Part shown: positions 1 through 64,000 of the stretch, in pieces
Layout of the letters: every line of letters begins with the position of its first letter
How positions within the stretch are numbered: position 1 is the stretch's first letter
Virus record (IMG/VR): IMGVR_UViG_3300020576_002722
Location: 1 to 64,000 of that record
Origin: a virus
Taxonomy: Duplodnaviria; Heunggongvirae; Uroviricota; Caudoviricetes
Length of the DNA stretch: 64,000 bases
Direction: 5' to 3' (one strand)
Program-made: the position numbers and the translations under genes
Notes under the pieces: generated by a model
What the model saw: only the letters and a program-made list of their open reading frames with translations
Database searches by the model: none
Told to the model about the DNA's origin: nothing

Positions 1-3000
1 ACGGCCTTCACCAAGAAGATCGTCAAGAACATCGATGGTAATGAGGTGCCTGACGGGTACTTCAATCCGAAGGTGTCGGCGACCATGATGAAGTACATGA
101 GCGGAGAGAAGTATGGGTTCGGCATCTTGCCGTGGACCGGGTCTCTCGGACGAGCCCCGGTGGTCGAGCTTGCCCAGTCGTTCCAGTTCCCGAACAGGCG
201 CGACGTAAAGGGTGCCGCAGGTCAGTACGGACAAGAGAGTCTCGACTACTCCGATGACGCGTGCTATGCCGCAGACGTGAACAACGTTGTCGGGGAGACG
301 TTCGAGTGCATGACACAGGGATCCGTGGCAAAGGACCCTGATGGTGGCCCGATCAACTTCATTCCCAACTACGGATCGTACTCGCCGTGGCGTCCGAACG
401 ATGTACCCGGTTCGGCAGCCGATAGCTACGGCATCTCGCCAGTATTCACACGACTTCTGAGTGAGTCGGGAATTGCTCCTGCAAACATCCAGACGAATAC
501 GGGTGCCGCATTCGCTCCAACGTATCATTCGCTCGGCGTGCTCGTTGGGCCTGTGACGAACATACCCGAGTGGGTGAAGGCTATTACGGTTGTTCGTACC
601 GCTCCCGCTGAGACGGTAATCTGTGAGGGCGTAGGCGTGTACAACATTCGGAGCTTTGGGTTTGGAGGAGTAGCCGGAAAGGATAAGAACTCCCTGGTGT
701 GCAACTTCCCAGACATGGACAAGGGTATCGTTCCGCTGGCTACGCAGAACGACATCATACAGAATCCAGGACTGTACAAGGTAAGGTTCGTGTCGCCGCA
801 AGGGATATACACGGAGCCGTACGCGTTCTCCGGCGAACAGATCACCATCAATGAGCTTGGAGGGCACTCGGACGCACCGAGCAACACGACCGTTCCCTGG
901 CTCCAGCTCAACCTTGTATCGAGTGGGCTGACCGGAACGTCGGCCGCCTGGTGTCTCGACATGATCTCTTACGCCAGGGTAATGCACGACTCTGGTGATG
1001 TGAATGTTGGGGATACCGGTGTTCACGGGTTCCAGCCAGCATTCGGAGTTCCAGCGGCAGCGAACCAGACAGGGTATGCCGCATGGAGGAACAACGGAGC
1101 TACGTTGAATGGCATACCAACAGATGGGGATGACTACTCATTCTGGCTTCAGGGTGGAAACAACGGTAACACGTTGCTCGACATCGATTCATTCACACCG
1201 AGGACGAGCGAACAGCGCGGTCAGTCGTGGGTGCTGAAGACGGCGCAGGATATCTACTACAATAACGGTCAGATCACGGCCAACAGGACAGCGTTCACGG
1301 ATCCACTGGTAAAGAAGTTCCACCAGCCCGTGTACATGATCCAGCTGATCAAGACGGGTGCCGTAATTCATGACAGCAACACTCAGCCGTACATCAATAC
1401 CGGCGCAACGGTTCTGATGGATTCGTGCATCGGCATCTATAACGGTGTCGACACGCAGTTCGAGTTGATCGATGAAAGGTGGGAGGACTGCTCCAATTAT
1501 CTTCCATCCGACTTCAGGTACATCTACATTGTCGAGCCAGGTGGTGCGAAGAAGATCTACGTGGCACTCAACGGGAACGTGTACTTCACCTTCCCAGCCA
1601 ACCTGACGAACGCGCTGAACAACATAGCCGCCAACGGATTCTGGGTGGCCCCAGACGGAACACAGGTGAACGGATTCTATCAGACGTCGACGACTGGAGA
1701 CAGCCACTTCGTGAACATTGGAGTGTTCGGATTCCTTCCGGCTGTCGGATCCAGGATCAGTGTCCGGTACGATCCAGATGCCCCGATCCGTGCGTTCGGC
1801 GGCGACACCACGATCGCGCCATCGACGTTCGCGCCTATCGACAGGTATACGTCCAGGGATCTCGTGAACATCCTGGACGACGGAAATAAGGGGCTCGCGA
1901 TCGGTGGACTACCTCTGCCGTACGCTGGGTTCGGCATGAACCCAAACTACTTCATGCCAGAGAACGGATCACAGATCGAGGCGATACCTGTGGCCGACTG
2001 GGTGCCGGCGATCCGCCAGTGGGTGATCATGTCTGACTGCGAGACCAGACAGAACCAGGCGTTCGCTGTAACAGAGAACTCGACGACAGAGGCGCTTGAC
2101 AACGCGCAGACGTTCCCGGCCATCCACTACATCAACAGGTCGTTCCATGTAGACTCGACGTACACGACCGCCGTGCAGTACGGGTGGTACAACAACTACG
2201 ACAACGACTACCCCGGAGAGGTGGCGATATGGAGGCTCGGCGGACTCAGGTTCATACCGGAGATCAACTACGACTACCCTAAGAAGCAGGACCCGAACTA
2301 TGTTGGCATCCCGCAGAGCGGATACGTCGAGAGGACCGACTGGTGTACATCGATCGCCGCATCCAACAAGTTCGATCCGTCGCAGCAGGATGTCCCGAAC
2401 CTGAGGACGTTCACCTTCATCAATGTGAAGGATCTGTCTGAGGAGACCGGAGAGATCAAGGTGATCAAGAGTGGTCGTGGACCAGATGCGAACTACATCT
2501 ACGCGTGGACGCAGGATGGAGTGTGCAAGATCCCGACCGACAGGTCCGTGATCAGCAACGTGGACGGAACCGTTCTCGGGACACAGGTCGTTGACGGGTA
2601 CTGGGGCCAGGAGCAGTGGCTCACAAGGAACATCGGGCTTCCTGACGAGATGTGGAGGCTGTGGACGTTCGGGCCCACGCCACCTACATACCAGGACAGC
2701 TTCCTGTGGCCCAACCGGGAGGGATTCTTCATCATGACCGGAGACCAGATCAGGGACATAACCAGGAATCGCATCCTGTCGAGGGTGCGCCCGATCCTTT
2801 CGGTGTCGTCCATTGGCACCGGATACGATGAAAGGCTGGCGTCGGTGTACGATCCCAAGTACAACGAGGTGCTGTTCTCGATCAACCCCAAGGGTGACTC
2901 CGGGCAGTCTAGGACGGTCCTGGTGTACAACGCCCTGAATGGGGAGTGGACGGCCGAGTATACGTACCAGTTCGATGAGTATCTTTGCCACGATAGCAGT

Positions 3001-3396
3001 CTGCTGGGAATGAGGAACTTGACTACATACACGCTGGACGCCGGAACCACCATAGGTGGTAACCTGGTCACCGGGTACGTGGAGGTTCCGATGACCGACG
3101 GATCCGGCGACTACCAGGAGTTCTGTCGCTTCAAGGTGTACGGAGACAAGCCGCACGCCGTGGACATCCTGGACCAGAACGGCATCGTCATGTGCCACAT
3201 GGACCAGACCAACTACGGGATCAACTGGGTCAAGGACTACAACGGCTGGGAGAACTGGGTGGCCAGGTGTGACTTCAATTACGACGTGAACAACCGACTC
3301 GTCCAGGACAACCTGTTCTTCATGAGGATCTACTTCCGTGGAGGAAACAGGACCACGTTCAAGTTCGCTGCCGGTCAACTCAAAAAGATCAAGTGA
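1..3396 (+). CDS. large virion structural protein, 5'-truncated by the window edge (possibly a tail-tube/nozzle-type protein)
   Basis: Frame 1 is open from nt 1, and the track ORF 46..3396 only begins at an internal GTG. The product is over 1,116 aa. It heads a co-directional block followed by two mid-size proteins, a giant protein and a tail fibre, which matches the tail-tubular / internal-core / fibre order of T7-like podoviruses. The product call rests on position only. Confidence 0.55.
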   Translation, partial: TAFTKKIVKNIDGNEVPDGYFNPKVSATMMKYMSGEKYGFGILPWTGSLGRAPVVELAQSFQFPNRRDVKGAAGQYGQESLDYSDDACYAADVNNVVGETFECMTQGSVAKDPDGGPINFIPNYGSYSPWRPNDVPGSAADSYGISPVFTRLLSESGIAPANIQTNTGAAFAPTYHSLGVLVGPVTNIPEWVKAITVVRTAPAETVICEGVGVYNIRSFGFGGVAGKDKNSLVCNFPDMDKGIVPLATQNDIIQNPGLYKVRFVSPQGIYTEPYAFSGEQITINELGGHSDAPSNTTVPWLQLNLVSSGLTGTSAAWCLDMISYARVMHDSGDVNVGDTGVHGFQPAFGVPAAANQTGYAAWRNNGATLNGIPTDGDDYSFWLQGGNNGNTLLDIDSFTPRTSEQRGQSWVLKTAQDIYYNNGQITANRTAFTDPLVKKFHQPVYMIQLIKTGAVIHDSNTQPYINTGATVLMDSCIGIYNGVDTQFELIDERWEDCSNYLPSDFRYIYIVEPGGAKKIYVALNGNVYFTFPANLTNALNNIAANGFWVAPDGTQVNGFYQTSTTGDSHFVNIGVFGFLPAVGSRISVRYDPDAPIRAFGGDTTIAPSTFAPIDRYTSRDLVNILDDGNKGLAIGGLPLPYAGFGMNPNYFMPENGSQIEAIPVADWVPAIRQWVIMSDCETRQNQAFAVTENSTTEALDNAQTFPAIHYINRSFHVDSTYTTAVQYGWYNNYDNDYPGEVAIWRLGGLRFIPEINYDYPKKQDPNYVGIPQSGYVERTDWCTSIAASNKFDPSQQDVPNLRTFTFINVKDLSEETGEIKVIKSGRGPDANYIYAWTQDGVCKIPTDRSVISNVDGTVLGTQVVDGYWGQEQWLTRNIGLPDEMWRLWTFGPTPPTYQDSFLWPNREGFFIMTGDQIRDITRNRILSRVRPILSVSSIGTGYDERLASVYDPKYNEVLFSINPKGDSGQSRTVLVYNALNGEWTAEYTYQFDEYLCHDSSLLGMRNLTTYTLDAGTTIGGNLVTGYVEVPMTDGSGDYQEFCRFKVYGDKPHAVDILDQNGIVMCHMDQTNYGINWVKDYNGWENWVARCDFNYDVNNRLVQDNLFFMRIYFRGGNRTTFKFAAGQLKKIK

Positions 3397-3397
3397 T

Positions 3398-4159
3398 ATG
3401 GCATTCTCAGACCTTCTGATGCACTCGCTGCCGGCCGTAGGGCAGATCGCCGGCGGACCTGTTGGTGGTGCCGTCGGTACACTGGCCGCAGGAGTACTCG
3501 GGCAGTTCGCGGCTGACGGTCAGCAAAAGGCGGCCGACGCCGCTGTGAACGCCATCCCGATGTACGACCCGAAGCAGCTGTCGTACATGAACGACGTGCA
3601 GCGTACCGAGCGTGCGTTCCGTGCAGGCACCGATCCCAATACCACTAACGCTATCAGGCAGGCGGTTCAGGCTGGCGGCCAGGTAGGTGCCAACCTTGTT
3701 CGTGCCGGTGGTACGGACGTGTTCAGCAACCTCCTTCGTGGCCAGGCAGCTACGCAGCAGGCGATCGGAAGGTACTCTGCTGCCGCAGGCGCGGAGGCCA
3801 ACAACGTCATGAACATGCGTGGTCGTCTGGTGGACAACATGGCCGGGAGGGTCTACTCCCAGCAAAGGATGAGGGCCGACGATCTGATGGCTAAGGTTGC
3901 CAGGACGCGCCAAGACGCGAACAACAACATGCTCGCAGCGGTCCCACTTCTTCCGCAGGTTGGACTCAAGAAGAGCACTACTCCGTTTCAGGACATCTTC
4001 GGGCAGCCGGATGGTGCTCTTGGTGGGTCGTGGCGTTCTGAGGGAACCAATGGAGCGATCCCTTCTTCTCCGACAGAAGCAATACAATACCCAATGATCG
4101 ACGGATCGGTGCAATCACCCACATCCGGCTACGACATGGGGCAACAAGTGATAATCTGA
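3398..4159 (+). CDS. virion internal-protein-like protein (Gly/Ala-rich hydrophobic N-terminus)
   Basis: ATG (MAFSDLL...) lies 2 nt after the upstream stop. The N-terminus AVGQIAGGPVGGAVGTLAAGVLG looks membrane-active. The function is inferred from position. Confidence 0.6.
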   Translation: MAFSDLLMHSLPAVGQIAGGPVGGAVGTLAAGVLGQFAADGQQKAADAAVNAIPMYDPKQLSYMNDVQRTERAFRAGTDPNTTNAIRQAVQAGGQVGANLVRAGGTDVFSNLLRGQAATQQAIGRYSAAAGAEANNVMNMRGRLVDNMAGRVYSQQRMRADDLMAKVARTRQDANNNMLAAVPLLPQVGLKKSTTPFQDIFGQPDGALGGSWRSEGTNGAIPSSPTEAIQYPMIDGSVQSPTSGYDMGQQVII

Positions 4160-5823
4160 TGGCAACTGGAGGACCAGAGACACCGCTGGCTACTGGCCAG
4201 CCTGACATTGAGTCGGCCATCTCTGGTGCGGCGGCAACGTCAGTTGCGCCAACCCCAGAGGTTCCGGCGGCCGTAGATCCGTCCGCTGTTGATGCTGCCA
4301 ATGCGCAGGCGCAACAGGGTAGTGGCATCAGGCCGACACTCAAGGAGCCCACGATGCCGAACGCCCGTCTCGGCCCTCTGCGTCTCACCCAGGCGGACTT
4401 CTACGGGCAGCCGAACCCGGATACGATCCAGACCAGGACTGGCCCAACCACTGTGGCCAGCTTCGGTCAGGTGCCGCTCGCTATCTCCGGTATGCAGCTG
4501 GCCGAGATCCAGAAGCAGAGGGCCGAGACGCAGAAGGCCATCAAGGACTTCGACATCAACTCCGGAATCGGTAACGCCCCGAGCCCGTATCAGCGGAACT
4601 TCAAGAACCTGGCCATGACCGACATGGATACCTTCCTTCAGAAGGCGATCCAGCTGCACGGTGGCAACAAGGCAGAGGCCGTGAAGGAGCTGATGGACCC
4701 GACCAGCGAACTGAACGCTGCATGGCGGAAGAGGTCTACCCAATGGGAGGCCATCGGCCAGCAGGCGCAGTTCAAGTTCAAGCAGGCCAGCGACCTGTTG
4801 GATGCGGCCAAGACCGGAAAGATCCAGGTATCCCCGGATGCGATGAAGGTGGCCCAGGAGGCGCTCAATGGTATCGGTGAGTTCGGCGGCCCCAAAGGAG
4901 GCGACGTCATGGAGCTGACAGATACGCTGAAGCGCTTCGATCAGATCATGTCCCGCGAGGCGTACATCCAGGACTTCGCAATTCCCGGAATTGAAGCCCA
5001 CATGGCCGAGAAAGGAATCGCGCCCAAGACCACGCGCAACAAGTACGGCCAGCTGATCACTACCTACGGAAAGGAGAAAGACCTGTCTTTGTTCAGGGAG
5101 CAGGCAGCGAAAGACATGGCGTGGCGCGGCATCGGAGAGGGGAACACGATGGAGGAGCGCATCAAGAACAACAAGAAGGCTCTCGATGCTGCTCTTCCGA
5201 GCGACCAAGAGGTTCAGATCGCGATCACCAACCCTCACGCACCGTCCAGTTCCTCTTCGTCCGCAGACGTAAGGCCGAAGCCGGCCATCAGCACAGGCAT
5301 GTCTCCTGCGTCCAGGTACGACCTTGGCAATACAGGATCGGCTGGACAGGGTGTTCCGTCGACGATGGTTCCAACGCTATCCTTCTCAGAGAAGGTCGGC
5401 GACAAGATGGTCCCTATGGCCCCTCGTGAGTTTGACGGACCAAGTGGCCAGGTCAAGATACAGGCACCCGAGTTCAAGTACATCAGTGGCCACTGGCGGA
5501 TCGTTGGACGCGGTACCGGTACCACCAACGAGGCCAGGGACGTTGTTGGCGCAGCACCGACAAGGGGTTCCATCAGTAGCGCTAAGGGCCGGTCGAACGG
5601 CTCGACCGAGTACGAGGTTACCAAGCAGCGCGAGGGACGAATGGAGTTCCTCGACTACGAAAAGAACATACCCAGGGTAAAGAGTTACTTTGGCGAGGAT
5701 TTCGATATCTGGAATGTCGTCAAGGAGAAGGCGCAACAGAAGGGCCAGGCATGGGATCAGGCCGCATTCGATGCGCTTCCTAACGGTACCCGCCAGAAGG
5801 TAATGGACTACCTGTTCCAATGA
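4159..5823 (+). CDS. hypothetical virion protein (554 aa)
   Basis: Long ORF. Its start overlaps the upstream stop (TGATG) and its stop overlaps the next start (ATGA). I did not recognise any motif. Confidence 0.7.
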   Translation: MATGGPETPLATGQPDIESAISGAAATSVAPTPEVPAAVDPSAVDAANAQAQQGSGIRPTLKEPTMPNARLGPLRLTQADFYGQPNPDTIQTRTGPTTVASFGQVPLAISGMQLAEIQKQRAETQKAIKDFDINSGIGNAPSPYQRNFKNLAMTDMDTFLQKAIQLHGGNKAEAVKELMDPTSELNAAWRKRSTQWEAIGQQAQFKFKQASDLLDAAKTGKIQVSPDAMKVAQEALNGIGEFGGPKGGDVMELTDTLKRFDQIMSREAYIQDFAIPGIEAHMAEKGIAPKTTRNKYGQLITTYGKEKDLSLFREQAAKDMAWRGIGEGNTMEERIKNNKKALDAALPSDQEVQIAITNPHAPSSSSSSADVRPKPAISTGMSPASRYDLGNTGSAGQGVPSTMVPTLSFSEKVGDKMVPMAPREFDGPSGQVKIQAPEFKYISGHWRIVGRGTGTTNEARDVVGAAPTRGSISSAKGRSNGSTEYEVTKQREGRMEFLDYEKNIPRVKSYFGEDFDIWNVVKEKAQQKGQAWDQAAFDALPNGTRQKVMDYLFQ

Positions 5824-8800
5824 GCACACAGACACCTCCAACATTCGCCGACCTGGTAAAGGCGGCGACATCTTCCGATGCGCCACAGGTTCCGCCTGCC
5901 GGCAACCCTGCGTCGTCCGGATCTTTCGATGACCTGGTAAAGGCTGCCACCTCCCCAAAGGAGTCGACCCAGTCTCCCGAGAAAGCTCCGGTAGTCGGGG
6001 CGGAGGCTGGGCTTACTGGATCGGGTACGCGGTCGGATCTGCCAGCGCAGCGGCCGCCAGGTATGCCCGAACTTGTGCGGCCGGATATGCCGCAGGCAAG
6101 CACGCCCGAGCAAGACGCGGCGCTTGATAACATCGGAGGTCCGCCGCAGGAAGGCCAGCAGATCGGAGGTGTATCGCTTATCCAGCAGCCAAAACGCGGG
6201 ATGCGAATGACGCTCCCTACGTACACGATAGGCCAAGACCTGAAGGTGCGAGAAGTGCGTAAGCCATCAATGGCCGAGGACTCATTTGTCCGCACACAGC
6301 AGCGGGAGAGTGAGCGCGCAAAGGAGGCGATGGCCAAAGAACAGGCGGCGAGTGAATGGCGCAGGCAGCTTGATCCGACCAAGGAGGATGACCCGCAGGT
6401 GCGCGATCGCATCATGGGCGAGAAGCAGGCCCTTGATGAGCAGCTATCGCTTGCCAACCAGTATGATCCGGTCGCCCCTGATCAGCGGGGAGTCTTTGCC
6501 GGGTATTTTGAGCAGCCACAGCCGCACGATATGGGGGGCTATGTCTTTGACCAGCGGGACGACAAGATCCTGAAGGATTACGTGCAGCACTTGCAAATGC
6601 ACGGAGATGGCCAATACAAGACCTCGACGACACTCGGTGCATTGCAGGCCGGAAGAGAATCGGCCATCGACCGCTTTGCGGATTACTACAAAGACGCACT
6701 TCAGACCCAGACGGATGCGCTCAACGGCCGCGTGACGCGATTGTACCAGATGCGCGAGCGGGGTGCCGACCCACAAATGCTTCAGCAGGAGGCTGCCGAC
6801 ATTGAGGCCGGATACGAGTTCGTGCAGGCGCGCATGGACGACTGGGTGAAGAATGCGCCGAAGAGCGAAGTGCGCAAGGCTATTGAGCAGCGGCAGAAGG
6901 AGACGAATGAGGAGTATGACCGCATCAAGGATGACTGGTTCACGCCATTGTATGCCACAAAGAAGGGATTGCATGCGGCGCAGCTTGGATGGAATGAGAT
7001 GCTCTTCGGGTCGGCGGCAGGCATAGCTCGCGCCTTCGGAGACAAGGAGAACTACGATTGGTCGGATGACGTGTCCGACTACGTGGATCGCGCCACCAAG
7101 ATGAACGAATCGGCGCTGCCTACCGAATGGCAACAACCGTTTTCGCGAACGGTGAAGAGCCCGATCAGCGGTAAGGAGACGACCAAATACAACATCTTGC
7201 CGAGCCTGATTCGTGGCGGCGGCGGCATGGCCGCACTGATGGCTACGGGCAATCTTGCGGCGGCTGGTGGTCGTGCGCTCGGTATGGCACTGGGACGCGG
7301 AGTAGTCGGGGCTGCCGGAGGTGGCGCGAACGTAGCGCTATCCGAAGCCACCATGACGGGAGTGGGCCGAGCGTCCGCCCTGGCAGGAGAGCTTCCTGGA
7401 TATGGACAGAATGCAGGCTTCACCGCAGGCATGTTCTTTCCGGAATACGAGAGCTATGTGCGACAGGCAATGGATGGTGGCGTACCCGAGAAACTCGCCT
7501 CGGATGCTGGCCTGTTCTATGCCCTTGGATCCGCGTACATCGAACGCCTGAACCCACAGTTGTATGTAGGCGGAAAAAAGGCATTCCGCACCGCATTTAC
7601 GCAGGCTATCAGGGATGGGAAAGGTCCGAAGGCCGCGCTCGGTGATGGGCTGCGGCAAATCGGGATACAGGGCGGGAAGGAGGGAACTGAGGAGTTGATG
7701 CAAGGTGAGTTGATGCGCAAGACGAACCTTGCCGTGAATATGCTGACGGGGGCGGACCTCGAATCAGCGACCACACTTCGCGAGAAGATGAACGAGTTCG
7801 GTACCGGTGCCATCCTCGGCAGCATCGCCGCACTACCCAGCAATGGCGTTGCGCGACAGAAGCGCACGTTGGCGGAGAAGGAATCGCTCGCCTTTGCTGC
7901 GGAGTATCCCGAGTTCGCCGCTGAAGTCATCCGCAGGGACGTTCCTGAGGCGCAGCAGAAGGAGTTCCTCGACAAGCTGGAGAAGCTGAATAAGCTGTAC
8001 GTTGGCAATGGACTGACGGACCTTCCTGTCGATAATGCCGATCGCGTTGCTCAGGCGCTTGCCAAGAAGAAGGATCTACAGGAGCAGATCAAGAAGGCTC
8101 CTATCGCTGATGCGCTGCGTTCAGCCAAGGGTGACCCAAGGGAGGTTGAGGTCAACAAGTTGAATGTTGATGTGCTCCGTGAAATGAATGTTCCAGAGGA
8201 TGACATCGCACTGGTCTTGGCGAGCGAAGGTGTGATAAACCTTCCTGACGGAGCCAAGGTCACAAAGGGTGCTGACGGCAAGCTGACCCTTGACATAAAG
8301 GAGCCCAAGGAGGGAGAGCCGGCCGTCAGTAAGGAGGACGTTCTGTCGGGCCTGGTGAAGCAGGTTCATGGTATCGCTGGAGAGAGGACGACTGCTGCCG
8401 CCAAAGAAGCCAAGAAAGCTCCTGACAAAGATCCTGACGAAGAGGTAGAGATCGCACCGGTTGGTGACGCCACTGATCTGGATGCCGCGCTAGCATCGGT
8501 TACCCCAGGAATGAACAAGGCCCTTGACTCCGAAGTGGAGGCCGCAGCCAAGTCGCTATCCGGGGTTGGCGTCAAGGTTGTTGTGCATGATGACATCAAG
8601 TCATTCGCTTCTGCATTCGAGCAGGCCGGCGGATCGAAGTCGGTCGACCACCTGAACCACGAGGGATTCTACGATCGAGGTGGCCGTACTATCCACATCA
8701 ATCGCACCAATAACAGGTCTGGACTTGCCGCTCACGAGGGTGTTCACGCCCTGTTCATGGGCGCACTGTCGGATGTTGCTAACGGCAGGCAGATCATTGC

Positions 8801-11800
8801 GGAGGCCGCCAGGCAGGTAATGAACGAGTCGCCAGAAACGAGGTCATCTATTGCCAGGTTCCTTGAGTCGTACGGTGGGGCCATTCGTAAAGAGGATGGA
8901 TCGATCGATATCGAGGCTACCGTAGCGGACCCGAAACTGGCGCACGAGATATACGCAGAGTTCGTTTCCAGCGTGGCCAATGGTACCATCAAGCTGAACG
9001 GTGGACTTCGCACCTGGCTCAAGGACATGTACAACAAGATCATGGCCACGCTCGGTGTGTCCATGAAGTTCGACCCGAAGAGCGACGACGACTACATCAA
9101 GCTGGCTGCTGATCTTGCGAGCGCCATGAAGACCGGTCGCGTGATCAGGGCTGCGGAGAATGTTGCGGAGAATACAGCACCGGCACTCAGCGTACGTCGT
9201 GCATCAGACCTCGCCCAGCAACTAAACATCGCATCCACCGGGGCCGAGAAGGAGTTCTTCGGGAAGACGTGGCCTGGCTTGCTCAGGCAAGTAGGCAATG
9301 TATTCAAGCCTACCAAGGCTGGGTTTGAGGCTGCTGCCGATCTGGCCGTGAAGGACGTTGAAGAGTTCACCAGGGAGAATCCGAAGTACCAGGACTTCTA
9401 CAACAAGGATTGGGCACTTGCTGTGGCTATGCTCAATGATGCGTTCCCGATAACCAAGGAGCAGCCTGATCTGGTTCTTGCGTTCAGGGCTATGTCCGGA
9501 CTTACGAGTCCACAGACGTCACTTGGCCAGAATATGGTTGAAGCTGTATCTGCATTCGATCACTGGCTGAATAACGGAAGCTTCGATGCTGTAAAAGTAG
9601 TACCAACAGAGAAGGGTAATTTCTCACTCAAGAAATCACCGTTCAGTCTTGGTGGAAAGACAGCAACGAACAAGGCCAGGTCCCTCAAGGGTCTCGGCAA
9701 GCTGATAGATGAGAACGGAGTTGGAAAGGCTATTGAGATACTGAAGGAGCCTGTGTCCGCAAAGGAACTCAATGAGTTCAACGGGAGCCTTGGGTACAAG
9801 AGCGCTGTCGGAGGCATGAAGGCCGTGAAGAACGTGGTCTTGTCTGCTACTGGGCAGAGCGATAAGGTGCCAAGGATGTTCGTGTTCGGACCAAAGCTCG
9901 GTGCCTACACACTGAACTCGCTTGGTGATGGAAGGTTTACGACTATCGACATCTGGGAGAGCAGGTTTATTCGTTCATACTTCCCGAGGATGTTCGCGAG
10001 CGCCGGAGGAAAGATCCTTAACAACAGCACTGATAGCGATATCTTTACCGAGTTCATAGAACAATTCGCAAAGGCTTTCAGGGAAAGGAACGGATTTGAC
10101 CTTGACCCGTCGGCGTATCAAGCGATGCGCTGGTACACTATGATCGACGCTGCCCAGAAGGCAGGGTACACAAAAGCACTCACAGATGGAACAGTCTCAG
10201 ACTACACAGCAGAGGCCCTCGGAAGGGTTAAAGGACACGTTGTTCCTGGATATGCTGGCCGAGGTGGCTTCGACAGCTATCAAAGCAATGATCCAGAAGC
10301 AGAAAACTATGTACCATTCAGTATCCGCCGAGGATCTCCCGGTGGCGACACAGGAGGGAGGGCCGAGCCAGGAAAGAACCTGATACCTAAGGATATCAGG
10401 AAAAACCTCACCAGCGATGGCGACGGTAGCTACTTGTTCTACCATTACGGTGAAGACCTGAATGGCGGACGCATCAATCCAAAGTATGCTGGAACCGGGG
10501 CTGATAAAGGTACCAGGAACGAAGGAAGGAACAACAATGTATCCATGTACTACACGAAGCCTGACGAGCGGGAGTCGATGGTATCTGGAGATGTTCACGT
10601 TGTCAAGGTTCCCGAATACAAGGTGTATCCGTTCAATACCGATCCACTTGGCCTGTACGACAAGGCAGAGAGGATGTTCAGGAAGGACTACGGAGACTAC
10701 ATCGACTTCAGCCCCGTGAAGCAGGCTGACTACATGGGCCCGCTGGCTGCGAAGGCCGGATTCGACATGATGGTGGCCCAGTGGTCAAAGTTCCCGTTGC
10801 GCGGTGAGACGACCAAGGCGCTCAAGTGGGATCGCGAAGCTACCGACAAGGCGCGTGATCCAGCGTTGTCCACCGGATCACAGAAGTTCAACGACATCGC
10901 CCGCGCACTGATCGCTGCCGGCCACAACACCAAGGCCAAGGCCAAGGCGTATCTGAAATCGAAGGGGCAGGACGGGATCATTGATGCTGTCATCGAAGAG
11001 ATGGGGCGCATCCTTGAGGCGCAGCGCGAGATCCGCAAACGCAATGCGGCCGACAATAAACTGTCTGGAGAAACGACCACTCCGTTGCAGAAGCAGATCA
11101 TCGACGACTCTGGACCCGGACAGAACAGGTCTATGATCACTGTCGATGAGCGTATGCTGCTGAAGGACCGCATCAAGCGTGAGGCGCAGCTCGCTGCACA
11201 GTCAGCCCGCAAGGCAGCGACGGCCGCTCGCAATGCAGCCGACCTGGCGCAGACGCACACCGATCAAGGGTACAGGCAGGGCCTCGCCGAGGGTCAGCTT
11301 GCCGGCGAGATATCGGGCAAGGCTCAGGGTCGCAAGGAGGGTGCCCGTGAGGGAGCGGCAGAGGCCGCCCGTCAGCGTGACCTGTTCGTGAAGAGCGTAC
11401 GCGCCCATCTATCGGAGCTTGGCACCAAGTTTACGGAGGCCAAGACGAAGGCCATCATGACCAGGGCCGTGTCGGTGAACCCGACAAACAGGAACCAGGT
11501 CGAAAGATTCTTGGCCTATCTGGATGCGAAGATCGACGAGGCCAACGAGGCGGCACTCGGCAGCGCCGTGGACAGGATCATCGAGCTGACCAACCCGTCA
11601 CGGTACAAGCAGACCAACGAGTCTGGCATCCTGAAGGGGAAGATCGATGACCGCGTTCGCAAGCTGCTCGGGGTGATCCACTCGGCAGTCAAGGGAATGA
11701 CGCTCGAAGAGGTGTCCGACAAGATCGACGCCATCGACGCAGCGCTTTTCTCTCCAGACGCTGATGTGGCCCTTCTGGAGGACCAGCTGGAGGCGTATCG

Positions 11801-14081
11801 GATCGCCCACGGTGCCCTGTCCGGTGATCCGGAAGGCGTGGCCGGTGCGGAGGAGGCAGTGAAGCAGATCATCGCAGAGGGTCGCAGCAAGTTCCGCGAG
11901 GTGCTGGCCGCCAAGCACGAGCGTTACGTGGCCATGAGGCAGGATGCCATCTCGGCCATCACTGGCGACAAGGGTATCAAGTCAGGGTTCGAGGAAGTGA
12001 AGCTGGAGGAGAAGAAGCGCAACTTCCTAAATCACATGCTCGACGGGATCGGATCGTACCTCGACATGAACGAGGGACTCCGTACGCTGCTCGACAAGAT
12101 CGACAAGTCAGCTAGGGGCGGAGATCCTTGGAGCGGCAAGCTGGACCAGTTCTATCGCAAGGTGGCCAACAGCCGCAACACGATGAACACCAGGGCCATC
12201 TCCACGCTCGACGAGATGCGTGCGAAGCTGGAGGACATCTACGGCGGGAAGAAGGAGGTTGCTCGCGCCGTGAACGAGAACTCAAAAGTGAAGTCTCTCG
12301 GGAACTTCACCGACCTGAATGGCAACAACGTGGAGATGCTGCTGTCACAGAACAGGGCATACTACCTGTACAACCTGATGAAGAGCCCGGAGAACGAGGC
12401 TACATTCAGGGAGATGGGATTCACGGACGAGATGAAGAACGCCGTCGTTGACTTCATGACACCGGAAGTGAAAGAGTGGGCCGACTGGCAGACCGACGTG
12501 TTCTACAAGAACATGTACAATGATGTCAATGAGGTGTACAAGGGACTCAACTACATTGATCTACCGAAGAACAAGTACTTCACGCCTATCAGGCGCGTTG
12601 GCGTTGATGACTCTGCACCTGTTGAGGTGGGAAAGTTCCAGCGCAGCGCTGCCGGTGTAGTGAACGGATCACTGAAAGAGAGGACCGGATCCACGAAGCC
12701 GTTCGATCTGACGACGGATGGAGACAGCGTACTGTACCAGTACGTCGCTGCGATGAATCACTACATCGCATTCGCTGAGACTGTGCGCGATCTTAACGCA
12801 ACGTTCGGATCATCTGATGTGCGCAAGGCTATCTCGCAGAACGCCAACTCCAAGGATAACGATATAATCTCAGGGTTCATTGACGCGCTTGCGAATGACG
12901 GAAGGAATAGGGCGCTGTCGATAGGATTCTGGCAGAAGATACGCGGACTGCACGCAACAGCAAAGCTGTCACTGAACATGGTGGTCGCACTGAAGCAGCT
13001 GTCAGCGATGCCGGCGTACATGACCGATCTGTCGCCGAAGGACTTCGCTGTCGGCCTGATGGACTTCATGCGCCACCCGATCGAGGCGTCCAATATCCTG
13101 ATGGAGAGTTCGTACATCCAGGAGCGATACAAGAGCGGGTTCGATCGCGACATGGCCATAGCTATGGCTCGCGACTACCAGAAGGCGTTCTCTGGAAAGA
13201 GCACCCTGATGGACAAGCTGATGTTCAACGTGCGCTGGGGCGACAAGGCCGCAGTGTTCTCCGGCGGATGGGCGGTGTACAAGTACCATCACGATAAGGA
13301 GATCAAGGCTGGAAAGAGTGAGGCAGAGGCCAAGCGCATAGGTCTGTCCGAAATGGACGAGGCCACCAAGATGTCGCAGCAGTCTACCGGCACCGAGGAC
13401 TTGAGCGCATTTCAGAGGGCTGGAGAGGCATTCAAGTGGTTCACGATGTACAAGACGAACCCTATGGCTTTCTTCCGCCAAGAGCGCAAGGGCGTCAGGG
13501 ATATGGTTCGCGGTCTCAAGTCCGGTGACAAGACGCTGGCCGGAGATGGGTTCCGAAGGTTTATCGTGTACCACTTCGTACTCCCGGCCGTATTCCAGTT
13601 CGTGGTCAATGCACTTCCAGGCGTACTTACGTCTTCGGACGATGACGACGACAAGGATATGCTCAGGGCCCTAGCTCTTGGATCCATGAATGGATTGTTC
13701 ATAATGGGAGACTTCATGGAATGGATAGGCGATCGACTAACTGGTAAGCCGTGGGCTACCCACAAGGGGTCGCAGGCGGTGGAGGTTCCTATCTTCAAGT
13801 CCATGTCAGACATGATAGCGTCCATAGGCGATGTCATTGAGAGTTGGAAGAATGACGACGATGAATTGACCAAGAACATCATGGAGACGCTTCTTGAGGC
13901 TGGCGATGCGTCAGGCATACCAGCCAAGAGGGCGGCCAAGATGATGGAGAATGGAAGGTTCACGATGGAGTACTGGGACCAGTTGACGCCTGGCGAGCGT
14001 GCGGCCCTGATTTCGGGGTACGATCCACGGGAGATGGGCGACGGATACGGAGGACACCTGCAAAACCCTGAGAATCAGTAA
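5820..14081 (+). CDS. giant (2,753 aa) virion-associated multidomain protein with a zincin HExxH motif, coiled coil and C-terminal TM segments (ejection / polyvalent-type protein)
   Basis: Uninterrupted 8.26-kb ORF. HEGVH lies at nt 8733-8747 (aa 972-976, context LAAHEGVHALF). There is an N-terminal tandem peptide repeat F(A/D)DLVKAATS, a long Ala/Gln/Arg coiled coil near nt 11150-11400, and hydrophobic segments (FIVYHFVLPAVFQFVVNALPGVL, LALGSMNGLFIMG) near the C-terminus. The gene sits between tail genes and the fibre gene. Confidence 0.85.
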   Translation: MSTQTPPTFADLVKAATSSDAPQVPPAGNPASSGSFDDLVKAATSPKESTQSPEKAPVVGAEAGLTGSGTRSDLPAQRPPGMPELVRPDMPQASTPEQDAALDNIGGPPQEGQQIGGVSLIQQPKRGMRMTLPTYTIGQDLKVREVRKPSMAEDSFVRTQQRESERAKEAMAKEQAASEWRRQLDPTKEDDPQVRDRIMGEKQALDEQLSLANQYDPVAPDQRGVFAGYFEQPQPHDMGGYVFDQRDDKILKDYVQHLQMHGDGQYKTSTTLGALQAGRESAIDRFADYYKDALQTQTDALNGRVTRLYQMRERGADPQMLQQEAADIEAGYEFVQARMDDWVKNAPKSEVRKAIEQRQKETNEEYDRIKDDWFTPLYATKKGLHAAQLGWNEMLFGSAAGIARAFGDKENYDWSDDVSDYVDRATKMNESALPTEWQQPFSRTVKSPISGKETTKYNILPSLIRGGGGMAALMATGNLAAAGGRALGMALGRGVVGAAGGGANVALSEATMTGVGRASALAGELPGYGQNAGFTAGMFFPEYESYVRQAMDGGVPEKLASDAGLFYALGSAYIERLNPQLYVGGKKAFRTAFTQAIRDGKGPKAALGDGLRQIGIQGGKEGTEELMQGELMRKTNLAVNMLTGADLESATTLREKMNEFGTGAILGSIAALPSNGVARQKRTLAEKESLAFAAEYPEFAAEVIRRDVPEAQQKEFLDKLEKLNKLYVGNGLTDLPVDNADRVAQALAKKKDLQEQIKKAPIADALRSAKGDPREVEVNKLNVDVLREMNVPEDDIALVLASEGVINLPDGAKVTKGADGKLTLDIKEPKEGEPAVSKEDVLSGLVKQVHGIAGERTTAAAKEAKKAPDKDPDEEVEIAPVGDATDLDAALASVTPGMNKALDSEVEAAAKSLSGVGVKVVVHDDIKSFASAFEQAGGSKSVDHLNHEGFYDRGGRTIHINRTNNRSGLAAHEGVHALFMGALSDVANGRQIIAEAARQVMNESPETRSSIARFLESYGGAIRKEDGSIDIEATVADPKLAHEIYAEFVSSVANGTIKLNGGLRTWLKDMYNKIMATLGVSMKFDPKSDDDYIKLAADLASAMKTGRVIRAAENVAENTAPALSVRRASDLAQQLNIASTGAEKEFFGKTWPGLLRQVGNVFKPTKAGFEAAADLAVKDVEEFTRENPKYQDFYNKDWALAVAMLNDAFPITKEQPDLVLAFRAMSGLTSPQTSLGQNMVEAVSAFDHWLNNGSFDAVKVVPTEKGNFSLKKSPFSLGGKTATNKARSLKGLGKLIDENGVGKAIEILKEPVSAKELNEFNGSLGYKSAVGGMKAVKNVVLSATGQSDKVPRMFVFGPKLGAYTLNSLGDGRFTTIDIWESRFIRSYFPRMFASAGGKILNNSTDSDIFTEFIEQFAKAFRERNGFDLDPSAYQAMRWYTMIDAAQKAGYTKALTDGTVSDYTAEALGRVKGHVVPGYAGRGGFDSYQSNDPEAENYVPFSIRRGSPGGDTGGRAEPGKNLIPKDIRKNLTSDGDGSYLFYHYGEDLNGGRINPKYAGTGADKGTRNEGRNNNVSMYYTKPDERESMVSGDVHVVKVPEYKVYPFNTDPLGLYDKAERMFRKDYGDYIDFSPVKQADYMGPLAAKAGFDMMVAQWSKFPLRGETTKALKWDREATDKARDPALSTGSQKFNDIARALIAAGHNTKAKAKAYLKSKGQDGIIDAVIEEMGRILEAQREIRKRNAADNKLSGETTTPLQKQIIDDSGPGQNRSMITVDERMLLKDRIKREAQLAAQSARKAATAARNAADLAQTHTDQGYRQGLAEGQLAGEISGKAQGRKEGAREGAAEAARQRDLFVKSVRAHLSELGTKFTEAKTKAIMTRAVSVNPTNRNQVERFLAYLDAKIDEANEAALGSAVDRIIELTNPSRYKQTNESGILKGKIDDRVRKLLGVIHSAVKGMTLEEVSDKIDAIDAALFSPDADVALLEDQLEAYRIAHGALSGDPEGVAGAEEAVKQIIAEGRSKFREVLAAKHERYVAMRQDAISAITGDKGIKSGFEEVKLEEKKRNFLNHMLDGIGSYLDMNEGLRTLLDKIDKSARGGDPWSGKLDQFYRKVANSRNTMNTRAISTLDEMRAKLEDIYGGKKEVARAVNENSKVKSLGNFTDLNGNNVEMLLSQNRAYYLYNLMKSPENEATFREMGFTDEMKNAVVDFMTPEVKEWADWQTDVFYKNMYNDVNEVYKGLNYIDLPKNKYFTPIRRVGVDDSAPVEVGKFQRSAAGVVNGSLKERTGSTKPFDLTTDGDSVLYQYVAAMNHYIAFAETVRDLNATFGSSDVRKAISQNANSKDNDIISGFIDALANDGRNRALSIGFWQKIRGLHATAKLSLNMVVALKQLSAMPAYMTDLSPKDFAVGLMDFMRHPIEASNILMESSYIQERYKSGFDRDMAIAMARDYQKAFSGKSTLMDKLMFNVRWGDKAAVFSGGWAVYKYHHDKEIKAGKSEAEAKRIGLSEMDEATKMSQQSTGTEDLSAFQRAGEAFKWFTMYKTNPMAFFRQERKGVRDMVRGLKSGDKTLAGDGFRRFIVYHFVLPAVFQFVVNALPGVLTSSDDDDDKDMLRALALGSMNGLFIMGDFMEWIGDRLTGKPWATHKGSQAVEVPIFKSMSDMIASIGDVIESWKNDDDELTKNIMETLLEAGDASGIPAKRAAKMMENGRFTMEYWDQLTPGERAALISGYDPREMGDGYGGHLQNPENQ

Positions 14082-14088
14082 CTTCGCA
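14079..14088 (+). promoter_or_regulatory. -7-box-like promoter motif TAACTTCGCA (class II), 5 nt before the ATG
   Basis: One of four near-identical TA(A/C)CTTCGCA decamers (14079, 20102, 25539, 58585), each just upstream of a + strand start codon. It is a variant of the Bacteroidota TAnnTTTG -7 box. Confidence 0.45.
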
Positions 14089-14093
14089 CCCAC

Positions 14094-17000
14094 ATGTTCG
14101 CCCTCAACGTATCCCTCTGCGGATCCTGTAACCAGCTATCGTTCGAGGATTCGACCGGGCTCTTCTCCATTGACAACTCTGGAGGCTACAACTCCGGGGA
14201 CGCCGACACCCCGCAGTCGCCCAGCGACTTCGACACGTATGTGCTGACCATCTGGAAGCCTGGTGCCGACCTGGATGGGCCACCGACATACACTCTGGAC
14301 CTACTGGCCAACGTGCCGAACCCGGACTCTGACTACCACTTCACCTGGACCATTACGGCGTCTGCCCTGGGGATCGATCCGATCGTGTCCGGCATCTGGA
14401 ACGCCCACGTTGAGGCGGCCTACGATCAGGTGACCTATACGGCCGACTACGCCGGCTTGATCGACAGCGATATCCTGGACAAGCTGGACGTGGAGATCAT
14501 GCGTGCCGGTCCCGTTCGTGGCCACCTGACCAAGTGCCAGATCAAGCTCATGAACCTCAAGTCCCTCCTGTGCGCAGCGCACTCCGCTGCTGGCTGCAAC
14601 AAAGCCGACATCGCTCAGGAGATCATCAATTACCTGTATCAAAACTTCCGTCGCTGCTGCGGCTGGCCGAGGGCCGGTAACAACTGTGCATCTGCGCCGT
14701 GTGGATGCGGTAGTCGCGCGCTCCCCGCTGGCCGTCCCCGTCGCAACGGATCGGTGTGGTATTCTGGTATCGGAGCACCGTCTGCTTCCCTCGGCTCTAC
14801 CAGCGACTGGTACGTCGACACCGAGCACAACGCCGACACGCCCGTTGGGTTCGACACCTTCTACCAGAAGGTGGCCGGCGTGTGGACGCTCAAGTTCGTC
14901 ATCGAAGACGGTGCCCCAGGTAATGATGGACCTGCCGGGGCTGATGGCGCTCCTGGGTTCACTACTCTCCTGGCCAGCTCACTAAATCCGGCTATCGGGT
15001 TTACGCAGCCAGCAGCTGATGGATTCAGCTATACACTCGCCAACGTAGCTGACAATAGCTGGATCGCCATCGGTGCCCCGCTATTCATTGGTAACGGCGG
15101 CCAGTACATCGTGGTCGGGAAGGCCGGTGCCAACCAGATCTCGATCGTCAACCTCCAGAACACCGCCATCATCGGATCGTATCCAGGAAACGTTCCTCCC
15201 GGAAGTACGGTCCCTATCGGAGCTATCGTGGCCGCAAGTGGATTCCAGGGCCCAGCTGGTCCAGGATCTTCCTTCAGCGGAGCCTACTCCGATCTGACCG
15301 GAATCCCGTCCAGCTTCAACCCGTCCGCTCACGCTCCAACGCACACCGCAGGAGGCAGCGATCAGATCACCGTTGTCGAGTCGATGATGTCCCTGTCGGA
15401 CAACACGCTCAACAACGCAAGCACGACCAAGCATGGCTTCCTTCCGAAGCTGTCCGGCAATGCAGCGCAGGCGCTTCTCGGTAACGGAACCTGGGGCGCG
15501 AGCGCAGGGTATACGGACGAGCAGGCGCAGGACGCTGTCGGAAACAACATGTTGGACACCAGCACGGTGGATGCTGTGTATACCGACGGTGCTCCATCGA
15601 ACCAGTTCAGCTGGAACGTGAAGCCTGCCGGGATCGCGCTCGACACCCTGGGCAGTCCGACCGACAACACGAACCTGAACGCGACCACCACGTACCACGG
15701 CCTCCTGCCCAAGCTGAATGGATCCACCGGTCAGTATCTGCGCGGCGACGGTACATGGGGTACCCCGGCCGGCAGCGGGTCGGTGACCAACTACCCGGAC
15801 CTGGCTGACGTGGAGGCGATCGCCACTGCGTACAATGAGACGATCCAGGTGAACGGAGATGGCACCGGACTGGTGAACCGCTTGGTCAGCAACCCGACGA
15901 TCGATCTCGGTGCGATGTTCAACATCCGCCCGAAGACGTACGCCAACATGAACAACATCGATCAGTGTGGCCCGGACCTGGGCATGGTGATCGCCGACTT
16001 CATCGACCTGTTCCCGAACTACTACGACGTGCTCAGTGTTGAGCTTGGGTGGTCCGATGCGGACATCCTCAGGCTGACCTACTTCACGGCCGCCTTCAAT
16101 GAGATCGGATTCCTCGCATGGAACGGCGGATCCGGCTACGCGTACACGCGCTACAAGATCGCCCTCCCCGCTGGCAAGCTCTGGTACAACTCCGAGCTTC
16201 GCATGGGGCAGAACATCGTAGAGGGACAGGGTTCCTTCTACTACGGCGGATACGGCAACACGGAGGTGGCCTGCACGCACACCGACTGGAAGAGCCTGTA
16301 CGGATCACAGAACGACGGCACATACCTCGGATTCTGCCCGTGGACCTACGCCGGTGAAGAGGGCGCATCGATCGATCCGGTGGCCACACTCGGTGGATCC
16401 AGCTGGTGCCACAGCACCATGATCAAGGATCTCTGCATGTCTGGCACATGCACCGACTTCAACGACTACCGCTATCGCGAGGCCGGGTTCAACTATTGGG
16501 GTCCTGGTGAGAACTCCGGTGCGGAGAACTGCCTGTTCGTACACTTCAATGACTCGGGCATCGTAGTCAGGGCCCAGTGCGCCTATGCGTACGCCAACCA
16601 CTGCTCCTTCTTCTCGAACGGGGTCAGCGGCTACGGCATCGGTGGTATCTCTCGCGCTACGTTGAGTCTTAGCGCTTCGGGTGACCTGAACCCGTTCATG
16701 TACTACACCTATCGTTGCGGAGAGACGAACACGGCACCCAACGCAAGGGCTGCCGTCACTGCGACGACAGCGAACTTCATTCAGCCGGCCGTATCCGGAA
16801 CGGTGGCAGTTGCCGTAGCGGATACTGGAACCCTGCGTATCGGGCAGCCGTTCTATGTGACCGGTGGAGGATACTATGAGATCACCAACATCGTTGGACT
16901 CACGCTGACGCTGGAGAACACTGGTGACTACCAGAACGCAGCTCCTGGTGCATCGATCCTGTCCGGAGCAGTGTGCAACTTCCCATACTGGCCCAACACG

Positions 17001-17573
17001 TTGTCCGGAAACCCTGGTGGGAACATCACGGTCCCATACCTGAAGCTGGAGTCGTTCGCCTGCGGCACCCTGATCGGAACGTACAGCCCATGCCCGAATG
17101 GCGCAGAGGGCAAGGGTCAGATGCTGGCCCGCCTGACCGGTCGATTCCACTTCGCTGTACTTGGCGGAACAGCCACGTCGGAGGGCGGAAAGTGCGACAG
17201 CCTGATCCGCGTGGAGAACGATGGCGATACCGGCGGAACGATCCCACTGTCGAACTCGTCCGTGTACGTGGCCAACCTCGGCTCCATCAGCTGGGCCCAC
17301 TGGCTGCACGACGTGAAGAACGACACCAAGTACGTGGCCAACGTGGTCGACGACGACACCCACGGAAGCGGGATCATGTGGACCTATGGGTATCCGTCAG
17401 CTCCTGCTGACGCGTTCGACCCACTGAAGGTTGGCGTTACGCTATCGACCATCACCGCCACCTACAAGGGCATCCAGCCGTTCATCAACGACGCCGATCC
17501 TATCGTGTGGAACCAGTCTACTGGTCCATCTGCCGGAGATGGATGGGACGCTGTAACCGGAATCCTGAACTGA
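14094..17573 (+). CDS. tail fibre protein
   Basis: 1,159 aa. It has a short collagen-like stretch GAPGNDGPAGADGAPG and the repeated fibre motifs TTKHGFLPKLSGNAAQALLGNGTWG / TTYHGLLPKLNGSTGQYLRGDGTWG. The C-terminal half is Gly/Asn/Thr-rich and beta-rich. Confidence 0.8.
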   Translation: MFALNVSLCGSCNQLSFEDSTGLFSIDNSGGYNSGDADTPQSPSDFDTYVLTIWKPGADLDGPPTYTLDLLANVPNPDSDYHFTWTITASALGIDPIVSGIWNAHVEAAYDQVTYTADYAGLIDSDILDKLDVEIMRAGPVRGHLTKCQIKLMNLKSLLCAAHSAAGCNKADIAQEIINYLYQNFRRCCGWPRAGNNCASAPCGCGSRALPAGRPRRNGSVWYSGIGAPSASLGSTSDWYVDTEHNADTPVGFDTFYQKVAGVWTLKFVIEDGAPGNDGPAGADGAPGFTTLLASSLNPAIGFTQPAADGFSYTLANVADNSWIAIGAPLFIGNGGQYIVVGKAGANQISIVNLQNTAIIGSYPGNVPPGSTVPIGAIVAASGFQGPAGPGSSFSGAYSDLTGIPSSFNPSAHAPTHTAGGSDQITVVESMMSLSDNTLNNASTTKHGFLPKLSGNAAQALLGNGTWGASAGYTDEQAQDAVGNNMLDTSTVDAVYTDGAPSNQFSWNVKPAGIALDTLGSPTDNTNLNATTTYHGLLPKLNGSTGQYLRGDGTWGTPAGSGSVTNYPDLADVEAIATAYNETIQVNGDGTGLVNRLVSNPTIDLGAMFNIRPKTYANMNNIDQCGPDLGMVIADFIDLFPNYYDVLSVELGWSDADILRLTYFTAAFNEIGFLAWNGGSGYAYTRYKIALPAGKLWYNSELRMGQNIVEGQGSFYYGGYGNTEVACTHTDWKSLYGSQNDGTYLGFCPWTYAGEEGASIDPVATLGGSSWCHSTMIKDLCMSGTCTDFNDYRYREAGFNYWGPGENSGAENCLFVHFNDSGIVVRAQCAYAYANHCSFFSNGVSGYGIGGISRATLSLSASGDLNPFMYYTYRCGETNTAPNARAAVTATTANFIQPAVSGTVAVAVADTGTLRIGQPFYVTGGGYYEITNIVGLTLTLENTGDYQNAAPGASILSGAVCNFPYWPNTLSGNPGGNITVPYLKLESFACGTLIGTYSPCPNGAEGKGQMLARLTGRFHFAVLGGTATSEGGKCDSLIRVENDGDTGGTIPLSNSSVYVANLGSISWAHWLHDVKNDTKYVANVVDDDTHGSGIMWTYGYPSAPADAFDPLKVGVTLSTITATYKGIQPFINDADPIVWNQSTGPSAGDGWDAVTGILN

Positions 17574-17575
17574 CC

Positions 17576-17794
17576 ATGAGCATCAACAACAAGATCCCAG
17601 GAAAGCAAGACTTCATCCGTGCCGGCATCAGCTGGGACCGGGTGGAGCTTGCACGTAAGGCGGTAGCCGAGTCCGAGGCGAAGCTCGCCGAAGTGAGGGC
17701 CGACGACAAGCTGTCCAAGGAAGAGAAGACGGCCAAGATCAAGGCCATCAAAGACGCCCACACCGAGTACATCCTTTCGATCCGGAACAAGTGA
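17576..17794 (+). CDS. small coiled-coil protein (72 aa)
   Basis: ATG (MSINNKIPGK...) lies 2 nt after the fibre stop. The rest of the track ORF upstream overlaps the fibre gene. Confidence 0.55.
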   Translation: MSINNKIPGKQDFIRAGISWDRVELARKAVAESEAKLAEVRADDKLSKEEKTAKIKAIKDAHTEYILSIRNK

Positions 17795-19095
17795 GCATCG
17801 TTATCCCCGACAACGCGATCCTTTCCCGCAGGATCAACTACTCCTGCTGTGTAGCCGACCTGGCGCACCAGTTCATCGTGGCCGACCGCTACGGTGAGGC
17901 GTGCGCAGAGGAGCTTCTTTACAAGATGGAGTGGATGCAGAACGCGCTCGGGGTAATGAACCGCACGCCAACGTCCACGGAGGAAGGGTGCGTGACGCAC
18001 GCATACGCGTGCAAGATCATGCAGTGGGCCGACCCAATGTGCGGACACTGCGAATGCTGCCCTCCGTTCTACCAGCAGGACCCGTGCGCCACACTGCCGT
18101 TCATGCAGGTAGCCTCGGCCGAGGACGCCGGACAGCAGAACGCGCTGGTCGGCAACACCGGTATGCAGTACCTGATCGTGAGCAACAGCCCTCCCGCCGG
18201 AAACGAATGGGCCTCTCATGTTGGCGACATCGCAACGACCAACGGTACCACCTGGTCCTATGTGACGCCTCCGGCCGGATCATTGATCCTGTCGATCAAC
18301 GGTTCAAGCTACTGGATCACCTACTCCGGCGGTGCAGGTACCCAGTACCCTGTCGTTGATGGACAGCTCGCCGGTGCATCCATCTTCCTGTCGTCCGTAT
18401 TCCCGCAAGTGAACGCTATCGCTGCCAGGAACGTAGTCGTACAGGTCAGCAATAACAGCACTGACTGGGTCACCGTATTCGTAGGATCCGAGTCTGCCCT
18501 ATCTACGATCCTGATCGTGGACGCCATCGTACTGGATGCCACGTACATCAGGTCGTACTACTACGTCAACGAGTGCCAGTATGGCCCATCGAACGGAACC
18601 GTTCAGCCTGACGCGTGCGCCGTTGCCCGCACCATCGCCTACGGGGCCGACGCGTCCGAACAGGGAACACTGCCGAACACGCTGGGCATCGAATACCTGA
18701 TCATCTCGGATGAGACAGGTGCCGGAAACGCCTGGGCTTCACAGGTGGGTGACATCGCTACCGGTGACGGCGTCGGCGGGTGGACATACACTACGCCGGC
18801 CGATCTGTCCACCAGCCGTACTACCACGGACTTCTTCGGAGGATCGAACGTCATCTGGATCACATCTGGTGGCGGAACCATCACCCCGTACTTCCCGCCA
18901 TTGTTGGCCAATGTTCTCTGGAACACGGCCACGATCACGACGGACTGGACCCCGAGCGGACACGACATCATCACTCGTCCGGTAACGATCGAGCAGAGCA
19001 ATGACGGCGGAACAACGTGGACGACCGCGTTGGACCAGAGTCGGACCTTGGGGACTCGCTCGACATCACGATCATCCCAGGCGTGGATCCGCTGA
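17791..19095 (+). CDS. hypothetical tail/baseplate-associated protein (434 aa)
   Basis: The GTG start overlaps the upstream stop (GTGA). It contains an internal duplicated segment (...GNEWASHVGDIATTNGTTWSY... / ...GNAWASQVGDIATGDGVGGWTY...). Confidence 0.6.
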   Translation: MSIVIPDNAILSRRINYSCCVADLAHQFIVADRYGEACAEELLYKMEWMQNALGVMNRTPTSTEEGCVTHAYACKIMQWADPMCGHCECCPPFYQQDPCATLPFMQVASAEDAGQQNALVGNTGMQYLIVSNSPPAGNEWASHVGDIATTNGTTWSYVTPPAGSLILSINGSSYWITYSGGAGTQYPVVDGQLAGASIFLSSVFPQVNAIAARNVVVQVSNNSTDWVTVFVGSESALSTILIVDAIVLDATYIRSYYYVNECQYGPSNGTVQPDACAVARTIAYGADASEQGTLPNTLGIEYLIISDETGAGNAWASQVGDIATGDGVGGWTYTTPADLSTSRTTTDFFGGSNVIWITSGGGTITPYFPPLLANVLWNTATITTDWTPSGHDIITRPVTIEQSNDGGTTWTTALDQSRTLGTRSTSRSSQAWIR

Positions 19096-20075
19096 TGCGT
19101 GTATTGTACGGTGGCCTCTGCCCAGGACAGTCCACTGTGATGGTGTCCGTGGTACCGGCAAGGTCGCTCAGGATATCGTCAGGTGCCCAGATGTCGTACG
19201 GTTCCCCTACCGTCGGGTTGATAGTCCCGGTGCGTCAGCAGACATTCACGTTCGGAACGTACATGAAGGCAGCTGGCGCTCTTGATGTGAACGCGTTCTA
19301 CTTCGACTACACCGTGAGCCGAAGCAATGGATACGTATCCGTTCGTGCCGCCCCCGGCCCCCCGGCATCCCCTCCGGCGCTTCCCGAAAACTATCAGCCG
19401 ATCATCATTTCACTGATCAAGGATAGTACCGATCCTCGCTGGCTTGGTAACCACAACATCATACTGAGCTGTTCTTGCCGTAGCAATGTGCAGCCACTTG
19501 ACTACGACGTATACAGCAGGGCGTACGAGATACCTGGATTGCGTGCGCTTTTGGAGGATGGAAACTGGCACAGCATTGATATCGTCAGGTCCACGGTCAC
19601 TGTGAACAGCTTCGACTTCGCCGACTGGAAGGTTTACGTTGACGGGTCTCCAGTCGTGTTGAACGAGATCTACACGGTAGGGTCTGTCGACCTTCTGGTA
19701 GGATATACTAATGTTGCCGGAAACTTCGCCCCTAAACTCACGGCAGATGGACTCACCGGTGGACGCGATCTCCTATGGAAGAACACCTATTGGTGTACCG
19801 GTGCCTTGACACAGTCGCAGATCACCAACGTGGCCAGGACCGGATCTTGGAGCGGAGCGATAGTTGGCCTTCAGGCCATGTTCGGGTACGATCTTCCGGC
19901 AACATGCAGCTGGCCGCCCACGCTGCCGTACATGGGAGAGCGGTACAACCCGGCCATACCGAACGATCCGGCCGGAGGCGGCCTGATTCCAGGAGGAATG
20001 ACCCTGGTTCGATCTGGCCCGACCGGTAACGGGGAGTTCGTGAACGATGTTCCGTCAACCCTCCTGTTCCCGTAG
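19095..20075 (+). CDS. hypothetical structural protein, possibly a LamG/jelly-roll-like domain
   Basis: ATG (MRVLYGG...) overlaps the upstream stop (TGATG). The 5' extension in the track overlaps the previous gene. The domain guess is weak. Confidence 0.5.
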   Translation: MRVLYGGLCPGQSTVMVSVVPARSLRISSGAQMSYGSPTVGLIVPVRQQTFTFGTYMKAAGALDVNAFYFDYTVSRSNGYVSVRAAPGPPASPPALPENYQPIIISLIKDSTDPRWLGNHNIILSCSCRSNVQPLDYDVYSRAYEIPGLRALLEDGNWHSIDIVRSTVTVNSFDFADWKVYVDGSPVVLNEIYTVGSVDLLVGYTNVAGNFAPKLTADGLTGGRDLLWKNTYWCTGALTQSQITNVARTGSWSGAIVGLQAMFGYDLPATCSWPPTLPYMGERYNPAIPNDPAGGGLIPGGMTLVRSGPTGNGEFVNDVPSTLLFP

Positions 20076-20101
20076 AACATGTACAACCGGATGACAATCA
20101 G

Positions 20102-20111
20102 TACCTTCGCA
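20102..20111 (+). promoter_or_regulatory. -7-box-like promoter motif TACCTTCGCA (class II), 2 nt before the ATG
   Basis: The context AATCAGTACCTTCGCA matches AATCAGTAACTTCGCA at 14073-14088. Confidence 0.45.
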
Positions 20112-20113
20112 TA

Positions 20114-20407
20114 ATGGAAGTCACCGTAAGCACAGGCTACCTGACCGTCGATCAGAACCCAGGGGTGACAGCTCCTGTCGTGCTGAACGGGGGCACCATC
20201 ATAAGGTTCACTCCGGTCAACAGCAAGAAGTTCGGGGTCAGCCTTTCCGGGTACACATCAGTTGACGACTGGGAGATCGTGATATCCCCCAACGATCTGG
20301 CCATCGACAAGATCCGCCTCGGGGACGTGACGAACCAGGCTGGATGGACCAATGACCTTGCCGGCGCACAGCAGGCTGCCGCAGACCTTTCAGTAGCACT
20401 TCAATGA
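20114..20407 (+). CDS. small tail-associated protein, paralogous to the N-terminus of the next gene
   Basis: The 97-aa product aligns by eye with aa 1-110 of ORF 20409..21521 (MEVTVSTG.../MEVVVTTG..., ...GWTNDLAGAQQAAADLSVALQ / ...DWTNDLAGTIQAATDLSVAFQ). Confidence 0.6.
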   Translation: MEVTVSTGYLTVDQNPGVTAPVVLNGGTIIRFTPVNSKKFGVSLSGYTSVDDWEIVISPNDLAIDKIRLGDVTNQAGWTNDLAGAQQAAADLSVALQ

Positions 20408-20408
20408 C

Positions 20409-21521
20409 ATGGAAGTAGTAGTAACGACAGGCCAGGTAGCCATCTACGAGGACACGGTAGCGACCAGCGCACCGGTGATCCTGAACGGGAAGTGCATCAT
20501 CCGCATCGAGTCGATCGACGGGAACAAGTACCAGAACGGTGCGTCCGTTTCCGATCCAGCGCTTCCGTACGACGGAGCGCCGTATACCAGCAACCCGCAA
20601 TGGGTCATCGTGCTCGTGCAGAACGATCGCGCCATCGAGAAGCTGGAGATGGGCAAGATTACCAACCACCTGGGCGACTGGACCAACGACCTGGCTGGCA
20701 CCATTCAGGCAGCCACTGATCTCTCTGTCGCGTTCCAGTCCCCTGGAGGAGGTGGTGGCGGCATCGATACAATAGACGGTGGAACCACTGGATACTCATT
20801 CTCGGCTGGTCCAAACAGCGTTATGACCGGGTCTCCGGTCGTACCAATACCGTACGGACGAACGATATTCGTTGACAACGAATTAGGGTCTGATACCACT
20901 GGGACGCCATACCGATTCGACCTGCCTTATGCTACATTCGCAGCCGCCATCGAGGACGCCTCAAATGGTGACACTGTCGTTCTGCGCCCATCATGCTCGG
21001 ACACGATAGCTGACTCTGTTTCGTCTCCAGGAAGCCTCCATATCGTTATAGAACCAGGGATACATAACAGCTCCATCATCGTGGCTATCACAGAGAGTGC
21101 TACCACGTGGAGCATATACGGTCCAGGTTGTACGATAAACACTGTGACCATCAATGGAGGTTCGAGACTGATAATGACCGTCAGGGGCACGAGCAATGTT
21201 ACTATCCTGGGCTCGTCTATACTTGATCTATACGGAAACGTGGATGGGTACGTTGTCGTATCTGGAACGGTAACCCTGAACAATGGAGTAGCCGGTTCGG
21301 CTATCCAAATAAATGACGGGTCTACCACTACTTTGACCAACTACCACGCAGCGGGTGGCATCGACTGCCCCGGCATAGGCGTTAACGTAGATGCTCGTTC
21401 ATCCAGTACCACAGCCATCACTGGACCTGTCTCTATCAATGGCGACATGTTCACCATAGCATCAGGTGGGGCTGGCTCTGTGGCCACGCAGTCGGCTGAC
21501 GGAAGTTGGACTTGGGTATAA
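20409..21521 (+). CDS. tailspike-like protein (adaptor N-domain, Gly linker, right-handed beta-helix-like C-domain)
   Basis: A GGGGGG linker is followed by IFVDNELGSDTTGTPYRFDLPYATFAAAIEDASNGDTVVLRP, which is typical of the start of pectate-lyase-fold tailspikes. Repetitive short beta-strand motifs follow. Confidence 0.6.
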   Translation: MEVVVTTGQVAIYEDTVATSAPVILNGKCIIRIESIDGNKYQNGASVSDPALPYDGAPYTSNPQWVIVLVQNDRAIEKLEMGKITNHLGDWTNDLAGTIQAATDLSVAFQSPGGGGGGIDTIDGGTTGYSFSAGPNSVMTGSPVVPIPYGRTIFVDNELGSDTTGTPYRFDLPYATFAAAIEDASNGDTVVLRPSCSDTIADSVSSPGSLHIVIEPGIHNSSIIVAITESATTWSIYGPGCTINTVTINGGSRLIMTVRGTSNVTILGSSILDLYGNVDGYVVVSGTVTLNNGVAGSAIQINDGSTTTLTNYHAAGGIDCPGIGVNVDARSSSTTAITGPVSINGDMFTIASGGAGSVATQSADGSWTWV

Positions 21522-21543
21522 TTACAGCACCATCTATCGCAAC

Positions 21544-22017
21544 ATGAGCGTACGACGCATTGAACAGGTCATGATGCAGGTGTTTTCCTTTGGGGACAAC
21601 ACTGTATCCAAGGTGATCACTGTGATCCTGTCGGCGGCAGCTGGATTCATCGCCCCCATCTGGCCTTTCCTGGCCCTGTCGTTCGTGCTTTCCGGATTCG
21701 ACCTGTACACTGGTTGGCGCAAGAGTAAGAAGCTGACCGGATCATCAGTAACATCCAAGGGGCTCGGAGGAACAGTAGAGAAGATTGTCCTGTACAGTCT
21801 GGCCATCCTGCTGGCCGAGGGCGTGCGAGTGGTGTTCGGCCTGGATGACATTTGGGGTCTCAATAAGATGACCTACGTGGTGGCTGGACTGATCGCGTGG
21901 CGTGAGCTTCTGAGTTGTTTTGAGAACATCTCCATAGTGATAGGTTGGGACCTTGTCGGTGAGTTCAAGGAGGCTATAAGGAATGGCGTGGCATCCATCT
22001 TCAGGAGCAAGTCTTAG
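21544..22017 (+). CDS. holin (LL-H/holin_4-like)
   Basis: The start MSVRRIEQV is chosen after the upstream stop. There are several TM segments and the motif GFDLYTGWRKSKKLTGSSVTSKGLGGTVEKIVLY, which resembles the DxxTG...S...G..KK core of this holin family. Confidence 0.65.
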   Translation: MSVRRIEQVMMQVFSFGDNTVSKVITVILSAAAGFIAPIWPFLALSFVLSGFDLYTGWRKSKKLTGSSVTSKGLGGTVEKIVLYSLAILLAEGVRVVFGLDDIWGLNKMTYVVAGLIAWRELLSCFENISIVIGWDLVGEFKEAIRNGVASIFRSKS

Positions 22018-22543
22018 CGAACTCTTTGTGTAGCCTTTTGGCTGCATCAACGTATGCCTCATGAGCCTTTTGTGGATCGTCAAACACGCCCAGGTAGTAG
22101 TGCTTTTTGTTGGCTCCTATCTGGGCGACCCATTTGTTGCACTCCTTACTCCACGACACCCCTTTGAATCCGCTCTTGTTCCTGGAGTCCATGCTTCGAT
22201 TCATGTTGTTTTGACTCCTAGTAGCGAGCCTGAGATTGGACAGGGAGTTATTCCAGGGGTTATTGTCGATGTGATCAATGACCATTCCTTTGGGGATCAC
22301 CCTCCCCAGCATGGACCAGATGACATGATGCGCCGCCATCCTTTTGTAGTCAACACATACGGTTACCTGAAGGGCGGATCCATCTGGTTTTGTGCTTTTG
22401 CTTCCGGCCACCTTTCCGAGGTCGCGAACAAGGAACGTGTTGTAAGCCTGATTGCTTCCAAAGGACTCTCTTGGGCGCATCTTGAACGTAAGGTCCCCAG
22501 AGATGGGATCATAGTTGAATCGGTCAGAAAGGTTGGTGGTCAT
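22001..22543 (-). CDS. HNH-AP2 homing endonuclease
   Basis: Only the C-terminal 180 aa of track ORF 22001..23650 are credible. They carry IDHIDNNPWNNSLSNLRLATRSQN (HNH_3) followed by GFKGVSWSKECNKWVAQIGANKKHYYLGVFDDPQKAHEAYVDAAKRLHKEFA (AP2). The locus has lower GC and is convergent with the holin gene, overlapping its last 17 nt. Confidence 0.85.
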   Translation of the reverse strand: MTTNLSDRFNYDPISGDLTFKMRPRESFGSNQAYNTFLVRDLGKVAGSKSTKPDGSALQVTVCVDYKRMAAHHVIWSMLGRVIPKGMVIDHIDNNPWNNSLSNLRLATRSQNNMNRSMDSRNKSGFKGVSWSKECNKWVAQIGANKKHYYLGVFDDPQKAHEAYVDAAKRLHKEFAKTCS

Positions 22544-22565
22544 GCTTGTTTGTAATTGCAATATG

Positions 22566-22573
22566 CAAACATA
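22566..22573 (-). promoter_or_regulatory. TAnnTTTG -7 box (TATGTTTG) for the HNH-AP2 gene
   Basis: The sense strand reads CGTATGTTTGCATATTGCAATTACAAACAAGC-ATG, with 22 nt to the start codon. Confidence 0.45.
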
Positions 22574-22765
22574 CGACAAAGTCTTGACGCCACCCCAGCA
22601 AGAAGGCTTGATTTGCATGTTCCGGAAATCGTTGTACATTCGCCGCCGTGGAGCGTAGGTCTGTCTACCATCCCGAGGGGAGAAAGTCTTCGTCAGCCCT
22701 GTCGGTAGGTCTTCGGCAGTACCACCACATCGAGCCCGCTCCCATTCCAACGAAACCACCCACAC

Positions 22766-23770
22766 ATGGCAGGAAAGCAAAGCGTTGCAGGGCAGATCGT
22801 AGAGCAGTATTGCAAGGACTTCCCGAAGATCAACAACGGAAGGCTGGCAAGAAAGATCGCAGAGGAACACCCACAGCTGGGGACCAGTGAGAAGATCCGA
22901 TGGCAGGTAAGGTTCTACCGTCTCCAGGCCGGGAAGACGCACCGCGACACCAGGAAGAAGAACGGTCACGCTCACATGGAGAAGGAGTCCGCTTCGAGCA
23001 ATGTGTACGAGCTTCCTGAGCCACGCATCATTGAGCGGGTCCCGTTCAAGATGCCAAGCTCGATCCGCAAGCTGCTTGTGTTCTCGGACATCCACGTACC
23101 GTACCACGACATGGACGTGGTCAAGCGTGGCATCGAGTTCGGCAAGAGCGAGGGGTGCGATGGGATTCTGCTGAACGGCGACACAATGGATATGTGTGGG
23201 CCATCGTCGCATGATCCGGATCCACGCAGCCTGGACCTTCCGTCCGAGCTGGAGGATGGACGCCAGTTCCTCAGGCACCTGAGGAATAAGTTCCCTAACA
23301 TCCCCATCTACTTCAAGGACGGGAATCACGAGAATAGGCTGGAGCGATATCTGATCAAGCAGGCACCCGTCCTGCTTGGCGTGGATGATTTCGAGCTGCG
23401 CAGCCTGCTCCGCATGGGCGAAGTGGGCATCCAGTGGATCGGCGACAAGCGCCTGTTCCTGGCCGGCAAGCTGGTCATCATACATGGCCACGAGTACAAG
23501 GGCGCGGGTGGTGTCAATCCGGCCAGGTGGCTCTCGCTGCGCACGTCCGGATCGATCATGTGTGGTCACTTCCACCGAAGCTCCTCGCACTTCTCCAAGT
23601 CCATCATGGACGAGATCTCTGGTGCCTGGTCTACCGGATGCATGTGCCACATGAGTCCCGACTACTCACCGTACAACCAGTGGAACCACGGGTTCGCGAT
23701 GGTCCACGTCAACAAGGACAAGACCTTCGAGGTTGAGAACAAGATGATGATCGGTGGCAAGGTACGATGA
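22766..23770 (+). CDS. calcineurin-like metallophosphoesterase
   Basis: The motifs appear in canonical order: FSDIHVPYHD, NGDTMD, GNHENR, IIHGHE, GHFH. Confidence 0.85.
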   Translation: MAGKQSVAGQIVEQYCKDFPKINNGRLARKIAEEHPQLGTSEKIRWQVRFYRLQAGKTHRDTRKKNGHAHMEKESASSNVYELPEPRIIERVPFKMPSSIRKLLVFSDIHVPYHDMDVVKRGIEFGKSEGCDGILLNGDTMDMCGPSSHDPDPRSLDLPSELEDGRQFLRHLRNKFPNIPIYFKDGNHENRLERYLIKQAPVLLGVDDFELRSLLRMGEVGIQWIGDKRLFLAGKLVIIHGHEYKGAGGVNPARWLSLRTSGSIMCGHFHRSSSHFSKSIMDEISGAWSTGCMCHMSPDYSPYNQWNHGFAMVHVNKDKTFEVENKMMIGGKVR

Positions 23771-24294
23771 TCGAGAAGCTGCTGGAGATGGCCGTCGAGT
23801 TCGCCGAGAGGCTGACGCCTGTGTACTTCGTCAAGGAGTACCAGCGAGGGGTCATGTTCCGTGGCGGCAGGTTTAAGGGAGAGATCACGCCAGGCACCCA
23901 CTTCAAGTGGCCGATATTCGATGACATCGAAGTGTTCCTGGTGGCCACTACAACGATGGCTCTTCCAGCGCAGAGCGTCACCACCCGTGACGGCCGCAAT
24001 GTAGTGATCAAGTCCAGGATCAAGTACAGGGTAAGCAACGTCAAGGTGTTCGGTGTCGAGGTGGCCGACGCGCTCGATGCACTCAGCGACATGGTGTGCG
24101 GGATCCAGTTCGACCTGATCCGATCGATGACATGGGAGGAGTCGTGCCTGGCCAACCTGGACGAGGTGATCACAGCCGACGCCAAGAAGGAGGCCAAGAA
24201 GTGGGGCATCACCATCGAGAAGGTGACCGTGACCGACTACTCCGAGATGCGATCGATACGCCTGTTCAACGAGGGCGGCAAGGTGACCGACTAA
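23767..24294 (+). CDS. SPFH/band-7 (prohibitin/HflK-like) domain protein
   Basis: ATGA overlap with the upstream gene. The sequence VKEYQRGVMFRGGRF...PGTHFKWPIFDDIEVF...TRDGRNVVIKSRIKYRV is the typical SPFH core. Confidence 0.8.
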   Translation: MIEKLLEMAVEFAERLTPVYFVKEYQRGVMFRGGRFKGEITPGTHFKWPIFDDIEVFLVATTTMALPAQSVTTRDGRNVVIKSRIKYRVSNVKVFGVEVADALDALSDMVCGIQFDLIRSMTWEESCLANLDEVITADAKKEAKKWGITIEKVTVTDYSEMRSIRLFNEGGKVTD

Positions 24295-24334
24295 CGATTC
24301 GTCACAAAGTACTTGACGTATCAGGAATCTCTCT

Positions 24335-24342
24335 TACATTTG
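24335..24342 (+). promoter_or_regulatory. class I -7 box TACATTTG (context CTTACATTTGGGGC) upstream of the tRNA cluster
   Basis: The same extended motif TTAC(A/C)TTTG(C/G)GG occurs at 45075(-), 50895(-), 51567(+), 52061(+) and 54108(+). This copy lies 37 nt before the first tRNA-like gene. Confidence 0.5.
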
Positions 24343-24378
24343 GGGCGTCATTGTCAATGGGGGTTGGGTTTTGATGGA

Positions 24379-24448
24379 GGCCGTGTAGCTCAGTTGGTAG
24401 AGCAGCCCCGACCGGGGTTGGTCGCAGGTTCGAGTCCTGCCACGGGTT
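24379..24448 (+). tRNA. tRNA-like gene with a defective anticodon arm (pseudo-tRNA or anticodon-less tRNA mimic)
   Basis: Parse: GGCCGTG-TA-GCTC-AGTTGGTA-GAGC-A-GCCCC-GACC-GGGGT-TGGTC-GCAGG-TTCGAGT-CCTGC-CACGGGT-T. The D- and T-arms are canonical. The anticodon arm is 3 nt short (4-nt or at best 6-nt loop), so no 7-nt anticodon loop can be drawn. There is a G2:G71 mismatch. Confidence 0.45.
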
Positions 24449-24570
24449 CAGGGAGTTCTTTTCTTCATGGTAGCAAAGGCGGGGTGATCACCGCCGAACT
24501 GGTAGTCGGAAGGCCGCAAGCCGGAGACGTTGTACCACATACGGCCTGTTATAGGACTTGGGGCCGTGCC

Positions 24571-24642
24571 GGACGGGTAGCTCAGATGGTAGAGCAGCCG
24601 CCTGAAAAGCGGTGGCCGGTCGTTCGAGTCGACCCCTGTCCA
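24571..24642 (+). tRNA. tRNA-Phe: tRNA-Phe (anticodon GAA)
   Basis: Cloverleaf drawn by hand: GGACGGG-TA-GCTC-AGATGGTA-GAGC-A-GCCGC-CTGAAAA-GCGGT-GGCC-GGTCG-TTCGAGT-CGACC-CCTGTCC-A. No encoded CCA. Confidence 0.9.
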
Positions 24643-24757
24643 CTATATGGCGGCGTAGCTAACCGCAAAGCTGGCAGATGTTGGGATGAACGCATATACT
24701 CCCGGCCCACGTTCAGAGATGCCACACAGCGCTGCTTTATTGACTCGGGCGCGAAAT

Positions 24758-24829
24758 TGGACAGTAGCACAGCGGTAGTGCAGCTCCCTGTTAAGGAGCA
24801 GGTCGGTGGTTCGATCCCATCCTGTTCAG
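24758..24829 (+). tRNA. tRNA-Asn: tRNA-Asn (anticodon GTT)
   Basis: TGGACAG-TA-GCAC-AGCGGTA-GTGC-A-GCTCC-CTGTTAA-GGAGC-AGGTC-GGTGG-TTCGATC-CCATC-CTGTTCA-G. Confidence 0.9.
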
Positions 24830-25069
24830 CAAACAAGCGTGTGCCCTGGCAAGGGTTTTGCTCCACGCCCGAAGTCACACACCCTTCAAGTGTGGCCTAT
24901 GTTTATGGGTGACGCGCCGGAGAGACGGCACCATTAGTAGCCAATGGTCCTGACGGGTAAAGCCGTGGGTAAAGCTACCATCCCGTGGGTGGAAACACGT
25001 GCAATGTGAACCGGCACATGACAGTGTATAAAACAACGGTGACTTGGTGCTTCAGAGAAAGTACCGCCT

Positions 25070-25141
25070 GCGCGGATGGTGTAATTGGTAGCATGTCAGC
25101 CTTCCAAGCTGAGGGTGCGGGTTCAAGTCCCGCTCTGCGCT
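25070..25141 (+). tRNA. tRNA-Gly: tRNA-Gly (anticodon TCC)
   Basis: GCGCGGA-TG-GTGT-AATTGGTA-GCAT-G-TCAGC-CTTCCAA-GCTGA-GGGT-GCGGG-TTCAAGT-CCCGC-TCTGCGC-T. The discriminator T at 25141 is followed by C, then the ATG of the next gene at 25143. Confidence 0.9.
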
Positions 25142-25142
25142 C

Positions 25143-25535
25143 ATGGTGCGAATCGTATCCCATACCAGGATCAAGAAGCTCAGTGGCAAGGGCTACTGGA
25201 TATCGAAGATCTGTGTGCTCGATGAGCGCGGAAACACCGTGTTCGATTGCTACGCCCTGGAGGATGCGGCTGAGTGCCCTCCGGTAGGTACATGGGAGCT
25301 TGTCCTGGAGTACTCGCCCAAGTTCGGCAGGAAGCTGTACGAGATGAAGGGGATACCTGGCAGGGCCGAGATCAAGTACCACGTCGGAAACACCTTGGCC
25401 GACACCGACGGGTGCCCGCTACTCGGAGCCAACTACATCGGCAACACTGTCAATGGATCACGCCTAGCGCTTGATCGATTCATGAGGGCCATGCGTGGCG
25501 TCGACTGCACGACGGTCACCATATCGATCCAATAG
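25143..25535 (+). CDS. DUF5675-family protein (possible YkuD-like cell-wall enzyme)
   Basis: 130 aa. The sequence GTWELVLEYSPKFGRKLYEMKGIPGRAEIKYHVGNTLADTDGCPLLG matches my memory of the DUF5675 signature. Its H-x-G-N...D-G-C spacing resembles the H...GC catalytic motif of L,D-transpeptidase folds, which is inference. Confidence 0.7.
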   Translation: MVRIVSHTRIKKLSGKGYWISKICVLDERGNTVFDCYALEDAAECPPVGTWELVLEYSPKFGRKLYEMKGIPGRAEIKYHVGNTLADTDGCPLLGANYIGNTVNGSRLALDRFMRAMRGVDCTTVTISIQ

Positions 25536-25538
25536 TCG

Positions 25539-25548
25539 TACCTTCGCA
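25539..25548 (+). promoter_or_regulatory. class II motif TACCTTCGCA
   Basis: Third copy of the decamer. It lies 3 nt after the DUF5675 stop and 24 nt before the hairpin at 25572. Confidence 0.35.
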
Positions 25549-25571
25549 CTCGTGTTCATGTGTGGTCAAGG

Positions 25572-25604
25572 CTCCAGGTCTGAAAGGATCTGGAGTTCTT
25601 GTTT
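25572..25604 (+). terminator. stem-loop plus T-tract (rho-independent terminator or 5'-UTR hairpin)
   Basis: CTCCAGGTC-TGAAAG-GATCTGGAG (9 bp including one G.T) is followed by TTCTTGTTT. The role is ambiguous because a promoter-like decamer lies just upstream. Confidence 0.5.
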
Positions 25605-26354
25605 ATGTGGGCACCAATGCCTATGTTTGACACCCCTATGAGGATCCTGTTCGCTGCCCTGATGCTCGTATCCTTGTTGGTACGCGGGCAATCCACATGC
25701 TCGACGGCAGCTCAGTTCTCGTACGGATGCGAGAACTTCCCACCACTGTATCCGGTTCAGGTGACCAGGTGCTACACCTTCCAGACGGGAGGATCGTCGG
25801 CCTACTACAACTTCTTGGTCACGGCCAACTGCTCCAACGACGTCATCTATTCCTTGTACAACCAAGAGTGCGATGTGCTGATCGACCAGAACATCTCCGG
25901 CGTCTTCAGCCTGATTCCGAATCAGGTGTACGTCGTGTGTGTGGACGTGGCCTGTACCAGCTCGGGCGGTATCAGGGCCATCTGTCCGTACGAGGAGTTC
26001 ACTCTTCCGATCGAGCTGCTCCGCTTCGATGCGCGTGCTGCGCAGGACGGTGTATCGGTGTCGTGGTCCACGGCCACCGAGCAGAACTCCTGGTACTTCA
26101 CCCTGTCCAGGTCCAATGACACGGAGCATTGGAGCCAAGAGGCCCAGATCCAGGCGGCCGGCAACAGCCAGAACACCATCAGGTACCAGTTCGTTGACCA
26201 TGAGCCCGCACTCGGCATCAGCTACTACAAGCTGGAGAGCGTTGACATCGACGGCAGCGCCCGCTTCATCGGCGTGGCCTCGGCCATCATGGTGTCGGGT
26301 GGAATTACATCATCCATTGATCCATACGACCTGATCGGTCGCCAAGTGAAATGA
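25605..26354 (+). CDS. secreted protein with signal peptide and a Bacteroidota-type C-terminal beta-sandwich/sorting-like domain
   Basis: The signal peptide MRILFAALMLVSLLVRGQS suggests the more likely start at 25638. The C-terminal region ELLRFDARAAQDGVSVSWSTATEQNSWYFTLSRSNDTEHW...GNSQNTIRYQFVDHEPALGISYYKLESVDIDG resembles a domain common in secreted Bacteroidota proteins. Confidence 0.65.
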   Translation: MWAPMPMFDTPMRILFAALMLVSLLVRGQSTCSTAAQFSYGCENFPPLYPVQVTRCYTFQTGGSSAYYNFLVTANCSNDVIYSLYNQECDVLIDQNISGVFSLIPNQVYVVCVDVACTSSGGIRAICPYEEFTLPIELLRFDARAAQDGVSVSWSTATEQNSWYFTLSRSNDTEHWSQEAQIQAAGNSQNTIRYQFVDHEPALGISYYKLESVDIDGSARFIGVASAIMVSGGITSSIDPYDLIGRQVK

Positions 26355-26824
26355 AGAACGACCTATTCCCAATGCCCAAGTGGTTCTTTCCGATACTCGT
26401 CACTGCGCTCATTGTGGTGCTGTCCGGGCTTCTCACTTCCTGCTCCCCAGAGAAGAAGCTGAACAGGCTTCTGATGAAGTACCCCGAGCTGCGCACCACC
26501 GACACGATCCATGACACCGTCGAGGCGATCGTGTCGTACGTACACACGGACACCGTATTCAAGCCGACCACGGGTGACACCGTTCGCCTGAGCGATGGCC
26601 GCCTGCGCGTGAAGTACGTGCGGATGCCGGGTGACACCGTATACCTGGCCGGAGAGTGCCTGGCTGACACCGTGCGCGTTCCGGTGGAGACCATCGTCGA
26701 ACGCGTGGCCCCCAAGGAGTTCGTAGACCGGACCCCCTGGTGGATCTGGCTGATCATCGCTGTGCTCGCCGCATTGGTAGCGCTGCCAAGGGTAACACAA
26801 TCGATCGCTATCCTGAGGAAGTGA
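26351..26824 (+). CDS. lipoprotein with C-terminal TM anchor (unimolecular-spanin-like architecture)
   Basis: ATGA overlap with the upstream gene. It has an N-terminal signal plus lipobox (VLSGLLTSC), a beta-rich middle region, and a C-terminal TM segment (WWIWLIIAVLAALVALP). This is the same topology as the T1 gp11-type u-spanin. Confidence 0.6.
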   Translation: MKNDLFPMPKWFFPILVTALIVVLSGLLTSCSPEKKLNRLLMKYPELRTTDTIHDTVEAIVSYVHTDTVFKPTTGDTVRLSDGRLRVKYVRMPGDTVYLAGECLADTVRVPVETIVERVAPKEFVDRTPWWIWLIIAVLAALVALPRVTQSIAILRK

Positions 26825-26914
26825 GAGGATACGTAGCGCGGATACAGTACACGGTATCCGAACGGATGGGCGAGTTCCCTCCACTGGACAAACAAGAACC
26901 ATACACATACGAAC

Positions 26915-27133
26915 ATGGCAAGACCAAGGCAGGAGGCATCGACATCACAGTCGAGCCGGGAGAAGATGGACAGGAGCATGACGCTCGTGTTCAGGAACGG
27001 AGCGAGGCATGTAGTCCACCCGACCAAGGCGTTCGAGGGTGACTGGAGGGGCCTGGCCGACTACATCGCCGGTGGCGAGCCGTACCAGATCGAGCGCCAA
27101 GTGAAACACGAAACACCTGAACCGAAGCAATGA
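26915..27133 (+). CDS. hypothetical protein (start uncertain)
   Basis: The frame is fixed by the ATGA overlap with the next gene at 27130. Alternative starts are at 26966 and 26978. Confidence 0.4.
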   Translation: MARPRQEASTSQSSREKMDRSMTLVFRNGARHVVHPTKAFEGDWRGLADYIAGGEPYQIERQVKHETPEPKQ

Positions 27134-27474
27134 GCACACAGATGGAGTTCCCTGGAGAGGGGCAATTCAAGGCCGAAATTCCCAAGGACTTCGACCCCAA
27201 GCAGATGATCGCTGACGCGGTCGATAAGCTGGAGGAGGAGATCCAACTCCCAAGGTCATTCCCAGGGATCCTGATGGTGGACCACAAGTTCACCGATGAC
27301 CCGGCCGTCAAGTACGAGCGTGCTCACGAGAAGAGGCGACTGAAGGCGTACCTCAAGGGACACCAGCGGTTCCAGCACGGGTGGCAGCCGGCCTATCCGA
27401 TCGGCCGCAGGCCCATCATGTTCCCCATGTACGAGGGACCCAAGAACGACAAACCAACACAAGCAAAAGCATGA
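27130..27474 (+). CDS. hypothetical protein (114 aa)
   Basis: ORF with ATGA coupling at both ends. Confidence 0.65.
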   Translation: MSTQMEFPGEGQFKAEIPKDFDPKQMIADAVDKLEEEIQLPRSFPGILMVDHKFTDDPAVKYERAHEKRRLKAYLKGHQRFQHGWQPAYPIGRRPIMFPMYEGPKNDKPTQAKA

Positions 27475-27692
27475 GAGAGCTGACCATTGGAGAGAAGCGG
27501 GTTCGCATTGAGTTCAACCCGAGCAACCAGGATAATGTCTTCCGGGTGAAGACCAAGATCGCAGAGCTGATCAATGAAGCAGAGGCCATCAAGGCTACGG
27601 TAACTGATCCTGAGGCAAAGCGTCTCGCAGCTCTCGCCTCCACTGATCTTGAGAACGCGGCCATGTGGCTGGTGAAAGCACTTACGGCATGA
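27471..27692 (+). CDS. small helical phage protein (73 aa)
   Basis: The start MRELTIGEKR overlaps the upstream stop (ATGA). The C-terminus LENAAMWLVKALTA resembles a widespread small phage protein family of unknown function, recalled from memory only. Confidence 0.55.
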   Translation: MRELTIGEKRVRIEFNPSNQDNVFRVKTKIAELINEAEAIKATVTDPEAKRLAALASTDLENAAMWLVKALTA

Positions 27693-28117
27693 GCAACGGA
27701 AGGATCATCGCCATCGATTTCGATGGCACATGCGTAACGCATGAGTACCCGAAGGTCGGAAAGGACATCGGCGCTGTGCCCGTCCTGAAGGCGCTGGTAG
27801 AGGCTGGACATGCCCTGATCCTGTACACGATGCGATCAGGTCAGACGCTCAATGATGCAGCCGACTGGTTCCGAAGGAACGGGATAGGGCTGACGGCCGT
27901 AAACGTGAACCCGTTCCAGTCTACCTGGTCCAGCTCGCCCAAGGTGTACGCTCAGTTGTACATCGATGACGCAGGGTTCGGGGCACCACTGGTGCTTCCG
28001 GATGGAGAACAGCGTCCGCACATTGATTGGGCGTTGGCTGAGAACTGGCTACGCCTGGCCGGGTACCTTCCCCAAGTCAAGGAAGCCAAGCAAGAAGAAC
28101 AAACCACCGAAGTATGA
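27689..28117 (+). CDS. HAD-superfamily phosphatase
   Basis: The start MSNGRIIAIDFDGTCV carries HAD motif I (DxDGT). ATGA coupling at both ends. Confidence 0.7.
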   Translation: MSNGRIIAIDFDGTCVTHEYPKVGKDIGAVPVLKALVEAGHALILYTMRSGQTLNDAADWFRRNGIGLTAVNVNPFQSTWSSSPKVYAQLYIDDAGFGAPLVLPDGEQRPHIDWALAENWLRLAGYLPQVKEAKQEEQTTEV

Positions 28118-30618
28118 TGAAGAAACTGTTACTGATCCTGTCACTGCTGGTCACCTCACTGTGCCCCGCCCAATACCCGGCGCAGACCGCGTCGGTACCC
28201 ATCTCTGCGGTGGCCAACGTGAGTCCCGCCAAGATCACGTTGACGTGGACCGCGTTCTCCGGGACGACCGGGTTCACCCTGTACCGCAAGACCAAGGCGC
28301 AGACCACCTGGACCCAGATCGCTACCCCGGCCAGCAATGCCACTACGTATGAGGACGCCACCGCAGTGGTCGGCACCTATTACGAGTACAAGCTGGTACG
28401 AACGGCGTCGGCCGGTACGGGTTACGGTTACATCGCCGCCGGGATCACGCTTCCTGTGGTCGACAGCCGTGGCAAGATGGTTCTCCTGGTGGCCGACAAC
28501 ATGACCACGCCGTTGGCAACTCCGCTATCGCAGCTTGTCGCTGACCTTCGCGGTGACGGATGGGTGGTACTGAGGCACGACGTCAGCACGAGCGCGTCAC
28601 CAACCACGATCAAGGCCGTGATCCAGTCCGACTACAACGCGGATCCAACGAACGTGAAGGCGGTGTTCATCTTCGGGCACGTCCCGGTACCCTACTCCGG
28701 CAACATCAACCCGGACGGGCACGGCAACCACCAGGGCGCTTGGCCCTGCGACGGCTACTACGGTGACATGGATGGAGTGTGGACCGACAGCACGGTCAAC
28801 AACACGTCGTCCAGCGCTGACGGAACCAGGAACGACAATGTACCGGGTGACGGCAAGTTCGATCAGAGCAGCTACCCGAGCGCACTTGAACTCCAGGTGG
28901 GTCGCGTTGACCTGTACAACATGGAGTCGTTCTCGTTCTACGCTGGACTCAGCGAGACGCAGCTGCTGACCAACTACCTGACCAAGCTGCACAACTTCAA
29001 GATCAAGCAGTTCACTCCGACGTTCAGGGGTGGCGTGTTCGACAACTTCGAGGACGTGTCGCAGCCATTGCTAGCTGGCGGATACCGCAGTGTGTTCTCC
29101 AATGTGGGCCCATCCAATACCACCGACTGGAACGGTAACGGTTCACCGTACAGCTCCTACATCAACGGGCAGAGCTACCTGTGGACGGCGACCGCCGGCG
29201 GTGGACAGTTCACCAGCTCGCAGAACGTGACCAGCACAGGTGAGCTGGCTCAGTCGGTGGTCAACGGTGCCATCTTCAACCAGATGATCGGCAGCTACTT
29301 CGGCGACTGGGACTGCATGAACAACTTCCTCAGGGCACCCTTGTGCAGCGGCAACGGTCTCACCAACTGCTACAACGGGCTCCCGGCCTTCTTCTGGTTA
29401 CACCACATGGGCATGGGCGACAATATCGGGTACGGTACCCTGGTCTCCATGAACAACGTGGCCACTACTGGGACCTATCAGCCACAGGGACCAGCCTACC
29501 AGGGGGTGAGCGCCGGCAATAACCGGGTGAACATGGGCCTCATGGGGGACCCCAGCCTCCGCCAGATCTCCGTGGCACCACCTTCCAACCTGGCCATCAC
29601 CAACTCAGGAGGGTTCGCCTCGTGGTCTTGGACGGCGGCAAGCGGATCACCGCTCGGCTACCACGTATACGACCTGGGTACCGGATCTACTGCACCGGTG
29701 AGGCTTACGACGGATCCAGTGAATGCCACCAGCTGGAGCCCTGGCACCGTCCCTTTCGTCGCGGCCCGTCAGTACATGGTACGAGCGGTCGTCCTCACGA
29801 CCGGGGCCACCGGCACTTACTACAACATGTCCCTGGGGGCACTGGGGACATCGGCATCTACTCCGACCATCCTTGTCAGCCCGCGTGCATTCCTGGAGGG
29901 ACCATACGTCAGCGGCGTAGGCACAATGTCCGACGGGCTCCGCACCCTGTCCACGTTTCCCCTCAGCGATCCATATCCAGCGCTCGGCTACGTACACGTT
30001 GGGACCGGCGCTACTGGAACCATCAACGCTTCGGCTCTCACTGTTACCGGCAACAACGCCATCGTTGACTGGGTTGTCGTTGAGATACGATCCAACGCTT
30101 CCCCGTATGCTGTCGTTGCAAGCAAGAGTGTCCTCGTCCAGCGCGACGGTGACGTTGTGGATCGGGATGGTACCTCGGCGGTATCGTTCCAGGTCGCGGC
30201 GGCTACATATCGGGTTGCGGTGAGGCATCGGAACCACCTGGGTATCATGTCTGGTGCCGGTATCGCGCTCACCACGACGACCACTGCCGTCAACTTCACG
30301 TCGACCAACACATCGATGTATGGAACCAGCCCGCGCAAGCAGATCATTGGATCATTCACCACCTGGGTCATGTACGCCGGCGATGTGAACTTCAACCGCC
30401 AGATCAAGTACGTGGGATCGGCCAACGACAACGACCCGATCCTCGTGGCCGTGGGTGGAACCACACCGAACAACACGATCACCAACACGTACAGCGGTGC
30501 CGACACGAACATGGACGGCCTGATCAAGTACACGGGCAGCCTGAACGATCGCGACATCGTCCTGGTGAACGTTGGCGGAACGACACCGAACGCAGTGCGT
30601 AACGCGCAGTTACCGTAA
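28114..30618 (+). CDS. large secreted protein with an FN3-like domain and C-terminal Asp-rich (calcium-binding/dockerin-like) repeats
   Basis: Signal peptide MMKKLLLILSLLVTSLCPAQ. The FN3-like segment is PAKITLTWTAFSGTTGFTLYRKTKAQTTW...YYEYKLVR. The C-terminal repeats are GDVNFNRQIKYVGSANDNDPILVAVGGTTPNN and GADTNMDGLIKYTGSLNDRDIVLVNVGGTTPNA. Confidence 0.8.
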   Translation: MMKKLLLILSLLVTSLCPAQYPAQTASVPISAVANVSPAKITLTWTAFSGTTGFTLYRKTKAQTTWTQIATPASNATTYEDATAVVGTYYEYKLVRTASAGTGYGYIAAGITLPVVDSRGKMVLLVADNMTTPLATPLSQLVADLRGDGWVVLRHDVSTSASPTTIKAVIQSDYNADPTNVKAVFIFGHVPVPYSGNINPDGHGNHQGAWPCDGYYGDMDGVWTDSTVNNTSSSADGTRNDNVPGDGKFDQSSYPSALELQVGRVDLYNMESFSFYAGLSETQLLTNYLTKLHNFKIKQFTPTFRGGVFDNFEDVSQPLLAGGYRSVFSNVGPSNTTDWNGNGSPYSSYINGQSYLWTATAGGGQFTSSQNVTSTGELAQSVVNGAIFNQMIGSYFGDWDCMNNFLRAPLCSGNGLTNCYNGLPAFFWLHHMGMGDNIGYGTLVSMNNVATTGTYQPQGPAYQGVSAGNNRVNMGLMGDPSLRQISVAPPSNLAITNSGGFASWSWTAASGSPLGYHVYDLGTGSTAPVRLTTDPVNATSWSPGTVPFVAARQYMVRAVVLTTGATGTYYNMSLGALGTSASTPTILVSPRAFLEGPYVSGVGTMSDGLRTLSTFPLSDPYPALGYVHVGTGATGTINASALTVTGNNAIVDWVVVEIRSNASPYAVVASKSVLVQRDGDVVDRDGTSAVSFQVAAATYRVAVRHRNHLGIMSGAGIALTTTTTAVNFTSTNTSMYGTSPRKQIIGSFTTWVMYAGDVNFNRQIKYVGSANDNDPILVAVGGTTPNNTITNTYSGADTNMDGLIKYTGSLNDRDIVLVNVGGTTPNAVRNAQLP

Positions 30619-30640
30619 CCAGATAGGAGGCCGGTCAATG

Positions 30641-30676
30641 AAAGGGGCTAAGGAGGTTGCACTCCGAGGCCCCTTT
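30641..30676. terminator. long-loop hairpin AAAGGGGC...GCCCCTTT after the secreted-protein gene
   Basis: 8-bp stem with a 20-nt loop, followed by CGATTT. A weak terminator candidate. Confidence 0.35.
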
Positions 30677-30694
30677 CGATTTACCTGGAATACG

Positions 30695-30702
30695 TATCTT
30701 TG
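30695..30702 (+). promoter_or_regulatory. TAnnTTTG -7 box (TATCTTTG) for the HNH gene
   Basis: It lies 7 nt upstream of the ATG at 30710, in a low-GC patch. Confidence 0.4.
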
Positions 30703-30709
30703 ATTCCAA

Positions 30710-31105
30710 ATGGATATCAACTGTACTAAGTGTGGTTCCCTGATCAGGGCCGACAACAGAAGGTCAAAGAGTCGCTGGTGCAAGGAGTGTCACAAGGAGT
30801 ACGACAGAGCCAGGTATGCGCAGAACGCAGACTCAAGAAAGGCAGCGATCAAGGCACAACGCATATCTGTTCAAGAGTTTGTAGACGAGATCAAGAGAAC
30901 GTCTCCATGCACTGACTGCGGGGGATATTTTCATCCGGCCGTAATGGAATACGATCATCTGCCAGGAAGCAAGAAGACGGAGACTCCGTCAAACCTTGCC
31001 AGGACAGGAAGGAAGAACAGGTTCATTGAAGAGATCAAGGGGTGCGAACTGGTGTGCGCAAACTGCCACAGGATGAGGACCGTTCTACGCAGGAGGAAGC
31101 GCTAG
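30710..31105 (+). CDS. HNH endonuclease (free-standing)
   Basis: There are Cys pairs at the N-terminus (CTKCG...CKECH) and the motifs YDHLPGSKK...ELVCANCH. Local GC is lower. Confidence 0.8.
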   Translation: MDINCTKCGSLIRADNRRSKSRWCKECHKEYDRARYAQNADSRKAAIKAQRISVQEFVDEIKRTSPCTDCGGYFHPAVMEYDHLPGSKKTETPSNLARTGRKNRFIEEIKGCELVCANCHRMRTVLRRRKR

Positions 31106-31581
31106 AGCTTCAGTCCGGCCAGGTCGAAGATACCGATGCACTCCAGTAGCATCTGGTGCCCTCTGGTAGTGAGCGAGCAGTCGGACACGTCGCCGTTGTG
31201 CTCGATGAATCCTTCGCGATCGAGCATGGCCAGGATCGTATCCAGGTGGCCGGATGGGAACATCCTTCGGAGCACGCCGTCCCACTTGATCCAGTGACAG
31301 AACCCCTGCTGGGGGTCGTCGCGCTCGTCGATGATGTAGAGGGCTGACGCGATGTGCGACAGGACTACCATAGAGGAGTCGCCGGCCGCCATACCCATCA
31401 GCCTGATCATGGCCAGCGGCTCATTGATGAACTGGTCAGACTCGTTGCCGTACAGCTCGATCTGTTCAGACAAGGTCCACAGGTCCGGATAGAGCGGATG
31501 CGGGATGATCAGCGGCTGCGACTCGATCTCTATGATGTTGAGCTGGTCCTCAAGCAGGGATACGGTATCTGACATGGCCAT
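31102..31581 (-). CDS. hypothetical protein (159 aa)
   Basis: Clean ORF. Its stop overlaps the convergent HNH stop (CTAG). Confidence 0.6.
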   Translation of the reverse strand: MAMSDTVSLLEDQLNIIEIESQPLIIPHPLYPDLWTLSEQIELYGNESDQFINEPLAMIRLMGMAAGDSSMVVLSHIASALYIIDERDDPQQGFCHWIKWDGVLRRMFPSGHLDTILAMLDREGFIEHNGDVSDCSLTTRGHQMLLECIGIFDLAGLKL

Positions 31582-31606
31582 CTATTCGATACAGCTAAGG
31601 TACGGA

Positions 31607-31990
31607 TCAGCGCCCGGATCGAGGGTAGAAGACCCCTTTCATGTAGTCGTTCACGTCTGTCATGAACTCCTCTAGGGAGCGGCATTCATAGACTATCCAT
31701 CCAGCCTCTGAGAACCTGATCTGCATCTCTTTCTGTGACTCGGATAGCTTGCCTTTGTCAGACTTCATCTCGATGGCCATGCCGCAGACGTGCGTATCTC
31801 CATACGTCCTGGGATGGCACACCAGGATATCAGGGACTCCGGCCAGTACCCCCATGTCCTTCCACAATTTCCCCATGTGTGGACTCCCGGCATCTCTGCC
31901 ATTGGGAGGGTGGAACGCCAGGACGTTAGGGTACTGTAACCGGAGCCACTTGATACACGCCTTCTGGAGCGCTTGTTCTGGACGCTTCAT
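31607..31990 (-). CDS. VRR-NUC (PD-(D/E)xK) nuclease
   Basis: The start MKRPEQALQKACIKWL has an ATGA overlap with the RNA ligase stop. The catalytic motifs are GVPDILV ... GMAIEMKSDKGKLSESQ. Confidence 0.8.
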   Translation of the reverse strand: MKRPEQALQKACIKWLRLQYPNVLAFHPPNGRDAGSPHMGKLWKDMGVLAGVPDILVCHPRTYGDTHVCGMAIEMKSDKGKLSESQKEMQIRFSEAGWIVYECRSLEEFMTDVNDYMKGVFYPRSGR

Positions 31991-33063
31991 TCCTCGTACT
32001 TGAGAAGGAACTGAGGATTGATCGCCTTGAACGATATGCGTCCACGGGTCACCGTCTTGCCGGTGATGAAGGTCTCGGTCATCTCTTCCAGGCTGCGCAC
32101 CACGATCCCCTCGGCCCATACGTCGGGGTTGATGGCGCTCTTGCGGGTGGCGAAACCAACCAGCTCGTCAACACTGAGGGCACCAAGGGTGAGGCAGTCG
32201 ATGTACGGGACCATCTTCAGGTCCATCGATCCGAATGCGACTGCGGCATCGCTAGGCAGGTACGGCTTGCCGGCATCGATGTCGAACACGTTGAAGAAGA
32301 GAACCTTGCGGCCGGTCAGCTTGTACTTGTTGCCCTGGATCCCTTCGCCGATCAGCTCGCCCTGGATGGCGATGTTCTTGCCGTAGTCGCGGAGCTTCTG
32401 CTCGACGTTCATCTCTCGGGCGTACTGCCAGAACGCATTCCTTTCGTCCTCCTTCAGCTCCAGGTTGCGCGAGCAGACCCCGAACTCCCCGTTGTACAGG
32501 TAGAAGGTAGCGCTGCTGCCGTCCATCTTCTCGCGGATCTCCACCTGCGCTGCGGCGTACTTGTCCAGGATGCCTGGCATGTTCTGGATCCGCTCCTCGT
32601 CCGTCTTGTGGATGAAGGATGGGAAGTAGCCGCGCACGGTACCGCCCAGGCAGGCCGGGATGGCGGGCTCGTACTTGATGATGCCGAGCAGCTCTGTCAC
32701 ATCGTACCCTTCTGCTGACAAGCCCAAGGCTGCGAACAGCTCGTGCTCGGCCGTGATAACATCGGCAAGGATCGACACCGGCATCATCAGGCCCTGGGAT
32801 ACCTGTCCCTTGAGTTTGATGGTGCGCACACGCATGTGGCGTGGCTTCATGAACTCGAACTCTGGTCGGTCAGGAAGGATGCTGTCCGGCTCTATGAATA
32901 CGATCGAATCGCCAATTCTGTGTCCGGCATCGTTCCTGATCACGCACTTCCACCCCAATACGCTGGCTACGGACACTTCGTCGGCTCCGGGTATTGGCTG
33001 GATGTCAGAGATCGTCTGTATGCTTGCAAGTTTTCTGCTCATGATTTTGTGTTTGAGAGCCAT
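31987..33063 (-). CDS. ATP-dependent RNA ligase (DRB0094/Rnl5-like)
   Basis: The N-terminal module is RKLASIQTISDIQPIPGADEVSVASVLGWKCVIR. Nucleotidyl-transferase motif I is EKMDGSS (KxDG). Downstream motifs are EGIVVR and ISFKAINPQF. Confidence 0.85.
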   Translation of the reverse strand: MALKHKIMSRKLASIQTISDIQPIPGADEVSVASVLGWKCVIRNDAGHRIGDSIVFIEPDSILPDRPEFEFMKPRHMRVRTIKLKGQVSQGLMMPVSILADVITAEHELFAALGLSAEGYDVTELLGIIKYEPAIPACLGGTVRGYFPSFIHKTDEERIQNMPGILDKYAAAQVEIREKMDGSSATFYLYNGEFGVCSRNLELKEDERNAFWQYAREMNVEQKLRDYGKNIAIQGELIGEGIQGNKYKLTGRKVLFFNVFDIDAGKPYLPSDAAVAFGSMDLKMVPYIDCLTLGALSVDELVGFATRKSAINPDVWAEGIVVRSLEEMTETFITGKTVTRGRISFKAINPQFLLKYEE

Positions 33064-33458
33064 TCGATCGCTGATCGTAGGCGGTTAACGTCATCTTTCA
33101 AGTGGCCTATTCCCTTATTACAGGCAGAGCACAGGAGTCCCCTGACCCTACCGGTCTTGTGGTCGTGATCTACTGTCACTGTATCCATTGCTTGACCCTT
33201 GGTCTTTGTGGGCATCTTCATCTTGCACTTGCATATACCACACTCTCCGCGAAACGCCATCCACATGGCGTCAAACTCGCCCGGATCAAGCCCATACTTC
33301 TTGCTCAGGTGCCAGTTCCTGCGATATATGGATATGTCTGCATGTATGCGTCTATGCGATCCATTGCATTTGTAACAACGGACTGACTTATTTCCAGCCG
33401 TACCGGTTCCGCAGTCAATGCAGTGGCCTCTGATCCTACGCGTCTTGACTAACTCCAT
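33039..33458 (-). CDS. recombination endonuclease VII-like protein
   Basis: The sequence CGICKCKM...VDHDHKTGRVRGLLCSACNKGIG is the endo VII signature. Confidence 0.85.
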   Translation of the reverse strand: MELVKTRRIRGHCIDCGTGTAGNKSVRCYKCNGSHRRIHADISIYRRNWHLSKKYGLDPGEFDAMWMAFRGECGICKCKMKMPTKTKGQAMDTVTVDHDHKTGRVRGLLCSACNKGIGHLKDDVNRLRSAIEWLSNTKS

Positions 33459-33906
33459 TTGCTTCGTTGCGTAATGTATCCCTTCTCATGAACATGATGA
33501 TCCACGACTCCTGATCACCGTGCTTGCCAGATTCAAGATCCTCCCGGTTATTGTCATGCCAAGACTGGTGACAATGGCCGCAAACGATGCGGATATTCCG
33601 AGGATCCGTCTTGTAGTTCCTATACGTTCCCCTCTCAAGGAGGTGGGAGAAGTTGATCGGCTGCGGTGGATCGGATATTGGAATGCCGCATACCTCACAG
33701 CAGTGTTCCCGTAGGCCAAGATCATCACCGGTCTCCCAGATCTCCAGGGCTGCTTTCCACCAGCCCTTGTTTGATGGTGCCCTCTTCCGAAGTGGCTTCC
33801 TCTTGCTCTCCAGCTTCGACGCCTTCGTCACCAGGCCCCTCTTCATCATCTCCGTCAACGATGGCTTGGTGAACGGCTTCCTTGCGAGCTGCTTTTTCCT
33901 GAGCAT
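33436..33906 (-). CDS. HNH/NinG-like nuclease (start uncertain)
   Basis: It carries CCEVCG...HLLERGTYRNYKTDPRNIRIVCGHCH. Its 5' 180 nt overlaps the 3' end of the upstream ORF in another frame. Confidence 0.6.
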   Translation of the reverse strand: MLRKKQLARKPFTKPSLTEMMKRGLVTKASKLESKRKPLRKRAPSNKGWWKAALEIWETGDDLGLREHCCEVCGIPISDPPQPINFSHLLERGTYRNYKTDPRNIRIVCGHCHQSWHDNNREDLESGKHGDQESWIIMFMRRDTLRNEANGVSQDA

Positions 33907-34183
33907 TGGTGGTGAGTTCGTTGAACAGTGTGTCGGCGGACTCCTGGTCCATGCGGATCCAGGCGATCTGGCCGACCATCTCGTTGGACCAGAGCCGTTC
34001 GCCGGCCGGGATCACGTTGCCTGCGATTGTTCCGCCTTTGTCGCGGTGGATGTAGCCAACCTCGAAGGCTACCTGCCTTCCCTTGTCGCGCTGGATGAAC
34101 ATGGCGACATGCTCGTTGCGCTTGACCAGGTCGTAGTCGTACCCGTTCTTGCGGTAGTGTTCCTTGAGTGGGTTCATGATCAT
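33725..34183 (-). CDS. hypothetical protein with acidic C-terminal tail
   Basis: ATGA overlap with the upstream gene. The tail is DGDDEEGPGDEGVEAGEQEEATSEE. Confidence 0.55.
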   Translation of the reverse strand: MIMNPLKEHYRKNGYDYDLVKRNEHVAMFIQRDKGRQVAFEVGYIHRDKGGTIAGNVIPAGERLWSNEMVGQIAWIRMDQESADTLFNELTTNAQEKAARKEAVHQAIVDGDDEEGPGDEGVEAGEQEEATSEEGTIKQGLVESSPGDLGDR

Positions 34184-34488
34184 GCGTCTACGAGTTGAAG
34201 TTCATCTTCGTTCACTGTGTCCTTGTCGAGTACCTTGTCGGTGGGCGCGAACAGCTGCTCCAGGATCCAGGTCTGCGGATCATTGTGCCGCTCCATGCCG
34301 CAGATACATCGGCCGGCCGGCCTCATTCCTGGTGGCACCTGTTGTGTCACGCCGACATCAACGGACATCGTGCCGCAGTTGAGGCATCTGGTCTGGTCGA
34401 TCACATGGTAGTGTTTGCCTACCTGTACCAGGTTCTGGGAGTGCCGCTTGATGCAGACCACCTCCGATCCGATGTGTATCCCGCTCAT
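34180..34488 (-). CDS. hypothetical Cys-containing protein (102 aa)
   Basis: The ORF carries CLNCG...CICG, a possible zinc ribbon. Confidence 0.55.
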   Translation of the reverse strand: MSGIHIGSEVVCIKRHSQNLVQVGKHYHVIDQTRCLNCGTMSVDVGVTQQVPPGMRPAGRCICGMERHNDPQTWILEQLFAPTDKVLDKDTVNEDELQLVDA

Positions 34489-34661
34489 AGCACAGACAGT
34501 ACTGGTGACAGTATTGCGGCGATGATCGCGATCATGATCACCCTGGCTACAAGCGACACGACGACGGGCTTATCGGCGTGCGATCTCCTTGCCCTCCTGG
34601 CATCCGATGCACCATGATGTACCTTGATGGATGCGTGCCTGGTAACGTTGTTCGTCTTCAT
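34485..34661 (-). CDS. small membrane protein (58 aa, below the ORF-track cutoff)
   Basis: Hand translation: MKTNNVTRHASIKVHHGASDARRARRSHADKPVVVSLVARVIMIAIIAAILSPVLSVL. The stop forms an ATGA overlap with the next start at 34488. Confidence 0.4.
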   Translation of the reverse strand: MKTNNVTRHASIKVHHGASDARRARRSHADKPVVVSLVARVIMIAIIAAILSPVLSVL

Positions 34662-34673
34662 GAGGCTGCAATG

Positions 34674-35057
34674 TTACTCACCGTTAGGGTTCCATCCAAG
34701 TCCTTGTGACGGAACGTTGGGCTTAGGCTCCTCGTCCGGGAACAAGCCTGGGATCTCGGGTGGCTTCTGCATGGTCGGCTGCCTCTTGATAGACTTCTTC
34801 CGGTCGATCATGTCGCACGCCTCTTGGATGGTGATCGGGTCTCCGCTGGCCGACCTGCACACGATGCGCTTGATTCCGCTCTCTGTGCCGACGACCTGCT
34901 TCCTGCCGGCCTTCTTGTCGTTCTCGTCACGGGGTACCTCGTCCCGGCCCGTGGTCCTCCACGCCTCGAACGACCCGTCAGGGTGCCGGTACACCGCGTA
35001 CCCGTTCCAGTGCATCACGTACTCAGGCTGACTTGGTGGGATCGATAATTGGTTCAT
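34674..35057 (-). CDS. hypothetical protein (127 aa)
   Basis: ORF of coding-like composition. Confidence 0.55.
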   Translation of the reverse strand: MNQLSIPPSQPEYVMHWNGYAVYRHPDGSFEAWRTTGRDEVPRDENDKKAGRKQVVGTESGIKRIVCRSASGDPITIQEACDMIDRKKSIKRQPTMQKPPEIPGLFPDEEPKPNVPSQGLGWNPNGE

Positions 35058-35244
35058 TGATGAAGTGGTCTTTTGCTGTGTTGACTGCGCTTACGAACAG
35101 GGTGGCCTCGTGCAGTGATCGGCCAGGCATCACCTTGACGTTGAACTTCTTCTTGGCCAGGATGTACTGCTCGATCAGCCAGATGCCTTCCGGGATGGAT
35201 GTCTCGGCCTTGTGCGCCATCTCCTTGGCCATGAAGTTGGTCAT
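35023..35244 (-). CDS. hypothetical protein (73 aa)
   Basis: The start MTNFMAKEMAHK has an ATGA overlap with the primase stop. Confidence 0.5.
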   Translation of the reverse strand: MTNFMAKEMAHKAETSIPEGIWLIEQYILAKKKFNVKVMPGRSLHEATLFVSAVNTAKDHFINEPIIDPTKSA

Positions 35245-36410
35245 GATATGGTGATGTTGTTGACGTCCAGGTCCAGTTCCTTGATCATGTGATCGATGGC
35301 TGGATTGATCTCGATCAGCTTGTCGATGGCCGGTATCCCGCAATTATCCCCCACATTCTGCGGGATGAGCGTGGGCTTGATCATCTCCTTGGCCTCTGGC
35401 GTCACCTCGATCCCTTCCATCTCACCCTTGAGGATGAGCGTCGGAGTGCCACTATTTGGCTTCGGGTCCTCGAACTCGTCATCGATGGCGTGGCCCTCGA
35501 TCAGAAGGTCAGCAATGTCGATCCCGATCTCGCGCTCGGCGTCACTGGCCACCGTCTCCACGTAGGAGCTGACGTGCATCGACAGGAACAGTGGCTCATA
35601 CTGGTCGGCCAGCTTGTTCCACTCGACGAACCCCTTGCCGGCGTCCGGGAAGATGTACACCCTGCGCCCGTTGAGCGGAAGCATCTTGCGTCCCGACATG
35701 TTTCCGCTGCCGCCCGTGGCTACCCATACGATGTCCGGGTAGAAGAAGCGACCGACCAGTGCGGTCTTCTCGCTCTCTACCAGGGCCACCTTGGCGTCGG
35801 GGTACGCGGCCAACAGGTGCTCACCGAAGAGGCATTGGATAGCCCCGATCTCGCTCCCCTTCTTGCCAGTGATGATGCGGCTGATCCAGGTAGGGGTCAC
35901 ATCCTTGTCCCGGCGGAACCCCTTGTACTGCATCAGCTTGCCGTTGAGCAGTTCGCCTTTGGCATTGAACTGCCAGAACACGGTGGCGTTCTCCCACTTC
36001 TCGCTGCCCTTGATCTTGGGGAAGGTGCCGACACAGTACTCGGACCAGATGGGCTCGATCGCCTCTCCGAACTTCGCCCGCAGATCCCTCCACAGGGGGT
36101 TCATCCCGTGGCTGCGGGTCTTCTCGTACTTACCAGCCGGCACCCTCCAGTCGTCGCGCACCGGCTCCGGTGGCGGCAGAGGCTTCCGTTCAACCTGGCC
36201 GAAGCCACCCTTCGATCTTATGTAGTCCATCGCTGTGTACAGGTATCCGCAACTGTTCTCCCGATCGCACACACCCACCTCTTCGGGAAGAAGCTCTCCA
36301 GACACCGTGTCCATGTACCGGCGGAACCTCTTTCGACCACACTGTGGACACTGGGTCTTCTCTGTTCCGTGGGCCAGTCGGTAGCGTGCGGCCGGGTTCT
36401 TCAGACTCAT
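35241..36410 (-). CDS. DNA primase (zinc finger plus Toprim)
   Basis: The start MSLKNPAARY has an ATGA overlap with the helicase stop. The zinc finger is CPQCGRKRF...CDRENSCGY. The Toprim glutamate is VALVESEKTAL and the acidic motif is YIFPDAG. Confidence 0.8.
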   Translation of the reverse strand: MSLKNPAARYRLAHGTEKTQCPQCGRKRFRRYMDTVSGELLPEEVGVCDRENSCGYLYTAMDYIRSKGGFGQVERKPLPPPEPVRDDWRVPAGKYEKTRSHGMNPLWRDLRAKFGEAIEPIWSEYCVGTFPKIKGSEKWENATVFWQFNAKGELLNGKLMQYKGFRRDKDVTPTWISRIITGKKGSEIGAIQCLFGEHLLAAYPDAKVALVESEKTALVGRFFYPDIVWVATGGSGNMSGRKMLPLNGRRVYIFPDAGKGFVEWNKLADQYEPLFLSMHVSSYVETVASDAEREIGIDIADLLIEGHAIDDEFEDPKPNSGTPTLILKGEMEGIEVTPEAKEMIKPTLIPQNVGDNCGIPAIDKLIEINPAIDHMIKELDLDVNNITIS

Positions 36411-37642
36411 TCCTGCCAGATGATTCGTTGGGTAGGGAGATCGTAGTGGAGCTGTCCCTCGTACCGGTCCCCGTACCTGTTCTTCCACATGGTGAAGTCG
36501 ATCAAGTACTTGTTATCAGGGTTGGTCAGGATGGATAGTCCGGAGGTGGCGTCGTTGGCCGGCACAGAGGACCCGTATACGTCGTCAGCCTCTGGCATGG
36601 ACGTCGGGGTCTCCAGCTTGCGCGGCTGCGCCAGTGCCATGATGGCCACGTCGCAAGCCAAAGAGATCCTGGTTATCTCATTGGAGACAGCCTCGATCCG
36701 ATCCACGGTAGACATCTGAGTGGCCGTCCGGACCCGTTGCAGATAGTCGATCACGATGAACTGTACGCCGTGCTCCTGTACCATCTCGCGGATGATCGGG
36801 TGCAGCATCTCCAGGTACAGGGAGTGGCCAGGTTGCCAGTGGATCTTGCCCCAGTGATCAGGCTTCGGTGTCCTCTTGTGCTTGTCCACGGTCTCCCGTT
36901 CCAGGTGGGACATGCGGCCGCTCTTGATGTGATTCCCGTTCACGCCGGTGTCCATCGAGATCAGCCTGTTCATGAGATCCTCTACCCGCATCTCGAACGA
37001 GAGGAACCCGCTCGATATGCCCTGCATTCGTAGGTTCCTCACGGCGTTCAGGGCGATGGCCGTCTTGCCCTGGCCCCTCTTGCCCATGACGATGTTCATG
37101 GTGCCCGGATAGTGCTCCCACACGTCGTCAAGGGGGCCGAACCCGAGCCTCAGTCCAGGCTTGTCGACCTTCCCGATCGATGCGGCCATGTCGAAGTCGT
37201 AGTCGGTCATCAGGTGACCGGACAGGTTGCTGTGCTTGGCGGCGAACGAGGTGATCGCCAGGATGGCAGGAGAGATATCGCCCGGCCTGGACGAGAGGAT
37301 CAATGTCTCCTCCAGCTTCTTCTGGAAGTCCTTCCGCAGCTTGATCCTGGCCACTACCGATACGGTGTGCTCCAGGTTCAATGCATCGGGAACCTCCATG
37401 ATAGCGGCAACAATCCTGTCGGCGTGCTCGTCGCTCCAAGCCTGTGCCCGGAACTCCTCACGCAGGGTGTCGACCGTGACATCGAACGACTCCCGATAGA
37501 TGCAGTCGCCCATGTCGAAGGCAAGCCGCATGTATGGATCCTCGAAGTGATCAGAGGTGACCGACCTGACGACGTATCCTGCCCTGCCGGTGACCATCGC
37601 CTTGATGATCTGTGCCTCGGCAACTACTGGTTCGTAGCTCAA
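36407..37642 (-). CDS. dnaB: replicative DNA helicase (DnaB family)
   Basis: It has an N-terminal DnaB-like domain, Walker A GKRGQGKTAIAL, the segment LSFEMRVEDLMNRL, and Walker B IVIDYLQRV. Confidence 0.9.
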   Translation of the reverse strand: MSYEPVVAEAQIIKAMVTGRAGYVVRSVTSDHFEDPYMRLAFDMGDCIYRESFDVTVDTLREEFRAQAWSDEHADRIVAAIMEVPDALNLEHTVSVVARIKLRKDFQKKLEETLILSSRPGDISPAILAITSFAAKHSNLSGHLMTDYDFDMAASIGKVDKPGLRLGFGPLDDVWEHYPGTMNIVMGKRGQGKTAIALNAVRNLRMQGISSGFLSFEMRVEDLMNRLISMDTGVNGNHIKSGRMSHLERETVDKHKRTPKPDHWGKIHWQPGHSLYLEMLHPIIREMVQEHGVQFIVIDYLQRVRTATQMSTVDRIEAVSNEITRISLACDVAIMALAQPRKLETPTSMPEADDVYGSSVPANDATSGLSILTNPDNKYLIDFTMWKNRYGDRYEGQLHYDLPTQRIIWQE

Positions 37643-37941
37643 AGTTTTCTGAGCCCAGGGCTCGTGTTGTTCGGGTCAAACATACCCTTTTTAGGCTCCG
37701 GTACAAAGAACTTTTTCTCCTGGAAGATGCCGTTCCAGTTCTGCGACATCGAGTACTCGATCGCGGCGATCACGTCAGCCTCGCTGGTGAAGTCCCTGAA
37801 CAGGCGCTTGATCAGCATGTGTTCTCCGATCGGCTTGTATGCCTGCTTCTTCTCCTTCTTGTAGGCGATCCACAGGTCGAATGCGTCCCAGAATGCATTC
37901 GTCACCCACAGTGGATTAGGTACTGGCTTCAGCTCTTTCAT
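37639..37941 (-). CDS. hypothetical protein (100 aa), possible replication accessory factor
   Basis: ATGA overlap with the helicase start. The function is guessed from position only. Confidence 0.55.
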   Translation of the reverse strand: MKELKPVPNPLWVTNAFWDAFDLWIAYKKEKKQAYKPIGEHMLIKRLFRDFTSEADVIAAIEYSMSQNWNGIFQEKKFFVPEPKKGMFDPNNTSPGLRKL

Positions 37942-37946
37942 GGCGG

Positions 37947-38687
37947 CTATCCGTTGTATGATCGACCGACATCTTGCGATGAGTCGTCTGACCTTGTGGG
38001 TATGTATTGGCCTCCGTCCGACTTGATGGACCCCTTCACGGTTCCATTGGTCTTCATGAAGTGCCTGAATCGTTCCCTATCTTCGGGCTTCCAGTCCATC
38101 TCCGGCTTGACCGGCCCCAGGTCATCCTCCATCTTCAGATCCTCCACATACTCCTCCAGTTGCTTGGGTTTCGCTGCAACGAAGGAGAACCAGTCGGGCT
38201 TCTCGTACTTGTTGGAGCCCTTCATGCCGGCGTTGATAGAGCTGGCTGCCATGAGCCACTTGATGTCGTCGTATACCTCGGAGGATGTCTGTATCCTGCG
38301 CACGCCATAGATGATCGTAGCGTGGTCCCTGCTGTACGCTGCGGCGATCGATACATAGGTCAGCCCCATCTTGCGCAGCAGCCACCAGGCCACCATGCGT
38401 GCATTGGCCGCCGTGGCATTGTACCTGAGACCGGATCGCATGATCTCGTCGGTCAGCCCGTGGCACAGTACCTCGCTCATGGCCGACAGTACAGCCTCGT
38501 TCGCCTTGGTAACGAACTCGGGCGAAGACATCGATTGCGACATCTTCTGTGAGGCACGCAGCTGCTTGTCCCGAAGGATGCAACCTGCCACGACTCCATC
38601 GATGTCCTTTGTCCCGAGGGACGCCCTCTGTCTGATGTACTTGGCCAGGTGGCCAGGTACCGTGATCGTCATCATCTCTGCTTCCAT
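37947..38687 (-). CDS. DnaA C-terminal (domain IV) HTH-like protein, putative replication initiator
   Basis: The sequence NARMVAWWLLRKMGLTYVSIAAAYSRDHATIIYGVRRIQ matches the DnaA domain IV pattern (R..A.YL.R..T..S...IG..F.RDH.TV.H....I). The ATG lies 1 nt after the tRNA-Arg discriminator. Confidence 0.65.
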   Translation of the reverse strand: MEAEMMTITVPGHLAKYIRQRASLGTKDIDGVVAGCILRDKQLRASQKMSQSMSSPEFVTKANEAVLSAMSEVLCHGLTDEIMRSGLRYNATAANARMVAWWLLRKMGLTYVSIAAAYSRDHATIIYGVRRIQTSSEVYDDIKWLMAASSINAGMKGSNKYEKPDWFSFVAAKPKQLEEYVEDLKMEDDLGPVKPEMDWKPEDRERFRHFMKTNGTVKGSIKSDGGQYIPTRSDDSSQDVGRSYNG

Positions 38688-38688
38688 G

Positions 38689-38760
38689 AGGCCCCGCCAG
38701 GAGTCGAACCTGGATCTAGCGTTTAGGAAACGCTCGTTCTGTCCATTGAACTATGAGGCC
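38689..38760 (-). tRNA. tRNA-Arg: tRNA-Arg (anticodon CCT)
   Basis: Sense strand: GGCCTCA-TA-GTTC-AATGGACA-GAAC-G-AGCGT-TTCCTAA-ACGCT-AGAT-CCAGG-TTCGACT-CCTGG-CGGGGCC-T. It is followed by C, then ATG (38687). Confidence 0.9.
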
Positions 38761-38764
38761 AAGT

Positions 38765-38841
38765 GGTGTCGGGTGTGAAACAGGATACCTGTCGTCGAAC
38801 CAGGTAAACGCCCCTGCGTTGCCTTCGGGGCACCCGACACC
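38765..38841 (-). ncRNA. structured element (11-bp closing stem, internal hairpin, T-arm-like hairpin) between a stop codon and tRNA-Arg
   Basis: Sense strand: GGTGTCGGGTG-[GCCCC GAAGGCAACGCA GGGGC]-GTTT-[ACCTG GTTCGACGA CAGGT]-ATCCTGTTTCA-CACCCGACACC. It starts 4 nt after the TAG at 38846 and ends 4 nt before tRNA-Arg. Confidence 0.45.
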
Positions 38842-38845
38842 GGGA

Positions 38846-39238
38846 CTACTTCTCTTTCTTGTCCAGGTCGTCCAGATCCTGGAGCTTGTCCTTGAGCTGC
38901 TTGTTCAGCATGTCCATACGCCACGCGTAGTAGTCCTTGAAGCTCTGGAATCCACTGGGCTGCTTCTCCCAGGTGCGGTACAGGATGTTCTTCATCCGCT
39001 TGCTCTTGCTTACCGGGTTGTCGTTCAGATCCGTGTCGAGGGCATCCAGCTCACTCTTCTCGGCCTGGGTCAATTCGGTCTCGGCCTTGAAGTACATGTA
39101 GCCGAAGGTGTCGATCATCCCGTGGATCTTGGCGATGTCCTCGGGAGTCATCTCCTGGGTCACGAACTTCAGCATCACGGTCCTGTCCTTCCGGTTGCTG
39201 TAACCGTCGAACTGTGCTGGTAGAAGGATCTTGCCCAT
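38846..39238 (-). CDS. hypothetical protein (130 aa)
   Basis: Clean ORF with a Lys/Asp-rich C-terminal coiled coil. Confidence 0.65.
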   Translation of the reverse strand: MGKILLPAQFDGYSNRKDRTVMLKFVTQEMTPEDIAKIHGMIDTFGYMYFKAETELTQAEKSELDALDTDLNDNPVSKSKRMKNILYRTWEKQPSGFQSFKDYYAWRMDMLNKQLKDKLQDLDDLDKKEK

Positions 39239-39241
39239 CGA

Positions 39242-39967
39242 TCAGAAGGCTTCATCTTCTTCACCGATCCCTGATCCCGGCACATTGCGTACGCCTTCAG
39301 CCACCTCCGCTGTTACGGGAGCCGTTCCGCCTGCCGCGATCAGCCGCTCCTTGGCCTGGGCCAGCACCACGTCACGCAGGAACTCGTTGCGCTCCAGGAA
39401 GGTCCACTCCATCTTCCCGGTCTTCGGGTTCTTGGCCTGGGTCGCCTCTGGCAGCCCATCGATATTCCCGGCCATCACCTTCTCGTCGTCCTGGTAGATG
39501 GCGATACCCTGCTTCAACGACGTCTTCCCTGTCTCCTTGTTGGTGGCCTCGAAGGAGTATGGGCTCAACTTGACGTCCTTTGTGAAGTCGATACCAGGTG
39601 AACGCATCAGGAAGTTCTCCCAGTGGCGCTTGAACTCAGGCAGGTCGACCCGGTACTTGGTACCATCAGCAGCCGTCAGGTGTACCGACAGGAACACGGT
39701 CTCCTCTCCATCGTACAGCTGTGCCTTGCGCTCGCTGAACGAGGTGATCCGTCCTTCCAGATTCTCGTGCTCGGTTCGGTACTTGTGGTTGCCATCCTTG
39801 TCGGTGGCCGGTTCGTCATGGTTCTTGCCCTTCATGACCTGCACCGCTCCTGGCGCTCCCTTCTCTGCCGGCAGCGTGAATACTCCGCCGCTGACCCCTA
39901 CCCACGTCTCGTTTCCCTTGCGACCTTCGTCGCCTCCTGTGCCTTTCGGCTTGCTCAATCCGCTCAT
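39242..39967 (-). CDS. putative single-stranded DNA-binding protein (T7 gp2.5-like)
   Basis: 241 aa, sitting in the replication block. The acidic C-terminal tip ends in an aromatic residue (GIGEEDEAF), as in gp2.5/SSB tails. This is inference; no strong motif was found. Confidence 0.5.
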   Translation of the reverse strand: MSGLSKPKGTGGDEGRKGNETWVGVSGGVFTLPAEKGAPGAVQVMKGKNHDEPATDKDGNHKYRTEHENLEGRITSFSERKAQLYDGEETVFLSVHLTAADGTKYRVDLPEFKRHWENFLMRSPGIDFTKDVKLSPYSFEATNKETGKTSLKQGIAIYQDDEKVMAGNIDGLPEATQAKNPKTGKMEWTFLERNEFLRDVVLAQAKERLIAAGGTAPVTAEVAEGVRNVPGSGIGEEDEAF

Positions 39968-39982
39968 GTTGTTGGTTGTTGT

Positions 39983-40357
39983 TTACTTGGTTCGTGTGAC
40001 CCACTCGTAGATCGAGTCGGCGTAGTCCTTGAAGTTGTCGAAGCTGGCTCCCAGAGCTGCCGCCGAGTTGACGCAGGCCATCCTGGTGATCCGCTCCTCG
40101 CGATCGAACTCGGCCACATCGAAGGGGCGGATCTTGGTCTCTTTGCCCTCGGCCTCGATCACAATGAAAGCGCAGTGCTTTCCGACCGTGAACGGTGGCG
40201 GGAACTGGCTTCCTTTTTCGTCCTGGTCCGGGGTCCAAGTGAGCCCCTGTGAACCGTCCGTGAATCGGACGAACCACTTGTGCCAGATAGCGCCCCCGCT
40301 CATACGGGTCGTGCCACGGTCCTCTACCGTGAGAGGTGTCGACTTGTGGACTTGCAT
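39983..40357 (-). CDS. hypothetical protein (124 aa)
   Basis: ORF. The start overlaps the upstream stop (TGATG). Confidence 0.6.
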   Translation of the reverse strand: MQVHKSTPLTVEDRGTTRMSGGAIWHKWFVRFTDGSQGLTWTPDQDEKGSQFPPPFTVGKHCAFIVIEAEGKETKIRPFDVAEFDREERITRMACVNSAAALGASFDNFKDYADSIYEWVTRTK

Positions 40358-41010
40358 CAGCAGTCGAATTTGATGGTGGCCTCCTCTTCGAGCGTGTTCA
40401 TCTCGGCCTGCGCCTCCTTGATGCGCTTGCCCAGGTCTGCGCCCTTCTCGCGGATGTGGCGAGCCTTCGCTTTGGCCGCCAGGTTCTCCAGCGTGTCACG
40501 TTCGGCACCCCAGCGTGCGATCAGGAACCGGTCCTTCGGCTGGAATCCGATCGTGTGGCCGGCTGCGCGAACCTCTTCGATCTTCTCCGGGCTTTCGATC
40601 TCCTGCCAGTCGACCACGCCGGGGATCTTTCCACCGGTACCGTACGTGTACCGGTGCCCAACCTCTCCGATAGCCACCGGATTGGGTGCCTTGTCATCGT
40701 AGCGGATCATGATCCGGCTGAAATGGCCCCCACGAAGCGCCAGCTTGATGTGTTCCAGTGCCTCCAGCGGGATAGCTCCGGACCTGTACTCCTTCAGCTC
40801 CATCTCGCGGGGGCACAGTGTCTCGAATGTGGCCACCATCGACGGGGTCATGTGCAGGTATGGGACAGGCGACTTTTCCGGCTTGGCGATGGATCCCTGT
40901 CCGGTGAGACCCAGCTCAGCCACCGTGGAGTGCCACTTGTCGAGAGCTTCCGGGTCGGTCACCAGATCGACCAGCTCTTCCTGGAGGTACGATTCAACTT
41001 GTGTGCTCAT
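40357..41010 (-). CDS. hypothetical protein (217 aa)
   Basis: ORF preceded by a promoter-like region at 41032-41080. Confidence 0.65.
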   Translation of the reverse strand: MSTQVESYLQEELVDLVTDPEALDKWHSTVAELGLTGQGSIAKPEKSPVPYLHMTPSMVATFETLCPREMELKEYRSGAIPLEALEHIKLALRGGHFSRIMIRYDDKAPNPVAIGEVGHRYTYGTGGKIPGVVDWQEIESPEKIEEVRAAGHTIGFQPKDRFLIARWGAERDTLENLAAKAKARHIREKGADLGKRIKEAQAEMNTLEEEATIKFDC

Positions 41011-41031
41011 GTTTGTTGGTTTGAGGTTGCG

Positions 41032-41059
41032 AATCTAGTGTGCGTTGTCGACTTGTCAA
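41032..41059 (-). promoter_or_regulatory. promoter candidate TTGACA-N16-TAGATT(CG)
   Basis: Sense strand: TTGACAAGTCGACAACGCACACTAGATTCG. TAGATTCG also approximates TAnnTTTG. There are 21 nt to the ATG at 41010. Confidence 0.45.
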
Positions 41060-41060
41060 C

Positions 41061-41080
41061 ATTCGTGTGACGAATAGTTA
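41061..41080 (-). repeat. 16-nt repeat TAACTATTCGTCACAC (copy 1) forming the hairpin ATTCG-TCACA-CGAAT
   Basis: An identical 16-mer occurs at 44805-44820. Both copies lie 54-55 nt upstream of a start codon. This copy contains the TAA stop of ORF 41078..41275. Confidence 0.6.
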
Positions 41081-41275
41081 GCCCACGATCTCGGTAGACA
41101 CGATCGTTGCCCCCGTGGCCGACTCGATGAATTTCTGTGCCGTATGCTCGGCCATCTCTTCGGTCTGGTATACCGGGTAGTCGATCACCAGGCGAACGGT
41201 CCTGTACTTGGCGAAGTCTGTTGCGTTGGCCGGGTTGCGCGGATCTGTGTCGGCCCCTTCTGGTATGTTGTTCAT
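41078..41275 (-). CDS. hypothetical protein (65 aa)
   Basis: ORF. ATGA overlap with the upstream gene. Confidence 0.55.
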   Translation of the reverse strand: MNNIPEGADTDPRNPANATDFAKYRTVRLVIDYPVYQTEEMAEHTAQKFIESATGATIVSTEIVG

Positions 41276-41865
41276 GATCTTGGTTGCTGTTTTAGTTCAC
41301 CTCTAAGGGCTGACAGCGCGGCCACAAGCGCCTCAATAGCCAAGTCCCGTGCTTCGGAGGACAGGGGGGAAGGACCGTAGACCGGGAACATTCTCACAAA
41401 GTCGCGTACTTCGGAGTAGGGGAACATCGCATCGTATGGGTAGCCTTCGGGAAGTGTGTCCTCGTAGATCCACGCCACCGGGGTCTGCTCACCTATCGCC
41501 TGCGACGGACGGAGGTAGCCGTGGTCGCGGGCGTAGCGCAAACCGGCACGGAAAGAAGCCCTACCTCGCGATCCCAATCCAAGGGCATCGGTCACTCGAT
41601 CTATCTCATCATCCGTGAGCATCTTCGGAGCACTCGCTTTGGTTTTTTCGCCGCGCCATTCCATCAGGGAAGCATTGTTACGCGCCAGCGCAATGGATAC
41701 GGGATCGCGCCCGACTTCATACTCCCCTGCCTGCGCCTCCTGTGCTTCGGCTTGGGCGATGCACTGGTCGAGCATCTTGGTAATGGGGTCGTGTTCGTCG
41801 CACGCCTTTGGCACGACAGCTTCGCGCAACTCGCGCAGTCTCTGGGATAGGGTCTTGTCGCTCAT
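41272..41865 (-). CDS. hypothetical protein (197 aa)
   Basis: The start MSDKTLSQRL is chosen at the ATGA overlap with the upstream stop. Confidence 0.6.
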   Translation of the reverse strand: MSDKTLSQRLRELREAVVPKACDEHDPITKMLDQCIAQAEAQEAQAGEYEVGRDPVSIALARNNASLMEWRGEKTKASAPKMLTDDEIDRVTDALGLGSRGRASFRAGLRYARDHGYLRPSQAIGEQTPVAWIYEDTLPEGYPYDAMFPYSEVRDFVRMFPVYGPSPLSSEARDLAIEALVAALSALRGELKQQPRS

Positions 41866-42185
41866 GGGAAAAGGGTTTTGAGGCGGGCGCGGAGGTCGTC
41901 CATCGTTGCGTTCCAATTTGGATGGCCGCGATCGTATTGCCATCCGTGATCGCTGCTATGGTCGTGCATCTCTTCAATGCCTTCCTCGATGTAATCTTCG
42001 AGAAACTCCATCAACTCATCAACCGTTTCCTCCACCGTAGGGGCCACCTCCTTGGGATGGGCGTCCTGCTGGCCACGGGTGTAGCCATTGATGAATCCTT
42101 CGGCACGGAACACGTCCGGGTGGATACGGTTGTCGCCCTTGCTCTTCGGGTACTCCTCCATCGCTATCTGTTCTGCTGTGGTCAT
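41862..42185 (-). CDS. hypothetical acidic protein (107 aa)
   Basis: The start MTTAEQIAME is at the ATGA overlap with the upstream stop. Confidence 0.55.
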   Translation of the reverse strand: MTTAEQIAMEEYPKSKGDNRIHPDVFRAEGFINGYTRGQQDAHPKEVAPTVEETVDELMEFLEDYIEEGIEEMHDHSSDHGWQYDRGHPNWNATMDDLRARLKTLFP

Positions 42186-42400
42186 GGCTTGGTGAAGAAT
42201 TTGGGTTCCTTCTTTCGCAGCTCGTCTGTTGCCGGGAATACGGTACCACGGAAACGATTGGACAACGGGTCGCGCCTTCCTTGCGTAATCTGAACTTTTC
42301 GCGCCTGACACTTGGCCTTGCTCGTGAACCTGCCTTCGCTAGTGAGTTCGCGCTGGTTAACGCAGTCCCAGAGATACCACTTGTCCTTGGTCTGTTCCAT
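42182..42400 (-). CDS. hypothetical protein (72 aa)
   Basis: The start MEQTKDKWYLW lies 25 nt after the upstream stop. Confidence 0.5.
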   Translation of the reverse strand: MEQTKDKWYLWDCVNQRELTSEGRFTSKAKCQARKVQITQGRRDPLSNRFRGTVFPATDELRKKEPKFFTKP

Positions 42401-42425
42401 GTGTTCAGGGGAGTTTGATTCCGCC

Positions 42426-42944
42426 TTACCGGGGCTTCTCGAACTTGATCGAGTCCTTCTTGTAGGTCTTGATGGCCGGGATGATCTCTTCCCCATCAGC
42501 CGTCCCGGTCACCATCCCCTTGTCGGCGAGCTGGGACGCTGTCTTGGCCTTGTCCTCGATCTCCTTCATCCTGGCCTTCAGATCTGCCCACTCAGGGATG
42601 TGGTCGTACTTGTACTCGGCCGCACCCTGCTGCGCCGACACCTTCCACCCCTGCATCTCTGCTACCCTTTTCGGATACGCTTCGAGTGCGGACTCCAGTG
42701 TCGGTGTCAGCCGCTTCAGCAGATCCTCAGCATGGTCCTTCACGCTCCTGATGGCGATGGCCACCGATATGACATCAGCTTCTCCCTGCATTGCGGCGTC
42801 GAACGCCTCGTTGATGTCTCCGATATTCGTGTCTGCCATCTCTTGTGGTTTGTTGAAGTGCTTGTCTTCGAGATACCGTTGGCGTGTGGTGTCGCCGCGC
42901 AGGTCATCCTGCTGTTGTTCCCACAGTTGCTTGCTTGCTCCCAT
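42426..42944 (-). CDS. hypothetical coiled-coil protein (172 aa)
   Basis: The start MGASKQLWEQ overlaps the upstream stop (TGATG). Confidence 0.6.
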   Translation of the reverse strand: MGASKQLWEQQQDDLRGDTTRQRYLEDKHFNKPQEMADTNIGDINEAFDAAMQGEADVISVAIAIRSVKDHAEDLLKRLTPTLESALEAYPKRVAEMQGWKVSAQQGAAEYKYDHIPEWADLKARMKEIEDKAKTASQLADKGMVTGTADGEEIIPAIKTYKKDSIKFEKPR

Positions 42945-43144
42945 CACCTCTTCGGTGTCAACAGTTGAAGGGCGAAAGATAGGGCCACGATGCCACCGGC
43001 GATCCACAGGATGCTGACCAGCTTGTCGGGCGTACGCACGGACGTGAAGAACGACCACGCGCTCATGAGGGCCAACAGGACTCCGATGATGGCGGGTCCG
43101 CCGCCCTGTTGCGACGGACCCCTGGCCACAGGTACCTGGATCAT
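42944..43144 (-). CDS. small membrane protein (66 aa, two TM segments)
   Basis: The sequence is MIQVPVARGPSQQGGGPAIIGVLLALMSAWSFF...LVSILWIAGGIVALSFALQLL. ATGA overlap with the ParB-like gene stop. Confidence 0.55.
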   Translation of the reverse strand: MIQVPVARGPSQQGGGPAIIGVLLALMSAWSFFTSVRTPDKLVSILWIAGGIVALSFALQLLTPKR

Positions 43145-43941
43145 TGGGCGACCGGGAATTTCTCGCCGTCCACAGAACGCATCCTCTGGATGTTCTTCTT
43201 CCCACGGAACGCGTTCCACGTCTTGATAGTGAGACCCAGCAGCTCCCCTCGGTACATCTTCTTGCTGGAAGAGGCGTTCTGGATCAGCACCGCTTGCAGC
43301 TTCTGGAGGGCACTTCCACGGGTGATACCGGTCCCTGTCAGCAGGGACGTCATGAAGGCGTCTGCATCGCTTCGGCTGTGCCGTGAGAAGATGAAGTGGC
43401 ACGCCGCTGCGATGGATGGCTGAAGTACGGCCGTCTTGTGATTGATGGCCACGGCCACGCTCTCACGGATCTTCGGATACTTCTCCAGCCACTTTTCGTA
43501 ATCCTGGTTGGTGGCACCTTCTGCGGTCAGGCGCGACCCGTAGGAAACGTTCCCGTCATCGTACAGCTTGACGATGACCAATGCCGCCGCAAGGGCCGCG
43601 TAGTTCTTCTCTTCGCGTACGGCGAAGGTGTCGGCCGCACCACGGCGGCGTCCGCAGTCGATCGTATCGAACGCCTCGGCATCGAGACCCGTGGACACGA
43701 GCGTGTCGAACGGAACATTGGCAGCCACGCAGGCGGCCAATCGGTGCTGTCCATCGATCAGCCGGTCCTGTCCAGCGAACTTGATGGACTCACCGTTCAT
43801 CTTCCAGCGCTCTTCGGTCATATCCTTGGCGTAGAGCCCTACCTGTTTGGGGCTCAGTGGCCTGTTGCGCTTGTTCATCAGCAGCCACCTCTGTGCCATT
43901 GCGGGAGTGACCCGCATCTTCTCTGTCCTTACCTGTGCCAT
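43141..43941 (-). CDS. ParB-like nuclease domain protein
   Basis: It carries the ParB N-terminal-domain motif LIDGQHRL and the typical upstream segment RPLSPKQVGLYAKDM. Confidence 0.8.
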   Translation of the reverse strand: MAQVRTEKMRVTPAMAQRWLLMNKRNRPLSPKQVGLYAKDMTEERWKMNGESIKFAGQDRLIDGQHRLAACVAANVPFDTLVSTGLDAEAFDTIDCGRRRGAADTFAVREEKNYAALAAALVIVKLYDDGNVSYGSRLTAEGATNQDYEKWLEKYPKIRESVAVAINHKTAVLQPSIAAACHFIFSRHSRSDADAFMTSLLTGTGITRGSALQKLQAVLIQNASSSKKMYRGELLGLTIKTWNAFRGKKNIQRMRSVDGEKFPVAQ

Positions 43942-43956
43942 GTGTGTGTGTGTGTT

Positions 43957-43970
43957 GAGGATTGTACCTC
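43957..43970 (-). promoter_or_regulatory. variant hairpin GAGG-UACAAU-CCUC upstream of the ParB-like gene
   Basis: It holds the same position as the UCACAU hairpins (directly 3' of a tRNA-like element), but the loop differs. A (CA)n tract follows before the ATG. Confidence 0.35.
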
Positions 43971-43972
43971 GC

Positions 43973-44012
43973 GGGCCTCCCGGTCTCGAACCGGGAAGAC
44001 TGCCTGTGGCCC
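43973..44012 (-). ncRNA. tRNA-like element T1 (acceptor plus T-arm)
   Basis: Sense strand: GGGCC-ACAGGCAGTCTT-CCCGG-TTCGAGA-CCGGG-A-GGCCC. It starts 6 nt after the TGA at 44019. Confidence 0.5.
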
Positions 44013-44018
44013 CGTTGA

Positions 44019-44288
44019 TCAGCTGAACAGCTCGTTCTTCAGCTCTTTGAGCATGGTCAGCCCCTTCTCCAAGCTGGCCACCTCGTCGAGCGCATCAATG
44101 ATGGCCGCCCCGGACAACGGCACGGCGGACTTCAGCGTGTTCACTTTGCGCTTCGCCGATGTGAGCGCCTTTTGGGTGGCCAGGATATCGCTGTCCAGTT
44201 GCAACGCTTGCTCGGCGTCCGTCTGAGCGAACTGCTCTGCCTCCACCACCGCCTTGTCCTTTGTCAGACTTTCCAGATACTTGCCCAT
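44019..44288 (-). CDS. small coiled-coil protein (89 aa)
   Basis: The start MGKYLESLTKDK is preceded by an A/C-rich leader. The composition is coding-like. Confidence 0.55.
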   Translation of the reverse strand: MGKYLESLTKDKAVVEAEQFAQTDAEQALQLDSDILATQKALTSAKRKVNTLKSAVPLSGAAIIDALDEVASLEKGLTMLKELKNELFS

Positions 44289-44751
44289 GTTGGGTTGTTG
44301 TTTGTTTGGTGGATGCAGGTCCACCGGCCTTTATCTTCTTGAAGCGTTCGGCAAACATACGCACACCGTTGCTTATCTCTATCAGAGACGGATCTCCGTT
44401 CACTCCGACACGAATGACGATGTCCATGTGTCCGACCACAGCCCTGCTATCCCCTGACTTATCAATGACTTCCACGGTATCGCCCACCCGTATCACGTCG
44501 TCCGTCTGATGGACGCCGATGCAGAAATGGGCCAACATCTGCTCCTTGGTCACCATAGGTCTGCTGTTCTTGGCGCAGTTCTCGATGGAGTCACCAGAAA
44601 GGCCGGCTGCCCACAGCATGAATATCGGATACGTTCCATCGGCGGTAATCGAGGTCATCGATGCCCCGGCGGCCTTGATCTGTCGGATGAACTCCATCCG
44701 CTCGGCCATATCGTCGATGCGTACGGCGCATCCATCGGGTAGCTTGCTCAT
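44095..44751 (-). CDS. hypothetical protein (3' end uncertain)
   Basis: The start is MSKLPDGCAVRIDD. The frame stays open for about 190 nt into the next gene, where its translation looks non-coding (GQGGGGGRAVRSDGRR...). Confidence 0.5.
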   Translation of the reverse strand: MSKLPDGCAVRIDDMAERMEFIRQIKAAGASMTSITADGTYPIFMLWAAGLSGDSIENCAKNSRPMVTKEQMLAHFCIGVHQTDDVIRVGDTVEVIDKSGDSRAVVGHMDIVIRVGVNGDPSLIEISNGVRMFAERFKKIKAGGPASTKQTTTQHGQVSGKSDKGQGGGGGRAVRSDGRRASVATGQRYPGHPKGAHIGEAQSEHAEVRRAVVRGGHH

Positions 44752-44804
44752 GTTCCTTGTGTGTGGGCACAAAAATGGGGAACCGTTTCCGATTCCCCAA
44801 ATCT

Positions 44805-44820
44805 GTGTGACGAATAGTTA
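44805..44820 (-). repeat. 16-nt repeat TAACTATTCGTCACAC (copy 2), promoter-associated
   Basis: Identical to 41065-41080. It is followed by the hairpin GGGGAA-N10-TTCCCC and a -7-like box CATTTTTG 18 nt before the ATG at 44751. Confidence 0.55.
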
Positions 44821-44822
44821 AG

Positions 44823-45068
44823 GGCGGCCGCTCACTTCGCCCTCAGAAGGACATGCGCTTTCCGTACAGGACCAGATCGCCATTGTTGCGGATCAGGTTG
44901 CGCATGATCTCCTTCATGCGACCGGTGGGTGACTTTTTGCCATGCGTGCCAGTCCATTGTTCTACATGCCGCGCCCCGAACAGGTGCTATGACCTGTTCG
45001 CGAGCGAATGGATCCCTGACGGGGCGCGGGCTTATTGTAAGTTACGGCATTCACGAAGTACGGTCATA
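44823..45068 (-). ncRNA. candidate non-coding transcript or structured leader (about 245 nt)
   Basis: No ORF longer than 24 aa on the sense strand. It begins after the class I -7 box at 45075-45082. It contains the nested helices GCGCCCCG...[GAACAGGT-CATAGC-ACCTGTTC]-GGGGCGC (about 44952-45014) and a hairpin GCATGA-AGGAGA-TCATGC, and it ends with the hairpin GGGCG...CGCCC (44823-44843). Confidence 0.35.
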
Positions 45069-45074
45069 GCTCGG

Positions 45075-45082
45075 CAAATGTA
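45075..45082 (-). promoter_or_regulatory. class I -7 box TACATTTG
   Basis: Sense strand: TTCATACATTTGCCGAGCTATG. It lies immediately downstream of the stop at 45097. Confidence 0.45.
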
Positions 45083-45096
45083 TGAACTATTCCGAA

Positions 45097-45432
45097 TCAG
45101 TCGTTGGGGTGTTTGAACGCGTTAGGGTCCTGTCCGGGACGTGTGATCGTATTGGTGCGCAGCACGAAGGCGTACACCGCACAGCCACCCACCGGAGTAA
45201 TGATGCCGTGCGACGTTATGGTGTACCCGTGGTCGAATGCCCACCGATAGATCACATCCAGTGAGTTCTCGTCCTCCGGGGTGAACGGAACCACCTCGCT
45301 GTACTCGAACCGGGCTACCTTGATGCGGACGCGCATCCCACGGCGTTCGGTCGGCTGCATGTACGTGCCGGTGGCCACCAGTGCGTTATTCTGGTGGTTG
45401 GCCCCTCGTTGTGTCATCCTGTTCTTTCTCAT
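45097..45432 (-). CDS. hypothetical protein (111 aa)
   Basis: The start MRKNRMTQRG lies 8 nt downstream of hairpin H1. The longer track ORF runs through the RNA elements. Confidence 0.55.
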   Translation of the reverse strand: MRKNRMTQRGANHQNNALVATGTYMQPTERRGMRVRIKVARFEYSEVVPFTPEDENSLDVIYRWAFDHGYTITSHGIITPVGGCAVYAFVLRTNTITRPGQDPNAFKHPND

Positions 45433-45440
45433 TGTCGTTG

Positions 45441-45458
45441 ATGGCGATGTGACGCCAT
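45441..45458 (-). promoter_or_regulatory. conserved-loop hairpin H1 (sense AUGGCG-UCACAU-CGCCAU)
   Basis: 6-bp stem and 6-nt loop. It is one of 8 copies with an identical loop and unrelated but complementary stems. Confidence 0.7.
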
Positions 45459-45460
45459 GT

Positions 45461-45500
45461 GCGCGTCCCGGAATCGAACCGGGACGTGAACCGTTCGCGC
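45461..45500 (-). ncRNA. tRNA-like element T2
   Basis: Sense strand: GCGCG-AACGGTTCAC-GTCCCGG-TTCGATT-CCGGGAC-GCGC, then AC. It is preceded by tandem stops TAG-TAA. Confidence 0.65.
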
Positions 45501-45503
45501 TTA

Positions 45504-45752
45504 CTATTCTTCGCCCTGAGCGATGACAGGGAGTCCGTGGAACGCTATGTCGTTCCGGTATGTTTCGAGCGCCTCTGCTATCGACCTGCATTCAGCGACG
45601 ACCCCCTCGGGGGTGTGCATGATAACGCGTCGGAAGCCCCTGGTGATGGCGATGCCTCGTAGCTGGCAGGCCAGCGACAGGGTGTCCCATTTGGTCCGGC
45701 GCGGGTCCTGCTGGGACTGGTGCCGGGTCATCGAGTGGTGCGCTGTGTACAT
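45504..45752 (-). CDS. hypothetical protein (82 aa)
   Basis: The ATG overlaps the upstream stop (TGATG). Confidence 0.5.
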   Translation of the reverse strand: MYTAHHSMTRHQSQQDPRRTKWDTLSLACQLRGIAITRGFRRVIMHTPEGVVAECRSIAEALETYRNDIAFHGLPVIAQGEE

Positions 45753-45961
45753 CACTTTTCCTCGTTGTAGTGTGACTGTGCCCGTCGCAGCGCATCAGCG
45801 AAGTCCGTCTGAGCCTCATTGGTATCGCAGTAGTGCATCAGGTCGGCCAAGATGTCGCAAACCGTGTTGGCGTTGTCGTCGGCACCAAGTTCGGCCACAT
45901 ACGCATCGACCAGCTTGGCACCCATTGCCGCCCGGTCCTTGTTCGTTCTTTCGATGTCCAT
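45752..45961 (-). CDS. hypothetical acidic protein (69 aa)
   Basis: The start MDIERTNKDR follows the A/C-rich leader TCAAACCAATACCCAAAACAAC. Confidence 0.55.
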   Translation of the reverse strand: MDIERTNKDRAAMGAKLVDAYVAELGADDNANTVCDILADLMHYCDTNEAQTDFADALRRAQSHYNEEK

Positions 45962-45983
45962 GTTGTTTTGGGTATTGGTTTGA

Positions 45984-46027
45984 GCCTGCGGGCGGAATCG
46001 AACCGCCCTGAGTACTCCATTGCAGGC
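45984..46027 (-). ncRNA. tRNA-like element T3
   Basis: Sense strand: GCCTGC-AATGGAGTACTCA-GGGCGG-TTCGATT-CCGCCC-GCAGGC, then TC. It starts 8 nt after the TAG at 46036. Confidence 0.65.
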
Positions 46028-46035
46028 TGCCGGGT

Positions 46036-46461
46036 CTACGACCACTCGGTGATCAGCGCCACTTTGTCGGCGTTCAGTCCCCACGTATTCGCCCGGTCGC
46101 GGAGCCTCGACTGGACCCCTTCTACCGTGCGCGACTGTTCGTATTCCTCGCCGGGTCCATCGTGCGCCGTTTGCATGTCCACGAAGAAATTCTGCGGCAA
46201 CACCGGCAGATAGTCCTTCGCAGCTTCATACACATCATCGTTGCGTATGAATGATGTGCCGCCGGAGTTCAACATCGAATCCAGCTTGACGGCCACATTA
46301 TCCGGCAACATGCAGCCGACGGCGCAGCTTGTTCCGCCCGGTCCACGATAGGCGCACCCTGTTGCTGGTGCCATTGCCCGACGCCTCTGCTTGGCCATGT
46401 GTTCGACGATGAAGTCGAACGTTTGCTGCATGTCCATCTTCTTGATATCCTCCGTGTTCAT
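46036..46461 (-). CDS. hypothetical protein (141 aa)
   Basis: Clean ORF. The ATG lies 11 nt after hairpin H2. Confidence 0.65.
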   Translation of the reverse strand: MNTEDIKKMDMQQTFDFIVEHMAKQRRRAMAPATGCAYRGPGGTSCAVGCMLPDNVAVKLDSMLNSGGTSFIRNDDVYEAAKDYLPVLPQNFFVDMQTAHDGPGEEYEQSRTVEGVQSRLRDRANTWGLNADKVALITEWS

Positions 46462-46472
46462 TGTTCATGTGC

Positions 46473-46488
46473 GGGCAATGTGATGCCC
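46473..46488 (-). promoter_or_regulatory. conserved-loop hairpin H2 (GGGCA-UCACAU-UGCCC)
   Basis: See H1. The spacer to the ATG is GCACAUGAACA. Confidence 0.7.
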
Positions 46489-46491
46489 TGT

Positions 46492-46530
46492 GCTGCCCCC
46501 GGAATCGAACCGGGGGAGAACCATTGCAGC
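46492..46530 (-). ncRNA. tRNA-like element T4
   Basis: Sense strand: GCTGC-AATGGTTCTC-CCCCGG-TTCGATT-CCGGGG-GCAGC, then AC. It starts immediately after the TAA at 46531. Confidence 0.65.
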
Positions 46531-47022
46531 TTACAGGTCGAGTGCGTCGATGCGCCCCACCATCTTGCGGGCCTTGGCGATGTCGCCCACCGTGGCCGTG
46601 CAGTGTACCAGATGCTCGGTGAGCACCTCGATCATGTCGCGGGCCTCGCGCAGCACACCGGACACCGTCTCGAAGTCCACGGGGACATCTTCGGACTCTT
46701 CCATCCATGCCGTCTCCACATACTGCTGCTGGCCGTACGTGATCACGCCCAAGCTCACCAAGAGCTTCAGCGCGTCGTGGATGTTGTTGAAGCCCCTGAT
46801 GGCCTGCACTCGTCCATCCACGCTGCCGTACACGGTCCAGAACACGCTGTTTGCTGGCGCATCCTCTGGAGGCTCGACGCCGTTGAGCGGTTGCGTATCG
46901 GTGCCGTCATCCATGCACAGGGAAAGCTCGTACGAGTTGAATGTACCGACATTGGAGGTGTCCTTCGTGAACAGCCACCGGTCGGGGCGCTTCTCGTCGT
47001 GCATCCGTTCTACTTTGGTCAT
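46531..47022 (-). CDS. hypothetical protein (163 aa)
   Basis: The start MTKVERMHDE lies 11 nt after hairpin H3. Confidence 0.65.
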   Translation of the reverse strand: MTKVERMHDEKRPDRWLFTKDTSNVGTFNSYELSLCMDDGTDTQPLNGVEPPEDAPANSVFWTVYGSVDGRVQAIRGFNNIHDALKLLVSLGVITYGQQQYVETAWMEESEDVPVDFETVSGVLREARDMIEVLTEHLVHCTATVGDIAKARKMVGRIDALDL

Positions 47023-47033
47023 TGGTTCATGGT

Positions 47034-47051
47034 AGCGCAATGTGATGCGCT
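47034..47051 (-). promoter_or_regulatory. conserved-loop hairpin H3 (AGCGCA-UCACAU-UGCGCU)
   Basis: Identical in sequence to H8. The spacer to the ATG is ACCAUGAACCA. Confidence 0.7.
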
Positions 47052-47121
47052 GGTGGAGCCGGGGGAATCGAACCGCCCGCGAATGCGCTCTACTTGCTGC
47101 GCAAGGGTACCATAGCTCCAC
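47051..47121 (-). ncRNA. tRNA-like element T5 (69 nt, D-arm-less, encoded A-CCA end)
   Basis: Sense strand: GGAGCTA-TGGTACCCT-TGCGC-AGCAAGTAGA-GCGCA-TTCGCG-GGCGG-TTCGATT-CCCCC-GGCTCC-A-CCA. It has an extra hairpin with a 10-nt loop in place of an anticodon arm, and one C:C mismatch in the T-stem. Confidence 0.55.
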
Positions 47122-47128
47122 GCCTTCT

Positions 47129-47884
47129 TCACGATAGCCTGTTGGCGCTCGATGTTGCACCGGACACCGGCCTATTGAAATTCACATTGTCTCCAGCAGA
47201 ACGACCGGAGTTGTAGGCATCCCTGCTTCCTGCGTGTCTGCGGCTTGTCGTGGTCCGCAGCTTCACCCCAAGGTCGCCCAGATACTTCTTGTACTTCTGG
47301 ACGGTCACATTGCTCTTCACGACCATAATGGCCGTGCATGAGTTGCCCTCTGCCGCCTTTCGCTCTGCCACCATGCGACGTAGTCGTTCGGCGATACGTG
47401 ATCCCATGCCGAGCATGAACGAGGCACGCAGAGTACGACCGTGCATACTGGTACCGCCATCTCGTTTGAGGCGCTTCAATTCAGCCTGCTTCAGCTTCCA
47501 CGCCTGCTCCATAGCTCCCTGTATCATGTCGCACAGGTAGAAGGCCATCTCGGTGTCTTTGGCGGTTCCGAAGTATAGCATTTCGCCGTTGTACCACTTC
47601 GTCACCTTGGTATCGGTGAACTCGGAAATGGCAACGGAGCACGAGTTTACCACCTCAGGCCACCTGTTCATATTCACGCCCGTGGCGTACGGACGCTTTC
47701 GGGCACCGTACTGGTCACCCATGATGGACGCCTCGTCCATAGTGATGTTGTATTCGCGGATAAGGGAGTCCAACTTCTGTGCTGCCGCGATGGCCTCTGC
47801 CTCAGTGCAACCGTTGCTAACGGTACGCGCCTGAAGCTCCCGGATGATGCGGGCTATCCGCTCCCGATTAACGTTCTGTTCCAT
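47129..47884 (-). CDS. DUF2786-like protein (251 aa)
   Basis: The N-terminus ERIARIIRELQARTVSNGCTEAEAIAAAQKLDSLIREYNI resembles the DUF2786 helix pair common in phage and plasmid proteins, recalled from memory. Confidence 0.65.
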   Translation of the reverse strand: MEQNVNRERIARIIRELQARTVSNGCTEAEAIAAAQKLDSLIREYNITMDEASIMGDQYGARKRPYATGVNMNRWPEVVNSCSVAISEFTDTKVTKWYNGEMLYFGTAKDTEMAFYLCDMIQGAMEQAWKLKQAELKRLKRDGGTSMHGRTLRASFMLGMGSRIAERLRRMVAERKAAEGNSCTAIMVVKSNVTVQKYKKYLGDLGVKLRTTTSRRHAGSRDAYNSGRSAGDNVNFNRPVSGATSSANRLS

Positions 47885-47895
47885 TGTTCATGTGT

Positions 47896-47913
47896 ATACC
47901 CATGTGAGGGTAT
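47896..47913 (-). promoter_or_regulatory. conserved-loop hairpin H4 (AUACCC-UCACAU-GGGUAU)
   Basis: The spacer to the ATG is ACACAUGAACA. Confidence 0.7.
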
Positions 47914-47915
47914 TG

Positions 47916-47972
47916 GAACGGTGGATGGTGTCGATCCATCAGCACGCGTGCTCACCGGCCGGGGCACCGTTC
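47916..47972 (-). ncRNA. tRNA-like element T6 (divergent)
   Basis: Sense strand: GAACGGTG-CCCCGGCCGGTG-AGCACGCGTGCT-GATGG-ATCGACA-CCATC-CACCGTTC. It has an 8-bp closing stem, and the T-loop departs from the TTCGA consensus. Confidence 0.45.
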
Positions 47973-47977
47973 AGGTA

Positions 47978-48370
47978 TTACATTAGGCCCAGACCACGCA
48001 GGGCGCTCATATCCTTGTCGAAGCTCGCCGGCCACTTCACCGTGGACAGGTCGCGCACGAACGTCGACGCCTCCGCGTCAAGGAACAGGCACCCACCGAT
48101 GGACACCTTGAATGGGTTCGGTTGCAGCCCGTTCCACGCTGCGAACGCCAGAGGGTCACTCATGGCGCTCGGAGCCTTCTTCAGTAGCCGCATGTGCTTC
48201 TGTGGCCCGACCTTGTAGAAGGCCCTCTGGATGGCGTCCAGATGCGTCTGCGGGATGTCGCACCCGTGCTGCGCCTTGTGGATGTCCTTGGCCACGTTCT
48301 GGGCCAGTTGCAGTGCGGTCATACGTTGGACCTTGTCGGCGTGCTCTGCGTACGCCTTCGCTGTGCTCAT
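47978..48370 (-). CDS. hypothetical protein (130 aa)
   Basis: Clean ORF with the A/C-rich leader AAACCAATACAACCACAGAACA. Confidence 0.65.
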   Translation of the reverse strand: MSTAKAYAEHADKVQRMTALQLAQNVAKDIHKAQHGCDIPQTHLDAIQRAFYKVGPQKHMRLLKKAPSAMSDPLAFAAWNGLQPNPFKVSIGGCLFLDAEASTFVRDLSTVKWPASFDKDMSALRGLGLM

Positions 48371-48394
48371 TGTTCTGTGGTTGTATTGGTTTGT

Positions 48395-48434
48395 GCCCGC
48401 CGTGGAATCGAACCACGGCGTGAACCGTTCGGGC
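48395..48434 (-). ncRNA. tRNA-like element T7
   Basis: Sense strand: GCCCG-AACGGTTCAC-GCCGTGG-TTCGATT-CCACGGC-GGGC, then AC. Its first G is the G of the upstream TAG stop. The linker is identical to T2 while both stems differ by compensatory changes. Confidence 0.65.
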
Positions 48435-48538
48435 TACTGGTCGGCCAGTGTCTGGTCGTCGGGCCGCTGTTGCGACCGCTTCTGTTCAGCCTTGCGGCGT
48501 TCGTGCTCTTCGCGGAGCACCTGTGTGTAGTGCGTCAT
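48434..48538 (-). CDS. possible micro-ORF (34 aa)
   Basis: The sequence MTHYTQVLREEHERRKAEQKRSQQRPDDQTLADQ starts 2 nt after the upstream stop. The rest of track ORF 48434..48697 overlaps the previous gene. Confidence 0.3.
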   Translation of the reverse strand: MTHYTQVLREEHERRKAEQKRSQQRPDDQTLADQ

Positions 48539-48540
48539 AG

Positions 48541-48765
48541 TCAGTTCAGGGTGAGTCGTGGTACTACAACGAAGGCCCCCAGTTCCCGGTGGAACACGTA
48601 GCGTGCCCCGATAGTGGAGCACAGGCATACACGGCCCTCGGCCATCAGTACCCGTGCATAGGTGGGCACCTTGTCGATGGGGTCGAGTCGTAGGCACCCG
48701 TCTATCAGGTGCCCGTCAAGGTCGTGGGCCAGCGCTGCGGCCCGCTCTTGGTCCTTGGTATTCAT
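48541..48765 (-). CDS. hypothetical protein (74 aa)
   Basis: The ATG lies 10 nt after hairpin H5. Confidence 0.55.
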   Translation of the reverse strand: MNTKDQERAAALAHDLDGHLIDGCLRLDPIDKVPTYARVLMAEGRVCLCSTIGARYVFHRELGAFVVVPRLTLN

Positions 48766-48775
48766 TCGTCAGTGG

Positions 48776-48793
48776 ACGGCAATGTGATGCCGT
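48776..48793 (-). promoter_or_regulatory. conserved-loop hairpin H5 (ACGGCA-UCACAU-UGCCGU)
   Basis: The spacer to the ATG is CCACUGACGA. Confidence 0.7.
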
Positions 48794-48796
48794 TGT

Positions 48797-48838
48797 GCGC
48801 GGGCAGGGAGTCGAACCCCGCCCTCGGACCATCCGCGC
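48797..48838 (-). ncRNA. tRNA-like element T8
   Basis: Sense strand: GCGC-GGATGGTCCGA-GGGCGGGG-TTCGACT-CCCTGCCC-GCGC, then AC. It starts 2 nt after the TAA at 48841. Confidence 0.6.
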
Positions 48839-48840
48839 TG

Positions 48841-49122
48841 TTACTTCCACACTTCCGCCACCACCTCAGGTGGCGCATCCTCGGTCGCCCTGCACATTTC
48901 CCAACCAGTGGTGCTCAGGATGGCTTGGCCGTACTTCTCGTCGCACTTGACACTGACCACTTGCCCTTGGTGTACCGGGTTGGACCCATAGGCCGACGGA
49001 TACGCCTCAAAAGCCTCGCCATCGCGAGCTATCAGGATGGCGTGCCTCAGGCCGAACGAATTGGTGTTGGTGGACAAGATGGCCACCTTGAACTCCTTAC
49101 GGAGCATGGATGTCTGGTTCAT
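48841..49122 (-). CDS. hypothetical protein (93 aa)
   Basis: The start MNQTSMLRKEF is at the ATGA overlap with the small zinc-ribbon ORF. Confidence 0.55.
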   Translation of the reverse strand: MNQTSMLRKEFKVAILSTNTNSFGLRHAILIARDGEAFEAYPSAYGSNPVHQGQVVSVKCDEKYGQAILSTTGWEMCRATEDAPPEVVAEVWK

Positions 49123-49268
49123 CGCTTTGCTGGTGTTGGTTTCTTCTCGGTGTAGAACATCATCCCGCACTGGTAGCAGCGGAAATGGATGATGGTGCCC
49201 ATGAGTCCCATAGGCGCGTTGGTCGTGCTGCACATGGGGCAGCTACGGCGTACTCGTTGCCATGCCAT
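49119..49268 (-). CDS. small zinc-ribbon protein (49 aa, below the track cutoff)
   Basis: Hand translation: MAWQRVRRSCPMCSTTNAPMGLMGTIIHFRCYQCGMMFYTEKKPTPAKR (CPMC...CYQC). The ATG lies 10 nt after hairpin H6. Confidence 0.45.
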   Translation of the reverse strand: MAWQRVRRSCPMCSTTNAPMGLMGTIIHFRCYQCGMMFYTEKKPTPAKR

Positions 49269-49278
49269 TGTCTGTTGG

Positions 49279-49294
49279 TCGCAATGTGATGCGA
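49279..49294 (-). promoter_or_regulatory. conserved-loop hairpin H6 (UCGCA-UCACAU-UGCGA)
   Basis: The spacer to the ATG is CCAACAGACA. Confidence 0.7.
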
Positions 49295-49297
49295 TGA

Positions 49298-49342
49298 TCG
49301 CTGTCTGGACTCGAACCAGATGTCCCGCCTATCGGGCAGCGA
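49298..49342 (-). ncRNA. tRNA-like element T9 (acceptor, D-arm-like hairpin and T-arm)
   Basis: Sense strand: TCGCTG-[CCCG ATAGG CGGG]-ACA-TCTGG-TTCGAGT-CCAGA-CAGCGA, then TC. Confidence 0.55.
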
Positions 49343-49376
49343 AGGGTGCGCTACGTCCTTGGTGGCGCGGTATTGG

Positions 49377-49763
49377 TCAGCCTTGGTTCACCGGCTGAAG
49401 GTGTGCGTTCAGTGTGCGGCCATCGGGCATCAGGAAGAATTGCGGGTTGAACTCGCCCCACTTCTCAGCTTGCGGGCCAACGAGGTAGCCCTTGCCGCCC
49501 CGGTTCCAGTACACGGCGATGGCCTCTTGTCCGAGGGTTTCAGACAACCGGTGGACAAGTGTCTCTTCAACGGCATTCCACCCGGCAGCGCCAACCTCCA
49601 CTACCATCGTCGGTTCGGTGTTGCTGTTTATCGGGCCGTGAAAGGTGAGCGGAGCGTGGATGCCTGTGTCGGTCGGATACGTCCTTCGCACCGCATCCAT
49701 TACCTGTTCTACGGTATTGGTTCCGCCGTCCGGCCTGTTGAGGCCGATGTTGAGTGTGAACAT
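49377..49763 (-). CDS. hypothetical protein (128 aa)
   Basis: The start MFTLNIGLNRP is chosen 9 nt after hairpin H7, by analogy with the other units. An in-frame ATG inside the hairpin (49790) is possible. Confidence 0.6.
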   Translation of the reverse strand: MFTLNIGLNRPDGGTNTVEQVMDAVRRTYPTDTGIHAPLTFHGPINSNTEPTMVVEVGAAGWNAVEETLVHRLSETLGQEAIAVYWNRGGKGYLVGPQAEKWGEFNPQFFLMPDGRTLNAHLQPVNQG

Positions 49764-49772
49764 TGCTTGGGG

Positions 49773-49790
49773 ATGTCCATGTGAGGACAT
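49773..49790 (-). promoter_or_regulatory. conserved-loop hairpin H7 (AUGUCC-UCACAU-GGACAU)
   Basis: The spacer to the ATG is CCCCAAGCA. Confidence 0.7.
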
Positions 49791-49792
49791 TG

Positions 49793-49860
49793 TGGACCGT
49801 ACGGGAGTCGAACCCGCCGTCAAACCCCACCCGGGGCGGCCCTGTATTGCTCCACGGCTC
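49793..49860 (-). ncRNA. tRNA-like element T10 (about 68 nt, non-canonical core)
   Basis: Sense strand: GAGCCGT...CCCCGGGTGGGG...-GCGGG-TTCGACT-CCCGT-ACGGTCC-A-C. The acceptor has 7 bp with one mismatch. The D and anticodon regions cannot be drawn canonically. Confidence 0.45.
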
Positions 49861-49877
49861 AGTACGTCTTTTGAGGG

Positions 49878-50114
49878 TCAAGCTGCGTCGGGCCCTGAAG
49901 GCATTTCTACCACTTCCTCGTCCCATGTTTCTACCTCGGCCTCGGTGTCTTGGGTGAACTTACCCACGTCTGCAAGGTATTCCGCGCCTGCGGCAAGATT
50001 CTCCTTCAGTTCTTGGATGGATGCCCCGTTCATGGTGTATTCCACCTCGATAGTCAGTCTCAGTTTAGCGGTCTTCATGTTCGTGCTATGCTTAGCGCTT
50101 GTCTTGATATCCAT
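49878..50114 (-). CDS. hypothetical acidic protein (78 aa)
   Basis: The first gene of the small-gene block. The ATG lies 9 nt after hairpin H8. Confidence 0.6.
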   Translation of the reverse strand: MDIKTSAKHSTNMKTAKLRLTIEVEYTMNGASIQELKENLAAGAEYLADVGKFTQDTEAEVETWDEEVVEMPSGPDAA

Positions 50115-50123
50115 GGCCTTGAT

Positions 50124-50141
50124 AGCGCAATGTGATGCGCT
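50124..50141 (-). promoter_or_regulatory. conserved-loop hairpin H8 (AGCGCA-UCACAU-UGCGCU)
   Basis: The most upstream copy. No full tRNA-like element precedes it, only the hairpin CCGGG-AGCGATG-CCCGG at about 50148-50170. Confidence 0.7.
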
Positions 50142-50659
50142 GCCTGTCCACCGGGCATCGCTCCCGGACCTCGTTGGCGGTTAATTACTCCGCCACGTTG
50201 CGCTTCATTAGCTGAACAGGTTGTGCGATGTTTCCGTTATCGTGCATCGCCTCACTGGCCCTTTCATGAGGTGGAGCCATACCCGGTGGCGCATTACGGT
50301 GCGCTCTACCTGCGCCCCCTATCCCGCATCGAAGCGGGTGGCCACGTAGTGACGGTGGTCGCGTCCTGCTAGGGGGTATAGTTCCAAGATGTCAAAGAAC
50401 GCGCTCTAGGTCACACCGCACCGTGTTTCTCGGTACAGTCCCGTTCCCAGCGGCCTTCCTACGGGCCATCGCGGCTAGTAGTTTCGGCACCACATCATGT
50501 GGCTGCTGGTCAGTGCGTTACGTGTGAAAGAACGACGCCTAGCTTGGTGGCCCTCACGGGTGACTGTTGCCGAACGCGATGCAAGTGTAGGCTGCCGCAT
50601 GGCCACCGACCTAATTTCCAGTGACGAACGGTTGGGAACGGGACGAACGGTTGGCCAGA

Positions 50660-50890
50660 CTAGGTGGCTTGATCGCCTGGAGGCCGCGATACTGTAGGCC
50701 AGAACGACATCTTGTAGCCAAGTAGCTGCAAATAGGCTTGGAGCGTAGACATGGACGTGGTAAGCACGTTGGCTTCGAGCCTGGCCACGGTCACTGGCTT
50801 CACCCCGATGCGTTCGGCCACGTCCGCTTGTGACCACCCGAGCCGCCTGCGTTTGGCGATCACAAAGTTGTCCATCTTGCGCCTGGCCAT
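50660..50890 (-). CDS. XRE/Cro-CI-family helix-turn-helix regulator (76 aa)
   Basis: The sequence is MARRKMDNFVIAKRRRLGWSQADVAERIGVKPVTVARLEANVLTTSMSTLQAYLQLLGY. A class I -7 box lies 4 nt upstream of the ATG, which predicts a leaderless transcript. The N-terminal extension in the track is not credible. Confidence 0.75.
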   Translation of the reverse strand: MARRKMDNFVIAKRRRLGWSQADVAERIGVKPVTVARLEANVLTTSMSTLQAYLQLLGYKMSFWPTVSRPPGDQAT

Positions 50891-50894
50891 GCCC

Positions 50895-50902
50895 CAAAGG
50901 TA
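50895..50902 (-). promoter_or_regulatory. class I -7 box TACCTTTG (CTTACCTTTGGGGC-ATG)
   Basis: Four nt separate the box from the HTH gene's ATG. Confidence 0.5.
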
Positions 50903-51158
50903 AGCGGCCACGCGGATACGGTGATCACGCTGCCCATGCGATAGCGATAGGAGCGGATAGCCCGCAGCCCGAAGGGCGAGGACTATGAGCGGATAGCGCG
51001 GGCCGAAGGCATCGCCCAAAGGATGGAAGCACTCTACTACAAGAGAGAGAACATGCTGGTGATCAGGCTGTTGGACCGGTAACACGTAGACACATAGCCA
51101 TATCACTATGTGTAAGCCCTTTCTCGGGGACAATAGGTGAACGCGTGCGCGTGGTGAT

Positions 51159-51386
51159 CTGGTGGCTGATCTTGGGTAGTGGTGGCCATGTTGGGGACTA
51201 TCCCCACGCCCACGACATTAAAAGGCCCACCAGTCAAGGCTTTCCACTCAAACGCGTGCCCATACACGTACACCCCTCAAAGGGCTCACCCCTCACACAC
51301 TGGTGGCCAGAGACAAGGTGGCCAGTGATCAGGTTTGACCTGTTATTGGTGGCCCAGACTAGGATCCCTTTTCACTTTGTGGCCCC
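51159..51386. repeat. cluster of GGTGGCC(A/C) repeats in the divergent control region
   Basis: Copies lie at about 51161, 51181, 51302, 51317, 51349 and 51379 (TGTGGCC). Further copies, some inverted, lie at 50547, 50599 (ATGGCCACC), 50651 and 50664. Confidence 0.55.
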
Positions 51387-51412
51387 GATCGAGGCGACCC
51401 GTTTCCCTTTTT

Positions 51413-51442
51413 GGGAGGCCAGGGGGGAGGGCAAGGGGGGGG
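51413..51442 (+). other. G-quadruplex-type G-tract motif including a G8 homopolymer
   Basis: GGG-AGGCCA-GGGGGG-A-GGG-CAA-GGGGGGGG. Confidence 0.4.
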
Positions 51443-51566
51443 AGTCCCCCAAATTCAGATATACCGGGCACCCCTTTTCAGGCAAGCCAGGGGGTATCCG
51501 CCCCATACCGGTACCTGCTTGTATCGAATTTCATGATCAAAGCGAAACACATCCCAGGAGTTGTAT

Positions 51567-51574
51567 TACATTTG
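51567..51574 (+). promoter_or_regulatory. class I -7 box TACATTTG (TTACATTTGCGGGCAT)
   Basis: It lies 18 nt upstream of the ATG at 51593. The 16-nt context is identical to the copy at 52060-52075. Confidence 0.55.
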
Positions 51575-51592
51575 CGGGCATAAACGATACAC

Positions 51593-51820
51593 ATGACTAT
51601 AGACACACTGATCATCGCAGCCTGGGCCACCGCCTCCCTTGGTGTGTTCGCCTATGGCGTGCAGGAGATCCTCTTGGATGGGGGCGAGGATGACTTCGGG
51701 AACAAGATGAGGCACCGGATCGACATCCCTCTGCTCATGGCTACCACCTGGCCACTATGGTGCCTTGTCGTGTGGCCGGCTGAGGCTATCACATGGATCT
51801 GGAAAAAGCTGGTACGATGA
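51593..51820 (+). CDS. small membrane protein (75 aa)
   Basis: Two hydrophobic segments. Confidence 0.55.
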   Translation: MTIDTLIIAAWATASLGVFAYGVQEILLDGGEDDFGNKMRHRIDIPLLMATTWPLWCLVVWPAEAITWIWKKLVR

Positions 51821-52035
51821 GCCCAGTATCACGAGCAGCCTACCAGAGGTACCTCAGGTGGGACAAGAACCCGATCGCCAAGAGAACGGTCGGCCGCCTG
51901 TCGGTCTGCTTCATCCGTGGCCTGGATGACGAGGCCAAGAAGTTCGTGCCAGCCACCCGGTACCGGAACCTGGAGAACGAGGTGGCCACACTGAACGGAT
52001 GGAACCTCGGCCCGGTCCAACCATCCATCACTTAG
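51817..52035 (+). CDS. hypothetical protein (72 aa)
   Basis: The start MSPVSRAAYQ is at the ATGA overlap. Confidence 0.5.
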   Translation: MSPVSRAAYQRYLRWDKNPIAKRTVGRLSVCFIRGLDDEAKKFVPATRYRNLENEVATLNGWNLGPVQPSIT

Positions 52036-52060
52036 CACTTGCACTATCAGAAATGGCGCT

Positions 52061-52068
52061 TACATTTG
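52061..52068 (+). promoter_or_regulatory. class I -7 box TACATTTG (CTTACATTTGCGGGC-ATG)
   Basis: It lies 5 nt before the ATG at 52074. Confidence 0.5.
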
Positions 52069-52073
52069 CGGGC

Positions 52074-53063
52074 ATGAGTCTGAACGAGTACCTGCGACAG
52101 AAGGTCCATTACATCCGCAAACAACGGAAACAGCTTCCGAACGACGCCTGGCACATGGACGATAGCACTCGTCAACAGATGCGCGACATCATCAGTGACC
52201 TTGGGGCACTGCAAGATATTCAGGCCGGCAGGCGCAAGGTGCTTCCTGGTGTCGTCGACAGGACCAAGAGTGGACCTATTGCGCACCCGGATGAATACGG
52301 ACCCGTGATCTATCGGTACGACGGGGTCGTCTATCGCCGGAAGAACGGAGTCACCACCGCCCTTGTTGAGCTGGATGAGACGATCAAGTGCGACGGATGC
52401 AACGTCTACCCAAACCAAGAAACCAACAACACACACATGGTAAGCCAAAGCAAGATCGATGAGGCCAAGTCCAGGGGTATTGTACCTGGAGCAACGATCA
52501 AGTGCGCATCGGTTCCCGACAGGTACGGCGTGGTCATGCCCACCTCGTACTGGAGGACAACGAGTGGCGGGGCTATCGATGTCGGCCTCGACAACAAGGG
52601 CACACAACTGTTCGCCTACTCCGGAGTGTTCAACAAGTGGTCCGAAGTGATCACCCTGGCACCGCCACCCATCGGGCTCCAGCCACAGGACGCCGTGAAG
52701 GCATCAGGGGCAATGCTCGCCGCCATCGCCGACAGGGCCGCCGAACTCGGGCTTCTCGACAGGAAGTTCGCGGGTGAGAACGGATCCGACTACCTGAATA
52801 GCGTGTCGGTACACTGGGACCCGACATGCTATTGCCCACTCCAGGTCGGCCACACACACGTCAAGCATAACCTTCTGACGCCGGACGAGTTCCTCCGTCG
52901 CCTGGAGAGCACGGTGTTGCAGCCTGTCACCAAGATCACAGAGCCGCGCATTGGCCGCGATCTTGAGCACACGGTCAAGTTCAACAAGGGCTCCATCACC
53001 GTTGGACGCACGACCGTTCCCAATGAAACCGTCCGCAAGATCGCGGCAAACCTCAAGGACTGA
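52074..53063 (+). CDS. hypothetical protein (329 aa)
   Basis: The start MSLNEYLRQK is chosen downstream of the promoter box. Alternative ATGs lie at 52053 and 51999. Confidence 0.6.
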   Translation: MSLNEYLRQKVHYIRKQRKQLPNDAWHMDDSTRQQMRDIISDLGALQDIQAGRRKVLPGVVDRTKSGPIAHPDEYGPVIYRYDGVVYRRKNGVTTALVELDETIKCDGCNVYPNQETNNTHMVSQSKIDEAKSRGIVPGATIKCASVPDRYGVVMPTSYWRTTSGGAIDVGLDNKGTQLFAYSGVFNKWSEVITLAPPPIGLQPQDAVKASGAMLAAIADRAAELGLLDRKFAGENGSDYLNSVSVHWDPTCYCPLQVGHTHVKHNLLTPDEFLRRLESTVLQPVTKITEPRIGRDLEHTVKFNKGSITVGRTTVPNETVRKIAANLKD

Positions 53064-53248
53064 TGACCTACCACATCGTTCAAGCGCTTGCCCTGGCCGT
53101 GGCCCTGTGGCTATCCGGTAACTACGTCGGCAACCTGGCTGTGGCTATCAAGGAGCACAGCAATGTTGCTGTGTCAAAGGCCAATATCAGCCTGCGGCTA
53201 TCAGCCATAGCGTGGGCCATATTCTGGTACATGTCATGGGGACACTGA
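53063..53248 (+). CDS. small membrane protein (61 aa)
   Basis: TGATG overlap with the upstream stop, and two TM segments. Confidence 0.5.
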   Translation: MTYHIVQALALAVALWLSGNYVGNLAVAIKEHSNVAVSKANISLRLSAIAWAIFWYMSWGH

Positions 53249-53439
53249 GACTGTTCCTCCTGTGCGTGGCCGGGTTCTCGCTCATCCTGTGGCTGGCAGA
53301 GTCTATCGATCAGCGGGCCACTATGGGCAGGAATCGCGTATACGTAGACCGAAGTACGTACGAGCCTGCCATAATGAGACCCATCTGGTGGGCAGCGGTA
53401 GCCATTGTGTCGACCTGCGCAGCCTATGCGCTTTCATGA
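53236..53439 (+). CDS. small membrane protein (67 aa)
   Basis: MGTLRLFLLCVAGFSLILWL... and a C-terminal TM segment. Confidence 0.5.
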   Translation: MGTLRLFLLCVAGFSLILWLAESIDQRATMGRNRVYVDRSTYEPAIMRPIWWAAVAIVSTCAAYALS

Positions 53440-53731
53440 GCTGATCCTCGTGGCCCTGGCGGCTGCATCGATCGGATACCAGCTGACGGATTTCGGGATC
53501 ATGTGGGAGGACGAGTTCCACATGATCCCGCCCGCTCGTCTATTGATACACGAGCCCCGTCGAACTTCATTGCCGTTCTACCATCCAGAGGCTACCTTTG
53601 TGAGGAGGAGATCTATCAGAAGGTCTTCTGTCCGAAAAAACGAGGATGAAATACTGGATCGCGTTCATCGTTGCTCTCTTCTGCCTGGACTCGTGCGCCC
53701 AGAGGTTGATGAGGAGCCACCTGGTTGGTGA
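53426..53731 (+). CDS. possible small membrane protein (doubtful 3' part)
   Basis: MRFHELILVALAAASIGYQL looks real. The Arg-rich tail overlaps the next gene. Confidence 0.3.
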   Translation: MRFHELILVALAAASIGYQLTDFGIMWEDEFHMIPPARLLIHEPRRTSLPFYHPEATFVRRRSIRRSSVRKNEDEILDRVHRCSLLPGLVRPEVDEEPPGW

Positions 53732-54026
53732 CTCTACCTCCAAGTGCATCCTGGTGATCAGGGACATGGACTCCTATGGCGATCCGAAGGCGTACGAGTT
53801 CCGCAAGTACAACGCCTTCAACCTGAAGCCCGGTGACTACCTGATCGGGTACTTCATCGACACCGGCTTCGTACACACCGAGATCATGCACGTCTCCCAC
53901 GAGAAGAGCGTGCAGGACCAGTTCATCCTGATCCGTCCGGTTCCACTCCACAAGGTGCGCTTCGCGCCTGCTGACAACGGGGACTCCACATCGTTCTTCT
54001 TTGATCTCGATTACCTGGACCCATGA
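53646..54026 (+). CDS. lipoprotein (126 aa)
   Basis: Signal plus lipobox: MKYWIAFIVALFCLDSC. Confidence 0.6.
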   Translation: MKYWIAFIVALFCLDSCAQRLMRSHLVGDSTSKCILVIRDMDSYGDPKAYEFRKYNAFNLKPGDYLIGYFIDTGFVHTEIMHVSHEKSVQDQFILIRPVPLHKVRFAPADNGDSTSFFFDLDYLDP

Positions 54027-54107
54027 AACGAATGACCCTCTTCATCAACGAGGGGTTCGCCACTGCGGTAGCGATCCTTCTGATGGTTCTGTTCTGCTGA
54101 CAGTGGG

Positions 54108-54115
54108 TACCTTTG
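54108..54115 (+). promoter_or_regulatory. class I -7 box TACCTTTG (GGTACCTTTGCGGT-ATG)
   Basis: Four nt separate the box from the ATG at 54120. Confidence 0.5.
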
Positions 54116-54119
54116 CGGT

Positions 54120-56063
54120 ATGGCAACCCGCACCGGTACGATCTTCGTCCTGAACTTCGACCCAAGGCCAGTGCCATCGGGTGACATCTGGATCGAGGTT
54201 CCGGGTGAGTACGACCAGGCCACCAACACCCGCAGGTTCAAGTTCAAGGTCGGCACCGGGCAGACCGCTTACAAGTATCTCCCGTACGGGCTGATCGGAG
54301 AGGAGACCGCCGCGCCGGCATCGACCGGCGGCAACATGGTCGGTCCCGCGTCGAGCACCGACAACGCACTGGTCCGATGGGACGGCACCACCGGTAAGCT
54401 GACCCAGAACTCGGTCATCGTCGTCTCTGACCTGGGAGCCATCACCGGGATCCTGTCGCTGAACGGGAACACGTTCGGGCCTACCCCAGGGGTACTGATC
54501 GTCCAGGGCAACGCGCTCACCCTCCTGTCGTCCGGGGCAGCCGCCGCAGGCCAGGTGGCTACCGCCGATGGGGCCGGCAACATCACATGGGTAACACCGA
54601 CAGCTGGGACAGGAGACGTCGTTGGACCGGCATCCGCCGTAGATGGCCACATCGTACAGTTCGACGGGGTAACCGGTAAGCTGATCAAGGACGGCCTGGC
54701 GACGTCCGCCGGCGGGAACGGTACGGCCGACTCCGGGAAGGTCCCTGTGTTCGGCGCTGACGGAAGCCTGTCAGTGGCCAATACAGGAGGCTCCGGATCA
54801 GCTCTGCTGGCCACGTCCGACGTTGCCTTCTTGCCCGCCGTGAACGCACTCAGCAATGGGAGCGGGCCGGCCGGCGCATTCTACAACAGCTCCACCGGCG
54901 ACGGGGTCAACGCATCGGTGAACGACGGGTACGCCGTATTCGGACTGAACGACTCGATAACGGCACCCGCTGGCCACTTCCAGAACGTGGACCCCACGAA
55001 GACTGGGGACCTTGGGCAGTTCCACAATGCCGATGACGACGGGCTCATCATCGAGAACGACGGTGGCCTCGACTGGACGACCCCTACTGGAGCGCAGTCA
55101 ACGGCCACCAATCTGCCCGTGTTCAGTGCTCTCAAGAAGGGAGTCGTGCCGGCGGCCGGCGCAGTACCATCGGCCACCAAGTTCCTGGACGAGACCGGGG
55201 CCTGGGCAGTTCCTCCGGACACCGATACCGGGATCACCCAGCTCACTGGAGATGTCACGGCTGGGCCTGGAAGTGGATCGCAGGCAGCTACGCTCGCCTC
55301 CGTCATCACGGCTGGTGGGCCGACGGGTAGCGCTTCGGTCGTCCCGGTCATCACCTATGACGCCAAGGGGAGGTTGACCGCCGTGTCCACGGCAACCATT
55401 ACACCTGCCGCTATCGGCGCTCCGGCCGGGTCAGGTACAAGTACAGGAACGAATACCGGGGACCAGACCAACATCTCCGGGAACGCGGCAACCGTTACCA
55501 CCAACGCCAACCTCACCGGCCCGGTCACGTCGGTAGGTAACGCCACCACGATCGCGGACCCAGAGCTGGCGGCTATCGCAGCCCTGACAAGCGCAGCGGA
55601 CAAGACCATCCAGTTCACTGGATCCGGAACGGCGGCACTGGTGAACTTGAAGGAGGGTCCGGAAGCGGCCTACACTGGAACGATCACATGGACAGCCGGA
55701 GCGGCCCCGTCTGGAGCGTCGTCACTCAGGCAGTTCTATACACAGGTCGGCAACCAGGTGTCGTGGCAGATCAGCTTGACGTACGCCAACACCGGAACTA
55801 CCGTAACGAACGTAGTGTTGACCTTCCCCACTGAATTCCCGACACCCGCGATACCATCAGGCTTCACGGGTGCCAGCGTTCGCCTGTACAGTTGCGACAA
55901 CGTACGCTTGTTGAGTACGCCCACCGGCTCGCTCGCTAATGCAACGGGCTTCTTCGTGATGCGGAACGCGGCTGATACCGGGTTCGATATCAAGAGCACT
56001 GGTACGTTCGCATCCGGATCCTATCGCACGTTCATCTTCGGTGGAACATATTTCACCTCCTGA
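54120..56063 (+). CDS. second tail fibre protein
   Basis: 647 aa. The repeated motifs are MVGPASSTDNALVRWDGTTGKLTQNS and VVGPASAVDGHIVQFDGVTGKLIKDG. The sequence is Gly/Thr/Ala-rich, and the segment KKGVVPAAGAVPSATKFLDETGAWAVP is fibre-like. Confidence 0.8.
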   Translation: MATRTGTIFVLNFDPRPVPSGDIWIEVPGEYDQATNTRRFKFKVGTGQTAYKYLPYGLIGEETAAPASTGGNMVGPASSTDNALVRWDGTTGKLTQNSVIVVSDLGAITGILSLNGNTFGPTPGVLIVQGNALTLLSSGAAAAGQVATADGAGNITWVTPTAGTGDVVGPASAVDGHIVQFDGVTGKLIKDGLATSAGGNGTADSGKVPVFGADGSLSVANTGGSGSALLATSDVAFLPAVNALSNGSGPAGAFYNSSTGDGVNASVNDGYAVFGLNDSITAPAGHFQNVDPTKTGDLGQFHNADDDGLIIENDGGLDWTTPTGAQSTATNLPVFSALKKGVVPAAGAVPSATKFLDETGAWAVPPDTDTGITQLTGDVTAGPGSGSQAATLASVITAGGPTGSASVVPVITYDAKGRLTAVSTATITPAAIGAPAGSGTSTGTNTGDQTNISGNAATVTTNANLTGPVTSVGNATTIADPELAAIAALTSAADKTIQFTGSGTAALVNLKEGPEAAYTGTITWTAGAAPSGASSLRQFYTQVGNQVSWQISLTYANTGTTVTNVVLTFPTEFPTPAIPSGFTGASVRLYSCDNVRLLSTPTGSLANATGFFVMRNAADTGFDIKSTGTFASGSYRTFIFGGTYFTS

Positions 56064-56375
56064 TCACTGGTCCTCCCAGCTGATCACCTGGCCGATCGGA
56101 AGGCCGTCAGCGTACGACCTGAACTCCCAGCTTGAGTCCAGGTAGGCCACGTAGGTCTGGTCGTGCGTATAGGCAACGACGATCTGATCGGGCTCCGGAA
56201 GCTCCATGACGTGGCTGGATCGAAACGACAGCAGGTACCCGATCGCTACGCCGGCTGCCAGCGCTACGGATGCCCACACCTTCACATTGGAGATGTACTC
56301 GTCCTTGGCCTGCTTCAACTCCAGGCGATGGCGCTCAAGCGCTGCGTTCCTGGCCTCCCTTGCTGTGCTGTTCAT
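56064..56375 (-). CDS. membrane-anchored protein (103 aa)
   Basis: A central TM segment (VWASVALAAGVAIGYLL). The stop abuts the convergent fibre stop. Confidence 0.55.
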   Translation of the reverse strand: MNSTAREARNAALERHRLELKQAKDEYISNVKVWASVALAAGVAIGYLLSFRSSHVMELPEPDQIVVAYTHDQTYVAYLDSSWEFRSYADGLPIGQVISWEDQ

Positions 56376-56950
56376 ATTTTGGTCCTTGTTGATGGCATGT
56401 ACATGTTGACCGGGTATCCGTAGTCGTACTTGCGTCCATTGACATCAACCAGGTACCTGTATTCATCCTTTGCGACGATCTCCAGGTGCCTGTCGCTGTA
56501 TCCATTAGGAGCCGGCTTGATCTCCCATCCATGGTACATGATCTTTCCGCCAACGTTTCCATGATTCTTTCGCACGATACCGCGACGATCAAGCTCACTG
56601 GCGAGTTCATGGATATTCCTTGCACCCATCATGAGGTAGAAAGACTGCGGATCCAGGGCCAACGCATAGATCTTCATATCGATCGCGCTGATGATGTCGA
56701 ATGGCTTCGACTCGGCAACTCTGATCGGAAGTGGATTCCTGCTGACCAGGTCATCCACGTCACGATGTGTGCAGCTCCCGAACATCTCAGAGTACTTGTC
56801 GGCAGAGATCTTCTCCTCTGCGAACAGCTTCTTGAGCCTCTGGTCAGGTGACTCCTCTTTTTTCATTTCGCTCCAGAATGTCCGGTAATCAATATACTGT
56901 TCACTGAAAATCATCACCATCTCATCGACGGCCCTAATATGCTTTTCCAT
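56372..56950 (-). CDS. hypothetical protein (192 aa)
   Basis: ORF with an ATGA overlap downstream. Confidence 0.6.
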   Translation of the reverse strand: MEKHIRAVDEMVMIFSEQYIDYRTFWSEMKKEESPDQRLKKLFAEEKISADKYSEMFGSCTHRDVDDLVSRNPLPIRVAESKPFDIISAIDMKIYALALDPQSFYLMMGARNIHELASELDRRGIVRKNHGNVGGKIMYHGWEIKPAPNGYSDRHLEIVAKDEYRYLVDVNGRKYDYGYPVNMYMPSTRTKI

Positions 56951-57347
56951 GCTTGTGCGGCCTCGTTTCGTTGTAGGCCATCTTCAGCTCGATGTGGCGC
57001 TCCAGGTCGATACCCATCGCTCCGCACATGTCGGCGATCCTGATCACTGCATCGGCCAGCTCATCCTCGAAGGTGTCCTTGATGTGCTCAGTGAACGCCT
57101 CTTTGAAGATAGGGCTCTCAATGCGCTGCACGATCTCTCCGCGCTCATCCACCTTGAGCATGGTTGGACGTACCTCTATGTCGAAGGCACCAATAGATGC
57201 CCTCCTGTTATTCCTGTCAGCCTCCAGCGCCTCGCTCAGTTCACTGACCACGAGCATCAGGCGCTCGCCTACGTTCTGCTCGCGCTCGTAGAAGCCCTTG
57301 GCCACTGCGTTCGCGTGAGCCATCTTGATCAGATCCTTGATGTTCAT
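56934..57347 (-). CDS. mazG: MazG-like nucleoside triphosphate pyrophosphohydrolase
   Basis: The start is MNIKDLIKMAH. The motifs are ERLMLVVSELSEALEA, DELADAVIRIADMCG and KMAYNETRPHKHGKAY. Confidence 0.8.
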   Translation of the reverse strand: MNIKDLIKMAHANAVAKGFYEREQNVGERLMLVVSELSEALEADRNNRRASIGAFDIEVRPTMLKVDERGEIVQRIESPIFKEAFTEHIKDTFEDELADAVIRIADMCGAMGIDLERHIELKMAYNETRPHKHGKAY

Positions 57348-57640
57348 AGCGAAAGCGTAAGCGTGTCTCCGCACATTCTGGTATTGAATGTTGCGCTATC
57401 TACGCGCACGCATCGAACACCGGAACGATTGGCGATGAACCAGTTCCATTCCGGATACTTCCATACGTGATGATGTACGACCACGACCGGTACGTATGCG
57501 TACGAATAAGTCCTTGTGCCATCGTGACACATGTGCCCAGGTGTATACTCCTTGGCCACCAGGTATCCGTGGAACGGCTCAGGGTCACACCCCGACAGGA
57601 GCGCTGTCAGGAACAGCAGCGCCATCATCTTTCGTTTCAT
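57344..57640 (-). CDS. lipoprotein (98 aa)
   Basis: MKRKMMALLFLTALLSGC (lipobox). Confidence 0.6.
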   Translation of the reverse strand: MKRKMMALLFLTALLSGCDPEPFHGYLVAKEYTPGHMCHDGTRTYSYAYVPVVVVHHHVWKYPEWNWFIANRSGVRCVRVDSATFNTRMCGDTLTLSL

Positions 57641-57899
57641 TTGTCATGACCTGTTTTACGTACTCTTCGATCGGTACTCCTTCCGGTTTCTCCTTCATGA
57701 TGCGCTCGTTCACGGCGAGCAACTGCTTCCATTGTGCCCCGGTCATCGACTTGCCGGCGATCGGGCCGTCCTCGAATGTGTAGACGACCTTGTCGTTCAT
57801 GGCCGCTACCACCTCGCCGAACGTGTGCTTCTTCTCGATGACCCGTTTGCTCTTGCGACGGGCCGCCCTTCCTGGGCTGCGTGGGTTACTCTTGCTCAT
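57585..57899 (-). CDS. hypothetical basic protein (104 aa)
   Basis: ORF. Its 3' 56 nt overlaps the lipoprotein gene. Confidence 0.5.
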   Translation of the reverse strand: MSKSNPRSPGRAARRKSKRVIEKKHTFGEVVAAMNDKVVYTFEDGPIAGKSMTGAQWKQLLAVNERIMKEKPEGVPIEEYVKQVMTNETKDDGAAVPDSAPVGV

Positions 57900-58036
57900 C
57901 GTGACAGGTCTTTCAGGTGCTTGATCCGCTTGTGGCCTACCTCATACCTGCGATTGTGCGGGGCATCCATCAGGTAGCACAGGATCCCGTACGAGATCAC
58001 TGCAACGACCAGATGCGCTATCAGGTACGTGATCAT
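57896..58036 (-). CDS. small membrane protein (46 aa, below the track cutoff)
   Basis: Hand translation: MITYLIAHLVVAVISYGILCYLMDAPHNRRYEVGHKRIKHLKDLSR. ATGA overlaps at both ends. Confidence 0.4.
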   Translation of the reverse strand: MITYLIAHLVVAVISYGILCYLMDAPHNRRYEVGHKRIKHLKDLSR

Positions 58037-58326
58037 TGGTCGATCTTCGTCAATGCGTTCGGCTTCACGAACTGGGCGATGTCGATCCGCTCGTTCAGCT
58101 TCTTCACCTCGTCGGCCAGCGTGTCGTGCAGCGCTACGATGGCACCATCGACGGTTCCGGCCGTATTCGACAGGGTTGTGATCTGCTTCTTGATCGACCT
58201 CGACAACTCTTGCTGGGAGCCTCCCCAGTACTCGAACGCAGATTCAACGTCCTTTGCGGTCTTCTTGTCCTTGCGCAACTTCCACAGGAATGCCGCAGTG
58301 AGCAGTGTTAGCCAGATGGTGTTCAT
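58033..58326 (-). CDS. membrane-anchored coiled-coil protein (97 aa)
   Basis: The start is MNTIWLTLLTAAFLWKL. The track ORF extension upstream is not credible. Confidence 0.55.
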   Translation of the reverse strand: MNTIWLTLLTAAFLWKLRKDKKTAKDVESAFEYWGGSQQELSRSIKKQITTLSNTAGTVDGAIVALHDTLADEVKKLNERIDIAQFVKPNALTKIDQ

Positions 58327-58487
58327 GAGTTGTTGGGTTTGTACTTGCGGGTGAGGAGGACGTGGTACGTTCCATTGGGTCCAGGAAGTACGGCAATGGC
58401 GATAGTCGCCTTGCCGTGACTGGTCACAAGGCTCTCGATCAGGTCCGGTAGGCCCTGGAGGTCGGTGTCGAATTGGACTGTTTCCAT
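58323..58487 (-). CDS. small protein (54 aa, below the track cutoff)
   Basis: Hand translation: METVQFDTDLQGLPDLIESLVTSHGKATIAIAVLPGPNGTYHVLLTRKYKPNNS. ATGA overlap with the next start. Confidence 0.4.
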   Translation of the reverse strand: METVQFDTDLQGLPDLIESLVTSHGKATIAIAVLPGPNGTYHVLLTRKYKPNNS

Positions 58488-58584
58488 GATTGGAGGAGGC
58501 AAGGGTAAGAGGTATCACTGAGTAATGCAAGAGGAATTTTCGCCTCACAGGTCAACTCGCTGATACTCAGGTGGAAAATTTCCT

Positions 58585-58594
58585 ACCTTCGCAT
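58585..58594 (+). promoter_or_regulatory. class II motif TACCTTCGCA
   Basis: Fourth copy, 22 nt before the ATG of the small + strand gene. Confidence 0.45.
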
Positions 58595-58615
58595 GTTCAA
58601 ACGAGAGAACGTTAC

Positions 58616-58969
58616 ATGGAAATCACTTTCGCACCCACCGGCCAGGTCGTTGATACGGCTTTCGCCACGCCCCAGAAAGGCACCGTCATCGCCCCGGTAG
58701 GTATCCCCTATCTGAATGTCCCCGACACCGATCCTCCGACCACCCCGTACGACGGAGTGATCGTGGACGGTGGAAGCTCCCTGTACCCGATCATGGGTGG
58801 ACCGGTGTACAACCTGTCCTTCTATGGCCCCGGTGGGACCCTGAAGGTGGCCGACTTCGCTATGGAAAGCGAGGCCGCTATCGCCACCGCTCAGGCTACC
58901 ATCGCTACCGCCCTGAACGCGACTACCGCTGCCATCACGCTGAACGCGGACGGAACGCTCGGTTCCTAA
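58616..58969 (+). CDS. hypothetical protein (117 aa), a stand-alone transcription unit
   Basis: The start is MEITFAPTGQ. It is flanked by a promoter-like decamer and a terminator. The C-terminus is Ala/Thr-rich. Confidence 0.6.
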   Translation: MEITFAPTGQVVDTAFATPQKGTVIAPVGIPYLNVPDTDPPTTPYDGVIVDGGSSLYPIMGGPVYNLSFYGPGGTLKVADFAMESEAAIATAQATIATALNATTAAITLNADGTLGS

Positions 58970-58993
58970 GGATCCTGCCCGACAAGGCCGAGA

Positions 58994-60508
58994 TCAGCCC
59001 TGAGAGGGGCTTTTCTTGTTTGCCATCCTCTCTGCCACTTCTGCCCTGATCCGGTCGAACTTGGCCTTGTCCTCCTCGGCCTTCCTGTTTATGTAGGCGG
59101 CCGTACCTCTCTCCGGAGGGGACTTCATGATGATCGTATTGACCCTGTCGACCCAGTTGATATCGAGCATCTTGGCCAGATCCCTGATCACGCGGTAGTC
59201 CCCCCTGCGCCAGGGCTCCCACTCGACCGACCCAAGGTGCTGCGAATGGAAGGCGAACGAGATCCCGCTGATATCGCCGGCCACGATCTTGCCCCAATTC
59301 TCGTTTGACGGTATCAGCTTCTGTCCGGACATGGTCCTCCAGATCGTCGTCTGGTCAGGATGCAGCTCGCTGGCGATGTTGGCCAGGCCATTCGGCGCAA
59401 TGATATCGTCGTCGTCCAGGTACATGACATACCCGGATCGCACATGTCTGGCCAGCTCATTCAGGTACCTGTTGGCAGCCAGTGGTGCCGCGTAGTCTGG
59501 CCCACCTGGTGGTGCACCGACTGCGTACGGATGCACGCGCACCTTGTAGAACGGGTATTTGCAGATGAACCTGAATGTGTCGTCATCATGGTACGACGCG
59601 ATGACGTTCCAGTTGCGGTACAGCTGACCCTTCAAGCTGCTGTACAGCCTCTCGATCCCCTGCTCCCTGCGGTGGCATCGGACCAGGATGTTGATCAGCG
59701 GATCCTTGGCCACCCACTTGGAGAACACGATGGCGCACAGGTCGTCGTATGTATGTACAACCTTTATGATCGATCCACCCAGGTCCGGGTACCAGTTGTT
59801 GAAGCTGTTGATGTTGGGCCACAGCTCTCGGCACTCCTTGGAGTAGATGATGTTCTCGCCCCCGAAGTAGCTGCACAGGATCGAGTGGCCACCGTTCATG
59901 GTGATAAATCGCTCGCAGCCGGCGAACACTCGGCACTGTACCTCATTGAAGTCGCCCCCATGCGAGTCGACCAGGTCGTTCATGAACACGACCTCAGGGT
60001 ACTCCCTGGCGATCATGTCGTAGTCTCCAAGGTCCATCGAGTGGGCCGTATCCTCAAGTTCCTCGTTCCCGCGCACGTTCACGTACACGACCGTGTGGTC
60101 CGGGATCAGCATGTCGAACAACCTGCGCAGCGTCGGCAGGTCGAAGTAGTTGATCGGGCCACGACCCCACTCGCTATTGTAGCGGTTGCAGATGCATACG
60201 GTAGGCTTCTCGAACGTGATCGCGTCGGCCGAGAAGTGCTCCTTCAGCGGAGGTGGACGCCACTTGTCCTTGTCGAGGATTGGCTTATGGATCCTCATGT
60301 TGGGGATCTCCTTCACCGCCTCATTCGTGGCCTCGAAGCTGCGCTGCTTCGGATTGATCTGGTGGTCCGGCGAGAACCAGTATAGTGGCTCGCTACCTGG
60401 GCCACTGATGGTCCCCTCCAGGGTCCCGTTCAGGAAGTGGTAGTACGCGTACGGGAGCGTAGCGATCAGCTCGTACCCGAACTCAGTGTTGTGGCTGTTG
60501 ACTCTCAT
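58994..60508 (-). CDS. two-domain glycosyltransferase (C-terminal GT-A/family-2-like with a DxD motif)
   Basis: 504 aa. The C-terminal half carries INILVRCHRREQGIERLYSSL...YVMYLDDDDIIAPNG, typical of the GT2 nucleotide-binding and DxD regions. The N-terminal 250 aa form a separate alpha/beta-looking domain. Confidence 0.7.
   Translation of the reverse strand: MRVNSHNTEFGYELIATLPYAYYHFLNGTLEGTISGPGSEPLYWFSPDHQINPKQRSFEATNEAVKEIPNMRIHKPILDKDKWRPPPLKEHFSADAITFEKPTVCICNRYNSEWGRGPINYFDLPTLRRLFDMLIPDHTVVYVNVRGNEELEDTAHSMDLGDYDMIAREYPEVVFMNDLVDSHGGDFNEVQCRVFAGCERFITMNGGHSILCSYFGGENIIYSKECRELWPNINSFNNWYPDLGGSIIKVVHTYDDLCAIVFSKWVAKDPLINILVRCHRREQGIERLYSSLKGQLYRNWNVIASYHDDDTFRFICKYPFYKVRVHPYAVGAPPGGPDYAAPLAANRYLNELARHVRSGYVMYLDDDDIIAPNGLANIASELHPDQTTIWRTMSGQKLIPSNENWGKIVAGDISGISFAFHSQHLGSVEWEPWRRGDYRVIRDLAKMLDINWVDRVNTIIMKSPPERGTAAYINRKAEEDKAKFDRIRAEVAERMANKKSPSQG
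58996..59021 (+). terminator. rho-independent terminator
   Basis: AGCCC-TGAGAG-GGGCT is followed by TTTCTTGTTTG. It lies inside the 3' end of the convergent glycosyltransferase gene. Confidence 0.55.
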
Positions 60509-60749
60509 TCTCGCAAGCTATGACCTGCGTATTGTCCAGGGTCTCGCAGTGCCGGCATCCGGATGTCGTGGACTCGATCCACTCGTGGCCGTTGGTACAC
60601 TGGAACACCTTGATCGATACGGTTCGATCGTGGAAGTGATAGCCGTCGTCATCGTTGATCCTGAGGAGGGGCCCCTCTTGCTCGGTCTCCTCCATCAACT
60701 GTGGCCTGCTTCTCAGACCATCCCTCTTGCACACCGGACATTCGCTCAT
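60483..60749 (-). CDS. small zinc-ribbon protein (88 aa)
   Basis: CPVC...C..GH...CRHC. ATGA overlap with the macrodomain stop. Confidence 0.55.
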   Translation of the reverse strand: MSECPVCKRDGLRSRPQLMEETEQEGPLLRINDDDGYHFHDRTVSIKVFQCTNGHEWIESTTSGCRHCETLDNTQVIACENESQQPQH

Positions 60750-61204
60750 AGTTTCCAGAGATTCTTCTCAAAGGTATCAGGAATCCTGAAGTCGATGATC
60801 TCTCGGACCACGTTCCAGTTGAGGCCACCCAGGTGGCATCCGATCAATGGGAAGTTGATCGCAAGTGTTCCGTCGATCGCAGCCAAGACGGCTACCTGTT
60901 GCATACACGCATCCATCGCATCGTAACTCGCATACTTCCTCCCGTCCTTTCCGTAGAACTCCTGCGTGAAGCAGTTCATGACGATCGTGTTGTCGCTGCC
61001 GAACAGATGTACCTCTTGAACGTCACCAAGCAAGTGGCCTCCAGGTCTCTTGGACGCAACATGCTTCAAGTACTCAGTGAACACTTTGGGCCACTTGTTC
61101 CGGATGGCGAGCGCCACACCAGATCCCATCACGCCTTGGGTATTAACCCCGTGCAGGATGATGCCTTTCGCGGTGAGAAGGTCACCCTTGATCTCGTTGA
61201 TCAT
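60746..61204 (-). CDS. macrodomain protein (ADP-ribose-binding/hydrolase, Poa1p-like)
   Basis: The sequence is MINEIKGDLLTAKGIILHGVNTQGVMGSGVALAIRNKWP...NFPLIGCHLGGLNW. ATGA overlaps at both ends. Confidence 0.8.
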   Translation of the reverse strand: MINEIKGDLLTAKGIILHGVNTQGVMGSGVALAIRNKWPKVFTEYLKHVASKRPGGHLLGDVQEVHLFGSDNTIVMNCFTQEFYGKDGRKYASYDAMDACMQQVAVLAAIDGTLAINFPLIGCHLGGLNWNVVREIIDFRIPDTFEKNLWKL

Positions 61205-61986
61205 TTGAAGTAGGAGTCGATGCGTTCGCGGATCTCCCTCATGCTTCCAGCCCTAGTGATCACCCCGTCAGCGAACACCACATCGAAGGCGCAGTCGTGA
61301 ACATCTTCCCATGATGCCTGCTCCTGCAATAGGAACCCGTGATCGTGGTCGTGGTGTACAGCCAGGAGCCCCTTGGCGCTGTTCTTTCCACCATTGTCGG
61401 TCTTCGGCTTCTTGAAGATCTCGCGAGGCTTGTAGTTCACCACTCCGTAGGTGGCCTTGATCGCCATGCCGTAGGTGTCACGGGTCACATACTGGTACGT
61501 GTAGCTGCCGATGCCGAACACGACATTGGTGCTGGCGAACCCTTTCGCGATCAGCCTGTCGACGATCTTCTGGGCACGCTCCGGGGTGATGCTGTCTCCG
61601 TAGATGGCACCGATATGCGGGTCGAGAACCTTGAATCCCTTCTCGTTCACGGTACCTCCGAAGGTGTTCCATAGGCACTCAATGAGCCCTTTGCCCTCTG
61701 GGGTCATCTTGGTAAAGGTTCTAGTACCAGGAAGATGGTATCCGCACAGGATGTCCACCGGATCCCCGCTGTCTGGCCTGATCACCACCTTGCCTTCACG
61801 ATTCATGATCTCTGATTTCAGGGCCGGCAGATACTCGGTGACCACCTTCCAGAAGTCCCATGTGTCGCTGACGATGCTGATGATCCCGGACGGATGTACC
61901 TCAGTGATCAGGCGCTTGAAGTGGAGAAATTCCCCTCTTGTAAGTCTCTCTTCTTCAGAGAGTTTCCTTGTCCGTGTTTTCTTCAT
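61201..61986 (-). CDS. NAMPT/Namat-like phosphoribosyltransferase, C-terminal half
   Basis: FKRLITEVHPSGIISIVSDTWDFW, VVIRPDSGDP, IYGDSIT and VFGIGSYTYQ are the conserved C-terminal NAMPT motifs. The gene has its own ATG (MKKTRTRK...). Confidence 0.85.
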   Translation of the reverse strand: MKKTRTRKLSEEERLTRGEFLHFKRLITEVHPSGIISIVSDTWDFWKVVTEYLPALKSEIMNREGKVVIRPDSGDPVDILCGYHLPGTRTFTKMTPEGKGLIECLWNTFGGTVNEKGFKVLDPHIGAIYGDSITPERAQKIVDRLIAKGFASTNVVFGIGSYTYQYVTRDTYGMAIKATYGVVNYKPREIFKKPKTDNGGKNSAKGLLAVHHDHDHGFLLQEQASWEDVHDCAFDVVFADGVITRAGSMREIRERIDSYFK

Positions 61987-61993
61987 ACTTTTG
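61986..61993 (+). promoter_or_regulatory. TAnnTTTG -7 box (TACTTTTG) for the intervening HNH gene
   Basis: It lies 19 nt before the ATG at 62013 and overlaps the start codon of the NAMPT C-half on the other strand. Confidence 0.4.
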
Positions 61994-62012
61994 CTGTCGT
62001 TAACATGACCCT

Positions 62013-62675
62013 ATGATCGGGACAAAGATATGCTCCAGATGCAAGGATCGAAAGGTTCTTGACGAATTTCCAGTGAACTCCAGGTTCCCGGACGGAAGGA
62101 ACTCCAAATGCAAGCTCTGTACGAACGCACTGAACAAGGCTTACAGGGACTCCAATAAGGAGGCATTCTGCGCATCCAGGAGAAGGCACTACATAGCAAA
62201 CCTGGAGAAGATGCGATCTGGAAGGCGAAAGTACGCCGCATCCAACAAGGACAAAAAGAGCCAGTATGATGTATCGTACAGGGCTCAAAACAAATCCAAA
62301 ATAGCGGCCTACAAGAAACAGTGGGAAAGGAACCTCATGAGTGACCCTGTGTTCAGGATCAAGAGAAACCTTCGCCGCAGGATTAGTCACGTCCTTAACG
62401 GAAGACTGAAGACGGCAGATACGTTCAGCCTCGTTGGATGTACGCCGTCCGAGTTCAGGGACCACATTCAGTCCCAATGGACCGAAGGGATGTCCTGGGA
62501 TAACTACGGATACCGTGGATGGCATGTTGATCATGTGATACCGTGCTGCTCATTTGATCTGTCTACCGAGGATGGCCAGAGAAGGTGTTTTCACTTCAGC
62601 AACCAAAGGCCGCTATGGGCATTAGACAACCTTCGGAAGGGCAGGAAGATCCCTGACCCACTTCCATTGTCCTGA
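62013..62675 (+). CDS. HNH homing endonuclease, antisense between the two NAMPT halves
   Basis: The N-terminus has Cys pairs (CSRCK...CKLC). The HNH core is GWHVDHVIPCC...NQRPLWALDNLRKG. The gene has lower GC, and its 3' 54 nt overlaps the 3' end of the NAMPT N-half (convergent). Confidence 0.85.
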   Translation: MIGTKICSRCKDRKVLDEFPVNSRFPDGRNSKCKLCTNALNKAYRDSNKEAFCASRRRHYIANLEKMRSGRRKYAASNKDKKSQYDVSYRAQNKSKIAAYKKQWERNLMSDPVFRIKRNLRRRISHVLNGRLKTADTFSLVGCTPSEFRDHIQSQWTEGMSWDNYGYRGWHVDHVIPCCSFDLSTEDGQRRCFHFSNQRPLWALDNLRKGRKIPDPLPLS

Positions 62676-63452
62676 CGCCTCGTCGTACTCCTCTTCAACC
62701 TCCAGCACCTCTTCTGCATAATCTGTTGATGCAAGGCAGCAGACAGCATGTTCTGTGGCCGGCACCGAGTATCCGTCTGCACCTCCGTAGTACTCGTCAC
62801 AGAAGTCGAGCGCAGCGAACGTATCGGTCCCAAGGAACGATGTCAGGTGCGCGGCACCGCTCATGATAGCGGCCTCCACTCCGAACATCCCGCGCATCGA
62901 GAAGTCGTGGCCCTGGAACTTGACGAAGAACTTGTCGCCGCCACTCATTTCTGCGGCCCCCTCCAGGATCTGCCGGTACCGGAACGCCGTAGTTGCTGAC
63001 GTGATCATCGGCCACAGGGTGACAGACATCAGGGTCTCCAGGTAGTTCGGCAGCCAGTAGGCGCTCGGGTGCGTGTTGTAGGTCACCAGGAACGGGACCT
63101 TTGTCCGGACCTTTGATCCTTCAGGCAGCGCCATGATCGTGATCGGCAGGTATCCTAGATCATGCAGCTCTTCGATATGCTTCATCGATACCTTGTCGGG
63201 CCCAAGGTACGCGTCGATGCGCTTCTTGTAGGCAGCGACCGCGTCAGCCTTCGGAACCCCGAAGAAGGATTCATTCCACTCCTTTATCAGGTAGCGCTTG
63301 ATGTAGTACTTGAGGCCAAAGAAGATGTTGTAGTCGACACCAGGAATGCGGCTGCTCCTTGATGTCATGTTGTTGAACACGAGCGACGTTCCTTCCGGGA
63401 ACATGGGCGCATGTCCCACCTTGTATCCGTCTGTCAGGTTGAGCGCTTTCAT
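62622..63452 (-). CDS. NAMPT/Namat-like phosphoribosyltransferase, N-terminal half
   Basis: The start is MKALNLTDGYKVGH (TDSYK-type motif). It also has FQGHDFSMRGM, LGTDTFAAL and SVPATEHAV. It ends with a 30-aa tail encoded opposite the HNH 3' end. ATGA overlap with the Prs-like stop. Confidence 0.85.
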   Translation of the reverse strand: MKALNLTDGYKVGHAPMFPEGTSLVFNNMTSRSSRIPGVDYNIFFGLKYYIKRYLIKEWNESFFGVPKADAVAAYKKRIDAYLGPDKVSMKHIEELHDLGYLPITIMALPEGSKVRTKVPFLVTYNTHPSAYWLPNYLETLMSVTLWPMITSATTAFRYRQILEGAAEMSGGDKFFVKFQGHDFSMRGMFGVEAAIMSGAAHLTSFLGTDTFAALDFCDEYYGGADGYSVPATEHAVCCLASTDYAEEVLEVEEEYDEASGQWKWVRDLPALPKVV

Positions 63453-64000
63453 ATCTCTGTGCGGTTGATGCGTGATTCGTCGATACTGTCGAGCATGAAC
63501 GAGTTGGTCGTGTAGATGGCGTCGATTCCGTCGTTCAGCAATACGTCTAGGCCGTGCGTGAAGAGGCCGTGCGTGGCGCATAGGATGACCTTCTGGGCTC
63601 CGGCGTACTTCAGCTTCTTGGACAGCTCGATGAACGTCCTTCCTCCGTCGCAGATGTCGTCGACGATGATGACATCCTTATTGAGTAGGTCTGCTCCCAT
63701 GATCGCACCTGGGATCACTTTTCCGTCCTCCCTCCTCTTCGTCGTGAAGCAGATGCCATTGGTGTTGCCAACTGCGGCCGACATCAGGTCCACGCGCTTC
63801 ATGGCACCCAAGTCTGGTGCGCAGAACACAGCGTCAGGATACGCGGCCTTCGCAGCCATGACGTGGCCGACGAACCGCATGGTCGTGTAGTTGTCGATCA
63901 GCGCCGGCATCACATCGCTGTGCGGATCCAATGACATCACGCTCGTGTACCCCTGCGCATTGATCAACTTAGCCATGACCGACGCCGACAGGGCCTCCCC
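63449..64000 (-). CDS. ribose-phosphate pyrophosphokinase (Prs)-like protein, 5'-truncated by the window edge (candidate Adps)
   Basis: The frame is open to nt 64000. The PRPP-binding loop is VIIVDDICDGGRT, and the segment VILCATHGLF is typical of the Prs C-terminal domain. Confidence 0.85.
   Translation of the reverse strand, partial: GEALSASVMAKLINAQGYTSVMSLDPHSDVMPALIDNYTTMRFVGHVMAAKAAYPDAVFCAPDLGAMKRVDLMSAAVGNTNGICFTTKRREDGKVIPGAIMGADLLNKDVIIVDDICDGGRTFIELSKKLKYAGAQKVILCATHGLFTHGLDVLLNDGIDAIYTTNSFMLDSIDESRINRTEI

Follow-up and report, generated by a model that had tools for sequence, protein, structure and literature searches.

In plant mitochondria, tRNA-like t-elements direct the RNase Z and RNase P cuts that make mRNA ends (PMC1920247), and 5'-terminal base pairing is known to stabilise bacterial mRNA (works listed in PMC3997798). 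Small hairpins with conserved loops are also found in the early promoters of phage N4, where a conserved loop and a few conserved stem bases are combined with other stem bases that are free provided they pair (PMC4496689). We analysed a 64,000-nt window (positions 1 to 64,000 of the IMG/VR record IMGVR_UViG_3300020576_002722, a member of Caudoviricetes), in which eight hairpins with an identical six-base loop lie just upstream of eight genes of one co-directional operon of small orphan genes. Seven of these hairpins directly follow miniature tRNA-like elements that carry the same GGTTCRANYCC arm as the t-elements. The phage probably infects a Bacteroidota host.

Leader hairpins with an invariant loop

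We identified eight perfect Watson-Crick hairpins with the loop UCACAU on the minus (sense) strand between 45441 and 50141, confirming the sequence-only reading. In the order of transcription, these are AGCGCA/TGCGCT (50124-50141), which ends 9 nt before ATG 50114; ATGTCC/GGACAT (49773-49790), 9 nt before ATG 49763; TCGCA/TGCGA (49279-49294), 10 nt before ATG 49268; ACGGCA/TGCCGT (48776-48793), 10 nt before ATG 48765; ATACCC/GGGTAT (47896-47913), 11 nt before ATG 47884; AGCGCA/TGCGCT again (47034-47051), 11 nt before ATG 47022; GGGCA/TGCCC (46473-46488), 11 nt before ATG 46461; and ATGGCG/CGCCAT (45441-45458), 8 nt before ATG 45432. The whole leader is 28-31 nt. As noted in the sequence-only reading, three of the spacers are nearly identical, sharing (A/G)CACAUGAACA-AUG or ACCAUGAACCA-AUG. 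The distance from the 3' end of the tRNA-like element to the hairpin is 1-3 nt, slightly wider than the 2-3 nt reported originally, and the first hairpin of the operon (50124) has no tRNA-like element upstream.

Mononucleotide shuffles gave a mean of 0.015 such hairpins and a maximum of 1. The bare hexamer ATGTGA is not enriched (35 observed against 42.5 expected), so the signal is the hairpin context. TCACAT is the only enriched hairpin-loop family in the window, with 8 copies against at most 2 for any 6-nt loop in shuffles. In the alignment of the stems, 95.8% of cells are paired and four of six pairs show compensatory changes, whereas none of 500 shuffles reached the observed covariation score and slid registers collapsed to 19-35% paired. 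There are no changes in 48 loop positions, while four of six stem pairs have changed on both sides, which argues for selection on the loop sequence. All eight hairpins form in the minimum-free-energy fold of their intergenic region, with an RNA dG of -5.6 to -8.7 kcal/mol (-8.7 for the hairpin at 50124). All 46 paired cells are Watson-Crick, so the hairpins of this window do not by themselves distinguish RNA from DNA.

The stems, described as unrelated in sequence in the sequence-only reading, are only partly free: the outermost 5' base is A in all eight, and the second pair from the loop is always C-G. Of the two related variants proposed there, the one at 41061-41075 is not a member of the family but one copy of a 15-nt direct repeat, AACTATTCGTCACAC, with other copies at 44805-44819 and, with 2 mismatches, at 24293-24307 on the + strand. 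Each copy sits 4-5 nt upstream of a -35-like hexamer, and the hairpin cannot form in the other two copies. The variant at 43957-43970 (GAGG UACAAU CCUC), in contrast, follows a tRNA-like element by 2 nt and is a plausible degenerate relative with a different loop. It has a 4-bp stem and is followed by (CA)7 and ATG 43941, the start of a ParB-like gene; this segment is identical in the relative L021.

A cross-phage family of tRNA-like elements

The tRNA-like elements consist of an acceptor stem, an unpaired AAYGGUU stretch that mimics the D loop (G18-G19), and a T arm, with no D stem and no anticodon arm; the acceptor and T stems together stack 11-13 bp. They belong to a widespread family that is not held in Rfam. 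A covariance model, R1, built only from 22 elements of other phages, found five elements in the window, all on the minus strand: 48395-48434 (49.2 bits, E 6.5e-10), 46492-46530 (47.1 bits, E 2.2e-9), 45461-45500 (45.2 bits, E 6.5e-9), 45983-46028 (35.6 bits, E 1.8e-6) and 48797-48838 (25.9 bits, E 4.9e-4), the last of which also gave a weak mascRNA-like Rfam hit below threshold. Genuine tRNAs in the window gave only partial T-arm hits of about 16 bits. The element at 43973-44012, upstream of the degenerate hairpin, is marginal (17.2 bits, E 0.08). In the model alignment the linker keeps invariant A, A, G, G, and a sixth T-stem pair that the search did not require is formed in 21 of 22 sequences. 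The elements at 48395-48434 and 45983-46028 are not followed by a hairpin but by the leaders ACAAACCAAUAC...AUG and CAAACCAAUAC...AUG, respectively, so a hairpin is not required after every element.

The remaining hairpins follow longer forms on the same strand. The element at 49794-49842, which ends 3 nt before its hairpin, has an acceptor GGGCCG/CGGUCC with G.U, a small inserted hairpin and a T arm with the loop UUCGACU, and gave only a partial T-arm hit with R1. That at 49298-49342 has the acceptor UCGCUG/CAGCGA, an inserted hairpin CCCG-AUAGG-CGGG and a T arm, and that at 47916-47972 has an 8-bp acceptor and a divergent T loop, AUCGACA. The element at 47053-47121 is nearly full-size, with a 7-bp acceptor GUGGAGC/GCUCCAC, an anticodon-arm-like hairpin and a T arm with one bulge; it gave a weak hit to the tRNA-like domain of tmRNA (E 0.026-0.066), below threshold.

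Across 139 distinct elements of this family, 71% have an ATG-started ORF within 60 nt downstream on the same strand (median 38 nt), compared with 9% in the opposite-strand control, and 61% follow an ORF stop within 60 nt (median 9 nt). A hairpin within 6 nt of the 3' end of the element was found for 20 of 60 elements in one sample (6.3 expected) and for 31 of 79 in a second, independent sample (7.4 expected), about four times the chance rate. Arrays of such modules occur in unrelated phages: one, designated here L202, has 6 modules, and the isolate Mycobacterium phage Cuke has 8-10; R1 found ten elements in Cuke, where nothing is annotated. In those hairpins single mismatches are G.U-type 7 times and A.C-type once, which fits sense-strand RNA. 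However, the only moderately diverged relative recovered (L007, 54% identity in the DUF7168 protein) has neither elements nor hairpins at the matching junctions.

Possible roles of the hairpins

The sequence-only reading listed four possible roles without choosing among them: a translational operator, a protective 5' stem-loop left after RNase Z-type cleavage, a boxB-like site and an N4-type promoter. The second gains real comparative support from the data above and is part of the reading that we favour, with moderate confidence. In this inferred mechanism, host tRNA-processing enzymes recognise each element, RNase P cutting at its 5' side and an RNase Z-type activity after the discriminator A at its 3' side, and the polycistronic RNA is thereby split into single-gene messages, as at plant mitochondrial t-elements. 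The hairpin would then become the base-paired 5' end of the downstream message, with at most 1-2 unpaired nt, shielding the new 5'-monophosphate end from 5'-end-dependent decay and keeping the short A/C-rich landing zone (8-11 nt, no Shine-Dalgarno sequence) free of upstream structure. In the absence of transcript data, every cleavage step, the protective effect and the existence of a loop-binding factor remain inferences. RNase P cleavage alone would already leave a base-paired 5' end, the acceptor stem, which makes a further protective hairpin partly redundant, and because the hairpin at 50124 has no element upstream, its role cannot depend strictly on the element. A purely structural role also does not explain an invariant loop. 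The UCACAU loop, seen only in this phage, and the fixed C-G pair most likely add a sequence-specific contact for one trans-acting factor, phage or host. Neither a loop-binding protein nor a complementary RNA was found; one AUGUGA in the tRNA-cluster spacer lies in a stem, not a loop.

The next possibility, which we regard as unlikely though compatible with the data, is a pure translational operator, at which a phage-encoded or host RNA-binding protein or nuclease represses, or cuts, the eight early messages together, in the way T4 RegA or RegB and the MS2 and PP7 coat proteins act, the tRNA-like element being irrelevant to the hairpin. An invariant loop and stem pair within a covarying stem is the pattern expected of a structure-plus-sequence protein site, and this is the simplest explanation for the loop. 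The hairpin lies at -9 to -26 from the AUG, inside or next to the ribosome landing zone, and it marks only a subset of genes, the first without an element and two elements without a hairpin. However, no RNA-binding protein was identified in the window, and this reading explains neither the fixed 1-3 nt distance to the acceptor 3' end nor the hairpins with unrelated loops at the same place behind such elements in other phages.

Less likely still, the hairpin could be a translation enhancer that displays a CA-rich loop (CACA) as a ribosome contact, through protein S1 or the platform. No gene in the window has a Shine-Dalgarno sequence, leaders are A/C-rich, (CA)7 directly precedes the AUG of the ParB-like gene, and loops of the equivalent hairpins in other phages are also A/C-rich (for example ACAC, ACCAAC and AUCCC). 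On the other hand, loose CA-richness would not demand six invariant bases, and the equivalent hairpins in the Shine-Dalgarno-using phages L202 and Cuke sit upstream of normal Shine-Dalgarno sequences.

An N4-type promoter, extruded on the template strand and recognised by a phage RNA polymerase to give near-leaderless messages, with the tRNA-like elements marking the 3' ends of the preceding transcripts, is disfavoured. The pattern of a conserved loop plus one fixed stem pair is similar to that of N4 (PMC4496689), all stems are perfect Watson-Crick, no sigma-70-like promoter was found just upstream of the first hairpin, and a 2753-aa virion-type protein of unknown function is encoded. However, the loop is 6 nt, not 3, and no RNA polymerase could be detected in the window: Pfam, PHROGs and PDB sequence searches of the giant protein were empty, scans for DxDGD and T7-like motifs were negative, and its only distant relatives are 'structural proteins' of Flavobacterium and Tenacibaculum phages. 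Moreover, the same module in L202 and Cuke sits between closely packed cistrons with Shine-Dalgarno sequences, inside plainly polycistronic operons, and shows G.U pairs, and the tight spacing to the acceptor end is unexplained under a promoter model.

A DNA-level cassette boundary that promotes recombinational shuffling of small accessory genes, like the promoter-early stem-loops of T4-type phages, is improbable: the modules flank small orphan genes and occur in unrelated phages with unrelated genes, which suggests mobility or convergence, but the strict co-orientation with genes at fixed distances to stop and start codons, the covariation that preserves pairing rather than sequence, and the G.U bias all point to RNA. 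A boxB-like antitermination site or other elongation signal, although suggested by a small hairpin with a conserved loop in an early operon, is the least likely, as the loop is not a GNRA-like pentaloop, no boxA-like partner is present, and there are eight copies, one per cistron, with no terminators between the cistrons.

Miniature tRNA look-alikes turn out to be common between genes in many phages, which suggests that phages cut long messages into single-gene messages the way mitochondria do. In the phage described here, the invariant loop probably binds an unidentified factor, which would treat the eight messages as one regulon, through translation or stability.

The UCACAU hairpins of the early operon

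The hairpins are real and lie far beyond chance expectation. The genes between about 31 kb and 51 kb of the window run on the minus strand, so that the sense reading of the motif is N5-6-UCACAU-N5-6. A direct scan found exactly eight perfect hairpins with this loop, all on the minus strand and all between 45441 and 50141, as opposed to 0.015 in shuffled sequence. The bare hexamer is not enriched in the window, so the signal is the hairpin itself, and no other hairpin-loop family in the window comes close (8 copies of TCACAT, whereas shuffles give at most 2 copies of any six-base loop). In the ungapped alignment of the eight copies, 95.8% of cells pair and four of the six pairs have compensatory changes; no shuffle reached the observed covariation score, and slid registers fell to 19-35% pairing. 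In contrast to the sequence-only reading, which took the stem sequence to be free, the stems are not wholly free: the outermost 5' base is always A, and the second pair from the loop is always C-G. Each hairpin forms in the minimum-energy fold of its intergenic region, with RNA stabilities of -5.6 to -8.7 kcal/mol, and ends 8-11 nt before the start codon of the next gene. Three of the hairpin-to-ATG spacers (46462-46472, 47023-47033 and 47885-47895, minus strand) contain an upstream AUG 7-8 nt before the annotated start (CAUGAACAAUG, CAUGAACCAAUGA), and one of these opens a three-codon mini-ORF whose stop overlaps the main AUG.

Seven hairpins start 1-3 nt after a tRNA-like element. In all, ten such elements were identified on this strand between 43973 and 49842, all of them located between minus-strand genes. 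The conserved T-arm motif GGTTCRANYCC is present within foldable tRNA-like structures, with eight minus-strand copies of GGTTCGANTCC between 45470 and 49814 and two additional divergent copies. These are not genuine tRNA genes: ARAGORN calls only the five true tRNAs, and Rfam gives no tRNA hit at E up to 10. Six of the elements are about 40 nt long and have a 5-7 bp acceptor stem, an unpaired stretch beginning AAUGG or AACGG, a 6-bp T stem with loop UUCGAUU or UUCGACU, and the acceptor 3' strand, usually followed by ACA. The other four are longer variants that carry an extra small hairpin or an anticodon-arm-like insert. Although the split between the two stems varies, the acceptor and T stems together stack 11-13 bp, which, we infer, is what enzymes that measure from the tRNA elbow would require. 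Two elements (48395-48434 and 45983-46028) have no hairpin and are followed by a shared unstructured leader, (A)CAAACCAAUAC. Conversely, the first hairpin of the operon (50124) has no element upstream. It lies at the end of a 519-nt non-coding stretch (50142-50660, minus strand) that separates it from an HTH_3 (Cro/CI-like) gene, folds somewhat better than shuffles (z = -2.7), and ends in a long imperfect duplex that closes 6 nt before the hairpin; no Rfam match and no consensus promoter were found in this stretch.

The sequence-only reading also listed 41061-41075 as a related variant of the hairpin, but this site is not a member of the family. It belongs to a promoter-associated direct repeat, a 15-nt motif AACTATTCGTCACAC found at 41065-41079 (minus strand), 44805-44819 (minus strand) and, with 2 mismatches, 24293-24307 (plus strand), in each case 4-5 nt upstream of a -35-like hexamer (TTGACA-16-TAGATT, TTGACG-16-TACATT and TTGGGG). 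It looks like a promoter-associated protein site and shares TCACA with the hairpin loop, possibly by coincidence.

The phage and the distribution of the hairpin

The window comes from contig Ga0364485_11268 (66 kb) of JGI metagenome 3300033069, and identical operon segments occur in two Logan assemblies. The phage encodes a DnaB-type helicase, a DUF6371 primase-like protein, NAMPT-like enzymes and five tRNAs, as well as an RNA ligase with PHA02142 OB-fold and RNA_ligase domains and a metallophosphoesterase (31987-33063, minus strand, and 22766-23770, plus strand), a possible RNA-repair pair in a genome rich in tRNA-like RNAs. Most other proteins match nothing. The operon products are small orphans, with one DUF7168/DUF2786 protein and three PHROGs of unknown function as the only matches; no loop-binding protein was found among them, only a zinc-ribbon-like 49-aa protein and PHROGs of unknown function. 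No gene in the window is preceded by a Shine-Dalgarno sequence, and leaders are A/C-rich; a (CA)7 tract (43942-43956, minus strand) sits directly upstream of the ATG of the ParB-like gene. The 2753-aa protein (5820-14081) has distant tblastn matches, at 22-28% identity, only to structural proteins of Flavobacterium and Tenacibaculum phages (Pachyviridae). Together, the lack of Shine-Dalgarno sequences, the A/C-rich leaders and these matches suggest a Bacteroidota host, which is likely but not shown.

Among the genuine tRNAs, a tRNA-Arg(CCU) (38688-38760, minus strand) ends one or two bases before an ATG at 38687 that opens the DnaA_C-domain gene, although the gene caller prefers an ATG 15 nt further on. 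Processing of this tRNA could leave a leaderless or very short-leader message. At the head of the phage tRNA cluster (Phe, Asn, Gly), which has long non-coding spacers, ARAGORN reports a tRNA of undetermined type (24379-24449, plus strand) whose anticodon stem closes on a loop of only about 3-5 nt. One AUGUGA lies in a non-coding spacer of this plus-strand cluster (25004), but it is predicted to sit in a stem, so a kissing-loop interaction with the hairpins was rejected. As for pairing of CAU with the AUG, the start regions show no extended complementarity.

Patterns that combine the T loop with the hairpin loop found nothing real in IMG/VR, JGI metagenomes or GTDB genomes. The T loop plus GCATCACATTGC gave 0 hits in IMG/VR and 9 hits in JGI metagenomes, all of them chance and mostly a coding sequence. 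The T loop plus ACA-N5-6-TCACAT matched 83 stretches in GTDB genomes, none of which is a comparable hairpin, the only stem of 5 bp or more being a trivial A6/T6 run; the same pattern gave 12 hits in IMG/VR, none valid. Many of the GTDB matches were Bacteroidota tRNA genes followed by terminators: many tRNA genes of Bacteroidota lack an encoded CCA and are followed by A-CA(A)AGCC...TCACA...GGCTTTTTT terminator hairpins, which explains most chance hits. An AATGGTT-type element plus TCACAT gave 4 hits, of which only one locus (L203) has the hexamer in a hairpin, with a different fold. The window's contig is absent from the viral and metagenome collections, whereas contigs with the identical protein carry identical hairpins. 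A relative with 54% identity in the DUF7168 protein (L007) has A/C-rich leaders but neither elements nor hairpins. A relative with a 79% identical helicase (L021) is nearly identical upstream but stops short of the operon, covering only the region downstream of it; in L021, the (CA)7 tract is one CA unit shorter, and the tRNA-Arg arrangement is conserved with a compensating C-to-U change in the acceptor stem. Searches with two operon proteins gave no useful viral loci. The UCACAU hairpin is therefore, as far as we could reach, private to this phage.

Miniature tRNA-like elements in other phages

In contrast to the hairpin loop, the tRNA-like elements belong to a widespread family that is common between genes in many unrelated phages and is not annotated. 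In a first scan, forty-six hits had the same miniature architecture, with an acceptor stem flanking the motif at the exact register, and a second scan with AACGGTT behaved the same way. We aligned 22 elements from other phages, the family being defined by an acceptor stem of at least 5 bp, an unpaired linker starting A-A-Y-G-G-U-U, a 6-bp T stem and a UUCGANU loop. Eleven pairs were 99.6% paired; ten of these were required by our filter, so that their pairing is circular, but a sixth T-stem pair that the search had not demanded was formed in 21 of 22 sequences. The linker has invariant A, A, G, G. The covariance model built from these 22 elements (R1) contains no window sequence, and yet it finds five window elements at 25.9-49.2 bits (E 4.9e-4 to 6.5e-10); a sixth is marginal (E 0.08), the four longer variants give only T-arm hits, and the genuine tRNAs of the window give only partial T-arm hits of about 16 bits. 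R1 also finds ten elements within 7.4 kb of the isolate Mycobacterium phage Cuke (MG757156, 29.7-37.4 kb), which was not used for the model and whose GenBank record has no feature at these sites, although two of the hits overlap annotated CDSs, which may be miscalled. Rfam 15 has no family for these elements, and full-text literature searches found no description of them in phages, although absence from the literature searched is not proof of novelty.

Among 139 distinct elements from IMG/VR, 71% have an ATG-started ORF of at least 40 codons beginning within 60 nt downstream on the same strand (median 38 nt), as opposed to 9% for the opposite-strand control, and 61% lie within 60 nt after an ORF stop (median 9 nt). 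The elements are therefore intercistronic and co-oriented with genes, which points to a role in the sense transcript. The base after the acceptor is most often A, followed by C. A hairpin of at least 5 bp starting within 6 nt of the acceptor 3' end is found far more often than chance, in 20 of 60 elements in the first sample (6.3 in shuffles, maximum 13) and in 31 of 79 in the second (7.4 in shuffles, maximum 14).

Several unrelated phages carry arrays of the full module, which consists of the element, AC(G)N, hairpin, A-rich spacer, ribosome-binding site and AUG. The IMG/VR locus L202 (75-2625) has six copies with stem UUCGC/GCGAA and A/C-rich loops, phage Cuke has eight copies with variable stems and a semi-conserved AUCCC loop, and the loci L327, L336/L226 and L174 also carry them. 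In low-GC arrays without Shine-Dalgarno sequences (L250, L293, L331), the element is followed by ACAAA leaders and usually no hairpin, like the two hairpin-less junctions in the window. Single non-Watson-Crick positions in these hairpins are G.U-type seven times and A.C-type once, which fits sense-strand RNA, although the counts are small and not fully independent.

Inferred role of the module and comparison with known systems

An acceptor and T-arm stack with an intact elbow is what RNase P and RNase Z recognize, and plant mitochondrial t-elements with the same T-arm motif direct exactly such cuts and so create mRNA ends (PMC1920247). Likewise, a base-paired 5' end protects bacterial mRNA from 5'-end-dependent decay (works cited in PMC3997798). 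From the anatomy of the operon we infer, without transcript data, that it is transcribed as one RNA and cut at each element, so that the downstream message starts with 'CA' or similar, followed by the hairpin, 8-11 unstructured A/C-rich bases and the AUG. This explains the tight and constant spacing on both sides of the hairpin, the 28-31 nt leader, and the recurrence of the design in other phages. It does not explain the invariant loop. With no change in 48 loop positions while the stems have turned over, the loop is under selection of its own, and the simplest reading is a contact with one trans-acting factor, which we could not identify.

The t-elements and the organellar tRNA punctuation model are among the closest precedents, as those tRNA-like structures also lie between or next to coding regions, their ends coincide with mRNA ends made by RNase P on the 5' side and RNase Z on the 3' side, and stem-loops are also seen at mRNA 5' ends (PMC1920247). 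Those systems are organellar, whereas the elements described here are in double-stranded DNA phages of bacteria, are reduced to about 40 nt (acceptor, D-loop mimic and T arm), are arrayed up to ten per operon and are often coupled to a hairpin 1-6 nt downstream. The 3' tRNA-like elements of mascRNA/MALAT1 and MEN-beta and the tRNA-like domain of tmRNA are also reduced tRNA mimics that keep the acceptor and T-arm stack and the elbow, but Rfam models of mascRNA and tmRNA give only weak hits on the window elements, far below the gathering thresholds (18.6 against 42.5 bits, and 13-20 against 47 bits). There is no anticodon-like arm as in mascRNA, and no mRNA-like domain, tag peptide or G3.U70 as in tmRNA. 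In the ompA and papA leaders and other 5'-terminal stabilizing stem-loops (works listed in PMC3997798), a short stable hairpin within a few nt of the 5' end blocks 5'-end-dependent decay, and the 5' overhang predicted here after cleavage is 1-2 nt. Those hairpins, however, act at primary transcript ends and need no conserved loop, whereas here the end would be made by processing and the loop is invariant. The start-associated sequences (SAS/ESAS) of Cluster K mycobacteriophages (PMC3203893) are likewise repeated conserved motifs a few bases upstream of many start codons in one phage genome, with function still unproven, but SAS appears to be a conserved linear 13-bp sequence that overlaps the ribosome-binding site and ESAS an imperfect inverted repeat; they have no tRNA-like partner, and sequence rather than structure is conserved. 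Finally, synthetic RNA insulators, such as the ribozyme-plus-hairpin RiboJ, Csy4 sites (PMC4604432) and polycistronic tRNA-guide arrays, seem to follow the same design logic of a processing element, a hairpin and the ribosome-binding region, which gives each cistron a defined, context-free 5' end; those are engineered, whereas the phage module would be a natural counterpart that uses host tRNA enzymes.

Among the alternatives, a pure protein operator is compatible with the invariant loop but ignores the geometry and the cross-phage pattern. An operator of the MS2/PP7 coat-protein type, in which a hairpin with a bulged purine encloses the start codon or ribosome-binding site, is not supported, as the stems are perfect with no bulge, the hairpin ends 8-11 nt before the AUG, and no such coat-protein gene was found in this double-stranded DNA phage. 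A CA-rich translation enhancer fits the leaders that lack Shine-Dalgarno sequences and the (CA)7 tract before the ParB-like gene but does not explain strict invariance. An N4-type hairpin promoter has a similar pattern of conservation, with a conserved loop, a few fixed stem bases and the remaining stem bases free provided they pair, and a location at the start of early genes (PMC4496689). In N4, however, the structure is a DNA hairpin in three copies, with a 5-7 bp stem, a 3-nt loop that has a central purine and a conserved -8 G, and it needs a giant T7-like virion polymerase, gyrase and SSB; here the loop is 6 nt (UCACAU in sense, ATGTGA on the template strand) and there are eight copies. 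No polymerase was found in Pfam, PHROGs, PDB sequence or motif searches, although about 2 kb of the 66-kb contig lies outside the window, a copy of the same phage may reach 78 kb, and very divergent polymerases could escape detection. The family evidence for RNA also speaks against a promoter. Cassette-boundary and boxB-type readings both fit poorly, the latter because lambda-type boxB/nut sites generally have a 5-bp stem with a GNRA-like pentaloop, a boxA partner and one or two copies per operon, whereas here the loop is UCACAU, no boxA is present and there are eight copies.

The hairpins are best seen as the local, unusually sequence-constrained form of a leader stem-loop that commonly follows phage mini-tRNA punctuation marks, although all functional steps are inferred. 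The kinds of parts, tRNA-like processing signals and 5' stem-loops, are known, but their combination, their miniature form, their abundance in phages and the fixed loop appear to be undescribed. A more far-reaching possibility, doubtful on the present evidence, is that phages of many hosts carry a dedicated, previously uncatalogued RNA punctuation system in which miniature tRNA mimics recruit host RNase P and RNase Z to cut early operons into single-gene messages, and may also release a swarm of roughly 40-nt tRNA-like RNAs with a role of their own. In this phage, the hairpin exposed at each new 5' end would carry a fixed six-base address (UCACAU) that one unknown factor reads to switch the whole early gene set on or off, a new kind of post-transcriptional regulon in a host group that lacks Shine-Dalgarno-based initiation.

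The invariant UCACAU loop offers a compact, testable handle on how genes are regulated after transcription in phages of Bacteroidota-like hosts, where initiation works without Shine-Dalgarno pairing and is poorly understood, and the presence of the same module in a cultivable mycobacteriophage makes the processing step accessible to experiment. If the inferred mechanism holds, it would add an RNA family to the catalogues, where GenBank records such as that of phage Cuke leave these 80-100 nt gaps blank, and would correct gene calls that run over the elements. It would also show that tRNA punctuation is not an organelle oddity but a common phage strategy for expressing packed arrays of small early genes.

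Follow-up and report, generated by a model that had tools for sequence, protein, structure and literature searches.

Analysis of a 64,000-nt stretch of DNA (the window), which is part of the genome of a novel phage, revealed short promoter-like boxes directly adjoining the start codons of several genes. We think it probable that these are boxes for the host primary sigma factor and that they give rise to leaderless mRNAs, the start sites and the leaderless translation being predicted from spacing rules worked out in other species. The conserved word would be the -7 element TAHHTTTG (positions -12 to -5), read by a host factor of the sigma-ABfr type, with some 13-18 such boxes at the starts of transcription units. 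The resulting mRNAs, with an AUG at the very 5' end, would be translated without a leader. The proposal draws on the enrichment, placement, orientation and spacing of the motif, on the scarcity of Shine-Dalgarno motifs and on constraints at the start codons, all of which are documented below. We infer that the most probable host is a member of the Bacteroidota or of a close FCB relative. Leaderless mRNAs are rare among the Bacteroidota studied: 3.7% of 5' UTRs in B. thetaiotaomicron are shorter than 10 nt, and leaderless transcripts make up 5.5% of mRNAs in F. psychrophilum. Leaderless expression from ATGs that adjoin a box is a known mechanism, and it is the predicted frequency here that is unusual.

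All of the boxes listed in the preliminary description are present, with one position off by a single nucleotide (58584 for 58585). The extended word TANNTTTGNGG, or TAnnTTTGNGG, has five matches against 0.72 expected, and TAMCTTCGCA has four (14079, 20102, 25539 and 58584, all on the + strand) against 0.13; none of 100 shuffles reached either count. Across the whole window the bare 8-mers are weakly enriched or not at all (TANNTTTG, 16 against 9.4 expected; TANNTTCG, 17 against 14.9). The placement of these boxes is nevertheless far from random, 12 of the 21 matches to TAHHTT[TC]G lying wholly within the non-coding 8.8% of the window, where shuffled non-coding sequence gives 1.9. In an unbiased scan of the 64,000 nt for non-coding enrichment, TAnnTTTG ranked first among approximately 16,000 gapped and ungapped six-base patterns (9 of 16 matches non-coding; p=1.4e-6). 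The non-coding share is 9/16 when TAnnTT is extended by TG, 6/17 when extended by CG and 13/93 for other TAnnTTNN, and the generic TAnnnT is only slightly enriched (83/688, 12%). Since the enrichment is confined to the TTTG/TTCG extension, we conclude that the signal is of the 8-nt Bacteroidota type and not a generic -10 box.

Other features agree with this assignment. Positions -10 and -9 of the main family are never G, as in the TAHHTTTG consensus of F. johnsoniae (PMC6847099). Shine-Dalgarno-like motifs precede 9 of 74 genes, leaders are rich in A and C, and there is a depletion of sigma-70-type consensus promoters, with 1 where 8.5 would be expected; the scarcity of both kinds of signal fits a Bacteroidota-type host. 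Together with the specific non-coding enrichment, they make the Bacteroidota -7 box, as originally suggested, the best reading of the word. A role as a translation signal was considered and ruled out by the orientation of the boxes, which point the same way as the downstream gene, and by the occurrence of one box ahead of a tRNA cluster. Most of the box sites, on the other hand, have a weak -33 element or none, a point against the proposal, although the same holds in F. johnsoniae (PMC6847099).

The spacing between box and start codon is distinctive. Seven of 33 boxes are followed, 3-8 nt past the final G, by an ATG that opens an ORF of 60 codons or more, where chance would give 1.24 (binomial p=1.9e-4). 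Six of these pairs are clean, with gaps of 4 nt at ATGs 50890 (- strand), 54120 and 20114, 5 nt at 52074, and 7 nt at 14094 and 30710; the seventh (25622) is ambiguous, the predicted start falling inside the box itself. In F. johnsoniae, where the box runs from T-12 to G-5, 4-5 nt separate it from the transcription start (PMC6847099). This spacing would place +1 on the A of the ATG at 50890, 54120, 20114 and 52074, and transcription would begin 2-3 nt upstream of the ATG at 14094 and 30710. Conservation of the word extends to the purine at this point (GGGC-A, CGGGC-A, CGGT-A, GGGC-G). At four of the six sites (54120, 20114, 14094 and 30710) no possible start codon lies between the in-frame stop and the ATG. 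The 511 TAHHTTTG matches in 100 unrelated phage loci (872 kb) include none with the first ATG of a long ORF within 3-8 nt; distances there are at least 12 nt and mostly 12-32 nt. All available relatives of the phage are approximately 96-100% identical around the box sites, and one of them, L081, supplies an independent further instance at 19654, in which TACATTTG is followed after 6 nt by an ATG at exactly which a gene is called. One point against the proposal is that structure is not reduced at the predicted 5' ends in comparison with other genes.

The leftward block opens with a gene on the - strand (50660..50890) encoding a 76-aa Cro/CI-type HTH regulator, an identity confirmed by a match to PF01381 (E=7e-12) and to a PHROG transcriptional regulator. 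Its box, TACCTTTG at 50895..50902 (extended form CTTACCTTTGGGGC), is followed by GGGC and the ATG at 50890, so that the message is predicted to be leaderless. In comparison with L081, codon position 3 takes 16 of 18 substitutions in the coding sequence against 3 of 16 upstream of the ATG (Fisher 7e-5), a pattern that supports the start at 50890. A second in-frame ATG lies 15 nt downstream at codon 6 and would give a 15-nt leader.

On the + strand, the box TACATTTG at 52061..52068 is followed by CGGGC and the ATG at 52074, the predicted leaderless start of a 329-aa protein (52074..53063). This start is ambiguous. An in-frame alternative, ATG 52053, lies 21 nt upstream after an A-rich stretch and is the choice of the gene callers on the contigs of three relatives; were it used, the box would fall inside the coding region, or else would be the promoter for a product lacking the first 7 aa. 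The leaderless geometry first proposed for 50890, 52074 and 54120 thus fits the spacing at all three sites, with the choice of start codon uncertain at 52074. The 16-mer TTACATTTGCGGGCAT that begins at 52060 recurs identically at 51566, where the box TACATTTG (51567..51574, + strand) stands 18 nt before the ATG at 51593; the predicted leader of about 13 nt begins at the same A. In another relative, L083, the upstream cassette is different and homology returns approximately 50 nt upstream of ATG 52074, marking a mosaic breakpoint.

The box TACCTTTG at 54108..54115 (+ strand), followed by CGGT and the ATG at 54120, is identical in L081, L082 and L083, and the 647-aa protein behind it (54120..56063) is likewise predicted to be expressed without a leader. 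Profile searches with this protein returned no family match. A module at residues 375-490 or thereabouts is common to 99 viral stretches, from which 80 loci were retained, and also occurs at 20 loci in genomes; ten of the latter bear the titles of Bacteroidota lineages and one that of Ignavibacteria. One viral protein sharing the module has a weak PHROG tail-fibre match, and the earlier label of tail fibre is plausible but weakly supported.

The remaining three adjoining boxes also lie on the + strand. At 20102..20111 the variant TACCTTCGCA precedes a 97-aa gene (20114-20407), the same start of which is called in the contigs of six relatives. The variant TAACTTCGCA at 14079..14088 overlaps the stop codon of the gene for a 2753-aa protein and lies 7 nt before a 1159-aa gene (14094-17573), with a predicted leader of 2-3 nt. 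The box TATCTTTG at 30695..30702, immediately preceded by a strong terminator hairpin (30640-30677), lies ahead of an HNH endonuclease gene (30710-31105) for which six relatives have the same called start; the alignment of its product with PHROG HNH profiles begins at residue 4.

The preliminary description suggested that the two words might define temporal classes of promoter, an idea that the analysis does not support. The second is a one-base variant of the first, C for T at -6, and genes of mixed type lie behind both. Ahead of the tRNA cluster (24379-25142), the box TACATTTG at 24335..24342 (+ strand), with a TTTG core, has TTGACG (24313) upstream of it and, further upstream, the element CTAACGATTCGTCACA (24291-24306). 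The same architecture is found on the - strand at 41030..41081, which reads CTAACTATTCGTCACA, 6 nt, TTGACA, 16 nt and TAGATTCG, 19 nt before the ATG at 41010; this box, at 41037, has the TTCG core of the second word without the exact 10-mer TAMCTTCGCA. The two promoters thus have in common the 16-nt upstream element CTAACKATTCGTCACA and TTGACR. Given the one-base difference and an upstream element shared across both cores, separate temporal classes are unsupported; TAMCTTCGCA would be a form of the one element in which -6 is C and the sequence between box and start differs. Characterised Bacteroidota promoters hardly ever depart from T at -6, and a promoter with the TTCG variant may therefore be weak or depend on some other factor.

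The boxes could be genuine host promoters whose mRNAs are not truly leaderless, either because transcription starts elsewhere and leaves a short leader or because another start codon is used, such as ATG 52053 on a polycistronic transcript or the codon-6 ATG of the HTH gene. These two ATGs speak for such an account, as do the rarity of leaderless mRNAs in Bacteroidota and the 7-nt sites, which would carry leaders of 2-3 nt in any case. We nevertheless regard it as rather unlikely, because in four of the six ORFs no earlier start could be used, the HNH homology reaches almost to the predicted N-terminus, and the clustering of gaps at the published 4-5 nt, absent from the other phage loci, would otherwise be an unexplained coincidence.

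Fainter still is the prospect that the words are sites for a phage-encoded sigma factor, RNA polymerase or HTH regulator, with TTTG and TTCG as two temporal classes. The words are more conserved than a host consensus would require, as the repeated 16-mer and the fourfold 10-mer attest, the TTCGCA sites are all on one strand, and their C at -6 stands where the host consensus has T (PMC6847099). Yet the core agrees with TAHHTTTG at every position, and the words are not palindromic, unlike the usual HTH operators. None of the scanned proteins was identified as a sigma factor or RNA polymerase, and an RNA-polymerase-like catalytic motif sought in the 2753-aa protein was not found. The mixed gene types and the shared upstream element also tell against two classes. 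It is very improbable that the host lies outside Bacteroidota and that the boxes are plain TANNNT -10 hexamers adjacent to ORFs, like those of Deinococcus-Thermus or Actinobacteria, groups in which leaderless genes abound. TACMTT is compatible with TANNNT, the window has a GC content (57.6%) above that of most Bacteroidota, a good TTGACR -35 hexamer is present at 16 nt in two promoters, and a -10 box adjoining the ORF is a documented pattern in Deinococcota (PMC12340547). Against this stand the restriction of the non-coding enrichment to TTTG/TTCG, the depletion of sigma-70-type promoters, the scarcity of the Shine-Dalgarno motifs that leadered genes of those phyla use, and the genomic relatives of the fibre module, which are mainly Bacteroidota MAGs.

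The tRNA-C-AUG junctions described earlier are indeed present, both reading discriminator, C, ATG: one joins a tRNA-Gly to a 130-aa DUF5675 gene (25141..25145, + strand; ATG 25143), the other a tRNA-Arg to a 246-aa gene (38685..38689, - strand; ATG 38687). Processing of the tRNA 3' ends would yield near-leaderless mRNAs, which suggests the same reliance on 5'-proximal AUGs as at the predicted leaderless genes. The TACCTTCGCA copy at 25539..25548 (+) follows the gene at 25143-25535 and precedes a hairpin (25570-25597) and the next gene; its role as a promoter is uncertain. The box TACATTTG at 45075..45082 (-) has an ATG 7 nt on that opens just 11 codons, and is followed by some 295 nt that are structured and poor in ORFs, up to a terminator at 44799-44776. 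Leadered transcripts are predicted from TACCTTCGCA at 58584..58593 (+), 24 nt before the ATG of a 117-aa gene (58616), and from TACCTTTG at 53593..53600 (+; 45 nt before ATG 53646) and 60769..60776 (-; 19 nt before ATG 60749). Finally, two boxes stand back to back at 61986..62030, TACTTTTG at 61986 (+) lying 19 nt before ATG 62013 and TATCTTTG at 62030 (-) lying 36 nt before ATG 61986.

All the promoter sites listed in the preliminary description are present in the window, the sole correction being a copy of the second word that lies at 58584 and not 58585. The extended words are non-random, with TANNTTTGNGG occurring 5 times against 0.72 expected and TAMCTTCGCA 4 times against 0.13. The bare octamers show no striking genome-wide excess; the non-random part is their placement. 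On a curated gene map, which assigns 8.8% of the window to non-coding DNA, 12 of the 21 matches to TAHHTT[TC]G lie wholly in that fraction, where shuffling leads one to expect 1.9, and they are 14-fold denser there than in coding DNA. An assumption-free ranking, in which all patterns with six specified bases in four layouts were scored for non-coding enrichment, placed TAnnTTTG at rank 1 (9/16, p = 1.4e-6). This enrichment depends on the full octamer: the non-coding share falls from nine of 16 matches for TAnnTT followed by TG to six of 17 for TAnnTT followed by CG and 13 of 93 for all other TAnnTTNN, and the generic TAnnnT is barely enriched (83/688, 12%). The window contains 12 matches to TAHHTTTG, 10 of which have, within 60 nt, the ATG of an ORF of 60 codons or more. 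Nine of these ten pairs are genuine upstream positions, the box at 2980 sitting inside a gene. The boxes have the same orientation as the gene downstream and one of them, at 24335, precedes a cluster of four tRNAs, from which we conclude that the signal acts in transcription and not in translation.

The proposed identity of the box as a Bacteroidota -7 element is well supported. In F. johnsoniae, this element reads T-12 A-11 H H T-8 T-7 T-6 G-5, the start site follows at 4-5 nt and the -33 element is faint (PMC6847099); the TAHHTTTG of the window matches it, and the enrichment is specific to the 8-nt form. The same box, with G avoided at -10 and -9, characterises the sigma-ABfr promoters of B. 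fragilis, F. johnsoniae, F. psychrophilum and B. thetaiotaomicron (-33 TTTG / -7 TAnnTTTG). As for the -33 TTTG element, TTG is found at 19-nt spacing upstream of 52061 and 24335, and TTTCGAT at 30695 and 62030, but there is no column conservation in this region over 21 aligned sites, the element being similarly weak in F. johnsoniae. The window boxes differ from Bacteroidota host promoters in being carried on phage DNA of far higher GC content (57.6% over the 64 kb, with ORFs dense on both strands), in the strong conservation of their flanks (tTAC... and a G/C-rich stretch of 4-5 nt from box to start) and in the recurrence of C at -6. No sigma factor was found among the approximately 45 window proteins scanned. 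Overall, we regard it as highly probable that the boxes are promoters for the primary sigma factor of the host.

Three features, independent of one another, suggest the kind of host. Shine-Dalgarno-like motifs precede only 9 of 74 genes, the leaders being A/C-rich and G-poor; such leaders correspond to the 'non-SD' pattern found by GeneMarkS-2 in approximately 90% of FCB-group genomes (PMC6028130), and genes neighbouring the boxes resemble those of Bacteroidota in their A-rich leaders without a Shine-Dalgarno sequence. Promoters of sigma-70 consensus type are depleted, with 1 present against 8.5 expected in 20 kb. Finally, a single protein module of the region is widely shared, namely residues ~375-490 of the 647-aa fibre-like protein; it recurs at 20 genomic loci, ten of them titled as Bacteroidota lineages and one as Ignavibacteria. 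From the lack of Shine-Dalgarno motifs, the sigma-70 depletion and the relatives of the fibre module, we infer that the host is probably of Bacteroidota type.

The position of the boxes relative to the start codons is the central result. We measured the gap as the number of nucleotides from the final G of the box to the next ATG that begins an ORF of 60 codons or more. It is 4 nt for the boxes at 50902 (-), 54108 and 20102, which precede the genes for the 76-aa HTH regulator (start 50890), the fibre-like protein (54120) and a 97-aa protein (20114), and 5 nt for the box at 52061, which precedes a 329-aa gene (52074). The gap is 7 nt for the boxes at 14079 and 30695, preceding genes for a 1159-aa protein (14094) and a 131-aa HNH protein (30710). 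For the other boxes, the gap is 18, 19, 19, 24, 36, 45 and 58 nt, so that the distribution is bimodal, and in about 40% of box-gene pairs the gap does not exceed 7 nt. The adjacency of box and ATG noted earlier is significant: seven boxes have a gap of 3-8 nt against 1.24 expected from an analytic background (p = 1.9e-4), although one of the seven, at 25622, is ambiguous, with a predicted start inside the box.

At four of these sites, the box fills positions -12 to -5 relative to the ATG, which leaves no room for a ribosome-binding leader. If the start site follows the box at the published 4-5 nt, +1 would coincide with the A of the ATG at the sites with gaps of 4, 4, 4 and 5 nt, and the two sites with a 7-nt gap would give a leader of 2-3 nt. 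Beyond the box, the extended word stays conserved over a further 4-5 nt, rich in G and C, as far as a purine (GGGC-A, CGGGC-A and CGGT-A, with GGGC-G at the tRNA promoter), which supports the predicted placement of +1 at the A of the ATG. The 16-mer TTACATTTGCGGGCAT is present in two copies; in that at 52060 its A is the A of the ATG, and in that at 51566 the same A would begin a 13-nt leader. Folding of the first 45 nt does not differ between the candidate leaderless mRNAs and other genes (Mann-Whitney p = 0.19 and 0.84), and the candidates are not distinguished by G content in the 12 nt upstream of the ATG. On balance, we favour the view that at least three of the six genes are truly leaderless or within 3 nt of being so.

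The arrangement is not a by-product of the motif. In 100 unrelated loci (872 kb), none of 511 matches to TAHHTTTG has the first ATG of a long ORF 3-8 nt away, the box-ATG distances being at least 12 nt and mostly 12-32 nt, and the adjacency is therefore particular to the phage. Among the near-identical metagenomic contigs, L081 offers a further instance at a divergent junction, where a gene missing from the window is called with its start 6 nt downstream of a TACATTTG box (L081:19654). L083 has different genes upstream of the 329-aa gene, its homology with the window restarting approximately 50 nt before the ATG at 52074, as would be expected if promoter and ORF moved as a single cassette. The 30695 box is preceded, at a distance of 17 nt, by the end of a strong terminator hairpin (dG -27.4, z -4.5), which makes the HNH gene a self-contained unit.

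All six candidate starts are ATG, and at 54120, 20114, 14094 and 30710 this is the first ATG, GTG or TTG past an in-frame stop codon, so that the coding region cannot reach upstream over the box. Initiation may instead occur at codons further downstream. Identical starts are called on the relatives' contigs for the 97-aa and 131-aa genes, and HNH profiles begin aligning at residue 4 of the latter protein. For the HTH gene, the ORF chosen by the gene caller on L081 (8476-8781) is of 101 aa, as against 76 aa, and spans its own promoter box. The substitutions separating the window from L081 argue against this extension, since 16 of 18 in the interval 50663-50890 fall on third codon positions, compared with 3 of 16 upstream in the same frame (Fisher p = 7e-5); in the 76-aa version, alignment to HTH-family profiles begins at residue 8-12. 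The start at 52074 is the weak case. An in-frame ATG at 52053 would make the box coding (MALTFAG-MSLNEY...) and is the called start on L081, L082 and L083, the gene being called as 336 or 342 aa on the relatives (L081 9868-10878; L083 519-1547), and the stretch 52053-52074 holds a single, uninformative substitution. Both starts may be used, one on read-through transcripts and the other from the internal promoter. The upstream extension of the HTH and 329-aa genes across their promoter boxes is likely to be a systematic start-codon error of automatic callers with genes of this kind.

Distant relatives were sought as a test of whether the adjacency of box and ATG is conserved. The window has no relative at the DNA level among 50,697 deposited phages, and INPHARED DNA and protein searches for distant relatives gave nothing useful, with a match to DnaB only, at less than 30% identity. 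IMG/VR scans found no match to the 329-aa and 1159-aa proteins and, for the 647-aa protein, the shared internal module only, and a search of 5.8 billion proteins returned near-identical homologues only. Near-identical contigs are known from several metagenomes (L081-L083 and L104-L115), the sources of relatives being JGI 3300033066 and 3300033070, runs SRR32380195, SRR20818747 and SRR14092369, and ENA ERZ15184933; an exact-protein look-up put identity around every site at 96-100% in these contigs, which consequently carry no evolutionary information on the adjacency of box and ATG. Profile searches left most window proteins without a family assignment, the recognised phage functions including a DnaB-like helicase, an RNA ligase, a metallophosphoesterase and HNH endonucleases.

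The suggestion that two promoter words define temporal classes is not sustained. TAMCTTCGCA is the same box with C at -6 and CA after the G, so that it departs from the -7 consensus at T-6 and the two cores differ by one base. Both words precede mixed types of gene: a regulator, unknowns, the fibre-like gene and tRNAs for the extended TTTG box, and structural-size and small unknown genes for TAMCTTCGCA; we see no sorting of the two words into early and late functions in the window. The gaps from TAMCTTCGCA to the ATG, 4, 7, 24 and at least 58 nt, cover the same range as those of the other word. Its copies at 14079 and 20102 share approximately 30 nt of upstream similarity ending in AATCAG. Moreover, a third architecture cuts across both words, consisting of CTAACKATTCGTCACA, 6 nt, TTGACR, 16 nt and the box. 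It is found at the tRNA promoter (24291-24342, +), with CTAACKATTCGTCACA at 24291-24306 and the TTTG-core box TACATTTG, and before the gene 40357-41010 (41081-41030, -), with CTAACKATTCGTCACA at 41066-41081 and the TTCG-core box TAGATTCG. A degenerate third copy of CTAACKATTCGTCACA at 44806-44821 (-) is accompanied at the fixed spacing by a TTGACR-like hexamer and the -7-like box CATTTTTG. This 16-nt sequence is possibly an activator site or a UP-type element marking a promoter subclass. Position -6 is nearly invariant in host promoters (PMC6847099), and the TTCG sites may be weak or factor-dependent; the C at -6 constitutes the residual case for two classes.

Leaderless mRNAs in Bacteroidota are present yet rare. 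Published figures are 3.7% for 5' UTRs shorter than 10 nt in B. thetaiotaomicron and 5.5% for leaderless mRNAs in F. psychrophilum, and 13% of leaders in F. johnsoniae do not exceed 10 nt (PMC6847099). The short gaps in about 40% of the window's box-gene pairs stand against the 3.7-5.5% of leaderless mRNAs in the hosts studied. The mechanism is thus a known one, and what is notable here is the proportion of units affected, approximately 6 of 13-18 predicted. No published Bacteroidota phage with such an arrangement came up in full-text literature searches. ORF-adjacent promoter boxes giving rise to leaderless mRNAs are well documented in Deinococcus-Thermus (PMC12340547), and the same pattern in Actinobacteria forms 'group C' of GeneMarkS-2 (PMC6028130). 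In common with these systems, the window has the downstream promoter element a few nucleotides from the start codon, a predicted +1 at the A of the AUG and no ribosome-binding site; unlike them, its box is TAHHTTTG rather than TANNNT, its genes with leaders also lack Shine-Dalgarno sequences and only a minority of genes, some 6 of 74, is affected. We accordingly rejected a genome-wide '-10 adjacent to ORF' mode of the Deinococcota/Actinobacteria kind, given these counts, the near-absence of TAnnnT enrichment and the scarcity of Shine-Dalgarno motifs.

The Thermus phage phiYS40 reportedly uses its host's capacity for leaderless translation and is likewise a phage exploiting such a capacity. The cI mRNA of lambda is leaderless when transcribed from PRM. 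Leaderless regulator mRNAs are also produced for the C-proteins of restriction-modification systems (PMC2632904). The window resembles these last two cases in its small Cro/CI-type HTH regulator, its divergent control region and a predicted mRNA start at the AUG, and it differs from them in promoter type and host phylum; no operators or autoregulation were identified in the window.

The tRNA-C-AUG junctions of the preliminary description were also found. The window has five tRNA genes, Rfam identifying five tRNAs and no other family, and both tRNA-to-gene junctions read discriminator T, C, ATG: tRNA-Gly to a DUF5675 gene (25141-25145, +) and tRNA-Arg to a 246-aa gene with a DnaA-C-like HTH (38685-38689, -). 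Processing of the tRNA 3' end would release a 5'-C-AUG mRNA with a one-nucleotide leader. This is reminiscent of mitochondrial tRNA punctuation in that coding sequence begins one nucleotide after the discriminator base in two of two cases, and differs from it in concerning a bacterial phage, two junctions only and a processing step that we infer.

Eight hairpins with covarying stems of 5-6 bp and an invariant TCACAT loop lie on the minus strand at 45427-50143, the loops being at 50135, 49784, 49289, 48787, 47907, 47045, 46483 and 45452. Pairing extends to 95.8% of cells, with compensatory double changes in 13 cells, and none of 500 shuffles matches this. Each hairpin is 8-11 nt upstream of the ATG of an early-block minus-strand gene and has no T-tract. 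Hairpins of this kind are found also in L081 (4431-8049) before partly different genes and therefore mark module junctions. The candidate roles are an RNA processing site, a protein-binding site or a recombination boundary. The 2753-aa protein encoded at 5820-14081 was considered as an N4- or crAss-like virion RNA polymerase reading these hairpins as promoters. The idea was rejected, since no DxDxD-type catalytic motif stands in a plausible context and the protein matches no family. It has an HExxH motif near residue 970 and long coiled-coil-like and low-complexity segments, and more closely resembles a giant polyvalent or ejected virion protein.

As processing or protein-binding sites, the UCACAU hairpins might set short 5' ends for the early-block genes, every one of which they precede. 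That phage expression as a whole is organised around 5'-proximal AUGs, through boxes abutting ATGs, tRNA C-AUG junctions and UCACAU hairpins, is a speculative and rather unlikely proposal. If true, dependence on leaderless or near-leaderless initiation would have been shown for the first time in a Bacteroidota phage, and the phage would be a natural toolkit for studying Shine-Dalgarno-independent initiation on Bacteroidota ribosomes, which ignore the Shine-Dalgarno sequence and whose choice of start codon is still being worked out. The placement of a host promoter box directly before the ATG of several genes, among them those of a regulator, a fibre-like protein and a homing endonuclease, would show that leaderless initiation is efficient enough for selection. 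It would also show that promoter and ORF can form compact cassettes with approximately 50 nt of control sequence, possible genetic tools for Bacteroidota, and that standard gene callers extend such genes upstream across their own promoters; the practical gain would be improved annotation of start codons and promoters in Bacteroidota phages.

Several further features were observed. The box at 45082 (-) is followed by approximately 295 nt, 44776-45072, with no ORF longer than 41 aa. This stretch (-) has a 10-bp long-range helix, a strong terminator at its end (44799-44776), a fold z-score of -2.9 and no Rfam match, and perhaps gives rise to a non-coding RNA of the phage or a transcript for a small peptide. 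Around 19031, four nucleotides (TCTC) present in L104 and L105 are missing from the window; this deletion cuts a 762-aa DUF2793-containing gene into ORFs 17791-19095 and 19017-20075 and is a frameshift mutation or an assembly error in the window's copy. The nicotinamide phosphoribosyltransferase gene is split into an N-terminal half at 62622-63452 (-) and a C-terminal half at 61201-61986 (-), between which lies a plus-strand ORF of 220 aa (62013-62675) flanked by back-to-back -7 boxes; this may reflect insertion of a mobile gene. The word GGTGGCC is present in 59 copies against 13 expected, seven of them clustered at 50337-51354, within the divergent control region of 1 kb that surrounds the HTH gene. 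The same region holds two copies of the direct repeat GACGAACGGTTGG at 50623-50654, and these elements may be operators, iterons or a word skewed genome-wide.
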